From Clytia hemisphaerica (Eukaryota): a stretch of DNA of 64,000 bases. This document shows positions 1 through 64,000 of the stretch, piece after piece. Under the pieces are notes generated by a model, which saw only the letters and a list, made by a program, of their open reading frames with translations, had not been told where the DNA came from and did not search any database. Where the stretch lies: contig NW_027103772.1 in NCBI RefSeq assembly GCF_902728285.1, positions 185,149 through 249,148 of the forward strand. Reading direction: 5' to 3'. The first letter of the stretch is position 1. The number at the start of each line of letters is the position of its first letter. The position numbers and the translations under genes are program-made.

Positions 1-439
1 TTGTTAAAAATGATCCTGAAATATTCTTACAGTATTCTTAGGTTTTGATCCTAACCCTGCCAAATTCTAACATTATAAAACATACCTCAAGTAAAAATTT
101 GGAACCTTTTAGCATTGCTGGGGAATAATTGGCAATTTAATGGTAGAATGCTCTAAAATTACATTCGTAGGTTCAGTTGCCAAATTCCATGATAGTGGTA
201 TTCTTAGCATATTCTTAACTTTTTGGCCAATCTCATCATAATATTCTTATAAAGTATATTCTTATTATATAAAGTATATTCTTATATAAAGTATATTCTT
301 ATCAAAAAAGCGTATACTATCGAGTTTATGTATCTATCCTTTGAGAAGTACGGAGGAGTGACACGAATGATTTGATCTGCAAAATGGAATTTAGGGACAT
401 CAGAAAATTTATGGAAATCTGCAAAACCATATTTCTCAA

Positions 440-1280
440 AGAAAGTCCAACATCACGAGAAAATCTTCTTGCTTGATGATTCAAATAAATCAAAACTTGT
501 TGATGATGAAGCCTCCATAGCAAAAATTTTAAAGGACTATTTTGTACATATTGCTTCCCATCTCGGCAAAACTTCAGAATGCAGTCTTCCAGAAGATTCT
601 GAAACCGATCCGCTTGAAAACCATCCTAGTATACTTCGCATCATCGAATCTCTATCTGCAAGCAAGTCTTTCTCTTTTAGCGAAGTACTCTCGGGTACCT
701 AATAGCCGCTCCCCCCCCCGCTAATTAATTTTTCGAAAATTTTCCACCCAGGACATTCTTATTCCTACACCGCTTATTAATTTTTGGGAAAATGTTTTTG
801 AAAGTTCCCTCTTTTGTCCTAATTCTGCTGTATTAGCCTCCTTTTCAAAAGATTTCCACCCAGGACATTTTTATTCCAATCCCCCCCCCCACTTATTAAG
901 TTTTGAGATTTTTTCCAACCCCCCCCCCCGCTTATTCCAAACCCTCCGGCTATTAGGTACCCGAGAGTAACTCCTGAAGATATCCATTGTATTATGCTCA
1001 AACTTAATCAAGATAAATCTGTCAGCGATCTTTCTACTTTTTCTAAAATATTTGAGAGAATTATGCACGACCAACTTCCATCCTACTTTGATGGCATTTT
1101 TGATTCGAGACTCTGTGGGTTTACAGCTAAGCACAGCACTCAACATGCTCTAATTCAAATGATTGGTCAATGGTATCAAAGTCTTGATGGGTCCGGGAAG
1201 GTGGGAGCAGTACTGATGGACTTATCAAAGGCTTTTGAAAATTTTTTGATTTTTTGTTCTTACCGAGTCTCAAATTGACC
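440..1280 (+). mobile_element. Non-LTR (CR1/L2-like) LINE ORF2 fragment with the start of the RT domain. It is interrupted at 688-967 by a Stowaway-like MITE.
   Basis: ORFs 469-702 and 994-1278 read ...KILKDYFVHIASHLG...SFSEV | TPEDIHCIMLKLNQDKS...GFTAKHSTQHALIQ...LMDLSKAFE, which are RT motifs 0-2. Removing the insert restores the frame as gaa GTA act = S-E-V-T-P-E. Confidence 0.7.
688..967. mobile_element. Stowaway-like (Tc1/mariner-derived) MITE with TA target-site duplication. TIR is CTCTCGGGTACCTAATAGCCG.
   Basis: Left TIR ctctcgggtacctaatagccg and right TIR cggctattaggtacccgagag are perfectly inverted. TA lies at 686-687 and 968-969. A second copy sits at 36412-36637. Confidence 0.75.
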
Positions 1281-1658
1281 AAACATTCATATTTGACAGG
1301 TCCACTTTTCCACAGGGTCCACTACTCCAGTCCCCATCGGTCGTCAGTGCCCCCTCCCCCTACTCCGAGGCTCACTCTATTTCGCATGGCAGGAAAAAAA
1401 GAGGGTATACTTCAAGCGAATATAATAATAGCCAATGATAAATGAAAAAACGTTTTTATACAAAACTATTTGACGTCGATTTGGACAAAAATATTTTGGC
1501 GATTTGGCTTGGAAATAGGTTGGCGTAAATGGGGCCATCTGATAAGTTGAATTTGGCCTAAAATGTATAGACTTAGGCGCTTGGTCGAAGAAGATTGAGT
1601 TCTTGATTCAATCAATGGGATGAGAGGGTTCTCAGTTCTTTGATCCAGAAGTTTTCTC

Positions 1659-1929
1659 CCCCGGGGGGTACTACCCTTACCGACAGACGGAGGTGCTCCG
1701 CTGAGGTTCGAAAAATGGACCCTACGTGGGACACGAAATTTGCAAAAAAAGTGACCCTGAATGGGACTGAAATTCCAAAATTTTCCAAAAGGCACCCTAA
1801 GAAGGACTGACTTTTTTATTTTAGTGTTTTTGCAACCATACATGGGCCTGGTAGAGATGAAAAAAGGTACCCTGGCCAGCGGCGCATTCACGTAACCTAT
1901 TTTGCCCTAGTGTACCCCGGGTTTTCTCT
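1659..1929. mobile_element. hAT-like MITE with 8-bp TSD GTTTTCTC. TIR is CCCCGGGGGGTAC...GTACCCCGGG.
   Basis: Identical 8-mer gttttctc lies at 1651-1658 and 1930-1937. Termini are inverted. A homologous copy sits at 9952-10257 with TSD GGCCCAAC. Confidence 0.7.
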
Positions 1930-3589
1930 CTGTAGTATTGTCCGTTTCATTTTTTTCAATATCAGTCTCGATAATCCGTTCGATGATGGTGAACTTCAAA
2001 CGGTTAGGTATTAGAAAACCTGTTAAATAAAAAAGTTGCCTTATTGAGTTGTAAAGGAGGTTTTATCTCCAACGGTTGTTGGCGTGATGGAGGGTTTTTC
2101 CTGGCGCTATGACGCGGATTTTATAGCTCATCGGGCAATTTCGTTTTGTATCCATATAAGGGAGGGGGTGGACGAACTTTACCAATTGGTTAAATCTGAT
2201 AAGAACTTCCAGGGGGCTTAAGTTATTCTAAAGCTACCAGGGGGTAAAGAATTTAGTTCACCCCCTCATTCAAGATATTAAGATGAATTATTCAAAGGGT
2301 TTTTTTGAAAATTTTGCAATTTTCCAGGGGGTTTAGATTATTAGTAAAATGAAGGCAGGTACACCCAGTGTAAAATTTTCTCAAAGGCAAATTTTGAAAT
2401 ATGCATTGGCCAAAAATGCAATTTTGGGTTATTTTGGGGGTGATGTATTGAAATTGATCTCGAAATCAGTTTGCACATTGTGAATTAAGTGAAATGGGGT
2501 GATGGTCCTTGTCAAAATTATCAGAAATCAATTAGTACTCATAATGTTCCGGAGTTACTGCCTGACCACTCCCTGGGCATCCACACATTTATGGAGGTTA
2601 TTAAGGTTTGTCTACACCCCTGTGAGGATATTAAATGGAAGAGCCCATTGCTTGAACTAAATTAAAGTATTTTTTTCAAAAAATTCTCCCCTGCCCAGCC
2701 CCAACCACGGTGGACAACTTCTGAGACTTATTCTCTGCAAAGGGGAAGGTACAAGATATAATTGTAATAATTTCTTTCCAAGGCAAATTCACTTTAGATT
2801 CCTTCTTGGAGTGAACACCAAGCAAAACCAAGAAAGTTCCTGGATGTACCCAATAGAGCTATTTTTTGGCATATTAATTTAATGGGATCACTCAGGGGGG
2901 GGGGTTGGAATAAAAATGTCATGGGTGGAAATGTTTAGCGGGGGGACGCAAAAATTCAGTCCCATTTTGGAAATTTGGAAGGTGTTATCAGCAGGGGTAG
3001 GGTAGGGCGTCAACAGTCATTTTTTGGGCAAAATCAAAAAGTTCAAGATGTAGTGTTTTTTATGAAAATTTAACCTATTGTGAGGCATTCTGCGCAATTT
3101 TTAAGGTCAGAAGTCTAAAATTGGCCGAACCCCCCTGGGGGTACTGATTCACACTGGAAAAATGGCATTTTCTGGCCTTTTCAGGCCTGTACATATGTCT
3201 AAACTATATTGCAAATCTTAGTTTTTTCATTTGCTGTACTAAATTTTATGAAGAAACAAAAAAATAATCATATTGGGTTGAAAATTGTGCCCATTAGAGC
3301 CCTAAACGAGCCGTTTTAAGCCAATTTTGGGTAGCAAAATGCTTTTTAAAGGCCAATTTTGCAAGTTCATAAACTTTAAACTGATTAATTTAACTAATTA
3401 ATGTCTGAAATTTTCAGAGATGGGAGTCTTCAATCAAGTCTTTAAACAAAATGAACTTCAAGGTTTTCACTTTTTTCAAAAATTCATAATGTCTTCAAAA
3501 ATCGCTTTTTAGCAAAAAAAAAATCATATTTATCAAAAAATAGCATTTTAAAGGCAAGCTTCTGTACAAACTGAGTTTGAATGCTGACT

Positions 3590-4010
3590 GAAATTTTTTT
3601 TGTAGTGATAGTATACTGGAGATACTCCAGGGAAATCAAAATCATTTGGGTCTGGGATGCCTCTATGTCCACCATTATGGAACTAAAATCCCTGCTAATA
3701 GCCATTTTTCAGGCAAGAACCCAAATTTGGACTGAAACAATCTCTAAAATGACAATGGACATGGGCCCGAACTTTCTCGCAGTGATAGTATTCTGAAAAT
3801 ACTGCAGGAAAATCAAAGTCATCTGGGTTTGGGATTTGGGTATATCCCCAATTTTGGAATTGAAATTCCTGCTAAAACGCAATATTTCAAGCAAAAATCC
3901 TATTTTTGACTGGAAAAATTTAAAAAATGGCAATAAACATGAACCTAAAATCTTTTTGCAGTGATAGTCTTCTGGAAATACTCCAGGGAAATCAAAATCC
4001 ACTTTTTGAT
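3590..4010. repeat. Tandem array (satellite) of a roughly 190-bp unit, about 2.3 copies. A further copy continues at 5225-5420 on the other side of an inserted element.
   Basis: The motif cagtgatagt(a/c)ttctg(g/a)aaatactccagggaaatcaaa..tttgggtatatcc..ttgaaattcctgctaa recurs head-to-tail. Confidence 0.7.
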
Positions 4011-4175
4011 AAATAACGAGATTGCTCACGGGAATTTTTTGACCCGCATTCCGCGCGATCGTGTTTAATCGCCCGCGCGTATACGCTCTGTGAATTCTGT
4101 CTGCTGTATATGGGTACTGTATACTAGAAAAAGCTCCTCTCTTCATTCTTTTGAGAATTCAAGGAGATTGGAGAG

Positions 4176-4491
4176 TGTCGTAACCACAGATATCTGTAAA
4201 GCCCGAAGGGCTAGATAGGCAACTTTAAGCTTTCTCCAGCAAAAAAAAGTGAAGCAAAAATTTGACTTTTTAAATTTCGTGCCGATGGATAGGATCTAGC
4301 ATTTTAATTGTTTTCGGAGCGCGAGATCAAAAAAAGTAGGCGGCAAACGCTATTTCACATCTCTCAAACCGGTGAAATTGCATATTTTAGTCACGTGACT
4401 TTGGTAGGAAATCCTTCCAAACCTATGCTTCACTTTTCGATAAAAGCTGCAAATCTAGCCCTTCGGGCTTTACAGATCTGTGGTCGTAACC
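4176..4491. mobile_element. MITE with roughly 35-bp TIR GGTTACGACCACAGATCTGTAAAGCCCGAAGGGCTAG.
   Basis: The termini are perfectly inverted. A second copy sits at 41476-41775. A diverged relative (TIR TATAAAGCCCAAAGGGCT) sits at 47318-47565. Confidence 0.7.
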
Positions 4492-4689
4492 CCCCAGATG
4501 GAAATTCTAATTTTAAAGGCACTAGCAGGGTTTACAACCCGTTTGCTGCAGTCCCACTAAAGACTAAAGAGTCCTGAAAATCCCCTGAAAATCTCGATCA
4601 GGCTCCCGCCTGTTGGAAATGATCTAAAATCATTTGTTTAAGAAGTTAAATAAAATTAGAAAGGTCATGGCAAATAAAGAGATCATTAT

Positions 4690-4800
4690 TCTGCGATTAA
4701 TTAATCTTAAGTGGTCGAGTGGATAAGGCGTTGAGATGGCACATACTGTATGTGAAAGTCGTTTTTGAGAGTTCGAATCCTATACGGTGCGTTGAAGTTT
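4690..4800 (+). ncRNA. tRNA-like or SINE-like segment with a GTTCGAATCC T-loop-like box. No convincing cloverleaf.
   Basis: ggtcgagtggataaggcg ... gagagttcgaatcctatac. B-box-like motif only. Confidence 0.15.
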
Positions 4801-5789
4801 GTGTTATTTTGTCAACATTGACCAACCTTTTTCTGTTTTTATGAGCTCTTTCTTGTTGATATTTTTGGAAATTCCTGTTATATTTTTAAGAAACAAAAAT
4901 TTTATAAGTAGTGTCACCTCAGTGCAGTTTGACTCATGTACAGTATTTCAAAATGGATCAGGTTGGTTAGTGGGTGGAGAGTCAAGAGTCAAGAGTTATG
5001 ACTTTCCCTTCTCTTGAAAATCAAGTATTCCAAAACTTTGAACTAAAAAAATTGCATAAAAATAGACTTTCGTCTTTTTTTATTATCTTACAAACACTTT
5101 TTTCGAAACCACAAGTGAAAAGAAAAGCAGATAAAAATGATTGACAGGTCTAAAAAATGATTGACAGGTGCTGGTTTGCTCGCGCGGGTTAGAAATTCCC
5201 GTGAGCAATCTCGTTATTTATCAGCATGTCAAAATCCTTTGGTTCTAGCATTTGGGTATATCCGCCCTTATGGGATTGAAATTCCTGCTAACACTGGCTA
5301 AAAAGCAACATTTCGAGCAAAAACCCAATTTTTGACTAAAAACCTCTCTTCAATGGCAATAGTTTTGGACCCAAAATCTTTTAACAGTGATAGTGTTCTG
5401 TAAATACTCCAGGGGTAAAAACTATTTATGTATAAGATGCTTCTGGGAGCATAATTGCTCCGGCCTAGGAGCCTTTAATTCTCTCTTCCGACAATCGTCA
5501 AGACATTTTTTGTCTGTTTATCTAATCCGATGATCTATTCCGATTTAACAAAAACGGATCACTGATTCCGATAATACTGTGATTTGATTGGCCGAAAAGT
5601 ATTTAGAAAAAGATGGCTATCGAAAGGTCGTGGACTGGTGAGCTGTGAATACTGGCAAATCTCAGTGAAAAATTGATCATTTTCATCCTTATTCATGATG
5701 TTTTGGACATGATTTATGAGAAGTTTGATGGTGCGTTGTACGTTGTACTGCTACTGTATACTGAATTCAAATATTAAGGGAAGAAATTT

Positions 5790-6235
5790 TCGCGAGAAAA
5801 AATTTTCGCGGAATTTAATTTCGCGAATCAGAGTTTCAAAATGGCAAATTTCGCGGAATTTAATTTCGCGAATGAGCCGATTTCAAAAGTTTCACGGAAT
5901 TTAATTTCGCGATTGAGAAGTAGTTATCAACTTAGATTAACTTTTAAGCATCACGGAGTTGTTTATATTTGTTTATATTTGATAAAAAATCCACGTTATA
6001 ATGCTTAAAAATCAATTGTGTCCATCTTTTTTGGTAACACCTGGTCAAAAACAACAAAATAAAAGAAGAAGAAAAAATATCGAATTTCGCGGAATTTAAT
6101 TTCGCGATTTAACAATTTTGGTGTGTTTCGCGGAATTTATTTTCGCGAATTATGCCCCAATTCGCGAAATTAAATTCCGCGAAAATTTCTTCCGCGAACA
6201 TTTCTTCTCGCGAAAATTTCTTCCCTTAAGGTACG
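5790..6235. repeat. Palindromic satellite. The unit CGCGAAATTAAATTCCGCG (a perfect palindrome) and its extension TTCGCGGAATTTAATTTCGCGA are repeated at least 8 times.
   Basis: Many copies of ttcgcggaatttaatttcgcga occur at 5797-5930 and 6080-6200. It is absent from duplication copy 2. Confidence 0.7.
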
Positions 6236-6805
6236 TGTGTTTCTCATGATTTTATGCTGTAAAAATGATCTATTTTGGACTTTTGGTCATTTTTCATGAT
6301 GATATAATTGGTGGTTGTCCCTTTTGGATTTTCAAACTTGACAATGAAACTTTCAAACACACAGCCATTGATACACAGTATTTTTTGTGGTGTTATGTAT
6401 GGCTGAAAATGATCCTGTTTTGGACACTGTTATTGTCGTATTCATCATCGCTCGGCTGGCGACCGTTCCTTTTGATTTTTCAAACCCGACACATATCACA
6501 TAACACATATCACTATGAGAATTCAGTAGAGGATACTAAAACACAATTCCTGTGTAAATTTGAACAAGATCGGAGAAATTTTCACAGTGTTATAACTGAA
6601 AATGATATTTTTTGGACTTTGTCGTAATTTCATTGGCTGGGCGATCGTTCCTTTTGAATTTTTCAAACGCGAAACAGGTTTTTTCCAAATATAACACTAT
6701 TTATTACATACACACTATTGAACCATTTTATTTGGTTTATCCTACTCTTCTCCAAGTATTATCCCAGCAGAAAAAATAATGCTTAGCTAAAAACCCGTGG
6801 CTTAA

Positions 6806-7816
6806 TGGGATAAACTTTTGCGGGGATTAAATTTTGCTGATTTCGCGGATTTGGGTGTCATCCACGAAATTAAGTCTCAATGGAAATTTGGAAAGGCCTC
6901 ATCCGCGAAATATTTCTAAACAAAACTCAAAATTTGTCAAACAAATACTTTTTGAATGTTTACTAAAGTCTGTTCACGATAAGTGTGCACTCTTTTTTCT
7001 TTTACCTATAACTTTTGAAGGAATTCTTCAATCTTTATAAATTTGGTATTGTTGGAGAGATATTTGTGAGTGGAACAATTTGAAATAAAAAAGTCTTTAA
7101 AAAAATTCTAAAAACGAAGATGAAAATGAAGAAGAAAAAAATGAAGATCTTGTAGAAAAGTGCTATAACTTTCATTTTCACTGGAGAGAATTTTTGATCT
7201 TAGGAGGTCATCACTGTTAAAAAAATTTACTAAAATATTTATTCAATATAAAGTTATGATACAAAGTTAATAAGTGGTTGACCCCAAAAAACAGCAAAAA
7301 ACAGCAGAAAACAGCGTTTTTAGACGTCAATCAGCTTATAACTTTGCTTGATATCTTTTGACTGAATGATTATTTTTGAGAAATTTTTTCACAGTGATAA
7401 TGTTCGATAATCAAGGACTCACTTCAGTGAAAATGATAGTTATAGCACCTTTCTACAAGATCTTCCTTTTTTTCTTCTTCATTTTCATCTTCGTTTTTAG
7501 AATTTTTTTAAAGATTTTTTTATTTCAAATTGTTCCACTCACTAACATCTTTCCAATGATACCAAATTTATAAAAATTGAAGAATTCCTTCAAAAGTTAT
7601 AGGTAAATGAAAAAAGAGTGCACACTTATCGTGAATAGACTTTAGCATCAAAGAAGTGCTAATAATGTGTATTTCAACAACCAAAATGCACGATTTGACA
7701 GTTAAGTCACAAAATCGTGAAAATATTGCCACCCGCGAAATTAAGTCCCTGCAAAATTTTTAAATTTCGCGGGTAGGCCCAATCGTGAAATTAAATCCTC
7801 GCGAAAGTTTATCCCA
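6806..7816. mobile_element. TTAA-flanked foldback element of about 1 kb with roughly 350-bp inverted arms. Terminal TIR is TGGGATAAACTTT(T/C)GCGG.
   Basis: TTAA at 6802-6805 and 7817-7820. Arms at 6806-7150 and 7420-7816 are reverse complements. The element is absent from the paralogous copy at about 15245. Confidence 0.7.
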
Positions 7817-9951
7817 TTAACGAAATTTTATCCGGACAATCAAATCAACGGCGCATCATTGCTTCGCTATTAGCAAGTTTAGAAAGAAATAAATTTATAA
7901 GAACTTGGAAATATTGACTTCTAAATGTTTAGCTCCAATTTTGAACTTTTTAGTTGAGGATGAGTGGGCGGGGGATGGGCTTGGTTATTTAAGCAAGAAA
8001 GTGCATGTGTAATCACTTAGAAGAGCTAAACTTCCAGCTGGTTTATTTATTCGAACCTTTAGCCGCCGAGAGACGTACCACGTACGTCATATATACAGGC
8101 CGAGAGACGTACCACGTACGTTTTGATACTGGGGTCGTTTCAAAGTTTAATAAAATAAAGACCAGTTTGAATTTTTCTATTCTGTAAAATTTAGCAGACA
8201 GGATAGGGGTGAAGGTTCATTTTTTAAAAATTTTACGGGTCCTGCTTTTATACATCTCGAGATATCGGAACTCAATGTCGGTGTATTTTTCAAATGTCAA
8301 CAAAACGTCGTTTTAGTGGTGGACAGAGGGTGTTTGATGGATTTTTGGACTGAAAAGTCATGTTTATGTCTGGTTTTTTCTTGGTTTCAGTATATAAATA
8401 TCATTATATGAGATAGAGAACCTTTATTGGCAGTTTCTATGTGGTTTGAAGGGGTTTAAGGGGGTATTTCCTGACATACATGCCTATCTCTAGCTCCAAC
8501 AACTCAGGGCTGTTTTGCCTCAGTTTTTCGACTATTCTGGTGTTTTATTGCTTGAATTTACATGATAGAGAGTCTGTTATGATTATTGTAGTAATTTTAC
8601 AGGCTTAGGGTAAGTGCAGGGCCAATTTTAGAGCAACGGGACCACTTATTTTACCTGTTGTGGCCAGAGTGTCGATTTTGGTGGAAAAGTGTGCTTCACC
8701 GAAACTTAGATTCTGAGATGAAATGAGCTTCTTCAGCCCTGAAATTTCACACAATGGTGGCTTATAACATAAACTAAAACAAAATAATTTTTCTGGGACC
8801 AATCTTTACCTTGTACCCACTTTTTTCATTCAATTTGTCAAAAAAAAGAAAAAAAGTGAAAAAATCGTAAACATGGAATTTTTACTGTTTTGATTTGAGG
8901 CTGTGTAGTCAGGTTTAAAAGGGTGATGAGGCGTCTTTTTGGTATTATCTGAAAAAATAGATCCTTAGCTTTTCAAAATGGGTTTACTTTTTACTTAAGC
9001 TTTAGCGGTTCAGATTTTATGACATTTTCCGCGAAACCTCCATTTTCATGAAAAAAACAGCGGCAGCAGCGCGCGCTGTTTTTAAAAACAGCGGTGTCTA
9101 AAGGTTAAGATTATTTCTCATACTCGCTCTGCAATAGATTTATTGCTTTGCTTTCTGATCTGTTCTGATTAGTAGTTTGTGGGCAACGTTCGAACACAAC
9201 TAACTCAACAAGCTCATCTTTCACATCTTTTAATCTCTAAAGCCGGAGCTTCCAGCGCAGCTGGTTTATTGTTCTTTTAATAGCGTTCTAATAATAAATA
9301 AATAAAATTTTATTCGTGCTAGCAAGGACTTCATCTTATAGTCCTGTAGAATTAATTAGAATTGAATTTCTGTCCGACCCGAGTTAGTAGTTTTACCTGT
9401 AACGCCAGTCTTTTGGGCATAGAGGTTTTGGAACAACTAATTAGCAGTCCTAATTAGCAGGCCTCGCAAAAAAGTCTTTAAACCCTATCTTTCGAACTCG
9501 TTATATGCGGTTACTTTCCACGAAAGATTTTTAATAATCTCTCAGTCCATTTAAGGCTTGGTCATAGACAAACTCTTGTTTATTCAACTTATTCACATTG
9601 TTTTTCATAAAAAGCTACTCGGCTTTATGAAGCTTGATTATCAGAGCACCGTTGCCTTTAATTAAAAACAAAATATTGCTGTTTTTCATCTAACACACAA
9701 AATGTAAAGGATAAATGAAAAACATTAACCAACTAATTTGTTCATTAAACTGTCTTTAGGGACGGGCTCAGGAAACCACAAAGACACAAAATCAACCATG
9801 ATACAAAGGATAACAAGGAATGACGATTCAAAATCGAATTTTGATGTATAAATCGTCGCTGTAGAATAAAAAGGCGTTATTTCCATTTTTGCTGTCGACA
9901 TGTTTTCCCGGAATATGGCGCACCGTAGCTAGTCATATTTTTGTATCATGG

Positions 9952-10257
9952 GCCCAACCCCGGGGGGGGTACTACCCTTGTCGACCGACGGGGGTGCTCC
10001 GCTGAGGTTCGAAAAATGGACCCTACGTGGGACTCGAAATTTGCGAAAAAAGTGACCCTGAATGGGACTGAAATTCCAAAATTTTCTACTTTTTCCCCAA
10101 ATTTTCTAAAAAAAGGCACCCTACGAGGGACTGATTTTTCTATTTTGGTGTTTTTGCGACCCCACCTGGGACTCGTGGAGGTTGAAAAAGGTACCCTGAC
10201 CAGCGGAGCATCCCCGTAACCCATTTTGCCCTAGTACCCCCCCCGGGGGCCCAACAC
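9952..10257. mobile_element. hAT-like MITE with 8-bp TSD GGCCCAAC, same family as 1659-1929.
   Basis: ggcccaac flanks both ends, at 9944-9951 and 10258-10265. TIR is CCCGGGGGGGGTAC/GTACCCCCCCCGGG. Confidence 0.75.
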
Positions 10258-10619
10258 TAAGCTTTTTAATTATGTTTTTTTCTGCTTATTCTTGATATTC
10301 ATGACGTAATCTTTTATACGAAACACACGAAAAACTATTTCTGTTATTATGGAGATGAGAAAAATTTATCTCAAGAGCAAAAAAATATTGTAAAAATATA
10401 AACAAAATTTCTTAAAATTTTATGGCCTGGGGAGCCAAAAAATAAAAAATAAAAAAATTCAAAAATTGGACTCCTTTTTATTCTATAGCGACGAAATATT
10501 GTTATTATTGAAAGAGGATTGGAATCAAGTTTTAAAAGGGGTGAATGTCAAATGGTTCCAGATTGGATTGAGTCATTTCATGTAATCAGTTTAAAAAGAC
10601 AAATAATTTTTTTTCTAAA

Positions 10620-12977
10620 ATGATTTGGATGGTTTTGTGTATACTCTCCTTACTCCTTGGTAGAAATTCATCAGAAGCGGCGCACAAGATTATTGGTGTC
10701 TTTTCAAAATGTGACGGACAGACCACCAACAATACAGACTTCCAAAGACGAGCTGTGCTTTACGACCATGTTTTTAACGAAACATTCCACATTGCCAAAA
10801 TGTATTATCCGAAATTTCATGAACATGAATACAACAGTTTAGATGTTTGTGAAGATCATGAGCTTTTGGCCAACCTCACCGTTACCTTTATTCTGGACCT
10901 CGAGTTCAATACTCAATTCAATGTTTCAATTCTGGGGACGAAGAGTACAGATAGATTATATAAAACTTATCATCGTATGAAAAATCAAAACAATATTTAC
11001 TTCTTCATCAGTTTCTTAACACATAGCATGAATAAACTTTTCTTAAGGATATTATCGGCACGCCTTTGGACAGTTTTGTTAGTTTTGGACGCAAGGGAAA
11101 CGATTGGAAATCCAATGGTCACTTCGGGTCTATATCATGCATTACTAGACAATTTAGAATTTGAGTCTTTGCTTATTTCGAAAACTGTCAAAGTTTACAG
11201 ATTGAAGAGGATTGGTCTTTTACTTCTAAAAGGCTCAAAAACAGAATTCAGTGAATATTACTCACGTATGCATGAAAGAGCCATTCAAAAAATCCGTCAT
11301 GATCACCCAAACGTTTGCTATTTCACTGATTCGATTAATATCCGAAATTCAACTCAGTTAGATAAAGCAGCTGACAATCTACACCAAGAACTATCGATGA
11401 ATGCTCTGGTTTTGTTTGGCACTCCAAAAGATCAAATGTACTTCATCAAAACTGTCAATATCGGAATATACAATTTCATTTGGGTGACGCATGATTTGGA
11501 TGAATCGAAAATTTATCCAGCGTATCTCCATCTTTATCAGTACCTCATCATTAATTATAGCACAAACATGAGGACTCTAATTCTACGTAATCGTTCTAAA
11601 TTTAAACAGCGAAAACATCTTTTCCAAAAGAATTTTGTTCAAAATGGTAGTGTGGCTGAAATGGCTCATGCAGTATTCGAAACAACATTCAACCTTCTCG
11701 GAAATAACCCTAGAAGAAAGCTTGGTAATGTTTTAAGGCTACCATCGTTAACAGAAAACCATTTTTTAATGGTAAGAGGGTCAATATCTGTCGTAGAAAA
11801 AATTGTTTTTGATGAGTTCAGTAGTATAGAGAAAAGATTGTTGGAAGAATTTAGTGTCAAATTACAAACTCTTCCAGAAATATCTACGTGCGAAGCCTAT
11901 CAGTGTCAGCCAGGTTGGGAAATAAGTAGAGGAAAGCTTTTAAAACAATTCACAAAATGGAATTTCGAATATGGTTTCACTTGTAAACAATGTCAAAAAA
12001 ACTTCATTAAACAAACGGAAGGAAATGTAGAAAAGTGCCAACAATGTTCTCGCTATTACCTTTCCAACGGTAATCATACGAGATGTTATGACCCATACAA
12101 TGAACAATTTCTAGTCAAAGATACAATTCACTTTACAGCCTTTGTTTTGAGCAGCTTTGGTATTATATTTGGTATTTTTGCTTCAATAACTTTCGTGGTA
12201 TATAACGGTACCCCCATTGTCAAAAGCTCTGATTTCTTATTGACTGTGATTCACTTGTTTACTTCAATATCCATCAATATAGATTTCATAATATTACGTC
12301 ATATTAAACCAAGAGGATGGACTTGCTACTTGGACGCCATTATAGCTGGTAATTTATACACAATTTTCATGGCGATCGTTCTTATGAAGTCTCATAAAAT
12401 CTTGAAAGCTTTTAATACGATGCACAAATTATCAACAAAAAGCAAGCGAAACACTGTTCTCCAGCAATGGTTTACCATTTTTATTCTGACTGGTTCATCT
12501 TTTGTTTTGACTTTGATTGCCATGGAAACACAAAAAATAGATGTTCAATCTGAAAGAAATACTCAAACTCAAATCATATATCTTTTCTGTAGAAATATCC
12601 TCCCCAAAACCGTTCAGCTGGCATTCGCAGGTCTTTTACAGGTGGCTATTTTTATAATAGCATACAGAGGACGAAATTTGCCGGATATTTTCAATGAATC
12701 GATGTCTTTATTATACGCTTCATTTACTTCAACTGTATCCTTTGCAGTCATGTTTGTTTTGTTGAAGTTTCGCAGTCGAGATCCTTTCTTCCAAGCATCA
12801 ATAATTTGGCTTGCACTCTCATTGAACTTAAATATTTACAATTTGTTATGTTATGGGAAGAAAGTCTACATTGTTCTCTTCAAGAAGAAGAAGAATACGC
12901 GAAGTTATATTCAAAAAAAGACTTTCGAATCGAACTGTAGTGACAGCCTTACATCCACACAACAAAGTCAATTATGA
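10620..12977 (+). CDS. Class C (family 3, mGluR/CaSR-like) G protein-coupled receptor. Single-exon gene, 785 aa.
   Basis: Signal peptide MIWMVLCILSLLLG. Ectodomain of about 400 aa begins KIIGVFS (compare mGluR ILGGLFPVH). A 9-Cys block CEAYQCQPGW..FTCKQCQKNF..EKCQQCSRYY..TRCYD is NCD3G-like. Seven TM helices follow, with TM7 ...LCYGKKVYIVLFKKKK matching the class C PKxYIILF signature. Confidence 0.8.
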   Translation: MIWMVLCILSLLLGRNSSEAAHKIIGVFSKCDGQTTNNTDFQRRAVLYDHVFNETFHIAKMYYPKFHEHEYNSLDVCEDHELLANLTVTFILDLEFNTQFNVSILGTKSTDRLYKTYHRMKNQNNIYFFISFLTHSMNKLFLRILSARLWTVLLVLDARETIGNPMVTSGLYHALLDNLEFESLLISKTVKVYRLKRIGLLLLKGSKTEFSEYYSRMHERAIQKIRHDHPNVCYFTDSINIRNSTQLDKAADNLHQELSMNALVLFGTPKDQMYFIKTVNIGIYNFIWVTHDLDESKIYPAYLHLYQYLIINYSTNMRTLILRNRSKFKQRKHLFQKNFVQNGSVAEMAHAVFETTFNLLGNNPRRKLGNVLRLPSLTENHFLMVRGSISVVEKIVFDEFSSIEKRLLEEFSVKLQTLPEISTCEAYQCQPGWEISRGKLLKQFTKWNFEYGFTCKQCQKNFIKQTEGNVEKCQQCSRYYLSNGNHTRCYDPYNEQFLVKDTIHFTAFVLSSFGIIFGIFASITFVVYNGTPIVKSSDFLLTVIHLFTSISINIDFIILRHIKPRGWTCYLDAIIAGNLYTIFMAIVLMKSHKILKAFNTMHKLSTKSKRNTVLQQWFTIFILTGSSFVLTLIAMETQKIDVQSERNTQTQIIYLFCRNILPKTVQLAFAGLLQVAIFIIAYRGRNLPDIFNESMSLLYASFTSTVSFAVMFVLLKFRSRDPFFQASIIWLALSLNLNIYNLLCYGKKVYIVLFKKKKNTRSYIQKKTFESNCSDSLTSTQQSQL

Positions 12978-14149
12978 TCTTCATTATATTCAACTGTTAC
13001 ACTGTTGTTGTAAAGCGAGATTAACGGTATTTAAAATGAGGCCCGAATGGCTATAAAAAATGCTAAGCTTGCGAAAACATTCAAATTGTTAATGGAATGT
13101 CTTTCTAGAGTTACGTAATGCAGACCATCGATTTAGATCGCTTTGAAAGTGTTGAATAAGAATTCAAACGAATGGACTACATTTTTTATGTATCAAGTAA
13201 ATATATTTTGCATAACTTTTGCACATAGCTTCAATATGTATTGATTGGCTTTAAATTTCCAATTTTCAGTATATTTTAAGAACAATGCGAGAATACGTGG
13301 AAAGATATCGACCGCAATAACTTTATTTTTTTGACGGCTATGGGTTAACCCTCTCTTTCACGAATAAAAAATCGAATCGAATAAAAAATTCCTGAATTAG
13401 AAATAACGAAAACCTTGAAAAGTCAATTTTAGTCTTTATGCTTTTTTTCTCGATTTAACGGCCAATTCGTAGAATTCTGTATAGATCTCTACCCTCCTAA
13501 AGGAATTCGTTTGTAAGGCTCGTTCCTCTAAGTAGGGCTTACTTACCTTCATCTCCCTTTCATTATTGTGTATTAGAATGGCAGCATTGACAAACTATTC
13601 ATTTATAGATCTTTTTGGACTGTTACCAAAATTGGGGATACATAATGTAGATTTATTTTCTTGTTTTATTTCCAGGTTTATATTATCAATGTACTTTGGA
13701 ATGATGGCAAAAAGCAAGTTATTTGTCGACGATATAATGCCTTCTTTGAACTTCAGGTAACTTGTAATTTATTGAATCCTCACCCATTTATTCACTGGTT
13801 GTCTACGAGGGAGGGAGAAGGCCATGCATTTCATTGTTTTGTAACAAACATATTTCTTTATCGACCGCTGGAGGCGGTTTGTTTTATAGTGGTACGCTAA
13901 TCTCGTTTTGCCTTGGCTCATTACTTTGTCTACCATTTACTTTTGGTTTTTTTACCCTGGTGTTTCTCTTTTTTTTTCCCTGAATGTCTTTTATTAAGAA
14001 TTGAATAATCGAGACATGAAAAATGACTATATTGTAATCTGTTTTCAATGAATAATCTAAAATGTACTGACATGTAGGCGTTAATAATGTGCGAGCGTGA
14101 TGCGTGATGGAAGGCGGTCGTTTCAGTGTGGTTTACATCCACACTGTGA

Positions 14150-15690
14150 CCTAGTTGCTCCGGCCCAGGAGCCTTTAATTCTCTCTTCCGACAATGGTCA
14201 AGACATTTTTTTGTTTATCTAATCCGATGATCTATTCCGATTTAATAAAAACGGATTATCTGGATTCCGATAATATTGTGATTTGATCGGCCGAAAGTAT
14301 TTAGAAAAAGATGGCTGCCGAAAGTGGGCTAGCTGACTGTGTAGCGAATGGGCAAATCTCAGTAAAAAATTGATCATTTTCATCAGTATTCATGATGTTT
14401 TGGACATGATTTATGAGAAGTTTGATGCATAACTGGTTCTCTAACAATGTGGAAAGACTTTGGAGAAATTTTGGCCATGAATCGTCAGCTGATCGAGTGC
14501 TTAAATCTTGCATACAGTATGGCTAACTTCTCTTATCTAGACGCACCACAAAACCATAAAACTATGTAACTTGACAATGAAACTTTCAAACACACAGCCA
14601 TTGGAATTCAAAAGAGAATACTAAAATTACAACATTACAGTGCAAATTTGAAAACGATCTGAGTAGTATTTGTGGTGTTATGTCATATGTGTATGGCTGA
14701 AAATGATCCTGTTTTGTATTCATCATTGTTGACTGGCTGGCGACCGTTCCTTTTGATTTTTCAAACCCGACACAGATTTTTTACAAACATATCACTATGA
14801 GAATTCAATAAAGGATACTAAAACACAATTCCTGCGTAAATTTGAACAAGATTGGAGAAATTTTCACAGTGTTATAACTGAAAATGATCGTGTTTGGACT
14901 TTGTCGTAATTTCATCGCGGCTGGCGACCGTTCCTTTTGATTTTTCAAACCCGACACAGATTTTTTACAAACATATCACTATGAGAATTCAGTAAAGGAT
15001 ACTAAAACACAATTCCTGTGTAAATTTGAACAAGATCGGAGAAATTTTCACAGTGTTATAACTGAAAATGATATCTTTTGGACTTTGTCGTAATTTCATT
15101 GGCTGGGGCGACCGTTCCTTTTGAAGATTTTTCAAACCCAAAACAGGTTTTTTCCAAATACACTATTGTACCATTTTATTTGGTTTATCCTACTCTCCTC
15201 CAGGTATTATCCCAACAGAAAAAATAATGCTTAGCTAAAAGCTGTGGCCTCTAATTTAGGCTATTTTTCTCCCGAAATTTTATCCGGACAATCAAATCAA
15301 CGGCGCATCATGGCTTTTATTTGCTATTGGCAAGTTTAGAAAAAAATAAATTCATAATAACTTGGAAATATTGACTTCTAAATGTTTATCTCCTTTAGCT
15401 CCAATTTTGAACTTTTTAGTCGAGGATGAGTGGGCGGGGGTGGGGTTGGTTCTTTAGGCAAGAAAGTGCATGTGTAATCACTTAGAAGAGCTAAACTTCC
15501 AGCTGGTTTATTTATTCATCAAGATTATTTCTCATACTCGCTCTGCAATAGAATTATTACTTTGCTTTCTGATCTGTTCTGATTTAGTAGTTTGTGGGCA
15601 ACGTTCTAACACAACTAACTCAATAAACTCATCTTTCACATCTTTTGATCTCTTAAGCCGGAGCTTCCAGCGCAGCTGGTTTATTTTTAA
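14150..15690. repeat. Segmental duplication, copy 2. It contains an internal tandem duplication at about 14700-15120.
   Basis: See copy 1. The unit ...ttgtcgtaatttcat..gctggcgaccgttccttttgatttttcaaacccgacacag occurs twice in tandem here and once in copy 1. Confidence 0.75.
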
Positions 15691-15832
15691 ATTGAAGCCA
15701 GTTTTAAAATGTATATAATATTTCAAGCAAAAGTCCAATCTTTTTTTGACGGAACAAGTCTTGAGAATGGAAATGTATGTGGGCTATAAAGAATTGTTTA
15801 GTGGAATGGGATTTTTGTTATAATTTGTTTCA

Positions 15833-16349
15833 ACTACTTTAATCGTAGAAATTTTAGCGAGACTAATTTTAGCGTTTTAGCGAGTTTTCCCTATTTTTGC
15901 TAAAATTAATCTCGCTAAAACACGCCGAATCGACAGATCGCTAAAATTTATCCGCGCTAAATTTTTCAAAAACGCAATTTGCTAAAATAAATCCAGTTTT
16001 TTTTCCTTCTTTTTTTTACGATTTTTGCGAAAACTAATAAAGATATTTATTTTTGTCGGTCCCTAGAGTTCTGTAAGAAAATGTAGGCTTAAAAACACAC
16101 GCTTATCTCGAACCTCCGTTATATCTCGAACTTTCACCAAAATACATCTCAAAAAGTTATTTGGAAATGGCGATTCGCTAAAATTAATCCACGCAAAATT
16201 TTCTCAGGCAAGTATTCGCTAAAATTTATCCACGCGAAATTTTTTGAAATCGTGATTCGCTAAAATAAATCCAAAAAAAATCAAGATTTTCCTGACTCGC
16301 TAATATACGCTGAAATTACTCTCGCTAAAATTTCTACGATTAAAGTAGT
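15833..16349. mobile_element. Foldback-type MITE. TIR is CTACTTTAATCGTAGAAATTTTAGCGAG, with internal CGCTAAAAT(T/A)AATCC repeats.
   Basis: 15833-15860 is reverse-complemented at 16322-16349. The motif array is present on both arms. Confidence 0.65.
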
Positions 16350-16847
16350 ATTTCTAAATTAAAGGATTGTAAATTCATATTCTTTGTTTAATGTAACATA
16401 CAAAATAGTCAATTATGACGTATCGGATGGAAATATGTAGCGTTTTAACAGAGATTTCCTTTCCCTAATGGTGGATGTAAACAAATCCGAGACTCAAATA
16501 ATTTTGTTTTCCCAGGAGAATTCACTAACACTTCAAAGAAATTTGGGTCCATGTCTATTGTCATTTTAGAGCAGTTTTAAGTCAAAAATGGGGTTTTTGC
16601 TTGAGACGTTGCATTTTAGCCAGTTTTAGCGCATATTGAATTTTCTGACTTTGACATTTGACTTTTCCTTCCGTTTTAGCTCCCACCACACAGTAGATAT
16701 TGATAATTGAAAAATTTGGTTTTAAGCTTTCATCATCAACAATTGCCAAAATTTTAAGCCAATTTTAGGCATATCTGTTAAGTATTACTTTTAAGTGATA
16801 CTGGCAGGTGGAAAAAATCTATCCTTAAGCTTAAAAATTTATACCAC

Positions 16848-17379
16848 ATAGTGGGCAACACCCCTCCAACCCCCACCTGAAAAAGGTCACCCCCACCTAC
16901 ATAGGGTTACCCCCACCTGAAATCTCATATCAGCCCAACCCCCACCTTTTTCAGCAACCCCCATCTAAATTTGTAAAATCTAATCTTTGTAGTCCTGAGG
17001 ACTACAAACTGGAAAGGAAAAGACTGGAGAAAAAATGAACTCTTTTTAACCTTCAGAACTTATGACAGTCATTTGTTTATATTTTCATCTAGTATAGTAT
17101 GTGGAAAGTTGAAAAAGACAAAAAAGTACAAAATCAAACGAAGTTAAATACAGAAAACTTGACAACCCCCACCTGAAAAATGTTACCCCCACCTACATAG
17201 GGTCACCCCCACCTACATAGGGTTACCCCCACCTACATAGGGTTACCCCCACCTACATAGGGTTACCCCCACCTGAAATTTCTCATCAACCCAACCCCCA
17301 CCTATTTTTAAAAATCTGAAAATCCTCAACCCCCCCCCCCCCCAGAATCCAGGGGGGGTGCCCACTATGTACCAGGTGG
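16848..17379. mobile_element. TIR element (TIR ACATAGTGGGCA) carrying two arrays of a roughly 21-bp tandem repeat TTACCCCCACCTACATAGGG.
   Basis: Left cacatagtgggcaac and right tgcccactatgtacc. The 21-mer is repeated 4-5 times at 17190-17280. Confidence 0.55.
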
Positions 17380-17888
17380 AGTTGCCTCACAAATTTGAAG
17401 CAAAAAAATTTTTTTTGGTAAATTTGAGAATTTTCAAAATAAACAACACTGCAATTTTCAAAAATGCCATTGTGTATTTGATATGAAAATTGAAAATTTC
17501 AAATCATATATCATACTCAAAATCAAAGTAAGGCTTGCAGGTAATACCTGATATAAAACTTGTGAGAAGAGAATGAATTACTTAAAAGTAATACTTACCA
17601 GCATATTGTATCAACCAAACAATATTGCTGATCTGTATGGATGATTGGTTAAAATTTTCCTTTAATCATTTGAAAATCATTTTTCATTCTTATCAATTTT
17701 CAAGCTAAAATTAGAAAAAAAAACTAGACTGAAAGAATAGATTATGATGGTACGATTTAAAAGATTAAGAGGTTTAATACAATAGTGTCACTGAATAGTA
17801 GCTAGGTGAGAAAAGAACTACATTAAATATAATAAAAGCCCCAGTCGAAATTTGAGGTGTGTAAAAGCATCTGCGTGTCTAGCCTGAT

Positions 17889-18451
17889 CAGGGGGGGGGG
17901 TCGGTACTAAAATCACAGACATCATGACATTTAGTGACGTGGTGGTACTGCAAAAAAGCTCAAAAATAATTTTAGTACCATGTGCACTAAAATACCAAAA
18001 AGGGTGGTCCCTTGAAGAAATTTTTGAAAAATCTTAGTATTTTGTTCAAAAATCAGCCAAAATGGAGCATTTTTTTAACAATTTAGGAAAAAAATTGATT
18101 TTTTTTTTGAGGAATTTTCGAAAAAATCTTCAGAAATCTTTCAGAATTTTTCCAATTTTTTAGATATTTTTTAAAAATATGTACAGTTCAGCACAGTTTA
18201 GTAATAAAATTATATTATTTTGCAGATTGATGCACTAAATTCGACTAGGTTTGTAACAATGACCCCATTTTGGTAAATTTAAAGCCGTAAAAGGGCAAAA
18301 AATGGGTGGTATCTAAGTTAAATTGCTCAAAATAATTTTAGTACATGTGTACTAAAATAACATTTTCAAAAAATAGGTGGGGGTATGTCGAAAATTAGCG
18401 AAAATCCTTTTAGTACTCATGTATGTCTTACATTTTAGTACTGACCCCCCT
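17889..18451. mobile_element. hAT-like MITE with 7-8 bp TSD (A/G)GCCTGAT and TIR CAGGGGGGGGTCGGTAC.
   Basis: gcctgat sits immediately outside both termini. Family copies are at 25650-26238 (TSD CCCCTTTC) and 34917-35207 (TSD TCTAAAC). Confidence 0.65.
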
Positions 18452-18746
18452 GGCCTGATGGTTCAAGGAAACCAAAGGGGACCTTATGTAAAAAAGAATA
18501 TGTACTTGCTTACAAAAAAACCTAAGTTCCCTTTAAGGTCAAGAGTTATTTTCACTCTAACTAATTATAAGGGTGGTAATAATTGAAAAGAACAATTTCT
18601 GAGTAACAAGGCCCAAAAAAACTCAATGAATGAACGAGATAATACAGTTATTTTAAAAGTATTGTTATTGAACAAGAAATATACAAAATAAAAATAAAAA
18701 TTGTCCCAAGGCTAATGATATAATCAAGATTAGTTCCATAAAGTTT

Positions 18747-19148
18747 TTAATATTCTTGAGATTGAGAATTTTTGCCCTTAGCTTCTTTGGTCTTCTTGGG
18801 AAGCAAGAGAGCGTTGATGTTTGGCAAAACACCACCAGCAGCAATGGTGACTCCACTTAAAAGTTTATTCAATTCTTCGTCATTTCTGACGGCAAGTTGC
18901 AAGTGACGTGGAACAATACGACGTTTTTTGTTATCACGGGCTGCATTTCCAGCCAATTCAAGAATTTCAGCAGACAAATATTCTAAAACTGCAGCCAGAT
19001 AAACAGGTGCTCCGCTTCCAACTCGAGAGGCGTAATGTCCTTTACGTAAAAATCTGTGAATTCTTCCAACAGGAAATTGTAGGCCAGCTCTTGATGATCG
19101 CGATTTTGCTTTAGTTTTACTTTTTCCTCCTTTACCGCGTCCACTCAT
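18747..19148 (-). CDS. H2AX: Histone H2A, H2A.X-type variant. 133 aa, C-terminal SQEY.
   Basis: [40 protein letters not shown]...[32 protein letters not shown]...[19 protein letters not shown]. The ATG is at 19146-19148 on the minus strand. The listed ORF's upstream extension is not conserved histone sequence. Confidence 0.9.
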
Positions 19149-19236
19149 TTTGACTATTTTATTTTTAGCTGCGCTGAAATAGTAAATATCAAAATGCTTG
19201 AAATCAGATAAAAAAATTATGATATTTGATAACTTA

Positions 19237-19676
19237 CTCTTAGGTTCCAAATAAACGCCCCACCCTGCGTGTTAATTTTTCGAAAATTTTCCAACCCTGT
19301 CGGACCTCATTAGGACCCGCCGTTTATTAATTTTTAAGAATATTTTCAGCTGTCAAAGAGAAGGCCCCTTATTTTGCTCTAAATAACCTGATTTTAGCCT
19401 ATATCTACCTTATTTTGGGTTTTCAAAAGTACAATTTCCAACCCAAGGCAATTATGCCCCCTTGTTTACTAAAATCTTGAAAGATCAACCCACCCCCCCC
19501 CCCCCCAGTTGTATTGAAGTTTTTACAAGATGCTCACATAATTGGTTATTCAAAACAATGAGATGACGCGTTCTTTAGAAAAATTTTTGTTTGAATAGTT
19601 AACGACCAATCCCATGACAAAAATTCTTGTAAATGTTCAACTTGACCTGTCCCCCTGATTATCTGGAACCTAAGAG
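19237..19676. mobile_element. Stowaway-like MITE with TA TSD and TIR CTCTTAGGTTCCA. It lies about 90 bp upstream of the H2A.X start codon.
   Basis: TA at 19235-19236 and 19677-19678. Inverted termini ctcttaggttcc / ggaacctaagag. The internal sequence is related to 688-967. Confidence 0.65.
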
Positions 19677-20267
19677 TAACCACTTAATTTGAGAACCATT
19701 ATCAGAGATGTAAAGACCTAGAATACAGGTTCAATTAAACTTTCATGGACAAATTCCATAAATTGCATGATACAGCGACATTGAGAAGCATATCTTAGAA
19801 ATCATCTTTTGATCAGTCAAAAGTCCACAGAAACTTCTCATGTCCATCAAAAAATAAGGAGTAAATTGTTTATACTTGACCAGTCCTTGCCACTAGCTCC
19901 ACAAGTAACATTCTTCCAAAATTGGAAGAATGAGCGTAAATTTTTCCAGAATTCTGTCCCTTCCAGGAAGATCATTCCTTATCATAAAGTTAAAAAATGA
20001 TTAAAATCTCACACAAAATCAAGCAACAATCTCCAATATTCTTCAAGCAATAAATATCGAATTATATACCTTAATCTCATTAATTTTGGTGCATATGTTA
20101 TTTTCTCAAATTCAAATTTCAACGCACCCTTTTATTCTTCCACATCTAGTAATTTCTGGTAAAATAACTTTTGTGCAATGCCGACATACAGTATAGCTCT
20201 TTATATAATTTATATAAAATTCACAAGAAACACATATTTGGACTTTGTACCTAATGCTGTAAGCAAG

Positions 20268-20685
20268 CCAGGGTTCAGACAGACCTTCGAAAATAAAATT
20301 CCCTGAGTTTCCCTGAATTTTAATCAATTTTCAAAGGTTTTTTCCCTGAGAAATTCCTCATTTTAGCTATTTTTTCCCTGAGTATCAAGCAAACCATAAA
20401 AACTAAGCAGAGTCAAAAGAGATGTATCTCTAAACAAAAGGCACACAAATCAAATGGTAAACCTAAGGTAAAAATTAAAGCTACAAATACTGCATATGAA
20501 TAAACACTTTAAAACTAAAAAACTTTTAAATCTGTTTTTTCCATTCATTCTTCAAAAAATAAAATTCCCTGAGTTTCCCTGAGCATACGGGGAAAAAAAT
20601 TTTTTTCCCTGGGTTTCCCTGAGTTTCCCTGATTTGTCTGAAAATTTATCATATTTCCAGGTTTTCCAGGTTTTCCAGGGTCTGT
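20268..20685. mobile_element. MITE with TIR CAGGGTTCAGACAGACC and internal TTCCCTGAG microsatellite-like repeats.
   Basis: 20268-20284 cagggttcagacagacc is reverse-complemented at 20669-20685 ggtctgtctgaaccctg. Confidence 0.7.
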
Positions 20686-20793
20686 CTGAACCCTGCAAGC
20701 ACTTAAGCTGAAGTCCTGCATAATGACGGGACAAAAATCAGTTTTTTAAAGTTGCAAAAAAAGGCACATAGAAAATTTTTCAAATTCAGTATG

Positions 20794-21131
20794 TTACACG
20801 CTTTTTTATAAGAATGGTGTAAATCCATTTCATCATGGATATTCTTAACTTTTTTGGGAGAATCATCCTAAAATATTCTTACAGAATTCTTAAGTTAGGA
20901 TCCTAATTTAGACTAGATTTAACCAGTTAGTACATACGTTTCAAGCATAATTAATGACATTTTTGTGAAAGGAGTGAACCTTACTTCAGGGTAATTGACA
21001 ATTTACAATGAAAATGCTCTAAGAATGGTATTCTTTGCTGAGTAGCAAAATTCCATGATGATGAAATTCTTAGTATTATTCTAAATTTTTTGACCATTTT
21101 CATCATGGACATTCTTATATAAAAAACGTGT
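20794..21131. mobile_element. MITE family with termini ACACG(T)TTTTTTATAAGAA...TTCTTATAAAAAACGTGT.
   Basis: Inverted termini here. Related copies at about 29997-30370, 42185-42437, 46697-46962 and 51456-51727. A partial relative lies at 1-330. Confidence 0.6.
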
Positions 21132-23059
21132 AATAGAGCAATGAAAAACACAAATTTTCTGAAAAAAAGGGATAATGATAGTTGAATACTATCCACTAAT
21201 GAATGATCCACGGCACTACGTAAAGCTAGAATCACTACGCATACTCTTTGCTTGCGAAAATGATTGAAAGATTTAAGTTTTTCAACCGTGCAGGAGCGAA
21301 TTGGGTCATGTGACGAATTGTATTTCTCGATATACAATTGAAAAGTATGGTCAAAGTGATGGATCAAATGGTTTATTAGTACCTTTTAAGACTTTGGGAC
21401 ACTGCGAGGAGCTTCTATTGTAAGTGAGATTTTCCTTTTTTTAAAACTATTTTTGATTGCATAAACATCGACCCCTCCCCCTTAAACCTTAAAAAAAAGG
21501 ATTGTCGACGACCCCTTAGATCAGACAAACAGTTGGGTGTTTTTAAGATAAAAACAGCAATCATATAAAATGCTGAATCAGCAAAATGTGTTGTCCTTAT
21601 AAGGGCAAATATATCAGAGGGGTTTGTAAATTGTAAAATTGAATCTTATTTTTTAAAGCTACTTTTTCAATTTTTCATTGCTCAATAACATGAAATGTTA
21701 TAAAATAATATGTATAACATTTTTTTATTTTTCTACTGATTTAACATTTCATGCATTATTGAAAAAATTCCAACAATAAACCTTTCCCGTAATTCAAACT
21801 TCTCAGAAATGGCCCGGGAAAATGTGCGCTCCACCGGTGTGTACGAAATTGTTTGGGAGGTAAACTGACGCGTTTTTGCCTGCAAGGGGTTAGGGAAAGT
21901 AGGTTTTCAACTTCTAACTTTTGATAGCGATCTTCTTTTGGCAAAAATATTTCAGGGTGGTATAATAGCAGGAATAGATTGAACATACTAAGATTTGAGG
22001 GGATTTTGATCTACAGAACTTGAGAAAAGCTCAAAAAACCAACTTTCCCTAAGGAAATGCCAGTTTTCAGATTGTGGCAGATTTCGTCGAGATCTCGGGG
22101 GCAGGACCTTTCCTTTTCAGAAGGGCAGGGGCAGAAAAAGTTGTATCAGTGCCCTCAGGGGCAGAAATGCTTCGTACCAGGGGTAAGTGCAAGATTCCAA
22201 GGCCAAGGGCAGCATCTACAAACCACCGCCAACGTCCCCTATCTTTTCTTTCGAACTGTTCCGAAAATGATTTTTACAAGATTACGGCAGCCGAAATTAA
22301 TAAGTTTATGCCCAATCGACTGTCCTTTTTAATAAACCGCGGCCTTTCGCCCTGAAAAATAACGCCCTCAACACTATTGAACATCTCAATCGCGGTACCA
22401 AAACAAAGCGCGAAAAATACCCCTAAAAAATTTTGTGCTTTTGAGCCTTCGGCGCACCGTACCATCTCAGGAGCTGAAAATTTTTTCTGTCTTTGGCGTC
22501 AACTTTTCAGGAGCAGGATTTCAAAAATCATCTCGGGGGCGGCTATGCCCCCTTCTGAAATAAAACTGGAGGAAATGCAGGAAAAACGGGTTTTTTTACC
22601 TCCAGAGACCAAATGGTGACAGGGCATCGAAATTATGCATGCGCATTAGTTTGGCGAATTACAGGAAAGGTGTATTGACAAATTGATGTTTGCAAAAGAA
22701 AGTACACTTTATAGTTTCAGCCAAGTTTCAGTAAGGAAAGTCAGGAAAATGGTAAAATACTTTCCGAGGTAGGCAAACTCTCCAAAACCCACGGTATAGC
22801 CTAAACTTTCTTGTGCCCCTCAATTGCTAATTAAATTTTGAACTTGGAACTAACTGGACTGTTATTCTATATACTTTCTAGCAGTCAAAATAAAATAAAC
22901 CCTCCTCTAACCCGACATGCCCATGCATGGTAACCCATGTGGTTAGCCTTGTTAGGCCTGCAGAAAGCCAAGAAGGCACGCAGCGGCCTTCCCTTTTTCA
23001 ACAGTTGTTTAGCACACACAATCTACTTTCTTGTTTTTTTCTCCTCTCCTCTCAGTCTA

Positions 23060-24830
23060 AAGATTTTCAGATCTCTCTCAGATTATAAAAATCTTTGAGA
23101 AAGTCTTCAGAAAACACATCAATGTCAAACACATGGACGAAAATAACTTTTTCAACCCAAATCAGCATGGCTTTAGAAGTGGAAGATCTTGTCTGAGTCA
23201 GCTCCTTGAACAACATGATCTTATATTAAACTTACTTGACAAAGAGACCAATGTAGATGTTGTTTACTTAGACTTTTCTAAAGCTTTCGATAAAGTGGAT
23301 CATTCAATTGTTCTGTCGAAATTCAAAAGGCTAGGAATAACTGGTAAAATCTATAACTGGATAGAGTCCTTTTTGAGAGACAGGCAACAAACTGTAGTGG
23401 TTAATGGTGTGAAATCAAACAACCAAGAAGTTATCTCAGGTGTACCACAAGGAAGTGTACTTGGACCCCTGATTTTCCTGATACTCATTGGAGACATAGA
23501 TGAGAATGTTATCCAATCTATCGTCAAGTCCTTTGCAGATGACACTCGCACAACCAAGTCAATAAAGAATGCTGAAGATATAAAAATATTGCAACAAGAC
23601 CTTCAGATTTTATATCAATGGACAATCGCAAACAATATGAAATTGAATGATGCAAAATTTGAATTGCTACGTTATGGCTCAAATACAGAAATCAAAAATG
23701 AATCTCACTATACCTCACCATCAGGAGATAAAATTGAAGGAAAGGAATATGTTAAAGACCTGGGAGTTCTTATGTCCAATGATTGTCTATTTAAACATCA
23801 AATTGAATCAATAATTGAAAAAGCCAAAAACATCATTTCTTGGATATTACGTACCTTCACTTCCCGCTCTACACATACCATGATCACTCTCTATAAATCA
23901 CTTGTGATCCCTATACTGGAATATTGCTCAGCGTTATGGAGCCCCAGTACTATTAGTCTTATTCAAAGACTTGAAGAGATCCAGAAATCATTCTTGAAAC
24001 AAATAAAAGGAACACACAATTATTGGGAAAGTCTAAAGAAGCTTAGAATATACTCACTTCAAAGAAGGAGAGAACGCTACAGGATCATATACCGGGTGAC
24101 CCACGAAAAAGTTCGGACGTTTCTCGACGTCTTGAAGCCAAACAAATGTCCCAAAGTGTTTGGAGTTTTACTATTTAGAAAGTAGATATCCTAACTTAAA
24201 ATTTGAGCTATCATTTTTTTAATTTGATCCACAAGTCCCCTAGTTATGAGCTTTTAAACTCAATATTCACTTTTCGGAAAGTGTAAAAAACACGTAAAAA
24301 AGGGGTATCAAATTAGGTATGTTTAGACATTTTTGATATACAGTTTTTGAGAAAATTCTTTGAAAGTGACAATTTTTATTAAAACTAGTCTTGTTTTAAA
24401 CAAAAATTACTTTCAAAGGTGGTTTTGATAATTGTTAATTTCATAAAACTTGTTAACTAAGTCAATTTGTAAGTAATTTTCTAATTGATTGCGAAAATTT
24501 AATACCTGTTTTTACGTGTTTTTCACACTTTCCAAAAAGTGAGTTTTGATTTTAAAAGCTCATAAGTAGAGAACTAGTTGGTCAAACTTAAAAAGTGATA
24601 GCTCAAATTTTAAGTTAGTATATCTACTTTCTAAATACCAAAACTCCAAGCACTTTGGGACATTTGTTCAGCCTCAAGACGTCGAGAAACGTCCGAACTT
24701 TTTCGTGGGTCACCCGGTACACCTGGAAAATATTGGAAAATCTTGTGCCAAATATCAATGATTGCTTCAAATCTAAAGACCATCAGTGTAGACCTAAAGC
24801 TCTAAACCAGCATCTAATAACATGAAAACC
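23060..24830 (+). mobile_element. 5'-truncated CR1/L2-like LINE ORF2 (RT domain). It is interrupted by a TA-flanked foldback element at 24096-24719.
   Basis: ORF 23133-24185 carries HGFRSGRSC, YLDFSKAFDKV, GVPQGSVLGPLIF and FADDT (RT motifs 1-5). After the insert is removed the frame continues as ...RIIY | TWKILENLVPNINDCFKSKDHQ...*. Confidence 0.75.
24096..24719. mobile_element. Foldback TIR element of about 625 bp with arms of roughly 215 and 240 bp at about 90% identity. TA TSD, TIR CCGGGTGACCCACGAAAAAGTTCGGACG.
   Basis: 24096-24300 is the reverse complement of 24480-24719. ta lies on both flanks (cata-TA-ccggg ... cccgg-TA-cacc). Confidence 0.6.
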
Positions 24831-25649
24831 AGAATATGATTCTTCAATGGGAATCAAAACTATAAAGTGCACTTACAAACATCAATTTGTCAGATCTAAC
24901 AAAATTAATAACCGCACTGTCATCATTGACAATAAAACCATAGTTTGCACCCCCCCTTTTTAATAGGGGGGGATGCCAACTTTTCGGAGGGCCTTTGTAG
25001 GGGGGGTACCGAGATCTGCCGAAAAAACTAGGGGGGATGGGAATGTAGGGGGGGATCAAATAAAAAAGGGGGGGTTTGGAAATTTTGGTCAATTTTCTAA
25101 TCAAATACAAGTAAGTTAGTTATATTCTGTCATTGTTGGCTCGTGACTATAATACTTCATACTCTTTCTTGTTGATAATTTTGCTGGTAGGTGGGAAAGC
25201 GAGTTTCCTTCGAAACGGATTTTCTGTAAAAAAAAAGGGGGGATAAGATTTCATTACAAAAGGGGGGGATGGGTATATAGGGGGGGGTGAAATAAACCTA
25301 GGGGGGTTCATACCCCTCTGCAAACTATGAAAACAAACAATATTCTGTCAAGAGCCTTGTAAACATTCCAACAACTTCCATCGAAATGATCTATCACAGC
25401 TCAGTCTACCATTTTAGTGCGGTCCGAGGAGGCGCGCACCGCGGGGATGAAAAACTTCAATCTGTCAATCATTTTCTCAAGCGAAGAGTACGCGAAGCGA
25501 TTCTAGCTTTACGATAGTGCCGCGGATCATCAATGGATAGTATTCAATTATCATTATCCCTTTATTTTCATTCCTAGAACTTTTGCAAAAAAAAGGAAAA
25601 ATAGAAAAGTTGTATTTTTTACTGCTCTATTCACATATAGACCCCTTTC

Positions 25650-26238
25650 AGGGGGGGGTCGGTAGTAAAATCTCAGACATAATGACGTTTACTACGGTGG
25701 TGGTGTGACGAAAAATCGAAAAAAAATTTTACTACCCAGGGTAGTTAAATACTAAAATGGGTGGTATCTATGTGTTAAATATTGAAAAAATTTTACTACC
25801 TGGGTAGTTAAAACTGGTAAAATTAGCAAAGTTTAGCTATTTTTGTAATTCTTTTAATTTTCTGGATGACTTTTCTGAAAAAATCTGAAAATTTTTATAA
25901 TTTGAAAAAATTTTCTGTTGGAAAGTTGTTTGCTGCAAACAAAAAATTCTCGAAATTTTTTGTCAATATAAAAAGACTTTAATTCTAAGGGAAAAACATT
26001 AATTTTTGCACTACGTGAAAAATGTGTCACAGAAATAATAATTTTTTAGCTTTTTTGCAAAATCAGTCCGAAAAGCAACCAAAAAATAGGTGGTCTCCAT
26101 GACAAATTGTCCCAAAAGCTTTTACTACCAGGGTAGTAAAATACCTCTTCCAAGAGTCTGGGTGGTGGTATGTAAAAATTCGTAAAAATCCTTTTACTAC
26201 TCATATATGTCTGAGATTTTACTACCGACCCCCCCCTG
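25650..26238. mobile_element. hAT-like MITE (CAGGGGGGGGTCGGTAGTAAAATC family) with roughly 8-bp TSD CCCCTTTC.
   Basis: cccctttc at 25642-25649 and 26239-26246. Termini agggggggtcggtagtaaaatctcagacata / tatgtctgagattttactaccgaccccccct. Confidence 0.65.
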
Positions 26239-26559
26239 CCCCTTTCATAATTTTTCAGCTTGTTTTGATTTTCTCGCTTAGTCTTCTTTTCTGTATGGTC
26301 TTTTTTAACAAAATCTGGAATAAAAGAGACAGAATTCGGAGGCAAAGTTGGAGGCATATTGCCTCTATCATCCAAATTTGTAATATATTTTATTTAGGCT
26401 AAACAAGGTAATCCAAAACATATGACATCACATGAAAGGGGTCTATTGAATTTGAAAGATCTTCTATGTGGCATTTTTTTGCAAACTTCAAAAAACTGAT
26501 TTTTGTCCCGCCTTTGCGGGGCTTTGGCTTAAGTGCTTGAGTGCAGCATAAGGGTACAA

Positions 26560-26890
26560 AGTCCAAATATGCGTTTCCCGTAATTTTTGTATGAAGAGTT
26601 AGGTCTATACTGACCATCCAAGATTAGGACGAATGTGTTTTAGCAAATACGCCGGTCCAAACAATTCAAAATTACGCGACAGTACCCTGACTATACAAGG
26701 AGCAAAACTTTTCAATGCAATGCCAAAGAGCATTAGAAACTTGAAAAATTTAACTGTTGACAAATTCAAAAATGCACTTGACAAACACTTGCAAAAAATT
26801 CCCGATGAACCCCAAATCCGTGGTTATACAGGGTGCAGGAGAGTTGACTCAAACTCAATTTTAGACATGAAATCTCTCTGCTGATCCATT
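26560..26890 (+). mobile_element. 3'-terminal fragment of a CR1/L2-like LINE ORF2.
   Basis: ORF 26633-26884 ...NLTVDKFKNALDKHLQKIPDEPQI matches the conserved C-terminal FK..LDKHL motif of CR1/L2 ORF2. Confidence 0.45.
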
Positions 26891-28565
26891 TCTTCCTTCA
26901 GGAATTATGGATTGAATGAAGATTGTGGTGTGGATCAAAAGATTCTTGCCAGAGCAGTACGCTCAAACACATCCAAAAGTATCCAAGTAAGTATAAGTAT
27001 AAAATAAAAAGACACCTGCAAATCATAATAAACATTTCGTAGTATACAGACATGCATGCTCTAGCTGTAATAGACTGATTTGCCAATTTCATGAGTGATG
27101 AAGGATCAGAAATATCATTCCTTTCTGTGCAGTGCTTTTGCGCCATTCACCATCTCTGATCTACGGTGTTTTGTTGCTTTCTCGTCGCGCCTAAAATTTT
27201 GGCGGCTAATTGTTACGCATGCCCAGAAAGGAAAATCTCAGACGGGGGTCGCTGAACATCAATTAAATCGACAATAGTATCTATAGATTCAAACTAAATA
27301 TATTTTCAATGCTGTTGAATAAATTTGCGAATAAAAATTTCTTAAAAAATTTCCTGCTGATTTTGGATACAACGTAGCATATTTTATTTCAGAGACCTTT
27401 GTTTTAGTTTTGCCCCCTGTCTTGAATAAAACCTCAATTTCGGCATTATTTTACGCAGACATTGTGTTTTGGCACTTCAAAAACACCGGGGGAATCAGGG
27501 AAGAAATTTTTTAGCTATATACATTGATTGCATTCTTGTATTGACAGTATTGAACTCAGTGTGTAGTTTCTTTTTCCTTTCTACTGTGATCCTTTTCAGA
27601 CGAGTTACAGAAGTTACGTAATAAATTAGCTCTCGCTCTTTCTGTTGTCTGTTGTTTAAAATTTGTGTTTAGATGTTTGGTCACTCGTTTGTTCTCGGGT
27701 TTGATTTAATCGCTGAAATCACAATCCCAGAGTCTGTTTGTGTTTTAGATTATTAAAAACTTCTAAAAATCATATCATTTTCTATATAAAACTTGAAGGG
27801 CTTGAAGAGGAATAAAATGGTTGGGTTCTGGATCAATTGAAAGGAATGAAGGAGGAGGGTGCTATTTTCGACCTTTGAACCTGTCCGAAGTTGTTATGAT
27901 TATGATATTTCGTAATAAATTATATAGGAAAAGCAGCGTGGTTTACGTTTTGGATGGCAGATTACAAGTTAATCTGAATATCTTATAACATACTTTCTTT
28001 GGATATAGTATATCAGAGATTTGCTCTTTCTAATCATAGAGTATATAAAATATATCTTTTGCTTCCTTCATACAAATAGCAGTTGAAATTCTCAAATTTT
28101 ATCATTTTTGTGGTGCTTCGTTTTATCTGTTTTTGCTGATGTTGGACTTTGATCTTTTTGGTTTATTTGCAAAGCAAAATCTTCAATCTTGTACAAAATA
28201 TAATTCTTATGTATCCCAGAACAAGTTTTCTTAGCTGTCAAAGAAGAAAAAGTTTTAAAAGCTCTATCTTAGTATTTTTTGGGCAGAAGGTGGGGGAGTG
28301 GGCACTCGATTCAAAAACGATCATACGTGTGACCCAAAATTTATCCCTTTGAAATCCTTACATGGTGCACTTTAGGAAGCTTAAGGACCACAGGTTGTAG
28401 GCAAATGGAGGGATGGAGGGTACGGATATGTAGGTCATTTACCTTGACTGCCCCCCTCCCTGGGCCTATGGTGCGCCAAAAGGGTTTTTTGATACCAACT
28501 TTTTTTCATTAACATTTAAGGTTGTGTTTATTTTATAATAAGCTGTGTGCAAAAATAAAGTTAAC

Positions 28566-29549
28566 GGTAAGTGTAAACCACAGGTCACAGGTTACAGGTT
28601 ACAGGTCACAGGTTACAGGTTAACAAAACACAGACTGGAAAACTGTAACGCACTCGTAACATACAATTCATAACATACAACTTATAACATACAACTTATA
28701 ACATAGTTCCTGAAAATATTATATGTAATGGAAATGTAATATCAAAATATGTTAATAATGTTATTTAGAAGACTTAAACGGCAAATCATCAACCCCAGAT
28801 ATTGACAACAAATGACACTTGAATTATGTAAATAATGATGTTATCTCAAAGTATGAGGTTTTGTACGCCAATTAACAATAAAATATTCTTCATGCATAAT
28901 AGGATGCTGACGCTGCAAGTGGATATAGATTGACAGGTTTTGAAAACAATAAATACTCCATGAGAGCTGTTTTAGAGAGATGAAAAAGGTGACGTCATTT
29001 TATCAAAAATACAAAGCAGGGGATAAAAATATTGAAACATTTATAAAATATAATCCCATTGACGCTATTTTCATCAATTCTTGTTATCATACCCAAGGTG
29101 ATGCAGGAGATAAAATGAGATATGACATAGTGATTGTGAAATAGCTATTTTCCTGTTAGGGGGCTGTTTAAAGCAAAGGTGAGATCGATATTCGAATATT
29201 TCTTTATTCTTTGTATATAACATACGTAACATGCGTATAGCATTGAAAAGATAATTTTTTTACATGTGTGATATAGAGGTAATATATAATACAAGTATTA
29301 CAGGTCCGTGTTATACACGGCATAAAACGCGAAATCACATGGTCAGCACGTGGGTAGATTTTTAGCTTTAAAATAGTTCTAGATCAATAAAATACCTTTG
29401 GAATTATATTTTTGACATTAACAACTGTTTTTCAAACATTTTCTTTGTGTTTTACAGTAATTGAAGCTGACCAACACTGACCTGTGACCTGTAACCTGTA
29501 ACCTGCGACCTGTAACCTGCAACCTGTAACCTGCGGTTTACACTTACCG
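28566..29549. mobile_element. Non-autonomous Mutator-like (MULE) DNA transposon, 984 bp, with perfect 9-bp TSD TAAAGTTAA and roughly 60-bp TIRs made of (CAGGTTA)n-like microsatellite.
   Basis: taaagttaa at 28557-28565 and 29550-29558. Left TIR cggtaagtgtaaaccacaggtcacaggttacagg... Right TIR ...cctgtaacctgcggtttacacttaccg. Confidence 0.75.
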
Positions 29550-32394
29550 TAAAGTTAATGGGTGATGTAGAATAAAACAAATTCCAATTCTTGATATCAT
29601 GATGTACCGTCAACTGCTCAAACTTGGGATATCTGACAAAACATGGGATGGCAATTTGGCCACCATTTCACGGAACCTCCAAAGTCATATGATTTTGACC
29701 AACCGTCCCAAGTAAGAGCGGTTGACGGTAATCTGTTGTGACACTTCAAATCAAAACATTTAGCTGCCATTATTGGCGGCAAAATATTTGCATTCCCCAA
29801 TGTTTTCCAAGCAAGGACCCCTGGAAAAATAAGAAAAGATTATTACAGAAGTACAAATACTCTGAATCAAAGAAAAAACTCTTTCAAATTGAAATTCTTT
29901 AATTATCTACAATAGATTTCCAAAAGAATTTAATTATAATATATTACATCACAAGTTATTAAGCTTTCTTTTTCGTAAACCCCTGGTTTCAACACAAAAT
30001 ACACGTTATTTTTTTTATTAGAACACCTAAAATTTGGCTGAGCCTGGATGTGCTTATTTTTTTTAGCAATTTTCAGCCTAAAATGTTCTTAAATGCGTTC
30101 TTAATTTTTCAGACTCCTCTAAATCAACAATATCGTGCAAAATAAAGAGCACTTAAAATTAGTAAAATTTGGACAATATTTGACTCTCGATTTTAGAAAA
30201 TCCATCGCTAAGTTCAGTTCACTGCTTGGAAAGAGGAAAAAATTTTAGTTTCTTGTCATTTTTTTCCAAACTGAGGCTGGGCATGTTCTTACAGTGTTCT
30301 TAAATTTTCGACGAATTCCAGCCTCAATGTTCTTATAAACTAGGTTCTAATAAAAAAAAAAAAACGTGTAGGTTAGCATGCCAATTTTTTTGCCATCAAT
30401 AATGGCAGCAAAGTTGTTGCGACAGTTGTTATGTTTGGGCGCAAAGATTGCATCATGAATAACATGAGTAAGCTCAATTTTTGTAATTTAACAGGCAGTA
30501 TAGACTTAAACTCGTATATCATCAAGATTACAGAGTACTGGCCGATTTTATGTTCGTTTTGAGTGGTTTCATTTTCGATTTCAAGCCAACATCTTAGCAA
30601 CAGGGTGCTCGCCCATAGTTACAGGGGTTTGTGCAAAAAACTAAACATAGAAAATTTTCCAAATCCCCCATTTCGATTAATGCAATGAAAAATGAAACTT
30701 TTCTATGTTTCACTTTTTTGCACCTATTCTTCAAAATGAAAATATTTAAGAGTTTAAGTTCTTCTATTAAAAATTCAATGATTTTTTACGGCACTTTGTT
30801 GACAATCTAACTCTCACATCAAATTCCCGCTTTCTTCAGTAAATTGAAGATGAGAAAAAACCTAAGCCACGGATCATGGATTGAAACAAATATATGAAGG
30901 GTAGGATTTTACAGCTGCCCGTTGTGCAAGGCACTGAAAGGCCACATGTGCCAAAAAGAAGGGCCGTTTGAAATGCAGCAACCTTGCATTGGTGGAAATT
31001 TAATAAACAGCTGCGAAGCAGCTGGGAAGCAATCAGTAGAAGAGACCACTTTCGTTTCTGTTGCAGATTTCTAATAAAAACTTCTCTCAGGGACTACTTG
31101 TCAATGTACATGTACACATGTGTTGTGTCAACTTGTCAGCATTGTATTGTTGTAAAGGAAAAGATAAAACAGGTAAGACTAGCCTAGTTTCTAATCGTGA
31201 TATAGGAGTTTAAGTTTAGACTGACAGGTATGCACTGAAACTAATTTAGAGACTCAGTCCTGCTAAATTGAGATGTCCATTTTGGGTGTGATAACACTTT
31301 TTGAAGCGAACACAAAACAAAAATAAGAAAATCCCGGAAACTTTTTGGTAGAAACCAAAAAACTGGGGAAACCTTATCTGCAAAAATAGAAAATGTGTGA
31401 GAAATCAAATTGATCATATACTTAAATCAGACTTTACTAGTGGAATTTCTCAAATTGCTAAAAGTTTCTGAAAATCTTATTTTGTTACCATATCTTACCA
31501 GTAAACCATACCAATCAACAAGACCAAAAGTTGGATTCAAAGAATCATTAAAAGGAAAACAGGGAAAATATTGGAGACCAGATTTGACTTTTTCTGATCA
31601 TTCCCTAAAAGAATGTCTTAGAATTCACAGAAAATCAACCTTCTAATAGACATGATGAATGAAAATTTGTTAACTTTCAAATTTACTACCCACAGAATGA
31701 ACAATGTTTAAGTGGACTGAAACCATATGATGCCTTTTAACAGGCGTACACATTTTACCCTCATTTTACCCTGAAGGAAATCGTTTGACCCCATAGGGGT
31801 TGGACGAAATGATGATTTTGATATTAGCTAGCATGTGGAATGTTAATACCTAATTATGTAATATGATTTGATATGAATTAAGAATTAAATGTCCGAAATC
31901 ATACTTTTATGAAATGGCTGTTATAAACATTACAAATAAAGTGTCCTGTTATGAGATTTGCAACTTATTAAAAGGGGAGCTCAGCTCACAACTGTTACTC
32001 TACGGAAAATAAAAAGTTTACAAACTGCTGTACAGTGTTCTGTAGTGTCAAAGAATTCTTTTTTTACAAGATTTAATTTATTTCATCTGAAACATATGTT
32101 TGGCCCCTCTTTAAAATATGAATTGTTTTCGACAAGGGGATCATTTTGAAGGAGTTATGTTTTAGGGCTGGTGTGATATTTGTGTTTTGCTTTCTTCAAA
32201 GAGAATTATTTAGTAGAATAGACAATTTACTATGTTTTGGTTTCTTTTTTAGTTGAAAAGTTCATGTTTACAGATAACAATTGTCTTTTCTTGAAAGATT
32301 AGAAAAATTTTCCTACTAGCCCATATTCTTCGTAGGGACAAGAAATTCAAGAGTCATGTTGTGAAATTTCCTGTATGTTCATGATAATGCACCA

Positions 32395-32475
32395 CTGGAG
32401 AGTCTTCTGAGAACTTTTAAAATTTCCCACCCAATACGTCACTTATAGAAAAAATGACGTATTGCTATTGGGTGG
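32395..32475. promoter_or_regulatory. Palindrome containing two inverted TGACGT (CRE-like half) sites about 270-340 bp upstream of the PGAM5 ATG. Candidate promoter element.
   Basis: cccacccaatacgtcactt...aaaaatgacgtattgctattgggtgg. Position relative to the gene only. Confidence 0.2.
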
Positions 32476-32740
32476 AACAAAAACAGAAAAGTTGCATAAT
32501 TTCGTGAAGTCATTTTAGTGGTGCATATCATGAATTGAGTTTCCTGTTCTTTTTATAATCAAATGGAAATCTTACATCAAAAGTAAGTTACTACTTACTA
32601 CCTTAATAAATTTGATTCCAATTACAAGATAATGATATGTAATCAGCTTATATCTCTTATTTAACGTTTTAGATAAAAAATCCATTATTACAGAGAACTT
32701 TAAGTCAGACATCTCTGCACTTTTTAGTAGCAGAAAAGGT

Positions 32741-33159
32741 ATGTCTCGGCTACGAACAACTGTATCCAAGCTATTAACCCTTGGTGGTTTAACTGTTGCT
32801 TCAGGAAGTACACTTGCATATTATCGATATTCACTTTTGGGAGAAAATGCTGAATGCAGGCCACATGCACCAAATGTAGAATTCAAAGATACAGACACAA
32901 TCGTTTCTGAACAGAAATCTCAAAAACCTTGGGATGATGATTGGGACCGTCGTAAACAAATCCGTAGTAAGAAACTTAAAGAAGACCCACCTATTGTTGT
33001 CCTTGATAAAGACGGTGACTTGAACACTATACCTGCAACACCACCAAAGCCTGTGGAACGAAAACCTACCGCTACTAGACACGTCATTTTAGTTCGCCAT
33101 GGTCAATATGAAATGGACCACACTGATAAAGAGAAGAAAATCTTAACTCAACTTGGAAG
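32741..33159 (+). CDS. PGAM5: PGAM5 (mitochondrial Ser/Thr protein phosphatase, PGAM family) exon 1. Holds the N-terminal TM anchor, the WDDDWDRR multimerisation motif and the start of the histidine phosphatase domain (RHVILVRHGQY).
   Basis: MSRLRTTVSKLLTLGGLTVASGS...KPWDDDWDRRKQ...ATRHVILVRHGQYE...ILTQLG. GT donor at 33160. Confidence 0.8.
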
Positions 33160-33294
33160 GTTTGTTTATTTGATTTTTGTAATTTAGTTATTTCCGTAGG
33201 CCTCGTTAGGGTATGTTAAAATCATCTGAAAGTATATTCGGGATGTAAGTTTTTACCAGTGCTGGAAATAAGGAAATTTCATGAATTCATCTTA

Positions 33295-33445
33295 AGATAA
33301 TACTGAGGTTAAGCATACCAGGATAATCACGACGACGGACGAAAAGTGTAATAGGCTAGTGAAAATACGAAATTTGATTGGTTGAAACTCACTAGCCTGT
33401 TAAATTTTCGTTCGTCGTCGTGATTATACCGATTTACTTAACCTC
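33295..33445. mobile_element. Small palindromic (foldback) MITE in PGAM5 intron 1.
   Basis: ggataatcacgacgacggacgaaaagtgtaataggctagtg... is mirrored by ...cactagcctgttaaattttcgttcgtcgtcgtgattata. Confidence 0.5.
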
Positions 33446-33712
33446 GCTAATATTCAAAGTAGATCAAAAATTGGTAGATTAATATTTACGAAAGAAACCT
33501 ATAAGACATTTAACCGGAGAAAGTGGAAAAGTAAGCTTCAGAATGACCGGTAGAAACTACGAAGTGACCGGGTAATTACTCGCCACCGGCCGTTATTTGC
33601 AGCACTGCTTTACAACTGTCCCCGACAGACCGGCTGATTGGGATTTCTACTAATTTAGACTTGTAACCATAACCTCCTTAAAAATAAGATTCATAAATTA
33701 TTTTATTTTCAG

Positions 33713-33923
33713 AGAGCAAGCGTCAGTCACAGGGGATCGTTTAAAAGCATTAAACATCAAGTTTTCACGAATGACTGTATCTACAATGGTGCGAGCACGT
33801 GAAACAGGAAGCATTATCAGTGAGAAGATACCCGACATTCCTCAAGAACATTGTTCTCTGTTACGCGAAGGGGCGCCTTATCCACCAGAACCAACCAGTA
33901 AAGCCTGGACACCAGATCGATCG
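33713..33923 (+). CDS. PGAM5: PGAM5 exon 2.
   Basis: AG acceptor at 33711-33712. REQASVTGDRLKALNIKFSRMTVSTMVRARETGSIISEKIPDIPQEHCSLLREGAPYPPEPTSKAWTPDRS aligns with human PGAM5 REQAELTG...LLREGAPIEPDPP. gtatgt donor. Confidence 0.8.
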
Positions 33924-34433
33924 GTATGTTTCATTGTTAAACACACATAGTTGTCCTTTTCTTTTTATAGTGTTCTTTCAAGTTAAATTTTTACATTAGC
34001 AGTCACACAAGTGTCTGTATTTAACCGAAAGAAATCAATAATGCAGTTAAATGTTCGTAGATATTCAGATAATTTAAAACTGTTGGTGTTGTTATTTTAT
34101 GACTAAATTAAAGGACCCTTTTGGACCTACCTGGAGGTCCTATAAATTAACCCATGTCCGTTCGTTCGTTCGTCCGTCTGTTACCAGCTTTTCTCGAGAT
34201 TGGCTCGTTAGTTTTCTCTGATTTTTGGCACAAAGGCGCAAAATAGTAATTTTCCGGTATTAAATCATCAAAAACAGGTGTGTGGAGTGGTCTTTCGAAA
34301 AGCATTGAGAGCAGTTGACAGTTGATTGAGAAACGGAACGTTGCCTAACCGTGACAACCGTAGATGTACAGGATAGGACCTTGACGGACTGATTTTCTTC
34401 TCGAAAAAATAACCTTAATCTACTGTTTTTCAG

Positions 34434-34570
34434 CAGACTTTCTTTCAAGACAATCCACGAATCGAAGGTGCTTTCCGAAAGTACATCCATCGTGCATCAC
34501 CATCGCAAACAGAGGATAGCTATGACTTGCTTGTTTGTCATGGCAACGTCATCCGATATTTTGTTTGCAG
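34434..34570 (+). CDS. PGAM5: PGAM5 exon 3.
   Basis: [45 protein letters not shown](R) aligns with human ...[37 protein letters not shown]. gtaacg donor. Confidence 0.8.
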
Positions 34571-34916
34571 GTAACGTCGATTTATAAACCAGTTTTTCAA
34601 GTTTTGTTTTCACAGTAAAAAGGTAGAGTGCCCCTGAAAAACGTATTTATGGATTGGATGGGCCGGGTCAATTATTAGAGTTTTCATGTTGCTTAAAGTC
34701 TTTTCATTTTCCTGGAACACCAAGTTTGATGATGCCCTTTCTCAGAAAATATAATCATCTGTAAAAATTAATTCAATTTGCGCTGCAATCTGTTCTAAAC
34801 TTAAACTCTTTTATTTTATCATACTATTATGGTAGCTGTCTCGAGGAGCATTGTGTGCGTTCAAAAACACTTAACCGGCGTTTGCAACGACAGGAACCGT
34901 CTAGTTTGCTCTAAAC

Positions 34917-35207
34917 CAGGGGGGAGGGTCGGTAGTAAAATCTTTTTTATATTGACAAAAAATTTCGAGAATTCTTTGTTTGCAAGTCATCCAAAAAATT
35001 AAAAGAATTACAAAAAAAGCTAAAATTTGCTAATTTTACCAGTTTTAACTACCCAGGTAGTAAATTTTTTTCAACATTTAACACATAGATACCACCCATT
35101 TTAGGATTTAACTACCATGGGTAGTAAAGGTTTTTTTCGAATTTTCGTCACACCACCACCATAGTAAACGTCATTATGTCTGAGATTTTACTACCGACCC
35201 CCCCCTG
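34917..35207. mobile_element. hAT-like MITE (CAGGGG...CCCCTG family, TSD TCTAAAC) inside PGAM5 intron 3.
   Basis: tctaaac lies on both flanks. The termini match the 17889-18451 and 25650-26238 copies. Confidence 0.65.
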
Positions 35208-35284
35208 TCTAAACTGAAACTCATTCATTTTTGGAAAAAAATCGCGAGAATGATCTTTCAATTTCATACTTTTATACATTTCAG

Positions 35285-35435
35285 GGCACTGCAATTTCCG
35301 CCAGAGGGTTGGCTTCGAATGAGCACAGGAAACTGTGGTTTGACCTGGCTGACGATTCGACCCAACGGGAACGTTTCTTTACGGAGCTTCGGGGATACGG
35401 GACACTTGCCCCCAGAAATGGTCACATTTACTTAG
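35285..35435 (+). CDS. PGAM5: PGAM5 terminal exon, including the stop codon.
   Basis: (R)[49 protein letters not shown] aligns with human [50 protein letters not shown]. Confidence 0.85.
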
Positions 35436-36411
35436 ATATAATTGTATGGTAGATATTGGAGAACTAGAGAATTTTTAACTGAGAACAGAGGTGACGGACA
35501 GTGTTTGCATTCTCGATTCGTATTGCACTACGCTAATTTGCAATGCGACACGCCTTTTCCACCGTAGCCACCAATTGCCGCGCGGGCATTTTTTCGTTCG
35601 TTTTATCCCACTAAAACCGTCCCAGTCCTTTTTTCGCACTAGACAATAGAAAATACGTCAAAAATGGATTGGGACGAGCGACTACGGTCGAAAAGGTGTA
35701 TTGGCATTGGAATGTTTCGAATGGACGGAGAATCTAATTGAAACCCGAATATGATTTGACGTTTGAATTGAGATGTGATGGGATTGACAGTGCGAATCAA
35801 GAGAAGAGAGATGCTGTACCTGTTAAACAGCTTTGAACAAATCGGCATTTTATGAAATTAATTTTTTAAATCTCGGCCAGAATTTCAGAACGTCTCTGGA
35901 AAAGTCGTAAAAGAAATAGACTATTGAGCTACAGAAAAATGGAAAAAAATATGGGCAGATTGGATGGTGATGGTTCTTAAAACCTGAATGAATGAACTTA
36001 ATGTGGCGAGAACTTGGATATGCTGAGTGTTGATGAAATTCTTGATATGCGTAAGTCAATATGACGTCATATTTTTTTAACGGAAGCACTCGAAAAAAGC
36101 CGGATTTTGACTTCCGTGTTCCTATTTTTAGTAACAGAGAGGGGTCTAATCCCGGATTTTTTCGGGTGTTTCCGCTAGAAAAATGACTTACGCATATCAA
36201 GAATAATTAGATTTTAAATTTTTTTAAAGATTTACTTTCAATGTAAATATCATTTGGTGGACATTCTTATAAAAAAATCTAAAGAAAATTTGGGTGGACA
36301 TTGGTTTATCATTATTGTTATTATTATTTTTTAGATATGATTTTCTTATAGTAAAATTGAAAACGAATTGTCAAGTTTAATTTTGCTTTTTTTAGTGGAG
36401 TACTCTCGGGT

Positions 36412-36637
36412 ACCTAATAGCCGCCCCCCCCCTAATTAATTTTTGGGAGAATTTTTTTGGAAAGTTCCCTCTTTTGTCCTAATTCAGCTGTATTAGCCTC
36501 CTTTTCAAAAATTTTCCACCCAGGACATTTTTATTCCAAACCCCCCCCCCCCCCGCTTATTAAGTTTTGAGATTTTTTCCAATCTCCCCCCCCCCCCCGG
36601 CTTATTCCAATCCCCCCGGCTATTAGGTACCCGAGAG
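36412..36637. mobile_element. Stowaway-like MITE with TA TSD, second copy of the 688-967 element.
   Basis: TA at 36410-36411 and 36638-36639. TIR ctctcgggtacctaatagccg. Confidence 0.75.
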
Positions 36638-37085
36638 TAGGTACTTTGATTCGCTCATCTTAAGGCCGCAATCTGGATGATTGGTTTACTGAGATGACCC
36701 TTGTCGAAGTAAATTATTTTGATGAAAGACTAGAAGGAACCAAATTAGAGTCATAATAACTACTTTTTTTCCCATAGTCTAATGTTATCTTGAATAACCA
36801 TCTTGCATGCAGAATTAGATGAGTTTGATAGATTGTAAATCTTGTGATCCAAGCCACGATAAACTTCTAATATGAATATCACTCACTGGGTCGATAAACT
36901 CAATCTTATTTAGAGCGATATATTGTGTTTATAATTTTGGATTTAATTTTTCATTAATAACCAATTTGAAAGTGTAAATAGAAGCTATTTTTTCCTAATA
37001 GGTATTAAAATCATACACTCTGAATCTGAATTATCTTTTAGTCGTAATTTGTCCTTTTTGCTATCTTGTCTTTTTTAGATCTGTA

Positions 37086-38400
37086 AAGCATTGATAATGG
37101 AGTCTTTTAGTCCCGCTACTGAGGTCGATAAATGTTTCATTTCGTGACACACATCTTAGAACTAACTTTTTTTGGTGGAAACTCGCGAATTAGTATATGT
37201 AGATTCCAAAATCAAAAAGTTTCCACGATATTATCGTGCAAGTAACGAGTTGAGAAAGTCAACAAACAGGAAATCTTTGAAGTTATTTTGATTTTTACTT
37301 TTCTTGAGTTTATATGGATACAACAAGACTTTTAATTGCGATGTTATAAAATGTCACTCTCACGGATCCCACTTTCACTGTTTGATTTACTTTGTAGTTC
37401 TATGATGTAAGTATCTACTTGGAGAGTTTTGAAAGTTTTCGTGCTTTTGGAAAACATGCAAAGGGACTTCAACGGGATAAATCCGTTGCACGGTCGTCTC
37501 GAAGTGGGATACGGGCCCGGGGGGGTACTTAGGCAAAATGGGTGCCGGGTATGTGCGAGCCATAAGGGTACCTTTTCTCATTCCTCAAAAGTCTCTCAAA
37601 GGGGTACAAATTCAAAAGTTAGTCTCTGAAAGAGTCCCAAAATCACAAAAATCAAAAATTTCTCTCTCAAAGGGTCACGATTTCCAAGAATTTTGACCAA
37701 AATTTGGTGAAAATCAAACCAAAATTTGGAAAAAATGGACCAAAATTTTTTCTCTCAAAGGGTCGATTTTCGATTTTCGCCTCGGACATACCCGTCACCT
37801 CGCAAACCTAGTACCCCCCCCCCCCCGGGATACGGGATATACAGGTATCAGTAAAAACCGTATTGTTGGGACTCGGCAAGCCTCGCCACCAATACAGTTT
37901 TTACTGACCCTGTATATCCCGTATCCCACCTCGAGAAGACCGTGTAACTAATAGTATTACACCAAAGTCCCAACTTCTCTAGATCAAAATTTATTGGCCT
38001 ATTTGTGGTAAAAAACTGATGGAAAACAGGGAATTTTCCCACAATCTGCATTAATTTATGCAAAATTAAACACCTTTTTGACCACAAATAGGCCCATAAC
38101 TTTTAATCTAGAGAAGTTGGGACTTTGGTGTAACACACTTTTTTGCTCAGTTTGAAGAGCCCTATCAGGTGATATAGGTTTTTTTTTAATTTGAAGACCC
38201 CCCAAAAATCATTACTCGTTACTTGCATTGCACGATAATATCGTGGAAACTTTTTGATTTTGGAGTCTACAGATACTAATTCGTGAGTTTCTATCAAAAA
38301 AAGTTAGTTCTAAGATGTGTGTCACGAAAATTGTTTTCTAGCCACTTTTTTCGATCTCAGCAGCGGGACTATTTTTAAAACATGAAAATTGTGAACAGTA
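37086..38400. mobile_element. Composite of nested MITEs. An outer element with roughly 80-bp TIRs (37086-37260 / 38215-38400) contains a hAT-like MITE at 37528-37826 and two further palindromic units at 37830-37925 and 37930-38135.
   Basis: ...tcatttcgtgacacacatcttagaactaac at 37130-37170 is the reverse complement of gttagttctaagatgtgtgtcacgaaa at 38290-38330. The inner copy has CCCGGGGGGGTAC...GTACCCCCCCCCCCCGGG termini. Confidence 0.5.
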
Positions 38401-39641
38401 AGGGGCCGTGCACATAGTACGTACGCACTAAGGGGGGAGGGGGGTCTTCTCAAAAGCGTATGCTTGCGTACAGGGGGGAGGGGTCAAAGAAAAATGTACG
38501 TACGCAGAGAAAAAATTTTCATAGCCCTTTTTTGCTTGTTTTTTTTGTCCAGTCGAGAAAAGTTGAAATGCGCCTAATTTTTTTTAAAGTGCATAGTACT
38601 TTTTCATGATGCAATCTTTTCTCCAAGCTGAAAGGATTGAATCCATTAAGATGATCGCAGCGCAGACAATGAAGAGACGTGCCTTCAGGAAGCTAGACTT
38701 TTTGAGTTTATAGCTATATACTTTCACTTTATGGTGTTTCTGTATGACTGTCTGTGTGCCTAGTCTAACCACCGTTAAATGCCTTCGGGAAGGTCCCTCC
38801 TAACTTGGAAAGCCAGAATTGGAGCTATTTCACCAAACTACTGGAGCGCAAGTTATTACGTAGACTATCACAACTGAAACAGTTGAATGTGCGCCTATAC
38901 AAACTTTTTTCAGGTTTTCCAAATAGATTTACCACACTGAACAAACAGTGAAAACATTCTAAGTGAGGTAAATCTATTTTGAAGACCAAAAAAAAAGTTT
39001 GTTTACATTGATTCACATTCAATTTTGGATTCATATGCATACATTCTACTTTTTTGTACTTTGCCGGTATCTTATTTTACCAAGTTGAGAAAGACATTCC
39101 CGAGTTACGACCATATAATGGTCTTTATGGTCTTTAAAGCTCAAGAAGCTCTATAAACAATAAAGGTAGTTATTAATAAAATAACAGACAAAGATAAATT
39201 ACAGTTTGAACAAAAGTATCAACAAATGTACATTTGAAAACTTGAGCAAATTTCTTTAAAGATTTCAGAAAAAGAATTGAAATCATTGCTGAAATGAACT
39301 TCTGACTAAATTACAGTATTCAGAGTATTACAGTTTCAAAGACAAGAAACAAAATTTTAGACATACAAAATACTTTTTCCAGTCAAAGACGAAAGAATCA
39401 GCTCATCATCATAACCAGTCTGCCATTTTGTTTGTTTTGATTTGCAAAAGTAATATTGTAATTCGTGTTATGGTGTAATTATATACTTTTTCTATAATTT
39501 GCATTAATAACACTCGCTTCAGCTTTTCAATGCTAAATCAAAACTAATGAAATGTAATATATAATAATATAACGTAATATGAAAATGTGTATAGCATTTA
39601 CCGCTGTATAATTTACCGCCATATTTTTGCGGAATACTTAA

Positions 39642-40353
39642 GGGCTCTGACCATAGTCAGAAAATTGATTTTAGTATCTGAACATAGAAGTTATGTTTTA
39701 GATTCTTTAACATTTTTAACAAAGAATTGCCTTTATAAATTGCTCCTTAATCAAACCCCTTAAGAGTAATTAAAAACTTATTTGCAAAAATGACGTTATG
39801 AACTTTAAAAAGACGTTGAGAATATGTTGCATCACCTTCTTTTATAAAAAGTGCTAAGTTTTAATGGGTAATTAACCTTTTTGTTTCGAACTTTTTTCAA
39901 ACTGTCCGCAAAGAATTGAACTATTTTAAATTTTGCGGAAAATTTTTCTAAAAAGATGTGTCAAAAGTTATGACTGTTTTTTTTAAGCAAAATCCAGATT
40001 AAAAATTGATGAAAAACCACTATTTTGAAGATTTTGAGACAAAGAAGCATTTACAAAAATTTTCCGCAAACATTTTTATTGTTCGGTAAAAGATACACCA
40101 TCTACTGCGAAAAAATTTTCAAAATGTTTTTTCTTCGCCGAAACTAAGCTCTTCAAAGTTGAAATACTCTTCCTCGCAAAAGTCTTCATTTTCTTCTTCA
40201 TCAAATTTTTTCAATGCAATGTTTAAATTTTCAGATTCAGGAATAGTTGGCCTAACAGAAAATGTATAACATGCCATAGTTTTGTTGGTTACATCAGTCA
40301 GAAAACACATTTTTAACACGGCAATTATGAAAAATTCACTATGGTCAGAGCCC
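39642..40353. mobile_element. TTAA-flanked TIR element of 712 bp (piggyBac-like target preference). TIR is GGGCTCTGACCATAGT. It carries a 66-aa acidic ORF on the minus strand (40119-40319).
   Basis: TTAA at 39638-39641 and 40354-40357. gggctctgaccatagt is reverse-complemented as actatggtcagagccc. Confidence 0.65.
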
Positions 40354-41475
40354 TTAATTGGCCGGAAATCAAATTACAAACAAACACAAAAACGCAAAGA
40401 TTCGAGATTCCAGTCCAATATCTATGCGTGAAGCAATGAGTGCCTCCTCGTCGCTGCGCTCCTGCGGGGGCAATTAATATTAAATGAGCCTTTGAGCGCG
40501 ATAATAGGCTAAAGCCCTAATTTTTGCATGCATATAAGGTCGTGTTCAAAATAAGTGTTATTCCCCCCAGGAACCGCAAACCAGTTTTGTGTATTCTTAC
40601 AAGAAACTTACATCAATTAAGATCAGGGACGAAAATATAATTAAGCAATGCGGTTGTTGTCAATAGTAAATAGGAAGATAATTAGTAATTAGTAATGGCT
40701 AACGAAACGAAAGCTCTAATTGCTTCTTTTCTTGTAAATGATGACAAATTTGTTTAACCGTATCAATAATGTTGTTTTTTCTCTCAAGGTAGCATGAGTG
40801 TGATAAGTACATATACTGACTGAAAATGGATGGACCAGAACTTAATTTTGACATGATATTGTTTGGTTTTTCTTAATTCTGGAACATAGGCGTAGCGAGA
40901 TACCCTGCAAAATTTATGGACGAGAGCGGGTTTTACGACACTGTAATTATTGTCTTTGTTTATCAAAAGATAATGAATATGTCATAAACGTCTGCACTCC
41001 TTCATAAATCTCGCTTCGCCTACTGTATGTGGAATCTACTGATTTTTATTTCATGGTTATTGCCACCGCAGGAAGCCTAAAGCTTCCGAGGATGGCATTC
41101 ATAGCTTCACGCATAAGGAAGTTGGGCAATCATCTCATAATTTTGCGCGCGTTTTTCAGTATTTTAGTTCCGGTTAAATGGTGTACCGGTAACATTCTTA
41201 GCTTGACTGTATTTCTATTGTTTTATCATCATTAAAAACACTTTTCCGGATTTGTTTTGATCTGATTACCCATTTTCAAAGCTCTATATGTCTTTTTTTA
41301 TTACCTCAGGGAGTCGAATGAAGAGAAATTCCTTTTTTGTTGGGAAATTCCCTATTTAAACCACAAGCATTTATTAACCGCTCTGAGCAACGCAAATTAG
41401 AAACTGATATCCTTTCAAAAACTTGTCGTGTGACTATTACATTAAAAAGGCAGTTTAGTACAGCAGCGTTTAGTA

Positions 41476-41775
41476 CACAGATATCTAAGCCCGAAGGGCT
41501 AGATTTGCAACTTTAAGCTTTCTCCAGCAAAAAAAAGCGAAGCCAAAATTTGACTTTTTAAATTTCGTGCCGATGGATAGGACCTAGCATTTTAATTGTT
41601 TTCGGAGCGCGAGATCAAAAAAAGTAGGCGGTAAACGCTATTTCACATCTCTCAAACCGGTGAAATTTCATATTTTAGTCACGTGACTCTGGTAGGAAAT
41701 CCTTCCAAACCTAGGCTTCACTTTTCGATAAAAGCCGCAAATCTAGCCCTTCGGGCTTTACAGATATCTGTGGTT
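41476..41775. mobile_element. MITE, second copy of the 4176-4491 family.
   Basis: About 90% identical to 4190-4480 along its full length, with the same TIR ...CAGATATCTAAGCCCGAAGGGCTAG. Confidence 0.7.
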
Positions 41776-42497
41776 TAGTATGATATTAACAAGCCATTTT
41801 ATACCATTGTTTTGGTAATAAAAAAGATGAAAAAAAAACAGATAAATAACTTTATCTTATCTCTATAAGAAGATATCTATGAGATGGACACAACTTGCTA
41901 ATATTTGTAGACTAAATTTTGCTTCAGATGAGATGCCAGTAACATTTCTTTCCAAATTCAACAACTTATTTGATCGTTCTTCTGCGGTGGCACTTGAATG
42001 AAAATTATGGCTAGTTGTAGTATTACATATTGGAAATTTATCGTGGCTTCAATCACGAGTTTTACGCTTGGCTACGTTTCGAGAGATTCTTATCTCCATC
42101 GAAATGAGTAACACCGGGTCGATAAACTCAAACCTTATCCAAATGTACCTATAAGCACCTGTACTTATCTAAATGTTTAGGTAGTACACGTTGTATATTT
42201 ATAAGAACATCCAAAATTTTTGAAGCCTTCGAATGTTCTTAAATTTTTGAGTTTTAAGCCTAAAAATGTTCTTTGCATGTTCTTATTTTCACCGCTTTTT
42301 TTAGCATTTTTGTCCATTTTCATAAGAAATTGGGTGTTTTAGAGTTTACAAAGCCTTAAAGTGTTCTTAACTTGTTCTTAACATTTTGGCCATCGAAGCC
42401 TTATGTTCTTATATAGTTTGCTCTTATAAAAACGTGCAGAGAATACATTTTGAATTTTTGCCATAGGTATTCCTTTGTTGGTAGGGTGTTGCAAATC

Positions 42498-42829
42498 TAA
42501 ATTTTAGAACACACCCTCCTCACAGACCCTGTAGAAGTTTTTCAGCCAGTGGGGATAAAAATTACGGTCTGATGAAACTCGATGGGAATTGCAGATATTC
42601 CCATATTTTTTATGGCTGAGGATTCCAATTCTTTTGTTTTCAAGTTAGACAATTCACTGGGGATGGAAAAATTAGTATGATATTTTTACAATGAGGATTG
42701 GTTTATTTTATTATTTTCAGTGGGCACAAAAATAAGAGTATAAATTTCCACAGGGACGATATCTTGGCCTAATTTTCCAGCGGGAAGGGGTCCCAGTGGG
42801 TCTGCGAGAAGGGGGTGTTTTAGATTAAG
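42498..42829. mobile_element. MITE family with TIR AACACCCCCTTCTC(A/G)CAGACCC(A/G)(C/G)TGG, copy a. It is roughly 300 bp with internal (c)cagtgggga motifs.
   Basis: Copies at 42498-42829, 43221-43533, 45645-45916, 53767-53945 (internally deleted), 54304-54560, 58366-58645 and 62560-62865. All have matching inverted termini. Confidence 0.6.
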
Positions 42830-44429
42830 AATGAAGATCAAAATGGCTGAAACCAAAACTTTTTACAAGACTTGTATAACTGTAGAAGGAATCTATCGGG
42901 AATTTATTCCTTATAGTATTTGGATATTTAAAAAGAGCAATCGATTGAGAGAATTCATCCAAACAAGAGAAAAAGGGGGCAAATTTCTCTTATCGTGTAG
43001 TAGAAATATGAAGGAGCCTTTTTATTCATTATCTCGCTAAACTTTTGGTCCATTTTTTATTTCAATTGCTTTTTTCATATTTTACGATTTTGATATTTTG
43101 ATAGTAAGAATGATATCGAATCATTAAGGAAATTCTTTTTTTTGTCGAGATTAGTAAATTCGTTTTCATTTGAAATGAAGATTGTTGTGGGTGGAACGTA
43201 AACAGATCTTTCGTCACTTGAAACACCCCCTTCTCGTAGTCCCGGTGGAATTTTTTCAGCCAGTGGGGATAGAAATAACAAACTGAAACTCGATGGGAAT
43301 TGATATTCCCATATTCTTTATGGCAGGGCAGGGGATTTGAATTCTTTTGTGTTCAAGTCAGAAAATTCAGTGGGTATGGAAGAAATTACACAATATTTTG
43401 CAGTGAGGATCGTTTTTTTATTATTTTCAGCGAGGACAAAAATTGGAGGACAGTTTTCCACCAGGCACGATATTTTGGACAATTTTCTCCAGTAGGAAGG
43501 GGTCCCATTGGGTCTGTGAGAAGGGGGTGTCTTGAAGCCTTTGACGTTGGATATGAGGTTTGGGTGAAGTGCAAAGTAGTTTCTAGGTACTGCGTGGGTC
43601 CAAAATTTTAAAATTGGCCGAGAGAGACTAAAATTACCGAATAACATAGGACCCTTTAAGGAATCTCTGGATCTGGAAATTTTTGTAGAGATACTAATCT
43701 GACTCGATTAACCAGTTACCTGTTTAGCGTAAGTCTCTCTGCGTCCTCTACTGGGCAAATTACAGTATTAACTGCATCCAAATGACTGAGCGTGCCAGAA
43801 ATAAGTTACTCTCGTTTTTCGCTGTTTTTGAAGTTTCTTAAAATTTGGTTTTGTAGCTTTTTGGACATAACTTTTGAACCAATGAAGTAAAATCAAAAAG
43901 AAATACATCAAATTTTAAGTCAGGTTTTCCTCTGAACTAATTTGAAAAATCTTTGCTTACAATATCAAATCAAAGAGTGTAACTTATTTCTGGCACACCC
44001 GGTAGTTTTGAGATTTTGTTACCTAGAGACTTCTAAATACTGTACCAATCTAGTTTCATAATTTTAGTACTTCCTTTTTATAACTTGCGTGTTTTGCTTA
44101 GATTTTTTTATCATCTTCGATTTTTCATTGCAATCATTTATGTTTGCGTAATAAATTTGACAAGTTCTTTATATTATGTGCGAAAATATAAATATATGAA
44201 AAATGAAAAATGAAAAAAGAAATATTACTTAACTTATGATAGTAAGAGAATATGAAATTTGTGAGTGAAATGAAAAACTTTGCCGATGAAGAAATAATTC
44301 CGACTATTGGGTCGTAAAGTTAAATGTTACAACTCTGAAAGTCGTTTAATGATGGTTCAATTGGCTTTGATTCACTAAGAATTCTAAAAGATTTCTGACT
44401 GGTTCGTTTTATATCCAATCAAGCCCAAT

Positions 44430-44520
44430 TTTATCTTAGCAAGGTTGGAAATGACTGGGCTTGGCAAGTTAAAGAAATCGTGAGTTTGAATCTCAGCTTT
44501 TAGTGCCATGTTTTTTTTGG
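44430..44520 (+). ncRNA. Possible pol III SINE-like unit: a B-box-like GAGTTTGAATCTC followed by a T8 terminator.
   Basis: ...gtgagtttgaatctcagcttttagtgccatgtttttttt. Confidence 0.15.
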
Positions 44521-47500
44521 ATTTGTTGTCACTTTTGTGTACTGTGTAGAAAATTTTGATCGAGCAATATTTTCTTGGCTCAGTCCGAAAAAATAAAAAA
44601 TTGCTTTTTATCATTGATCCGACTGAAAAATCTTCAAATAGAGGTTTGAAACACCAACACCCCTTTTTATTTTGGAAAACTCAAATATAAGCATTTTTGA
44701 AAGAAACCATTGCTAAGTCGAGTTGAATCTCTTTATTTGTCGCAACCAACATCTTTTAAAGGGACATAACAGTACTTGCGAAATTTGTAAACAAACTGTA
44801 CGCAGCGGATACAAAATCAAAACAAATGTCACATGTCAATATAAAAAATCAAACCGAATATGGCTAATTTTGATTGTTCAATTGTTTTACAAGTTTGTTT
44901 TGGACACGTGATTTTAATTGTTCTCTTTAATGACACGTGGTTCGTGCAATGTTTACATTTTACTACTTTTATGTCCCTTTAAAGCTCAAGTGGGACTCAG
45001 AAAACTTTAAAGTTTTGCGTCTCTTTTAAATATAATGGTATCATCTCAGTATCAATTCAATGGGCGAAAATTCCAATGCAGATTAACCGAAATATCCTTC
45101 CATTGAGTAGAAGGAGACAAAAAAATCTAGTGCATGTGATAGGGGTTTTTGAATAAACTTTGTATTTAAGATTCTGCCTTTAGGATTGAAAGGTATAGAA
45201 AATAATATTGTATCATGGTTTGAAAGCTTGTCTTATCCATTTACAATTAAACAGCCAATACATTATCAGGTATCCATTTCAAGTGTTTTATTCATTTATA
45301 TTCTATTCATAGTCCATGGTATTGGTCTTGCAGATTCTAAGCACCGCCTTTAGTGTTACTTAATACTTTTCTTACTTAGGCCTTAAAGACATTAGCTGCT
45401 GTTTATGTCAACATTGATAGCAATATGGTGTTCAAAACTGTTACTGGAGAATTTCAAACTTTACTGAAACAAAAGGAATCGCACTAGTTTTTCGCAAATT
45501 ACTTACTTTGCCACTTTGGTTTTCCATTTTGCAACCTGGGTCGATTTGGTTGAGAAGTTGATGGTACAGGGATGTATAGAAGAAGTTTGTCACCAATTTT
45601 AACCAATTAGGTACTCTGCACCTGGTGAACTTTTAGGTGATGTAACCCCTCGCAGGCCCGGTGGAACTCCCGCCTCACTGGAAAATCTGCCCAAAATATT
45701 GTCCTCGATGGGAAAAATACCACACTGAGAAATTGACTTTGATTTCATCACCAATCAATGTAAAAAATTACACTCTGAAACCCTTCCTGCCTATTGGATT
45801 TTTTGAGCTTGGAACAATAGAACTGCTATCCCCACTAGGATTTCATAAGAAAATTCTACACGATATAATTTCCGCGGTGGAAAAAGCTTCCATCTGGGAC
45901 TCTGAGACAGGGGTGAAATACATTTCTAATCATAAGACTATCACTTCACATTCTGGATATCTTTGGTTCACTGCTGGGAAGCATCCCGCAGGTTTTCAAA
46001 TCAATGAAATATTTTGTAGTAAAGTGTTGATTACATTAGTGGCTTAATGAACAAAAGAAGTGATTATCGACCTATTGAGCAAGTATACTAGGAATCATTA
46101 GTAAGCTTCTAAACTATTTTGAAAAATAAAAATTACACACAAGTTTTGGTTTGAAAAGAAATGAATATTGCTTCTGAACTTAACATACTGTAGTTCTGGC
46201 AACATTTTATTAAAAAGAAGAATTAACATTATTTTCGGTGTATATTGGACGATGCAGATCCTTTTCATCGTCTAAGTATATGGTGTTATTTTTGTGTACT
46301 TCTTTAAAAATCTAGTTGTATAAGTTGTTGTTTGTCGATGTTGTTAATTGATGTTGTGTTGCTTTCAAGGATAAACCAATGGGCGCGGTAAGCGTTCTTA
46401 CTATTTTATTTTTGCTGTAGAATGATCAAATTTGATGATTTATTTTGATGGATTTAGAAAAATGATATAATGATAAAACTTGTGTTTACTATACCAAGTG
46501 GTTGCATGTTTCCTCTGTTTAAAACCTACCGGACACAGTCCAGGCACATACAGAGACAGAGTTTGACGTTTATTTAATGCCTTCAGTGTTATATCTTCAA
46601 CTGATTGACCTTGTCGCGGTATATAAGTACTGCTTCATGAGGTTACTCAAGAAAAGTTACGACCAGAACATAATACGCAGTAATTTTCAAATTTAGCACA
46701 CGTTTTTTTATAAGAACAAACTATACAAGAATACAAGAACATAAGGCTTCGAAGGCCAATATGTTATTAAGAACAAGTTAAGAACATTTTAAGGCTTTTG
46801 GGACTCTAAAACACCCAATTTCTTAGAAAAACACACAAAAATACCCACAAAGTGACGAAAATAAGAACATGTTATTACGAAAATTTTTAGGCTTAAATCT
46901 GAAAAAGTTATAAACATCCGAAGGCTTCAAAAATTTTGGATGGTCTTATAAAAAAACGTGTACTGGTACCTAGAATCGATTATTGCTGATTTTTCAATAA
47001 ACCACTCAATTATATACGCATTCGCGACTTATAAGCGCAAGATTGTCATAAGATCTAATTTTTGTTCCGACATGTCAGCCAGAAGTTTGTCTATTATTTG
47101 ATCTGAAAGTAAACATCGGTGGCTTCTGATCTAAAGTCTATGCTTTTACAAAGGTTTAATATTATTTTCTAACGAGCATTTTTAATAGAAAATTGTTAAG
47201 ACGATGCAATAATCTGTCTGTCCTAAACGGTTTCTATCGCTCCCAAAAATGGCTGAATCTCAAATATGCTTAACAAAAGTTGCCATAAAGTCATTTAGCA
47301 AACCGCAAATATAGATTTATAAAAGCCCAAAGGGCTCGAAGGCATACTTTTGCTGAAAAGTGTGCCATGGTTAGGTAGCAAATCTTACCTAGGTCACGTG
47401 ACATTCTGACATTACAATAGAATTTCAGCGCTTGACCAATCAGACGCTTTGCGGGTTTTCGAAAACAATAGCAACAATACTTTTTCCGATATTCACTTTT

Positions 47501-50500
47501 CTTTTGCCTGCGATGGCTTAAGCACGACTTTTAACCCTTCGGGCTTTATAAATCTGTGGCCCTAACCCCTGTGGAGCAAGACAGAGAACTGAAAGAACTA
47601 TCAGTCTCTCCTCTTCCTCAGAAATCAAGTACAACCCCCTGTACGTCAGCGACCCTGCGAGAATCTTTTTGAGACATCGATGATAAAATTGATGTGTTGT
47701 TTTTCCAATTTCTAAAAAATATTTAACTTTTTTTTTTCACAAGTACACCAGATATTTTTAGTCAATTTTTTCCAGTACGGCTCTTCAACGACACGAGTTT
47801 TTGACACGCGTAGCTTTTTTCAAACATATTCCGGTGTAAGATTTCTTAAATCCTAAAAGTTTATTCTAGGTCAAATGTTTGCATCCGGAAGGGAATTGTA
47901 TATTTTGAATGATAATATTCAATGTAATCTAATGCTTTTAAGCGTGATTACGAAATTCTAATTTCCACTATAAGTCTTATTAGAGAAAATTGAGACAAAA
48001 TTGAGAATTTCGTGGCAGGTTAAAGGAAAGATTATTTTTAACTAAAACAAAATCAAGGTAAAATGTTTCGGGATACTTTTCCTGCGTACTCTTTTAACAA
48101 AGGTTATTGAGTCTAATTGATTTAATCACTACTAAACATAAGAACAGCATCTAAGTCTTATGTCAAATGCCAAATGAAGTAAGGAAATTGGGCTCGAGTT
48201 TATTCCAGGATCAATGAATCCGTTTGGTTTACGTCTCATCATTACATTGGCCACAGCTCACAAAATCAGAACCTTGGTAAACTCGATCCTAATATTTTCC
48301 TCGTGTGACGCTAGGGCTTCTATATAGCGTATCAATCTGGTACCCAGAGCCAACTGCACCATTTTTTTATTTTCTGATAGACGTGATACAATACTTTCGT
48401 AATCACCATCAGAATCATAAAAGGCGAACTAAAGGACTGGGTTCGAGAGCCAATTTTCGAATAAAAACTAAAAAAAACTGCCCAAACAGTGCATCATATA
48501 TTTTTGCTTTCTCTAAGGCACCATCTATCAAAGACTCTTTTCTACAACACAGCATTCTATTGAAAGTTTTGGCATTGCTTCTTTAGACTTAATGCACAGC
48601 ATGCGGGTTTGTATTTTGCTGGATAGATTCATAGCAGTCGTATGCAAGACTACTTGATTGTCAAAACTGCTCTCATTACAAATTGTATTTCTCGTCATGG
48701 CCTTTGCATTGTGTACATGTTTGTAAATCTTTACTCGGTTGTTTTAAGGAAATGTTTTTGAAAACGTTTCGGTGTTTTACAATCAGTCAAAGCACTTCTT
48801 TTCTAATTCAACAGGCCCGGCAGAAGCGGGGAGACTGGGGAGACTTCAGCCTCCCCAATTTTGAGAAAATGAAATTTTTTGTTTTAAATTCATAGCGAAT
48901 TTCAACTCATTTTGAGCCTTCAGCCTCCCCCATCTTACGGTTGTTCCACTGGGCCTGTTAAACATTTTATACAGGTATAATATTTTGTTTCATGCTTTCA
49001 AATGATTGTCTAGACTTTGTTGTATAAAGATGACTGAATATAATACCACACTGAAGTAAGCAGTGTTGAAAAATGTCATACATATAAGGCATAAAACAAC
49101 ATCGAATCTGTTTCAAAGGATACACTATTTTCTTTATTAGAGCCACTAGACTCGCCTGTTCTCAACCGTTATTATCTCTTTGTATTTCGAGCATCAAATT
49201 GTTCTTATCGAGTTCTGATTTTAGGTTTCTTGCTTTGTATACAATACCCCACTTATTTTATTACTTTGACTGTTAAATCACTTAAAATTCAGGAATTCAA
49301 GCGACAACTTTGCTCTTAAATTGTTCTTATTTTCGGTGTTTTTTGAGTCGGCTGCTCAGCTTATAAACGATTGTTCTTAAAATAAAAGGAATGTATAACG
49401 TTTTGGCGTTCGGTTTCATGATAACGGGAACGTTATAGGAGGCCAATCGGACAAATATTGACGAAAGATCTGAAAAGAGATTTTGACAAAGTTTATTTTT
49501 CTTTACATATTAAGTTTCATTCCTACGTATTTTAATATTTTCTAAAAACTTTTTTTTCATCTCGACGTTTTTTATATAATTTTTCTTGCATGTCAGGTTA
49601 AATTGGTAAGTTACAAAGGAAAGAAAAATATATGCTCTTTTGTCATGGTCGTGATATCATCTTTATAAGACGGCGCATCGAATTTTCACGAGACTATGTT
49701 TGTCTTAACTTTTACAGTACTTGAAATAATTTTAGAAGTGGTTTCTTTTTCTATTTGATTGTGTTAAGGCAAGGCAGTTTGAAGGTTGACCGGGTTTCAA
49801 TGCAATTTTAAACCCGGGTAAGGCGAAAAATTTCCAAGTTTTGACCGGGGGTAGAGAATTTCAATAAATTTTGACTTACCAAAGCTTAAAATTAAGTTAA
49901 TTTTAGGAATTTTTTACCGGGTTATCCACCGGGATGGATATCACCGGGTCACTGATACAGGGGTGCTCGATCGGTTAAGTAAAATTCCTTTCTTGGTTCC
50001 GTTTTTAACACGGATACCTAAAGTGTCTCTAGGGTAGATGACTTTGACCGATATCGTTGTAAATATAGCTCAATGAAGCACTTAATAAAATTTAACATTA
50101 TTGAAATATTCACACTAAAAACATTAAACCTCTGTAATCATCAGAACATGATTTCATTATCTGTCGAGAGTTCTGAGAGTTTTATAAGTAGAGGGGAAAG
50201 CAGGATGTAAGACGTGATAAAAATAAACAGAGTTGATAAATTTGACAAGTTTAGATTTACGAGGTTTTATTATGCGATGTCAACAAGAAATTACACAGGT
50301 CGAGTGTTTTTGATAACGGGATTTAAGCCGCTTCTTGACTTAGTTGCTTTGTTGATAAAAATTGTTTTGATTTTCAAGTGAAGTATAAAGCTGTTGATTT
50401 ATGAGTATGTCAGTTTTTAAATCGTTGTGGTTTTAATTTCTAGGCTAATTTAGATTACGCTTATTCTAATTAGATGTATGTAATAGTTTATTTCAAGTTG

Positions 50501-51986
50501 ACGAACAGGTAGCAATAAAAGCTAATAGAAGTCAACGCTACTTTGCAATTTGCTAGGTAATTGATTAATTGACGGATTGATTTTGATTAACTTTTTCGGC
50601 TTTCTGTACCAGAGTGTACCTCACGTTTATCGTTTCGTAGTACTCTTCATAGTACCTCTACGGAAATGAATTTTGAAATTAGCCGTAGATATTGGGTCTG
50701 TGTACAGATAAGTCCCGAGACTAATGAACTTTAGTGACGTTTTTTAGGTTTTAGAAAAGTACAATTTTTAAAATGGTTTGAATCTTGATTGTAATTTTTG
50801 CGTGATTTATTTATTACACTAATCTTTGAAAAAACACTAATTGGTACTCGTTAGTGTAACTTCACTTCTTGTTTTATTACCGTTGCATTTCCTCCTATTA
50901 ATACCACGTAAGGAAGTCGAACAAAATATTTTTAATTGATTGTTCTTCTGAAGATTCATATTGAAAAAAAAATCCTTTTATAGAAAATCCGTAGAGGATA
51001 TTTTTATGGCAATCGGTAGTATATATAGCGTATACATGAAAAGGGAAAGTAGATGGTGGATGGCAAAATTGATAATTTACTCTTCGTTCTTAACGACGGA
51101 GTTCTTATCATATGTTTGATATTCATTGGTTGGAGTGTAACAAGACCTACCTCAAGTCTGAACTGGACTTTGGTTGATTTTTGACACTTAGTCTATTATT
51201 CATACGATGCTGTATATTTCTGTTGACCCCGCATTGCATGACATTGTACTTGACAAGGTTCAGTATTGACTCCATTTATTTAATTGCATAACTCTAAGAA
51301 AATCTAATAAATAATTTCACTGGGCTCCTTCGAAGTTTAAAAAAGTCACAAAGGCTCTTTGATAAAATTAGAGGTATCAAAAGCTGTGTGTTTATGTTTG
51401 TAAAGTGTGTCTACTTTTGGAGGACGTACAGATACCAGTTTTGGCTTTGAAGCTTGTTTCAAAAGTACACACGTTTTTTTTATAAGAGCATCAAAAAGTT
51501 TTGGAAGCCTTTTGATGTTCCTAATTCTAACTCTTTGAGTTTTTAAAGCTTAAAAATGTTCTTAATATGTTCTTATTTGCACCAGTTTGTAAATATTTTT
51601 CTGCAATTCGCAACAATTTGGTTCTTTTAGAATTCATAAAGCTTTAAAATGTTCTAAACTTGTTCCTAATATTTTGGCCATCTGAGCCTTATGTTCTTAT
51701 ATTTTTAGCTCTTATTAAAAACATTGCGCATATGATACTTTTTGCGTTTAATCAATTTGGCAGTTGGTGTAGGTGGATGGAGAATTTATGCAGAGAAATA
51801 ATTTCCTTTGGTTCTAAATATTTTTTTCCTTTTGGTGTCTGTTACATTTGTTCTACCAATTTTAGTTGACCGAGGAACATCATAGGCTCATAAACAGTCA
51901 GAGACTCATGCTTTTCTAATATGTTACAGGAACTAAAGGTATTCTTTTACTTGATAGATTTCGCCATCCGAATTCTATACGATTCC

Positions 51987-52275
51987 CAGCTGGCACACAA
52001 CGTTGTTGCAACATTCATCTAACGTTAAATGGACATTGTGTACATTAAATTGACGTTGAAAAAACGTTGTGTGCCAGCTGGGTTAGACGATTAAAGGTTT
52101 TGTGGATACAATACTCTTCAGGTTTAGGTCGACTAAAATCAAGTCTTTTACAATTTTTCAGAGTGTGACGGATCTTACTGATAATGTGGAACTAATCTTG
52201 TACACCGAGCCACTTGCACCCTTATTTTTCCACTTATCCACGCGTGATACAATTGTGAGCAATATCAGAATTAGT
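51987..52275. mobile_element. Short repeat family with a terminal palindrome CAGCTGGCACACAACGTTG. A second copy is at 58911-59120.
   Basis: cagctggcacacaacgttgttgcaacg...caacgttgtgtgccagctgg. Both copies share the tail cgtgataca(at/ac)..tgagc..tatcagaat. Confidence 0.5.
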
Positions 52276-55200
52276 TAGTATGTGTTTAAATTCTAATTTG
52301 TACTGATATACTAGCCTAGAAATCTAAGCCAGATTGATTCAGTCACTCATTAAAATCTGATGGTAATTTGTGACTGAACATCAGTTTTTCAAGGCAAACT
52401 TTAAATTCCGTACATCATAAAAATCACCATAAAAGCACCGATAACGCTATATTGTGTTCAGCCGTATCTTGGCCTTGTAAAGACTGGCTTGGTTAACCAG
52501 GCTACTGATATACTTCGTAGCGAAGCTTTCTGGATTTCACAATGACTTGTTCGATTGACAATTTCAATTTTTTTATTTTAACTATTTTCCATGTGCCAAA
52601 AAAATTTATCCTGAAACTTTTAATCTGTCTAGACAGCACATCAGGATATAAGAAATTTAGATATTAAAACATTTGAATTTCGTTTATTTTGGTGTTACGA
52701 AGCAACCATGCAAACTATTCCACAATATACCTAATGTTTGACAAGCTAAATCATGTTTGTTAGTTTGCAAAATGTTTTTGTCCTAACAACTGATCAAATG
52801 TATCATGTTTGTATGTCCCAAGCTAGGAAATTTTCAAATATTTTTTAGAAAATGGAAATTTATTACAATGTTTCAAATTTCTAAATTTGATATGATTCCA
52901 GACTGATACTTTAACAGAATTTTAGCTACTTTGAGTATATGAATGATGTATTAGCTGTCATAATCTTAACATAAATCTCTCCTTTATGCTGATTTGTTTG
53001 GGCTAAACTTGTATTACCATTCAACATTTTCTGATTTGCGATTAAAACAGATTTTAACAGTGTTCTGCACGGCATGGGACTGCCTCACTCAATTTTTGAA
53101 TTTCCATATAAATCCTTTAGTTGATCTCGTATAGGCGAGGTATCTATTCAATGTTTTTGAAAGCGATTTGTAAATGATACCTTGCTGTACTATATGTTAC
53201 ACACGGCTGAAAATTTTTATACAAAAACGGCAACTGTTGTAACGGTTATAAAGAGACCAACGTGATTTTCCAGGGAAGTATAAAATTCAGAATTCTCTGC
53301 TTTGGAATTACAGTGTAGGCTCTATAGCTCAAATAGGCACGGAAACCGGAGAATTTGTTTGAGTAATAAGACATCTGAATTGCAGAGCTATAGAGATTTT
53401 AGTTATAAAAGAGGTTGAGATAGGCTGCTGGCATCCACTAACGGATTCGTGCTCCTTATAGATATACTATACTATACTACCTGGGCTTTTGTAGAGGTCT
53501 GCGATTCAGACTATTAAGGTTGAGACGCCACTAATATGGCAAAGCACTTGCGAAAGTAAATTTTGTTCCCCTTGCTTGTTCCAGTAGCTTCACTGGAATA
53601 TCGTGTCTCAAAGATGTTTGGTAAGCGCATGATTTTTTATCCCAAGATATATAATGGAATAGGGCCCATACCAACCGCAATGATGGGGTTATTTTTTCTT
53701 CCGGTGCAATATATAATCTGAATTTATTGAATGACCAGTTTGGACTAATTAACGACCAAATTAAGAACACCCCCTTCTCATACCAGACCCGGTAGGATTT
53801 TTTGAACCAGTGGAGATATAAAAATGACGGTCTAAGACTGGGGATATTCCCATATTTTTGTGGTGTATAATTTTCCACTGGGGACAATATTTTGGCCAAT
53901 TCTTCCAGTGGGAAGAGTTCCCAGTGGGTCTGTGAGAAGTTGTTGTTTAAGATACAGGGGTGTTTAGAAGTATTGGAATATAAGACATGTCTTTAATAGG
54001 ATCACTATCTCGTCAATTTTGATTGCTCCTCAGTTCTCTGAAATGTGTTGCTTCTTTGCTATATATAAGGTAGAATTATACGTTTTCTGTGTGAAATTTT
54101 GACGGTTGACGAGTACTATTTACATGAATTGCATATTCTTGATTTTCCGGGTTGCATGAAAATTTGAATTTCATATCAGATGTCTCGGTTTCTTATTGTT
54201 ACAGATGTTTGTGCCAAGAATTTCGGTGTTGATTAAAATGCAGAGAATACATTCTTAGAGAATCTTTTTTCAAATAACATTTTGTTGACCTACTAGGTAT
54301 TAAACAGACACCCCTGTCTCGCAGCCCTGGAGAAACTTTTTCCCGATTGGGATAGAAATTCTATCGTTCTCAGGTCAAAAAATCAAGTGGTGATGGTTTT
54401 ATTAAAGTGCATTTTCTTTCCATTGGATTTTGAAATGGGGATAAAAACAGAGTCATATTTCAAGTGGGGTTGAAATTATAGTGTATTTCTCTCACCGGAG
54501 ACGAAATGGCGGCCCGATTTTTCCAGTGGGATAAGGGTCTAAGCGGGTCTGTGACTACGTTCGAGGATAATAAAGAAAAATTTTGTACTTTGTGATCATC
54601 ATTCAAATTTTGAATGATAATTTTCTTGTATAGAAATAAATTATTCAAGGAGCTGAATTTGTCCCACGTGGAGTAAAGATATCTTGAGAAATTTTAGGAA
54701 AAAGTTTAGATAATTTAAATCGTAAACTAAAATTATAAAAACACAGTATGAGACCTATGTTCTATCAGGGAAGAAGGAAAAAGAAAAGAAAACAGTCTAT
54801 ACAAGCTGGAGAGAAGTTTTGAAATGTTACTTTTTAGTTATTGTTTTATGAAAATGAAACTGCTTGTGTGCTTGTTTGATTGAATGATTCGAAATTGATT
54901 ATATGTTGAAATTGTGGAATAATGATATCAAAGAAAAAGGATACCTTAAAATTTATTGCGCTGTATTTTGGGGGGTCTGAATAGAATCTTATCTGGCACC
55001 CAGATAGTGAAATTTTCATCCGATACGCTAAAGCTCTGAAGGTCGGGAAGATTTTGGCCCACTCCTTTAGAGCTTTTACGTCATCGGAATATCAGATAAA
55101 ATCGAATCTAGCACTTTTTGTTTGTTTTCGAGTTTCACATTTTTAGAATTTCGGTGGTAAATGTTACGCCCAACCTAGCGTAGGAAATATATGGCTTGAA

Positions 55201-55429
55201 TTCCTACACAAGGAATATTCACCTCTAGTATACGGCTATTCTCACAAGGTCTACTGTAAATGACTTTACTATAAATGAGACATCAATACAATGATGTTAT
55301 GACTTTCAAAGTATGAAATTGTACTAATCTTTCATCCATGTCCATGCCTATAGCCCTTTTCTTTGACTTCACTCAATCAAGTTACAAATTATTATTAAAT
55401 TTCAGGTACAAAAAAACATAGAAACAAAA

Positions 55430-56370
55430 ATGACAAATCCGACCGGACGCTTACCTGGTGATCGACGCATCTTCACCTACTTACAGAACGCGTACGCGCG
55501 AAAAACACATTGGCTGACACCACTACCATGGAAACCAAACTTTAAATTCTTATTTGACCAATCTTATATGAAAGATATCAAATTTAAACATGCTGTGCAG
55601 TACGATTCGCTTTCCAAAGAAGGAGAAACCTTGAACGCAGGCAATAATTTTACGTACAGTTTACTAAACATGTTATCTCAGCTGGATCTAAGGCTAGCTA
55701 CAATAGAAGGGAACCTGGGCTCAGGTAAAACTAGCCTGATTTATAGATTCTTAAAAGACTGGGTTCGAGTTTCAACAAAACTGAAAAATAGCGGGAAAGT
55801 TTTCTTGCATTGTGATCTAACCAATATTGATGTAGAAAACATGAAGCCGAAACTGGATTTGAATTCCGTTATGGATTTATTCGGATTACCGGGTTACCTT
55901 TATGATGATTTTATGTGGCTAATCGAGAAAAATAGCGATAAAATTATTGTATTAATCGAGACACACAACATAAGGGCATCATCGAGACTTGTTTTCAAAC
56001 TTTTCTATAAAGTATTCCCAACCGGGAAATTCGTTATATTTCACAGACCAGATAAGACAAACTCATACTTAGACGTACCGATCTCACAGGAATATCGTTA
56101 TCTATTACGGCGCCGAGTAAAGTTGAAAATTCAAAACTACGACATCCGACAGACTGTGAATTTAGTAAAGCAGATTTCATCGAATTCTATAATGTTCCAA
56201 AACTTTCGTGACGCTTTATACGAATACTTGTCTTTATCTAGACTGTGTTCCAATCCCTTTATATTGATGGTTGTTCTAAATATTTATAAAGAAACAAAGA
56301 GTATCAAGTTTCTGGAAAACAGGCTATCGCTACTTCGGAAGATCCTTACAGCTGTGTGGCGACGATATGC
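55430..56370 (+). CDS. NACHT/STAND P-loop NTPase (NLR-like) gene, first coding exon. Holds Walker A GNLGSGKTSL and a candidate Walker B IIVLIETHN.
   Basis: ORF 55430-56374. ...ATIEGNLGSGKTSLIYRFL... with NACHT-like downstream blocks (...LCSNPFILMVVLNIYK...). gtaagt donor at 56371. A possible acceptor tttcag lies at 55400 just upstream of the ATG. Confidence 0.65.
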
Positions 56371-56794
56371 GTAAGTTGCTTATATTGGTTGACCAGCAAT
56401 AGCTCCTCTATTGAGGAGGAATAAGAATCGACAAAAATATTCAATCGTAAAGGCTTGGGGAAACGAGATTTGTTTTTCGCGTTGATACAATGCAACTTGC
56501 TCCATCCCACCAACCTGAAACACTTTCTCGTGTCTCCGACCCATTTTTCTTTCTACCAATAAAAGTGAAGTCTCACTTTTGTCCTATGAAACAAAAATGA
56601 AACCATGAGACACACACTTTTTTCTTGTCTTGGTGGGATGGAGCATGTTGCATTGCACCAACGCAAAAAACTTCTCGTGTCCCCAAGCCTTAACCCCACA
56701 AAATCATGACAAAAATATATTCTTGGCACACCCGGCAGAGCATAATATTACAGATTAGTATAGACCCGCTTTTTATCTTTGTTTTGATTTTCAG

Positions 56795-57350
56795 GAATAC
56801 AACAGATCAATACGATGCTGACATCATCCAACATATCGATAGCTTGCTCATCTCTTTCTCCGATGTTGCCATAGAGACATATACAACAAACTGTCACTTA
56901 TCTGAGGATGTTATTTCTGAAAATGAACATTCTATTCTTTTACTGGATTCCGGTCTGTTAATTGAACACCGGCTACCAACGAAAAATACAGACTCAATTG
57001 AACGCGTATACACATTTTTTGATCCGCTGTTACACGAGTACACGTGCGCTTTAAAGTATTCGAGGCAAATTACAGAACAGCCTGATACCATAGAGGAGAT
57101 TGGGAATACATTATTTTCACCTGAATGGAAAGATGTGTGTCTACTAGTAGCTGGTCTATTAGGGAAACATTTTAGTATTCTGATTAAAGAGATAAATTTT
57201 GATTATATGGAGGATTCAGCACTCCATATTTTATCAGATGCTTTGAATCAATGTCAATGTCCGAGACTTTGTTTAAGAGATGTTGATCATATTCCTGTAC
57301 CTCAATCTATCGATTTTTCAGAGATGCCAATAACGGCTTCCACACTTAAA
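56795..57350 (+). CDS. NLR-like gene, second coding exon (NACHT C-terminal / winged-helix region). It is in phase with exon 1 (gc|g = Ala).
   Basis: ttttcag acceptor at 56794. ...EHSILLLDSGLLIEHRLP...VYTFFDPLLHEYTCALKY corresponds to the NACHT F-x-H-x-S-x-QEFLAA motif. Candidate gtaagtgctttaa donors at 57351 and again at 57498; exon end uncertain. Confidence 0.55.
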
Positions 57351-57895
57351 GGTAAGTGCTTTAACCCTTTGCGTTCCATGCCAAAAATACTGATGCCTAG
57401 ATTTATCGTCACCTCTCTCCGTGCCAAAAATACTGATAACGAGGTAACTCACAATTACGTGGTGTTCCAAGTATACCGCGGGTTTCAAAAAACTTTCGTA
57501 AGTGCTTTAATATTAGAAGCATCGCAGCGGTTTACGGAAAATTAGCGGCGCTAGAATTGGAAGCAGCCTTACATCTGTAAAAACCTCCACCACTGCTTAT
57601 TCCGGCCACCAAAGCTAACATCTGTTTTAAAATTTATCCCTCCTCCTAAACTATTCCCTTTGTAGTGACCTTGTGTAGACGATAGGATTATCTAAATACT
57701 ATCAGAAAGTTTTGTAATTTTTCAATTGACTTACCTTTGCTTGGAAAATTGTTATTTAAAATTTCATCTTCCTAGGGTTTTTTCAGTTTTTTACGACATT
57801 AAATCTAGCTGCTGTCCAGTGAAATATAAGACCCCTAAGCTAGAGATGAAAAACGTTTACTCATAACATTTTCATTCAATTTTACAACAATATAG

Positions 57896-58354
57896 GTTTA
57901 CAAACTTTACTTGACTGGTCTCACGAGTCTCAAAACGTTGAAAACCAAAATGGCGGATATCAAAGTAAACGGGACAGTTGGAACACCAAACAAATAAACA
58001 TTCAAAAAACAGCTTTAGAACGTTTCATGATGAAACACCAAAGCCGGCAAGACCTCAACGACAATAAATTATATTCTTCATCCAACACAATGAATTATGA
58101 TATCCGTAACAATAAATCTTCTTGTCAAAACATGTCAATACCTTTGAAACAACGATCAGAATCTTCCACGTCCTGGTATAACAGATATAGTAGTTGTCCA
58201 GATTTTAACCATGCATTTGGTAGTTTGTTGACATTGAATACTTCGTTTGATGTTGACGACTCTGGTGAGGATTTGCTGATTGAACAAAGTTGGGGAAGTC
58301 ATTATCAAGCACATTTGAATAAACAAAAATCGATAGCCAATCTTAATTCTCTTG
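57896..58354 (+). CDS. Tentative NLR-like exon, a Ser/Asn-rich linker. The 5' boundary is unresolved.
   Basis: The frame is open from 57850 to the gtaagt donor at 58355. Its phase links perfectly to the next two exons, but I found no phase-0 acceptor to link it to exon 2. Confidence 0.3.
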
Positions 58355-59215
58355 GTAAGTGTTCACCTCTGTGTTACAGACCCACTGGACCTGGCTGAGG
58401 TCACTGGAAAATGTGGTGAAAATTTCGTCCCCGGTGGGAAAATACCCTGGAATTTTAGCCCCACTGGGAAATTGGCTTTGATTTCATCTACATTCGATAT
58501 TCAATGTTTAAAAATTGCATTCCAAAAGCATCCACACTGGATTTTTTAACCCTGGAACAATAGAATTTCTATCCACATTGGAATTTCAATATGAATATCC
58601 CCACTGAGGAAAAAAGTTCCACCGGGGCTGTGAGATAGGGGTGTAAGTGTGTGCGATAAAATCCGAACTCCAACTCTCTCCCTTAATTCACTATTTTTAT
58701 CCTGATAGTGAAAGGATCACTATTGTATCACGTCCATCCATCCATCAGTAAAATCAAAAAGCTGGTACTAGTGGCTCTGGGCGTCTCTACGAGATTGTGT
58801 CGAGCTTAAATGACCATCGAGCTTATACGGAAATCTGCGCAATAGACTTGTTTTACAGACTGAGTTGAACCCAGTAAAAATAAAATCATCCAAAAAAATC
58901 ACCCCTTACGCAGCTGGCACACAACATTGTTTCAACGTTAATATAACGTTATATGGACGTTGTGAACGTTAGATAAACGTTGAAACAACGTTGTGTATGA
59001 GATGGGTTGAGGAAAATACTCTGCGATCAATCCTGTACCACTTGCAACACTTTTTGACTTTGATGAGGTGGGCGTGATACAACCATGAGCGCTATCAGAA
59101 TAAAAAACGACTGATATCTCACTGGGTTAAATTCGAATCCATTCCTGTGGTCCGCTTTTTGATTCTAATAGCACTATACAATTCGTATAACTTTTAATTA
59201 ATTCACTTTTTCCAG

Positions 59216-59387
59216 GTACTCTCCGACAAAACCAATCCCTTCCATCGAGAACCAATAGTTTCACTGGATCACTATACCAACAAAATGAAAGTGTTCTTGG
59301 ATCTTCATATTCACTTTATTCTTCACTTGATTCTTTATTAAACGGTGGAGAAAAGAAAAATGATTACATCAAAGATCTCAGATTGAA
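59216..59387 (+). CDS. NLR-like gene exon (Ser-rich linker).
   Basis: ttccag acceptor, gtatat donor. (G)TLRQNQSLPSRTNSFTGSLYQQNESVLGSSYSLYSSLDSLLNGGEKKNDYIKDLRLK. Phase is consistent with neighbouring exons (g|gt = Gly; g|aa = Glu). Confidence 0.45.
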
Positions 59388-60139
59388 AGGTATATCATAT
59401 ATTCGATATTTCAAATCTTATTATCAGTAAAAAGTAATTTAGCTCGCATAATTTTCTGATCATCAGGACAAACCTCTTTAAGAGAAGGAGACAAATCTAG
59501 ATTAGATTTAGTTCAACTTCGTTTCCTGTCATGGCGTCCTAAATTAATACAATTTAGAACGCCATGTTCCCTGTGTATTACCAGCTTTTTCTGTGCTTAC
59601 TGATGGCGTCTATCAGTAACCTAAAAATAAAGCCTGGGATACATGAGGACGAGGTTGGATTTAGTTTTGCTTAACCCACCTGGGTTTCAGATAAAACTTA
59701 AAAGTCAGATTTAGAATATAATTTATCGCCGGGTTTCGAAAAATGTAGGACGTGAAAACAAAAAGAGTGCTAAGTCCCAGAGGCAGTTCAAATCTTAAGG
59801 CTCCACTTTTTCTTGCTTAAGAAAGGTTGAAGGTTCCTCTCTAGCCGTCAGCTTTAAACTCTTAGGTATCGGGTATTGGCCTCAGTCGGTATGTGGGTTC
59901 GATCCCCGTTTTTCTAATTGTCGAATGAGTAACTTATAGATTGGGTAAGTTTCTGGGAGCTAAGAGTATGTGTAGCACTCCACTTAAGCATTCGACCTCC
60001 CAGGTCTAGCACAAATAAAAAAGGGAAAGACTTCCTCATTCCCAGCTTCACTAACATCCACGGAATGAATATACTTACTTACTAATTATAGGATCATGCA
60101 TCGGGAATCGAACATACGCGTCCCTCGTCACTTTCTTAG

Positions 60140-60356
60140 AAGATAATCACCTTGAACGTTTATTTCTGATGGACCAACACGAAGAAAACCATTCAAATGC
60201 ACCATTATCAATCTCTTCAAAGCTGGTCAATAAATTCTTGGAAGCAATATCAGAGAGCTTGACAGAATTGACATTGAATTCAAATCTTCTTGGAAGTCAT
60301 TGGATTGACCATTTAGTGGCCATGATTGTGGAGAATTCAAACATCAGTTATTTGAG
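60140..60356 (+). CDS. NLR-like gene exon encoding RI-type leucine-rich repeats.
   Basis: ttcttag acceptor, gtaaga donor. DNHLERLFLMDQHEENHSNAPLSISSKLVNKFLEAISESLTELTLNSNLLGSHWIDHLVAMIVENSNISYL fits LxxLxLxxNxL...LxxxL. Confidence 0.5.
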
Positions 60357-60775
60357 GTAAGATCGAAATCGGCTATTCTAGAAATAGTCTGTACCCCCTA
60401 TGTTGAGGTCCAGAATGGTCTGAAAAATAAAAAATCCAGGGTGGTCTGGTTTTTTGAATGATAAAATCCAGGGTGGTCAGTAAAACGAGGTCGAAAATCC
60501 AGGGTGGTCCAAAGAAATGGGAGAAAGAAATTCAAGGGGTGCCTGAAAAGTTTGAAAAAAATGGTGGGGTCACCTTTAAAAAAAAAGATATCTCCTCAAC
60601 ATAGGGGGTATAAATCATTTCTGGAATAGCCCAATATAGTCTTTCCTCAGTACGGGTGAGTTTCAACAATTTTCTCCAACTTGATAATGGCTGAAATTTT
60701 GAAAACTATTTTTTTCCGAATGTACAATTAACTTTAACTAGCTTTAAGTGCATTCTTTCATATGGAAACCAATCC

Positions 60776-61040
60776 GGGGGGGTACTTAGGAAAATGAGGA
60801 TGCGGTATGTGCCGCCCTTAAGGGCACCTTTTTTGGATTTCCAAAGTCCTGCTAAGGGTCGGAAAAATCAGAAAATTAAATCTCAGTCCCACTAAGGGTC
60901 GAAGAAATAGGAAAATTTCAACTTCTTACCCCTGCCGGAAAGATCAAAATTTGGTCAAAATTTACCGGTAAGGGTCCGAAGGTCGAAAGTTGGGCGGCAA
61001 CCCCCCGTCAGTTCACAACACTAGTACCCCCTTCCTAGGG
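60776..61040. mobile_element. MITE of the GGGGTACT...AGTACCCC family, inside an NLR intron.
   Basis: ccgggggggtacttaggaaaatgagg ... cactagtaccccc. Related to 37528-37826. Confidence 0.5.
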
Positions 61041-61089
61041 ATGGACTTATTTAGATAAATTGAAAATATCTTAACAATTTATTTTTCAG

Positions 61090-61182
61090 TGTGGCAGTGA
61101 CTGACCTTGAACAACTAAATGTAGAAAATGCTTTAAAATTGACCAAAGCTTTTCAAAGAAACACAGCATTGCAACAATTCGA
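61090..61182 (+). CDS. NLR-like gene LRR exon. The gene probably continues beyond 61182.
   Basis: tttttcag acceptor, gtaagt donor. (S)VAVTDLEQLNVENALKLTKAFQRNTALQQF. Phase is consistent with the previous exon (ag|t = Ser). Confidence 0.45.
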
Positions 61183-64000
61183 GTAAGTGTAACATCTAGG
61201 CTGACTTGCCTAACATTCCATAACCTTATGTACACATCTCCAAGGGAACTAAAGTTTTCTAAGTGTATTATTAGTCTAATAATGCTGACATCATTTCAAC
61301 AATTGAGCAAATAGAGTGCAAGCAGAAGTAATTTGTCGATTGATAAAATTTCTGAATTTTTCAAATGTTGTTGAGAACTTATTTTAAGGATTTGATAGGA
61401 TAATTATTTTTCAGTCTACAAACACCAAACGTCTTCCTCATTCGGTACTAGTAAACACGATGTAAAAACAGGAGAACTGTTTTGAAAATCCCAGTATAAG
61501 CGTATAAGAATATGTTCCCCTGGGAACCTGAAAGTTTTCCACAGTTGATTCTAATACATCTCTTTTACCACCATAGGCTGTTCTGTGGCGTACAATCCAT
61601 CGTCGTTCAAACATCTTTGGGATTCTTCGTTGATATCCTTGAAAGAGATTCTCGGATTAGTGTAGTTTTTCTGTAAAATTTCTAATTATTCTACTTCCTT
61701 AAATATCTATTACATGAAAGTTCAGTGCCGTAGCAACTTTTTTCAATAATTTTTTCAACAATGGTTATTTTGCAAAATGCAAAGTTTTTCTTTTTTTAAT
61801 TTGTCATAACTGTCACAAATGAGTGCATTTTCAAGCAATCTAGAGCTCAAATTTTCAAAATCCCCCCCCCCCCCCTCGGGGCAAACCATGGTTGGCTCTC
61901 GCGGTGTCACTAAACTTCAGCCCCCCCCCCCCCAATATGGAAATGCTTCTTACGGCACTGAAGTTGTCTCAATTTAGAAATGAGCGTATGTGCGACCCAA
62001 AATTAAGCTATTAAAATCCGACCCTTACAGCACACAAAAAGTTCAAACCTGACACTTGCAGCTTAAAGAAAATTCAAAATTTTCATTTTTCTTTGTCCGA
62101 AAACATTCGTTTTTCTAACTTTTTCTACTTTTTCTTAGTTGAATTAGGTTGAATAAACCAAAAACAAAATTTCATGGTATTTTGGCTAGGTTTAACAGGG
62201 GTCGTTAGAAACCCACAGCCTTTGTTGCTCTACATATTATAAATTTTTATGGAATTAATTTATTCGTTAAATATACACACTTAAAATATATGAACATAAT
62301 TTATTTACATCAAATATACATATCCATTTTTCTAGATATTTTGAAATTTAAAAGGGAAAGAAATAATTGTCGAATATATTTACCAAGCTCATTGTATATG
62401 GCAATTTGGGAAAACGCTTTTCCCCATAGGCTTTTTCACGGTCCAAAAAGATTATGGGTAACAAAGACCATCGCACTTTAATAACGTCTATCTATTCATC
62501 TGAAATTTTAGAATTTTTGCATATAACCAGGGTTTCTTATAACCAAGGGCTGTTATCTGGAACACCGCCTTCTCAAAGCTCACTGGGACCCCTTCCCTCT
62601 GGAAAAATTGGCCCAAGTATCGTCCCTCGGTGGAGAATTCTCTAAATCTGTCCCTGCTGTAAATAATCAGATAAGCCAATCCTCACTGCAAATTATTGTG
62701 CAATACTTTTCATCCCCACTGAATTTTCTTGCTCAAAAACAATGGAATTCAAATCCCCAGTCATGAGCAAAATGGGAATATCAATCCCCATCGAGTTTTG
62801 ATCTGCTATTTTTACCCTTGCTGGCTGAAAGAGTCTCAACAGGTCTGTAAGAAGGGGGTGTTTTGTACTGGTTTTGTATGCAATCAGTCCTGATAACTGT
62901 CATTTCTCTATAGTGATATATTACACAGGAAAAAAATCATCAAATCTAAAAGTTTGGGAAATGTAAAATCACAAAGCTAAATTCTGGATCCAGAATGGGT
63001 TCTTCCAAAAAATGTCCGTACATTGTCCGGGGGTAGCGAAAAATCATCAAAATTTGTCCGGGGGTAATTTGGGTTGTCTGGGGGTCAATTGATGCTTGTC
63101 CGGGGGGTAAAACCTGTTGTCCGGGGGCCAAATGTCACTCTGTCCGGGGGTAAATCACTGAAAATTGTTATAACCTTCACCCCCCATGTTCAAATTTATT
63201 CTGGAAAAACTCATTACAGGGTTAGGTAACATGGCTTCCCAAACTTGTCTAAGTTTATTTCACAATATGGAAACAATGCTATTAACAATTCTCAACAAAT
63301 AAATTCGACTTTGTGATATTGTAAAGCGCACTATGGGAAATGTCAAATTACCTAAAGTTGAATTACGTTTGATAAATTGTTAAATGTATTTGATCACTTT
63401 GTGAGCATTGGCTCGATAGCTCCCATTCGTTCTGTCATGTACTTGCGCTAAAATGTGAAAATCCAGGCACTGACACAACAGCGGATAGCTGCACTTGAGA
63501 GCTGCGACTCGATATCTTCAAACCTGTCTCACCGTTCCACTGAGCCCATGCGACGTAAGTCCATTTCGAGGCCGTTGTGGGACGCCTCACATTTAGCTTT
63601 GTGTTACACACTGACCGAATACAACGTATACCTTATCGACCCTTATTGGTGTTATCTTTGGGCACGTGGCGTAATAAGGGCCGGCATTAAAAGGGCCAAG
63701 ATTTTGCAAATTTTACCTAAAAGTGGCTTACTTACTTACTTACTATTATTTCTCAATTTAAAGGATTTTAGGTATGATTCGAGAACAAAAGTTGTCCATT
63801 GTTTAACTATCTAAGACCTCATAAAAATCAGTGATTTTGAATGGAATTTTCAACAATTTACTACCGAAACATGACATTTCAATGTAAATTTTAAACACTA
63901 TTTACTAATTTGAAGCGTAAATAGCCATTTTTACAAATTTTAGCGTTATTAACGGCCCTAATTGGCGTGAGGCCAAAATTGGCCTCTGGCGGAAAATAAG

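Follow-up and report, generated by a model that had tools for sequence, protein, structure and literature searches.

A single-exon class C receptor gene between two same-orientation copies of a probable HINE/DINE-1-like non-autonomous element

Results

Receptor gene and its domains

The window, i.e., the whole 64-kb stretch of DNA analyzed here, carries a 785-aa open reading frame (ORF), the sole ORF of at least 150 aa within 18 kb. The coding sequence and its predicted parts lie at the following positions.

10620-12977, + strand: class C GPCR coding sequence, single exon, 785 aa (ORF, ATG to stop)
10620-10682 (residues 1-21), + strand: hydrophobic N-terminal leader
10683-11879 (residues 22-420), + strand: divergent Venus-flytrap-like ectodomain (profile, Foldseek)
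11889-12086 (residues 424-489), + strand: cysteine-rich linker (family alignment)
12117-12881 (residues 500-754), + strand: 7TM domain (Pfam, AF2 model)

A previous sequence-only reading had described a complete, signal-peptide-bearing class C GPCR encoded by one exon at this place. The ORF agreed exactly, the hydrophobic leader was present at the N-terminus, and Pfam 7tm_3 (PF00003) matched residues 500-742 well above its cutoff (E=2.1e-23; 83.7 bits vs a cutoff of 33.5). The Pfam comparison bore out the class C assignment in this part of the protein, whereas ANF_receptor and NCD3G, also expected under that reading, did not match the 785-aa receptor at E<=1.

Analysis with a profile of the receptor family against the PDB showed a match to CaSR (E=6e-54), and the CaSR-aligned region keeps the motifs R-x-LP-x-x-FNE and K-V-Y-I-x-L-F...NT. 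The profile also aligned to mGluR7/8/4 over profile positions 171-748 (from flytrap residue ~170-200 on), a span that runs from the middle of the flytrap domain through the Cys-rich and 7TM domains. The AF2 model of the receptor had a pLDDT of 79.6, with seven helices in residues 502-754. Foldseek with this model gave full-length matches to class C receptors only (best E 4e-25), and the ectodomain modelled alone matched only the ligand-binding domains of CaSR, mGlu and T1R (E=3e-10, probability 1.00). Over the full length, profile and fold matches thus went to CaSR, mGluR and TAS1R. Because the TM-scores were low (0.28-0.38 over the two models, ~0.3 for the ectodomain) and Pfam ANF_receptor and NCD3G were silent, the flytrap assignment leans on local 3Di and profile similarity. 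Within the linker, C424, C429, C455, C458, C473, C476 and C489 are invariant in the family alignment, and residues 424-489 were modelled by AF2 as short beta hairpins; a paralogue in L002 gave a weak Ephrin_rec_like match.

Comparison with the closest homologue, P0001 (64% identity over the full length), yielded a dN/dS of 0.22 at a dS of ~1.1, with values of 0.23 for the ectodomain and 0.18 for the CRD plus 7TM, and the receptor gene is under purifying selection. As far as its sequence can tell, the gene encodes an intact and functional class C GPCR with a very divergent ectodomain, whose role may be chemosensory or ligand-sensing.

Receptor family

Homologues of the receptor fell into 1379 representative clusters at E<=1e-3, 96 of them at E<=1e-30, and approximately 29 of the top 150 clusters aligned through the ectodomain. 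Nearly all homologues consist of one full-length ORF (700-850 aa) on a metagenome contig. Some of the contigs clearly represent genomic DNA: L002, taken from a contig of 366 kb, carries two convergent single-ORF receptor genes, and L004 (10 kb) carries two in tandem. Named relatives came solely from Clytia hemisphaerica, the best named matches being 45-61% identical; XP_066936165.1, designated 'metabotropic glutamate receptor 8-like', showed 45% identity over 640 residues. A profile search in a word-indexed database returned only P0001 and P0002 and was of no help for taxonomy, and a literature search on intronless class C expansions in cnidarians gave nothing specific.

The cysteine pattern, length and single-ORF form of the receptor are found again in XP_066936165.1 and in the metagenome-derived homologues P0001-P0034, some of which lie in tandem or inverted pairs. 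Unlike these paired homologues, the receptor is present as one copy in the 64-kb window, in which tblastn detected no second GPCR copy or relic. Its flanks shared no repeat with the contig of the closest homologue (L001), nor with L002, L004 or L005.

Repeat copies on either side of the receptor gene

BLASTN of the window against itself revealed four collinear same-strand segment pairs, which define two copies of a repeat (copy A and copy B) around the receptor gene.

5452-9270, + strand: copy A, HINE/Helentron-like non-autonomous repeat, ~1.1 kb of element sequence plus three nested TIR elements (BLASTN, termini)
14152-15685, + strand: copy B, the same HINE/Helentron-like repeat, compact, without nested insertions (BLASTN, nhmmer, termini)
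14604-15158, + strand: central tandem repeats of copy B (TRF, BLASTN)
5452-5730 with 14152-14427, same strand: segment pair 1 (BLASTN)
6335-6792 with 14568-15240, same strand: segment pair 2 (BLASTN)
7821-8052 with 15273-15517, same strand: segment pair 3 (BLASTN)
9107-9273 with 15521-15688, same strand: segment pair 4 (BLASTN)

The segments had E-values between 1e-70 and 1e-131. Over gap-free columns, identity was 90.6% overall (989 matches, 103 mismatches), a value that leaves out the three TIR/MITE insertions of copy A and the tandem-repeat expansion of copy B, and 85.6-95.7% per segment. These results are in accord with the sequence-only reading, which had placed two collinear direct blocks, diverged by about 5-15%, around the gene; their limits were refined to the positions given above. 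The alignable sequence amounts to ~1.1 kb, with a longest identical run of 79 nt. Copy A lies 1.35 kb upstream and copy B 1.17 kb downstream of the receptor gene, with a spacing of 4.9 kb between the copies, and no further copy was detected in the 64-kb window, nhmmer included. A tandem duplication of block plus gene was rejected, as tblastn showed no decayed receptor copy after copy B or before copy A.

That the two blocks differ by transposon insertions and an internal tandem duplication, as had also been proposed, was likewise confirmed: copy A contains three TIR insertions and copy B 184-bp repeats. The central unit of ~184-197 bp is present about once in copy A and, in copy B, in ~3 copies by BLAST (14604-14971 vs 14801-15158, BLASTN within the copy) or 2.3 copies by TRF (14735-15158, period 184, 92% matches). 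A 120-aa ORF in the central repeat had no matches in a protein-database search, an uninformative result. The nested and neighboring elements are as follows; no strand is assigned to them.

5774-6229: nested MITE, TTAA-bounded, 52-nt terminal inverted repeats, in copy A and absent from copy B (inverted repeat I2; junction comparison)
6802-7820: TIR element bounded by TTAA, nested in copy A and absent from copy B, internal hairpin arms of 330 nt (inverted repeats I5, I1; junction comparison)
8053-9106: nested 1054-bp insertion with short TIRs AACCTTTAG / CTAAAGGTT (junction comparison, copies A vs B)
9848-10499: TIR element with 30-nt arms and a G/C-rich TIR repeat nested inside (inverted repeat I8; BLASTN)
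15833-16349: MITE (TIRs of 43 nt) that lies outside the repeat pair, 150 bp downstream of copy B (inverted repeat I3)

A 3'-end-like motif, CCAGCTGGTTTATT, is internal to both copies (at 8034 and 15499); in copy A the insertion at 8053-9106 sits exactly after it, and copy B has only 'ATC' there. This second motif suggests that the element is composite, made up of a long unit plus a tail of 170 bp. The G/C-rich TIR repeat (9964-10240) has another copy at 1663-1918 (81%, BLASTN), and the TIR element that contains it stops 120 nt upstream of the receptor ATG. The surroundings of the receptor gene are TE-rich intergenic DNA.

Termini of the repeat and a third copy

The 5' terminus of the repeat reads TAATT-GCTCCGGCCTAGGAGC and the 3' terminus GCCGGAGC-TT-CCAGCGCAGCTGG-TTTATT, i.e., the blocks begin with TARTTGC... 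(start TTGCTCCGGCC) and end with ...GGTTTATT (stop GCTGGTTTATT). The homology between copies A and B breaks off abruptly at both ends of both copies, with no similarity between the flanks. The termini are T-rich (TT... and ...TTTATT) and were recognized after the fact. No target-site duplication flanks copy A or copy B.

An exact 29-mer of the 3' end led to a third copy on the JGI metagenome contig Ga0314693_10092807 (L003). The first 107 nt of this contig share 97% identity with copy A and 93% with copy B, and the three-way 3'-end alignment showed that the homology stops at the same nucleotide (...GCTGGTTTATT) and is followed by unrelated sequence. This copy covers the last 107 nt of the element only and bears on the 3' terminus, not the 5' terminus. 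Scanning of prokaryotic and viral contig collections with the exact 3'-terminus pattern gave nothing, as expected.

Both copies A and B possess a subterminal inverted repeat, formed by GCTCCGGC (nt 6-13) and GCCGGAGC at a distance of 21 nt from the 3' end; 8 nt are perfect (12/15 when extended), a result obtained in 2.1% of random placements. The last 25 nt include a hairpin with a 5-bp stem, CCAGC-GCA-GCTGG, at 6 nt from the 3' end, and the subterminal repeat and the 3' hairpin occurred jointly in 0.3% of random placements in the window. A further small hairpin adjoins the subterminal repeat at the 5' end. The hairpins are the predicted MFE structures in both copies, but they are energetically weak (z -1.3 to -2.0; 3' hairpin -1.7 to -2.0).

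Because tRNA and Rfam scans returned no match, the element has neither a SINE-type tRNA head nor a known RNA. A canonical Helitron was rejected, since its 5' TC and 3' CTRR ends and its insertion between A and T are absent from the element. The 64-kb window contained no ORF of Rep/Hel size, and no autonomous Rep/helicase partner was seen.

Discussion

The findings described above point to a single-exon class C receptor gene that lies in TE-rich DNA between two same-orientation copies of one non-autonomous HINE/DINE-1-like element, and we consider this arrangement the likely one. The element copies would have landed, or hopped locally, on either side of the receptor gene in the same orientation, and the two insertions may have been independent. 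After insertion, copy A would have gained its three MITE/TIR insertions, and the central repeat of copy B would have expanded. Several observations count against this reading: the two same-orientation copies are 4.9 kb apart with none in the other 50 kb, as a local process would likewise give; the known copies number three, the third bearing on the 3' terminus alone; the subterminal repeat is short, the hairpins are weak, and the termini were recognized after the fact; and no autonomous partner was seen.

According to the sequence-only reading, the blocks are a local direct segmental or tandem duplication around the receptor gene and now serve as a substrate for non-allelic recombination that could delete or duplicate the gene. 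Such an origin would account for two collinear, same-strand blocks that are the only copies in 64 kb and have one gene between them, and homologous genes elsewhere do duplicate locally (L002, L004). We nevertheless consider it unlikely, as the homology ends abruptly at structured, transposon-type termini in both copies without flank similarity, the L003 copy, on an unrelated contig and with a different flank, breaks off at the identical base, and there is no second receptor gene copy or relic. That reading had itself named a dispersed high-copy repeat as the alternative to a local duplication; a copy elsewhere was indeed found, in line with that alternative, although the three copies seen in all do not show the repeat to be high-copy. 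The potential for recombination is low whatever the origin, so that the proposed set-up for unequal crossover is weak: ~1.1 kb is alignable at 90.6% identity, perfect tracts do not exceed 79 nt, and three insertions of 0.5-1 kb break up copy A.

The two copies could also be regarded as a pair of long terminal repeats belonging to a single old element, LTR-type or composite, that encloses the receptor gene and arose by a single insertion, with L003 as the solo or 3' repeat of another copy. Two direct repeats of ~1.5 kb around a 4.9-kb internal region, a divergence of 9% that fits an old LTR pair, and a third copy whose downstream flank differs, as expected for a solo LTR, are consistent with this view. 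It is made very improbable by ends that are not TG...CA, by the lack of a 4-6 bp duplication shared by the sequences to the left of copy A and to the right of copy B, and by the DNA between the blocks, which contains neither a gag/pol/RT ORF nor a primer-binding-site-like sequence; the subterminal inverted repeat and 3' hairpin of the blocks are also atypical of LTRs.

Vertebrate class C receptor genes are multi-exonic. Against this background the single coding exon might mark the receptor gene as a processed retrocopy made recently from an intron-containing parent, with the flanking repeats being incidental, and a non-LTR reverse transcriptase fragment is present in the window. However, neither a poly(A) tract nor a flanking duplication was found around 10620-12977, homologues at 22-65% identity in other organisms likewise occupy single ORFs on genomic contigs, and the gene is under purifying selection with a dS of ~1.1 to its nearest relative; we therefore give a recent retrocopy very little credence. 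Because the single-ORF form is common to homologues of such low identity, intronlessness is old and a trait of the whole receptor family. With intronless homologues and purifying selection at this dS, any retroposition would be ancient and ancestral to the family. Of the suggestion that the gene is 'retro-copied or lineage-expanded', the second half stands: the receptor is one of a divergent, lineage-expanded family, and the others too are single ORFs in genomic contigs. A recent retrocopy is not supported, the poly(A) relic and target-site duplication being absent.

There is only the slightest chance that copies A and B and the DNA between them form one composite rolling-circle unit carrying the receptor gene as transposon cargo, in which replication would run from copy A, beginning at its 5' end, to the 3' end of copy B; if this were true, rolling-circle transduction would be one route for the spread and expansion of the intronless class C receptor family.

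Two modest points deserve attention. The gene points to a family of single-exon class C receptors that is sizeable but poorly annotated and whose ligand-binding domains are very divergent; it is known mostly from unnamed environmental eukaryotic contigs and from Clytia. Its members are candidates for chemosensory or neurotransmitter receptors of cnidarians, and a gene with one exon is easy to clone and de-orphanize. Furthermore, direct repeats on either side of a gene can prove to be two transposon copies instead of a segmental duplication, which matters when copy-number-prone loci are flagged. Neither point is surprising to a specialist, and the arrangement is an ordinary one.

Comparison with known systems

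Like CaSR, mGlu4/7/8 and TAS1R, the receptor has a 7TM domain (7tm_3), preceded in order by a leader, a probable bilobed alpha/beta ectodomain and a putative Cys-rich linker. It differs from them in being shorter (785 aa), in having one coding exon, and in an ectodomain beyond the reach of Pfam ANF_receptor and NCD3G; their amino-acid-binding residues could not be aligned to it. The NCD3G domain has nine cysteines, compared with the seven that are invariant in the linkers of the receptor family.

The repeat looks like a non-autonomous HINE/DINE-1-like Helentron, known from three copies, and would have moved by a rolling-circle mechanism. It differs from HINEs in several respects. Its subterminal inverted repeat has 8 perfect nt (12/15) vs the 11-15 bp reported for the subTIR of HINEs, its stems are only 5 bp, and its flanking modules are longer (~450 bp each). 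In mite HINEs, the 3' subTIR and palindrome are farther from the 3' end than the 21 and 6 nt of the element, and the second internal 3'-end-like motif (8034, 15499) is not a feature of HINEs. The element nevertheless matches the HINE layout described in PMC4067079 and, for Cg_HINE of Crassostrea gigas, in PMC7492417. Features in common with HINE/DINE-1-like elements are a subterminal inverted repeat that lies 2-5 nt from the 5' end and is adjoined by a short complementary IR, tandem repeats in the center whose copy number varies, a 3' subTIR with a palindrome after it, and T-rich termini. Like them, the element has no coding capacity, lies close to genes and appears to lack a TSD.

Flanking blocks and their termini

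BLASTN of the window against itself gave four collinear same-strand segment pairs (5452-9273 versus 14152-15688), and together with repeat analysis bore out the sequence-only reading's description of direct blocks with TE insertions and an internal tandem duplication. The blocks differ in size because copy A contains three TIR insertions and copy B an expanded tandem repeat (unit ~184 bp). The second insertion also holds a near-perfect hairpin (6963-7645; arms 330 nt, 86% complementary, loop 23 nt).

5452-9270 (+), copy A, upstream flanking block
5774-6229, TTAA-bounded TIR insertion in copy A
6802-7820, TTAA-bounded TIR insertion in copy A
8053-9106, insertion with terminal inverted repeats in copy A
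10620-12977 (+), class C GPCR gene
14152-15685 (+), copy B, downstream flanking block

With gaps left out, the segments of the two copies were 85.6-95.7% identical (90.6% overall; 989 matches, 103 mismatches), and the longest identical run was 79 nt. The homology started and stopped abruptly, with unrelated flanks beyond. The 5' end reads TA(R)TT-GCTCCGGCC(Y)AGGAGC and the 3' end GCCGGAGC-TT-CCAGCGCAGCTGG-TTTATT. The two arms of an inverted repeat (8 nt perfect, 12/15) are set 5 nt in from the 5' limit of the homology and 21 nt in from its 3' limit. A small hairpin adjoins the 5' repeat and a second one, with a 5-bp stem, lies 6 nt from the 3' end; both are energetically modest (z -1.3 to -2.0). 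When an interval of the same size was placed at random 30,000 times within the window, such an inverted repeat occurred in 2.1% of cases, a hairpin in 16%, and both in 0.3%. Each copy also contains a single internal instance of a related motif, CCAGCTGGTTTATT (8034 in copy A, 15499 in copy B); this suggests a putative long unit followed by a ~170-bp tail carrying a second 3' end.

The decisive evidence was a third copy, recovered on contig Ga0314693_10092807 (L003) by searching JGI metagenome contigs for a 29-nt exact match to the block 3' end. The first 107 nt of this contig matched copy A at 97% and copy B at 93% identity, and homology stopped at the same ...GCTGGTTTATT, followed by unrelated sequence. 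The opposite strand of this contig (330-827, -) encodes a 165-aa coiled-coil ORF with a C-terminal hydrophobic anchor, tail-anchored-like. A short A-run closes the contig, which may be transcript-derived; if so, the 3' part of the element would be transcribed there.

The three copies thus have three different 3' flanks and one common end point, which argues for a mobile element; we consider it likely, with good confidence, that the blocks are a transposable element. The segmental duplication proposed earlier would account for two collinear blocks in direct orientation, but not for this pattern of flanks and ends; it is unlikely, as the copies share their termini and another one elsewhere has the same end and a different flank. 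That copies A and B form an LTR-like pair enclosing the receptor gene is very improbable, since the ends are not TG..CA and neither a TSD nor retroelement ORFs are present.

Proposed history and recombination potential

With a transposable-element origin, the likeliest history runs thus. The receptor gene would have stood within TE-rich intergenic DNA, and two elements would have inserted in the same orientation, one 1.35 kb upstream of it and the other 1.17 kb downstream, either independently or by local hopping. The copies would then have diverged by ~9%; copy A would have gained its three MITE/TIR insertions and the central repeat of copy B would have expanded.

In principle, recombination between any two direct repeats can delete or duplicate the intervening DNA. 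On sequence grounds, however, this pair is a poor recombination substrate, because the alignable sequence is only ~1.1 kb long, 90.6% identical, fragmented in copy A and without identical tracts longer than 79 nt; the earlier view of a locus prone to unequal crossover and copy-number change is therefore not upheld.

Receptor gene

The receptor ORF encodes 785 aa without interruption. Pfam returned 7tm_3 as the sole match (residues 500-742, E=2.1e-23); the ANF_receptor and NCD3G domains also expected by the sequence-only reading gave no match even at E<=1. In a 16-sequence family alignment, seven cysteines in residues 424-489 were invariant and the 7TM core was conserved. The alignment profile matched CaSR (E=6e-54) and also mGluR7/8/4, the mGluR matches extending from mid-flytrap domain through the end of TM7. 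In the AlphaFold2 model (pLDDT 79.6), beta and alpha segments alternate through the ectodomain, the Cys-rich part forms short beta hairpins, and there are seven helices; Foldseek aligned the model over its full length with the folds of the class C receptors CaSR, mGlu and TAS1R (E down to 4e-25). These matches agree with the earlier call of a complete class C receptor. When the ectodomain was modelled separately, Foldseek matched class C ligand-binding domains only (E=3e-10); because the TM-scores were low (~0.3), its predicted identity as a flytrap domain is graded likely, not demonstrated.

An exhaustive phmmer search among 1.84 billion cluster representatives detected 1379 relatives with E<=1e-3, of which 96 reached E<=1e-30; within the 150 best matches, ~29 aligned across the ectodomain with 22-45% identity. 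The closest protein, P0001 from a 3.3-kb ENA metagenome contig, showed a full-length identity of 64%. Against it, dN/dS was estimated at 0.22 (ectodomain 0.23; dS ~1.1), which indicates purifying selection on the gene; it is not a decaying copy. Only one species, the hydrozoan Clytia hemisphaerica, supplied named relatives: a protein annotated as 'metabotropic glutamate receptor 8-like' (XP_066936165.1; identity 45%) and a EukProt transcript (61% identity across 185 residues). These hits suggest a hydrozoan, or at any rate cnidarian, origin of the DNA. Homologues of 700-850 aa were continuous ORFs on ENA, JGI and Logan contigs, some of which could be transcripts. Three contigs were plainly genomic.

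L002, from a 366-kb contig of another organism: 10001-12358 (+) and 13481-15925 (-), two genes in convergent orientation (785 and 814 aa)
L004, 10-kb contig: a tandem pair of genes (697 and 769 aa)
L005, genomic contig: a single receptor-family gene

The L002 genes were 98.5% identical over 1052 nt in the 7TM-encoding half and only ~90% across a 407-nt stretch close to the 5' end, a pattern that points to inverted duplication in the recent past or to gene conversion, confined to the 7TM half. On the evidence of these genomic contigs, single-exon structure and local duplication are family traits across deep divergence, as the proposed intronless, lineage-expanded family implied. The same reading had also offered a retro-copy. 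As a recent event this would explain the lack of introns, and it is highly doubtful: intronlessness is family-wide, and neither a poly(A) relic nor a flanking duplication was found around the gene. Also very improbable is a composite rolling-circle unit of copy A, gene and copy B, with the receptor as cargo.

A TIR element (9848-10499) ends 120 nt upstream of the receptor ATG, so the promoter, within or beside this element, may be TE-derived. The element encloses a G/C-rich palindromic-ended repeat (~9950-10256) with another copy at 1663-1918.

Surroundings

The window is AT-rich (GC 32-39%) and clearly eukaryotic. Besides many MITE-like repeats it contains a histone H2A gene without introns and a fragment of a non-LTR reverse transcriptase.

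3596-3999, short tandem array of repeat 'X' (~180 nt)
5229-5414 (+), single 'X' unit, 38 nt upstream of copy A
16430-16630 (-), single 'X' unit in the opposite orientation, ~750 nt downstream of copy B (~230 nt without an intervening MITE)
18747-19250 (-), H2A gene (Pfam Histone and Histone_H2A_C)
23133-24185 (+), 350-aa ORF, RVT_1 E=6e-26, non-LTR retrotransposon fragment
55430-56374 and 56706-57545 (+), neighbouring ORFs (314 and 279 aa)

The H2A C-terminus (...SQSQEY) is an SQ(E/D)-hydrophobic tail of the kind that typifies H2A.X, and the true start is probably an internal ATG (MSGRGKGGK...). The 314-aa ORF has a Walker-A-like GNLGSGKTS; neither it nor the 279-aa ORF matched Pfam, and the two may be parts of a single NACHT/NLR-like NTPase gene, interrupted by an intron or a frameshift. 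Further young dispersed repeats, in pairs with 95% identity (4185-4484/41476-41774; 25649-25872/34984-35207 (-)), show recent transposon activity in this genome.

Comparison with known elements

By analogy, the flanking blocks may be a non-autonomous Helentron of the HINE/DINE-1-like type. We hold this class to probable, at about an even chance, because the subTIR is short and the 3'-end spacing is tighter than in mite HINE elements. The anatomy otherwise fits the published description (PMC4067079; PMC7492417): a 5' subTIR with an adjacent IR, central tandem repeats, a 3' subTIR followed by a palindrome, and T-rich ends, with neither TSD nor coding capacity.

Follow-up and report, generated by a model that had tools for sequence, protein, structure and literature searches.

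Within the analysed window, a 64,000-nucleotide stretch of DNA from the hydrozoan Clytia hemisphaerica, positions 55430-61676 (+ strand) contained, as judged from the sequence, a real, conserved, single functional gene. Its 862-aa product is very likely an animal NLR (NACHT-type STAND NTPase), though a highly divergent one.

A model built on GT-AG splice sites comprised seven coding exons, all on the + strand, and its translation was identical to C. hemisphaerica XP_066918748.1 (UniRef A0A7M5XG31). RefSeq labels this entry "uncharacterized protein" and joins all exons in its model. Every splice site was GT-AG, phases were compatible throughout, and the 862-codon frame was intact over the seven exons. 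Coding exon 1 (55430..56370, aa 1-314) was defined by the ORF from ATG 55430, the start originally predicted, together with the gene model, homologue ORFs, and profile matches to NLRP3, NLRC4, and NAIP. This exon contained a family-specific N-terminal motif, Walker A, the Walker B strand IIVLIET, the sensor-1 FHRPD, and a helical domain with LCSNPF; its boundary, WRRYA, was common to the homologue ORF ends. An acceptor-like tttcag (55400..55405, +) was read from the sequence 24 nt 5' of the start codon and is a possible 5'UTR-intron or spliced-leader acceptor. From this site the frame stays open to the ATG, an in-frame stop lies at 55364, and similar AG sites were present closely 5' of the ATG in the homologous loci L006 and L003.

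After intron 1 (56371..56794), coding exon 2 (56795..57351, aa 314-500) supplied the winged-helix domain, which holds YTFFDPLLHEYTCAL, and HD2-like helices, with an AF2 pLDDT of 80-94. Intron 2 (57352..57895) was followed by coding exon 3 (57896..58354, aa 500-653), a Ser/Asn/Gln-rich linker with conserved islands, and intron 3 (58355..59215) by coding exon 4 (59216..59389, aa 653-711), where the linker ends and the first LxxLxL unit (IKDLRL) begins. Intron 4 (59390..60091) contained a tRNA B-box-like 13-mer at 59896-59908, where a tRNA gene was sought and none was found. Coding exon 5 (60092..60356, aa 711-799) encoded LRR-like units (LERLFL, LTELTLNSNLLG and others) and, beyond intron 5 (60357..61089), coding exon 6 (61090..61182, aa 799-830) encoded one more. 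The original prediction ended the gene at 61182 and thereby missed coding exon 7 (61577..61676, aa 830-862, stop TAA at 61674-61676), which lies across intron 6 (61183..61576; gene model and homologue alignment) and is present in XP_066918748.1 and in L003, L006, and L007. In tblastn this exon showed 79% identity to L006 and L007, it aligned end to end with L003, and its C-terminus, LFCGVQSIVVQTSLGFFVDILERDSRISVVFL, was strongly conserved.

Collinear full-length homologues were found at L003 (909 aa) and L006 (846 aa), and the same exon order and orientation, with short introns, was seen on L003, L006, and L007. Intact full-length orthologues had 58-69% identity and the same exon boundaries, and the C-terminus and linker islands were strongly conserved across homologues. 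Copy L007 carried a frameshift in exon 1, and in the distant homologue P0008/L002 exons 1 and 2 formed one uninterrupted ORF. At the intron 3 site, where the direct repeat GGTA flanks the intron, the exon was continuous in L003, L006, L007, L011, and P0032; the close relative L009/L010 had the intron, with the same donor. By this comparison of loci, intron 3 is specific to the Clytia lineage. No other named paralogue was detected and homologues keep one structure; the gene seems to be conserved and present in one copy.

Residues ~84-500 formed the NACHT module: nucleotide-binding domain, helical domain 1, winged-helix domain, and HD2-like helices. Pfam NACHT (PF05729) matched the protein alone at E 0.075-0.13 (12.5-13.3 bits), below the cutoff of 26.7. 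A missing NACHT HMM hit had been named beforehand as grounds for rejecting the assignment; on the protein alone this was formally the outcome, but it was overturned by the family profile and the fold. PF05729 was matched by seven of 13 family members (best E 6.6e-12). The family profile matched NLRP3 (3.1e-11), NLRC4 (2.2e-9), and NAIP (1.4e-8) in PDB, covering the nucleotide-binding domain to the winged-helix motif. In hhalign the family matched P0013, itself 4.8e-19 on Pfam NACHT, with a probability of 98.6% and an E of 1.2e-15. The AF2 model had pLDDT 80-94 over residues 120-480 and contained the NBD-HD1-WHD(-HD2) fold, and the top 22 Foldseek matches in PDB were all animal NLRs (E 2.5e-10 to 1e-6). 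The best of these included NLRP14, NLRP7, and NLRP2, reproductive NLRPs that are not immune sensors. By family-profile, hhalign, and fold matches the predicted NACHT assignment holds, and the protein is, on sequence and model, a new and very divergent NACHT-type STAND NTPase belonging with the animal NLRs.

The P-loop was where it had been predicted, in exon 1, as Walker A GNLGSGKTS at residues 94-102, and its G-x-GK core was invariant in the family. Walker B departed from the acidic-pair form (hhhhD[GA]hDE): in the strand IIVLIETHN, E176 was kept as one acidic residue and the usual DE was replaced by H-N. Orthologues had TDD, THD, TND, or IDD at this place. The sensor-1 KFVIFHRPD followed strand 4, with its Arg in all exon-1 homologues and its Pro in all except P0008. 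In exon 2, the predicted FxHxSxQEFLAA-like block, YTFFDPLLHEYTCALKY, aligned column for column with NLRP3 FYSFIHMTFQEFFAAMYY in the family-profile alignment. The winged-helix His of FxHxxxQEFLAA, which contacts ADP in NLRC4 and NLRP3, was absent (YTFFDPLLHEYTCAL vs NLRP3 YSFIHMTFQEFFAAM), and Asp occupied the His column here and in most family members.

Pfam detected no DEATH, CARD, PYD, DED, TIR, or BIR domain in the protein or its homologues, the N-terminal profile had no match in PDB, and tblastx found no conserved upstream exon when compared with the 1.2-10 kb that precede four homologous loci. These searches agreed with the prediction of no recognisable N-terminal effector domain, and on sequence and model the protein lacks the N-terminal effector of a prototypical tripartite NLR. 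The further suggestion that the first 95 aa form a novel effector or adaptor domain found no support. Strand 1 and the P-loop already took up residues 84-103, only 83 residues preceded the NTPase core, and the N-terminal profile aligned with P0013 at the P-loop alone. Confidence in residues 1-72 was low (pLDDT <50 at 1-9 and 25-72; average 48-52 for 11-30), with one short AF2 helix at 12-25. Within residues 1-72 lay a motif of ~45 aa that was conserved in this family only. The Met start was at the same place in five homologues.

A ~210-aa disordered linker separated the NACHT module from a ~160-aa C-terminal region. Its composition (residues 501-712: S 17%, N 11%, Q 8%) bore out the predicted Ser-rich linker. 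In exon 3 it contained the conserved islands LQTLLDWS, YQSKRxSWN, YxSCP, and QSWGxHYQAHLNKQKS, and AF2 pLDDT was <30 from residue 548 onward in that part of the linker. The C-terminal region had six LxxLxL motifs, at residues 704, 731, 767, 795, 826, and 857, with a spacing of 27-36 aa and a textbook LRR-like unit, LTELTLNSNLLGSHWIDHLVAMIVENSN, among them. AF2 strands at 769-773, 797-802, and 828-833 coincided with three of these motifs and alternated with helices, at pLDDT 50-71 and with an alignment that was effectively a single sequence there. RI-like LRR proteins, among them LegL7, LRRC34, DRC5, and tropomodulin, accounted for five of seven weak PDB profile matches of the C-terminus (best E 0.074). 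No Pfam LRR was detected in the protein, hhalign of the C-terminus against the LRR of P0013 found nothing, the LRR match stayed non-significant when the linker was removed, and the internal-repeat test was not significant (E 0.062). The predicted RI-type LRRs are in keeping with the motif pattern and the AF2 model, but were not matched significantly by Pfam or profile searches; the region probably forms a short LRR of the ribonuclease-inhibitor type, with about six units.

The 13-mer GTAAGTGCTTTAA occurred exactly twice, at 57352 (the real donor) and at 57498 (a duplicate within intron 2), with none expected in 100 shuffles, and a 16-nt repeat, TGCCAAAAATACTGAT, lay between the two copies. The duplication noted in the original prediction is real, with its first copy at 57352, but the second copy found no support as a productive alternative donor: splicing at its GT would lengthen exon 2 by 146 nt and break the frame, and the exon ends in ...KG in all homologues.

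Transposable elements in introns were also confirmed, introns 1, 3, and 5 each holding one repeat element or more. The intron 1 MITE (~56451-56690) had inverted repeats of 42 nt at 90% and 33 nt at 82% complementarity, with TAA at both flanks. In intron 3, the MITE expected at 58366, 12 bp after the exon-3 donor, was present at 58363-58643, starting 8-9 nt after the donor G. This element, MITE-A, had terminal inverted repeats (CACCTCTGTGTTACAGACCCACTGG and CACCCCTATCTCACAGCCCCGGTGG), a perfect 7-bp target-site duplication (TAAGTGT at 58356-58362 and 58644-58650), small size, no ORF, and several copies, all features of a MITE. Its terminal-repeat consensus had eight matches in the window against 0.02 expected, internal copies lay at 45675-45854 and 54350-54507, and the corresponding site of sister contigs L009 and L010 lacked it. 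Repeat elements were likewise present where one MITE had been placed at 58911-59120, but not as one unit: a palindromic element (58905-59008; copy at 51987-52086) was nested in an inverted-repeat element (58694-59106). Intron 5 contained an inverted-repeat element at 60353-60649, the left arm of which overlapped the exon-5 donor, and the predicted element at 60776-61040. The latter was MITE-like, with marginal terminal inverted repeats (score 29, against a shuffle mean of 16 and maximum of 30), and its first 60 nt had a copy at 37517-37576. The MITEs entered the introns later and have no part in protein function.

Two readings would deny a single functional gene. Repeat elements in three introns, a protein under the Pfam NACHT threshold, and the frameshifted exon 1 of L007 would suit a decaying gene or pseudogene riddled with transposons, with the RefSeq model an ab initio prediction artefact. 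This is very improbable: the frame of 862 codons runs unbroken through seven exons whose splice sites are canonical, intact orthologues share the exon boundaries at 58-69% identity, the C-terminus and linker islands are strongly conserved, and the transposons are all intronic. Even harder to credit is a division into two neighbouring genes, one of exons 1-2 coding for the NACHT part and another, downstream, for the linker and LRR-like region, although metagenome assemblies always call the exon-level ORF fragments separately. Splice phases are compatible, exon order and orientation recur on L003, L006, and L007, the RefSeq model joins all exons, and exon 3 lacks its own start codon context and opens with a conserved GLQTLLDWS that needs a G from exon 2. 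The collinear, in-phase exons in three other loci and the identity to XP_066918748.1 uphold the one gene of the original prediction.

The other two readings accept the gene and concern what it encodes. The protein could be NACHT-only and NLR-like, its conserved C-terminal 160 aa being another small alpha/beta domain or a partner-binding module, in which case the statement that medusozoans have no NACHT+LRR protein stands. The lack of Pfam LRR matches, PDB profile matches all at E 0.07 or higher, the empty hhalign against a true NLR LRR (P0013), the non-significant internal repeats, and a 210-aa disordered linker before the C-terminus, unlike canonical NLRs, are in its favour. It is nonetheless rather unlikely, given six LxxLxL motifs at 27-36 aa spacing, including LTELTLNSNLLGSHWIDHLVAMIVENSN, AF2 strands that coincide with three of them in alternation with helices, and the dominance of RI-like LRR proteins (LegL7, LRRC34, DRC5, tropomodulin) among the weak PDB matches. 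It is possible, though doubtful, that the NLR fold serves not in pathogen sensing but as a scaffold or regulator whose ATPase is largely inactive, comparable to oocyte NLRPs in the subcortical maternal complex or to regulators of the NLRC5/CIITA type. The lost Walker B DE pair, the change of the winged-helix His to Asp, and the top Foldseek matches NLRP14, NLRP7, and NLRP2 point this way, as does a gene that appears single-copy and conserved, with homologues of one structure; immune NLRs are typically expanded and fast-evolving. Against it, rank among NLRs in a fold search is uninformative on function, and immune regulators also include effector-less, catalytically atypical NLRs.

The Clytia protein would serve as a nucleotide-bound switch, with oligomerisation by way of the NACHT module and with the C-terminal repeats acting in autoinhibition or sensing. 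Because it has no effector domain, output would depend on NACHT-NACHT pairing with a second NLR-like protein, or on the conserved N-terminal and linker motifs. ATP hydrolysis is probably slow or absent, because the DE pair and the winged-helix His are missing. From family resemblance only, we infer that the role may be an immune one. A broader reading, somewhat less likely than not, is that the gene and its metagenome-contig homologues (presumed hydrozoan) form a cryptic NACHT-LRR lineage that signals without a death-fold, through the conserved N-terminal L..Y...W..PLPWK.NFK..DQ.Y motif or the linker motifs. The gene would also record two intron gains, independent and lineage-specific, each with short direct repeats on its flanks. 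A survey with Pfam curated cut-offs would miss such a lineage, because both domains fall below threshold. If this reading is true, medusozoans kept some NACHT+LRR architecture, contrary to published repertoire tables.

Vertebrate NLRs (NLRC4, NOD2, NLRP3, NAIP, NLRP14) have a CARD, PYD, or BIR domain, which the Clytia protein lacks, and differ from it in Walker B (hhhhDGhDE vs IIVLIETHN) and in having an ADP-contacting winged-helix His in place of Asp. In canonical NLRs the LRR directly follows HD2; the Clytia protein has a ~210-aa disordered Ser/Asn-rich insert between HD2 and the repeats, which number about six units and are undetected by LRR HMMs. The nearest protein that passes Pfam NACHT alone (4.8e-19) was P0013 (hhalign 98.6% vs the Clytia family), a NACHT protein of 923 aa that is encoded on a JGI metagenome contig and has an RI-like C-terminal region. 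The two share Glu as the first Walker B acidic residue (P0013 LIWLEGWDEL), but P0013 has a ~280-aa region before the NTPase, keeps the DE pair, and has no disordered insert, its repeats directly following the NACHT module. Its repeat region has no profile similarity to the Clytia C-terminus and was itself not significant on Pfam LRR_6 (E 0.86). Effector-less NACHT-LRR proteins of the 'NLR-X' type occur in sponges, corals, and fish. They likewise have a NACHT module and C-terminal repeats without a recognisable N-terminal death-fold, a likeness of architecture, and their NACHT and LRR domains are Pfam-detectable, whereas the Clytia family is detectable only with its own profile. Medusozoan surveys report NACHT with DEATH, TIR, HEPN, TPR, or WD40 and no LRR in any medusozoan, and 56 NACHT/NB-ARC proteins in Clytia, none with LRR (Emery et al. 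2021, PMC8260672; Hamada et al. 2020, PMC7642931); it is this reported lack of NACHT+LRR proteins that gives the gene its moderate interest. The Clytia protein lies below the Pfam curated NACHT cut-off, so a survey using that cut-off would not count it. It differs from the surveyed proteins in having no DEATH, TIR, HEPN, TPR, or WD40 partner and possibly a cryptic LRR, and resembles the NLR-like NACHT proteins of Hydra and other medusozoans in being a cnidarian cytosolic NACHT protein and not a textbook tripartite NLR.

Starting from the ATG at 55430, the gene was modelled on the + strand of a window that was eukaryotic, had a G+C content of 35% and contained spliced genes. Seven coding exons formed one unbroken frame of 862 codons with every boundary GT-AG: 55430-56370, 56795-57351, 57896-58354, 59216-59389, 60092-60356, 61090-61182, and 61577-61676 (stop TAA at 61674-61676). 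The original prediction ended the gene with exon 6; the terminal exon that it left out was recovered by comparison with a homologous locus. A terminal exon beginning at 61414 (...FD LQTPNVFLIRY followed by a stop) was discarded because the conserved last exon is 61577-61676. The 862-aa model was identical, letter for letter, to XP_066918748.1 (UniRef A0A7M5XG31, "uncharacterized protein"), which lies on the same 356-kb contig as H2A XP_066918744.1 and falls in a cluster with a close homologue. The gene is therefore already in the public annotation, where it carries no family assignment.

A polypyrimidine-AG acceptor was found at 55400-55405, 24 nt upstream of the start codon; its counterpart on the homologous contig L006 (about 8460-8470) lay 8 nt upstream. 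As hydrozoans use spliced-leader trans-splicing, this site may be a spliced-leader acceptor; it may also belong to a 5'UTR intron. Elsewhere in the window were an intronless 785-aa ORF with a class-C GPCR look (10620-12977; by eye only), a histone H2A ORF equal to Clytia hemisphaerica XP_066918744.1 with an SQEY tail (18747-19250), a non-LTR reverse-transcriptase fragment (23133-24185), and a PGAM5-like first exon (32741-33187; by eye only).

When residues 1-500 were run with HMMER against all of 1.84 billion representative proteins, only 14 matches came back, nearly all of them ORFs the size of single exons in metagenome or SRA assemblies. Profile-based word searches added a few further homologues, and another search, from the C-terminal half of the protein, recovered linker-exon fragments only. 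Searches with the single sequence were blank both in the word-index protein search and in phmmer against the PDB, and a single-sequence AF2 model of the protein had a pLDDT of 32. All homologous fragments of the exon-1 type ended in "...W[RK]R.." and all those of the exon-2 type in "...ST.KG", exactly at the exon boundaries of the model.

The complete gene, with order and orientation kept, was present on three contigs: L003 (909 aa, one private extra intron), L006 (846 aa, on an 838-kb contig), and L007 (frameshifted in exon 1). The structured parts of the window protein were 58-69% identical to these three homologues, and the alignment spanned the start Met to the final residue. In P0008, a distant homologue with 26-28% identity, a single uninterrupted ORF covered what exons 1 and 2 encode here. 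The collinear loci and this fused ORF answer, at the level of genomic sequence, the concern, raised with the original prediction, that the exons might belong to different genes, and argue for the single gene that it proposed. The L007 copy (3320-8978; contig coverage ~5x) came from the same metagenome sample as L006 and was a second, near-identical version of the gene in which a single nucleotide shifts the frame of exon 1. Either an assembly error or pseudogenisation, of an allele or of a paralogue, could account for it.

Taken alone, the protein matched Pfam NACHT at an E-value of 0.075-0.13 (12.5-13.3 bits against a cutoff of 26.7), with only the P-loop covered. It had no LRR match, no match of any kind in the PDB, and none among the PADLOC bacterial-defence models. 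The family gave a stronger signal. Pfam NACHT was matched by 7 of the 13 aligned homologues (best E-value 6.6e-12), and the family profile matched NLRP3 (3.1e-11), NLRC4 (2.2e-9), and NAIP (1.4e-8) in the PDB, as well as NLRP14, NLRP2, and NLRP1. These matches began at the P-loop and reached the winged-helix signature, where "vYTFFDPLLHEYaCAL" was aligned with NLRP3 "FYSFIHMTFQEFFAAM". Alignment by hhalign to P0013, a 923-aa metagenomic NACHT protein (Pfam NACHT 4.8e-19), had a probability of 98.6%. The NACHT assignment fell short of the Pfam cutoff for the single protein, but at the family level kinship with NACHT/NLR proteins is clear.

Several elements of the nucleotide-binding site were kept: an intact Walker A (GNLGSGKTS, residues 94-102), the sensor-1 Arg (FHRPD), and the helical-domain motif "LCSNPF". 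The Walker B strand, IIVLIETHN, had Glu for the usual Asp, as in P0013, and the following "DE" was replaced by H-N, with D at the second position of this pair in the orthologues. An Asp stood in place of the winged-helix His, the residue that contacts ADP in NLRC4 and NLRP3. This combination of residues suggests nucleotide binding with weak or absent hydrolysis.

Residues 84-103 comprised strand 1 and the P-loop, which left ~83 residues before the NTPase. These first ~83 residues contained a motif, L..Y...W..PLPWK.NFK..DQ.Y, that was kept family-wide even at 25-29% identity. The original prediction had suggested a novel effector domain in the first 95 residues; this reading was not borne out, as residues 84-103 are already NTPase and the remainder is a family-specific motif with no demonstrated fold. 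A profile of the N-terminal region had no match in the PDB and aligned with P0013 at the P-loop only, and Pfam returned no N-terminal domain in the protein or the aligned homologues. AF2 modelled a single short helix (12-25), with pLDDT below 50 at residues 1-9 and 25-72. No conserved upstream exon was found when the 11 kb preceding the ATG was compared by tblastx with the 1.2-10 kb that precede the homologous genes (L001, L003, L005, L006, and L007), and the Met start was at the same place in five homologues. On these grounds the protein lacks an effector domain.

The linker (residues 501-712) was composed of 17% S, 11% N, and 8% Q, and from residue 548 its AF2 pLDDT was below 30. Four islands within it were kept in all orthologues: LQTLLDWS, YQSKRxSWN, YxSCP, and QSWGxHYQAHLNKQKSxANL. 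The C-terminal ~160 residues were 65-67% identical among three species, with the final 33 residues nearly invariant. For this region, where ribonuclease-inhibitor-type LRRs had been proposed, the evidence was divided. LxxLxL motifs occurred at residues 704, 731, 767, 795, 826, and 857; one unit was a textbook ribonuclease-inhibitor-type repeat (LTELTLNSNLLGSHWIDHLVAMIVENSN); and AF2 placed strands on three LxxLxL motifs with helices between them (pLDDT 50-71), the C-terminus being modelled with essentially no homologues. Formal tests, however, stayed below significance. Pfam found no LRR in three orthologous C-termini, and the best PDB match of the C-terminal profile had an E-value of 0.074, although five of the seven listed matches were RI-like LRR proteins. 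Removing the linker from the profile did not improve the PDB search, hhalign of the C-terminus against the P0013 repeats gave nothing, and an internal-repeat hhalign gave a non-significant E-value of 0.062. Overall, the C-terminus is fairly likely to be an LRR region. Separately, the HD2-like end of exon 2 (MEDSALHILSDALNQCQCPRLCLRD..., residues ~445-500, window ~57190-57351) was faintly paired, at a non-significant score of 1.0, with the NLRP3 LRR region when the profile was aligned to the PDB. If this pairing is real, repeat-like sequence would directly follow the NACHT module and the Ser/Asn-rich stretch would be an insertion within the repeat domain.

Clytia shared intron 3 (58355-59215), and an identical donor, with a close relative (L009/L010); in L003, L006, L007, L011, and P0032 the exon was uninterrupted at this point (CTTG^GTAC...). 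The intron was flanked by a direct repeat, GGTA. In a crude NJ tree L011 branched outside the clade of Clytia, L003, and L006, which favours a gain of intron 3 in the Clytia lineage. The private intron of L003 (3918-4197) lay in the same exon, ~30 codons upstream of the intron-3 point, had AGGTAA flanks, and was missing from the close relative P0032 and all other homologues. Two independent, lineage-specific introns in one low-complexity exon look like recent gain by insertion or by staggered-break repair. The idea that intron 3 arose from one MITE-derived 'introner' did not hold: the inverted repeats stop short of the intron ends, and MITE-A, which has a target site duplication (TSD) of its own, lies within a donor that predates it and is missing from the sister contig. 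A MITE alone accounts for neither intron.

MITE-A (58363-58643) corresponds to the first of the three MITEs originally predicted, just after the exon-3 donor. Its 25-nt terminal inverted repeats were imperfect and its 7-bp TSD, TAAGTGT, was perfect; the repeat consensus matched eight times in the window, where 0.02 matches would be expected. The insertion lies 8 nt into intron 3 (58356-58650 with flanks) and left the donor intact, because the duplicated TAAGTGT repeats the extended consensus of the 5' splice site. In L009 and L010, contigs of the sister species, the same donor occurred but MITE-A did not. The second predicted MITE was not a single unit: a 104-bp palindrome (58905-59008; copy at 51987-52086) was nested in a larger inverted-repeat element (58694-59106). 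The third (60776-61040, intron 5) had marginal terminal repeats and one partial copy.

Two further elements had not been listed. One, a strong inverted-repeat MITE in intron 1 (about 56451-56690, within 56447-56694), had complementary arms (42 nt at 90%, 33 nt at 82%), and the TAA on either side of it resembles the 3-bp duplications of PIF/Harbinger elements. The other, a ~297-bp inverted-repeat element (60353-60649) where intron 5 begins, had 56-nt arms with 79% complementarity and no second copy in the window. Its left arm begins 4 nt inside exon 5 and includes the donor (TGAG/GTAAGA; other end reverse complement TGAGGAAAGA), so that the element may have supplied or may mimic the exon-5 splice site. 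Just 3' of the stop, an inverted-repeat element at 61718-61965 (28-nt arms, 75% complementary, with long C and G homopolymer runs) probably lies in the 3'UTR or flank. Intron 4 carried a tRNA B-box-like 13-mer (GGTTCGATCCCCG, 59896-59908), perhaps from a decayed SINE of tRNA origin; between 55000 and 62500, ARAGORN predicted no tRNA gene. As 41% of the Clytia genome is reported to be repeats, intronic MITEs are ordinary.

The 13-mer GTAAGTGCTTTAA was exactly repeated at 57352 and 57498, with zero such repeats expected by chance. Of the two readings first offered for it, micro-duplication stood and an alternative 5' splice site did not: use of the second copy would lengthen the exon by 146 nt and disrupt the reading frame, and in the homologues the exon boundary lies at KG. 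The 57498 copy is a micro-duplication within the intron, and as a splice site it is cryptic and non-productive at most.

Prototypical NLRs combining NACHT and LRR were described as "absent in all medusozoan species", Clytia included, by Emery et al. (PMC8260672), and 56 NACHT/NB-ARC proteins, none with LRR, were counted in Clytia by Hamada et al. (PMC7642931, Table 4). Both surveys were based on Pfam domain searches (PMC8260672, PMC7642931). This reported absence underlies the view of a reduced medusozoan receptor repertoire. A survey applying the curated NACHT cut-off of Pfam would leave the present gene uncounted; since its protein scores below that cut-off, domain counts that rely on thresholds can overlook at least one conserved gene of the NLR type, and the protein appears to belong to the NLR kind without having been recognised as such. 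Should the C-terminus prove to be an LRR region, the gene would be a counter-example to complete loss of the NACHT and LRR combination, and that claim would need qualifying.

We class the gene with a known NLR kind because effector-less, domain-shuffled NLR relatives are common in invertebrates, and we infer an immune function from family resemblance only. Because genetic methods work in Clytia, an NLR that has no effector domain and an atypical ATPase site could be put to direct test there. Otherwise the gene is an ordinary lineage-specific NLR relative. NLRs generally have an ~80-residue leader ahead of the P-loop, such as FISNA in NLRP3, which the ~83-residue leader found here may resemble. 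The traits that are unusual in comparison with NLRs are the lost DE pair, the His to Asp replacement, and the long disordered insert.
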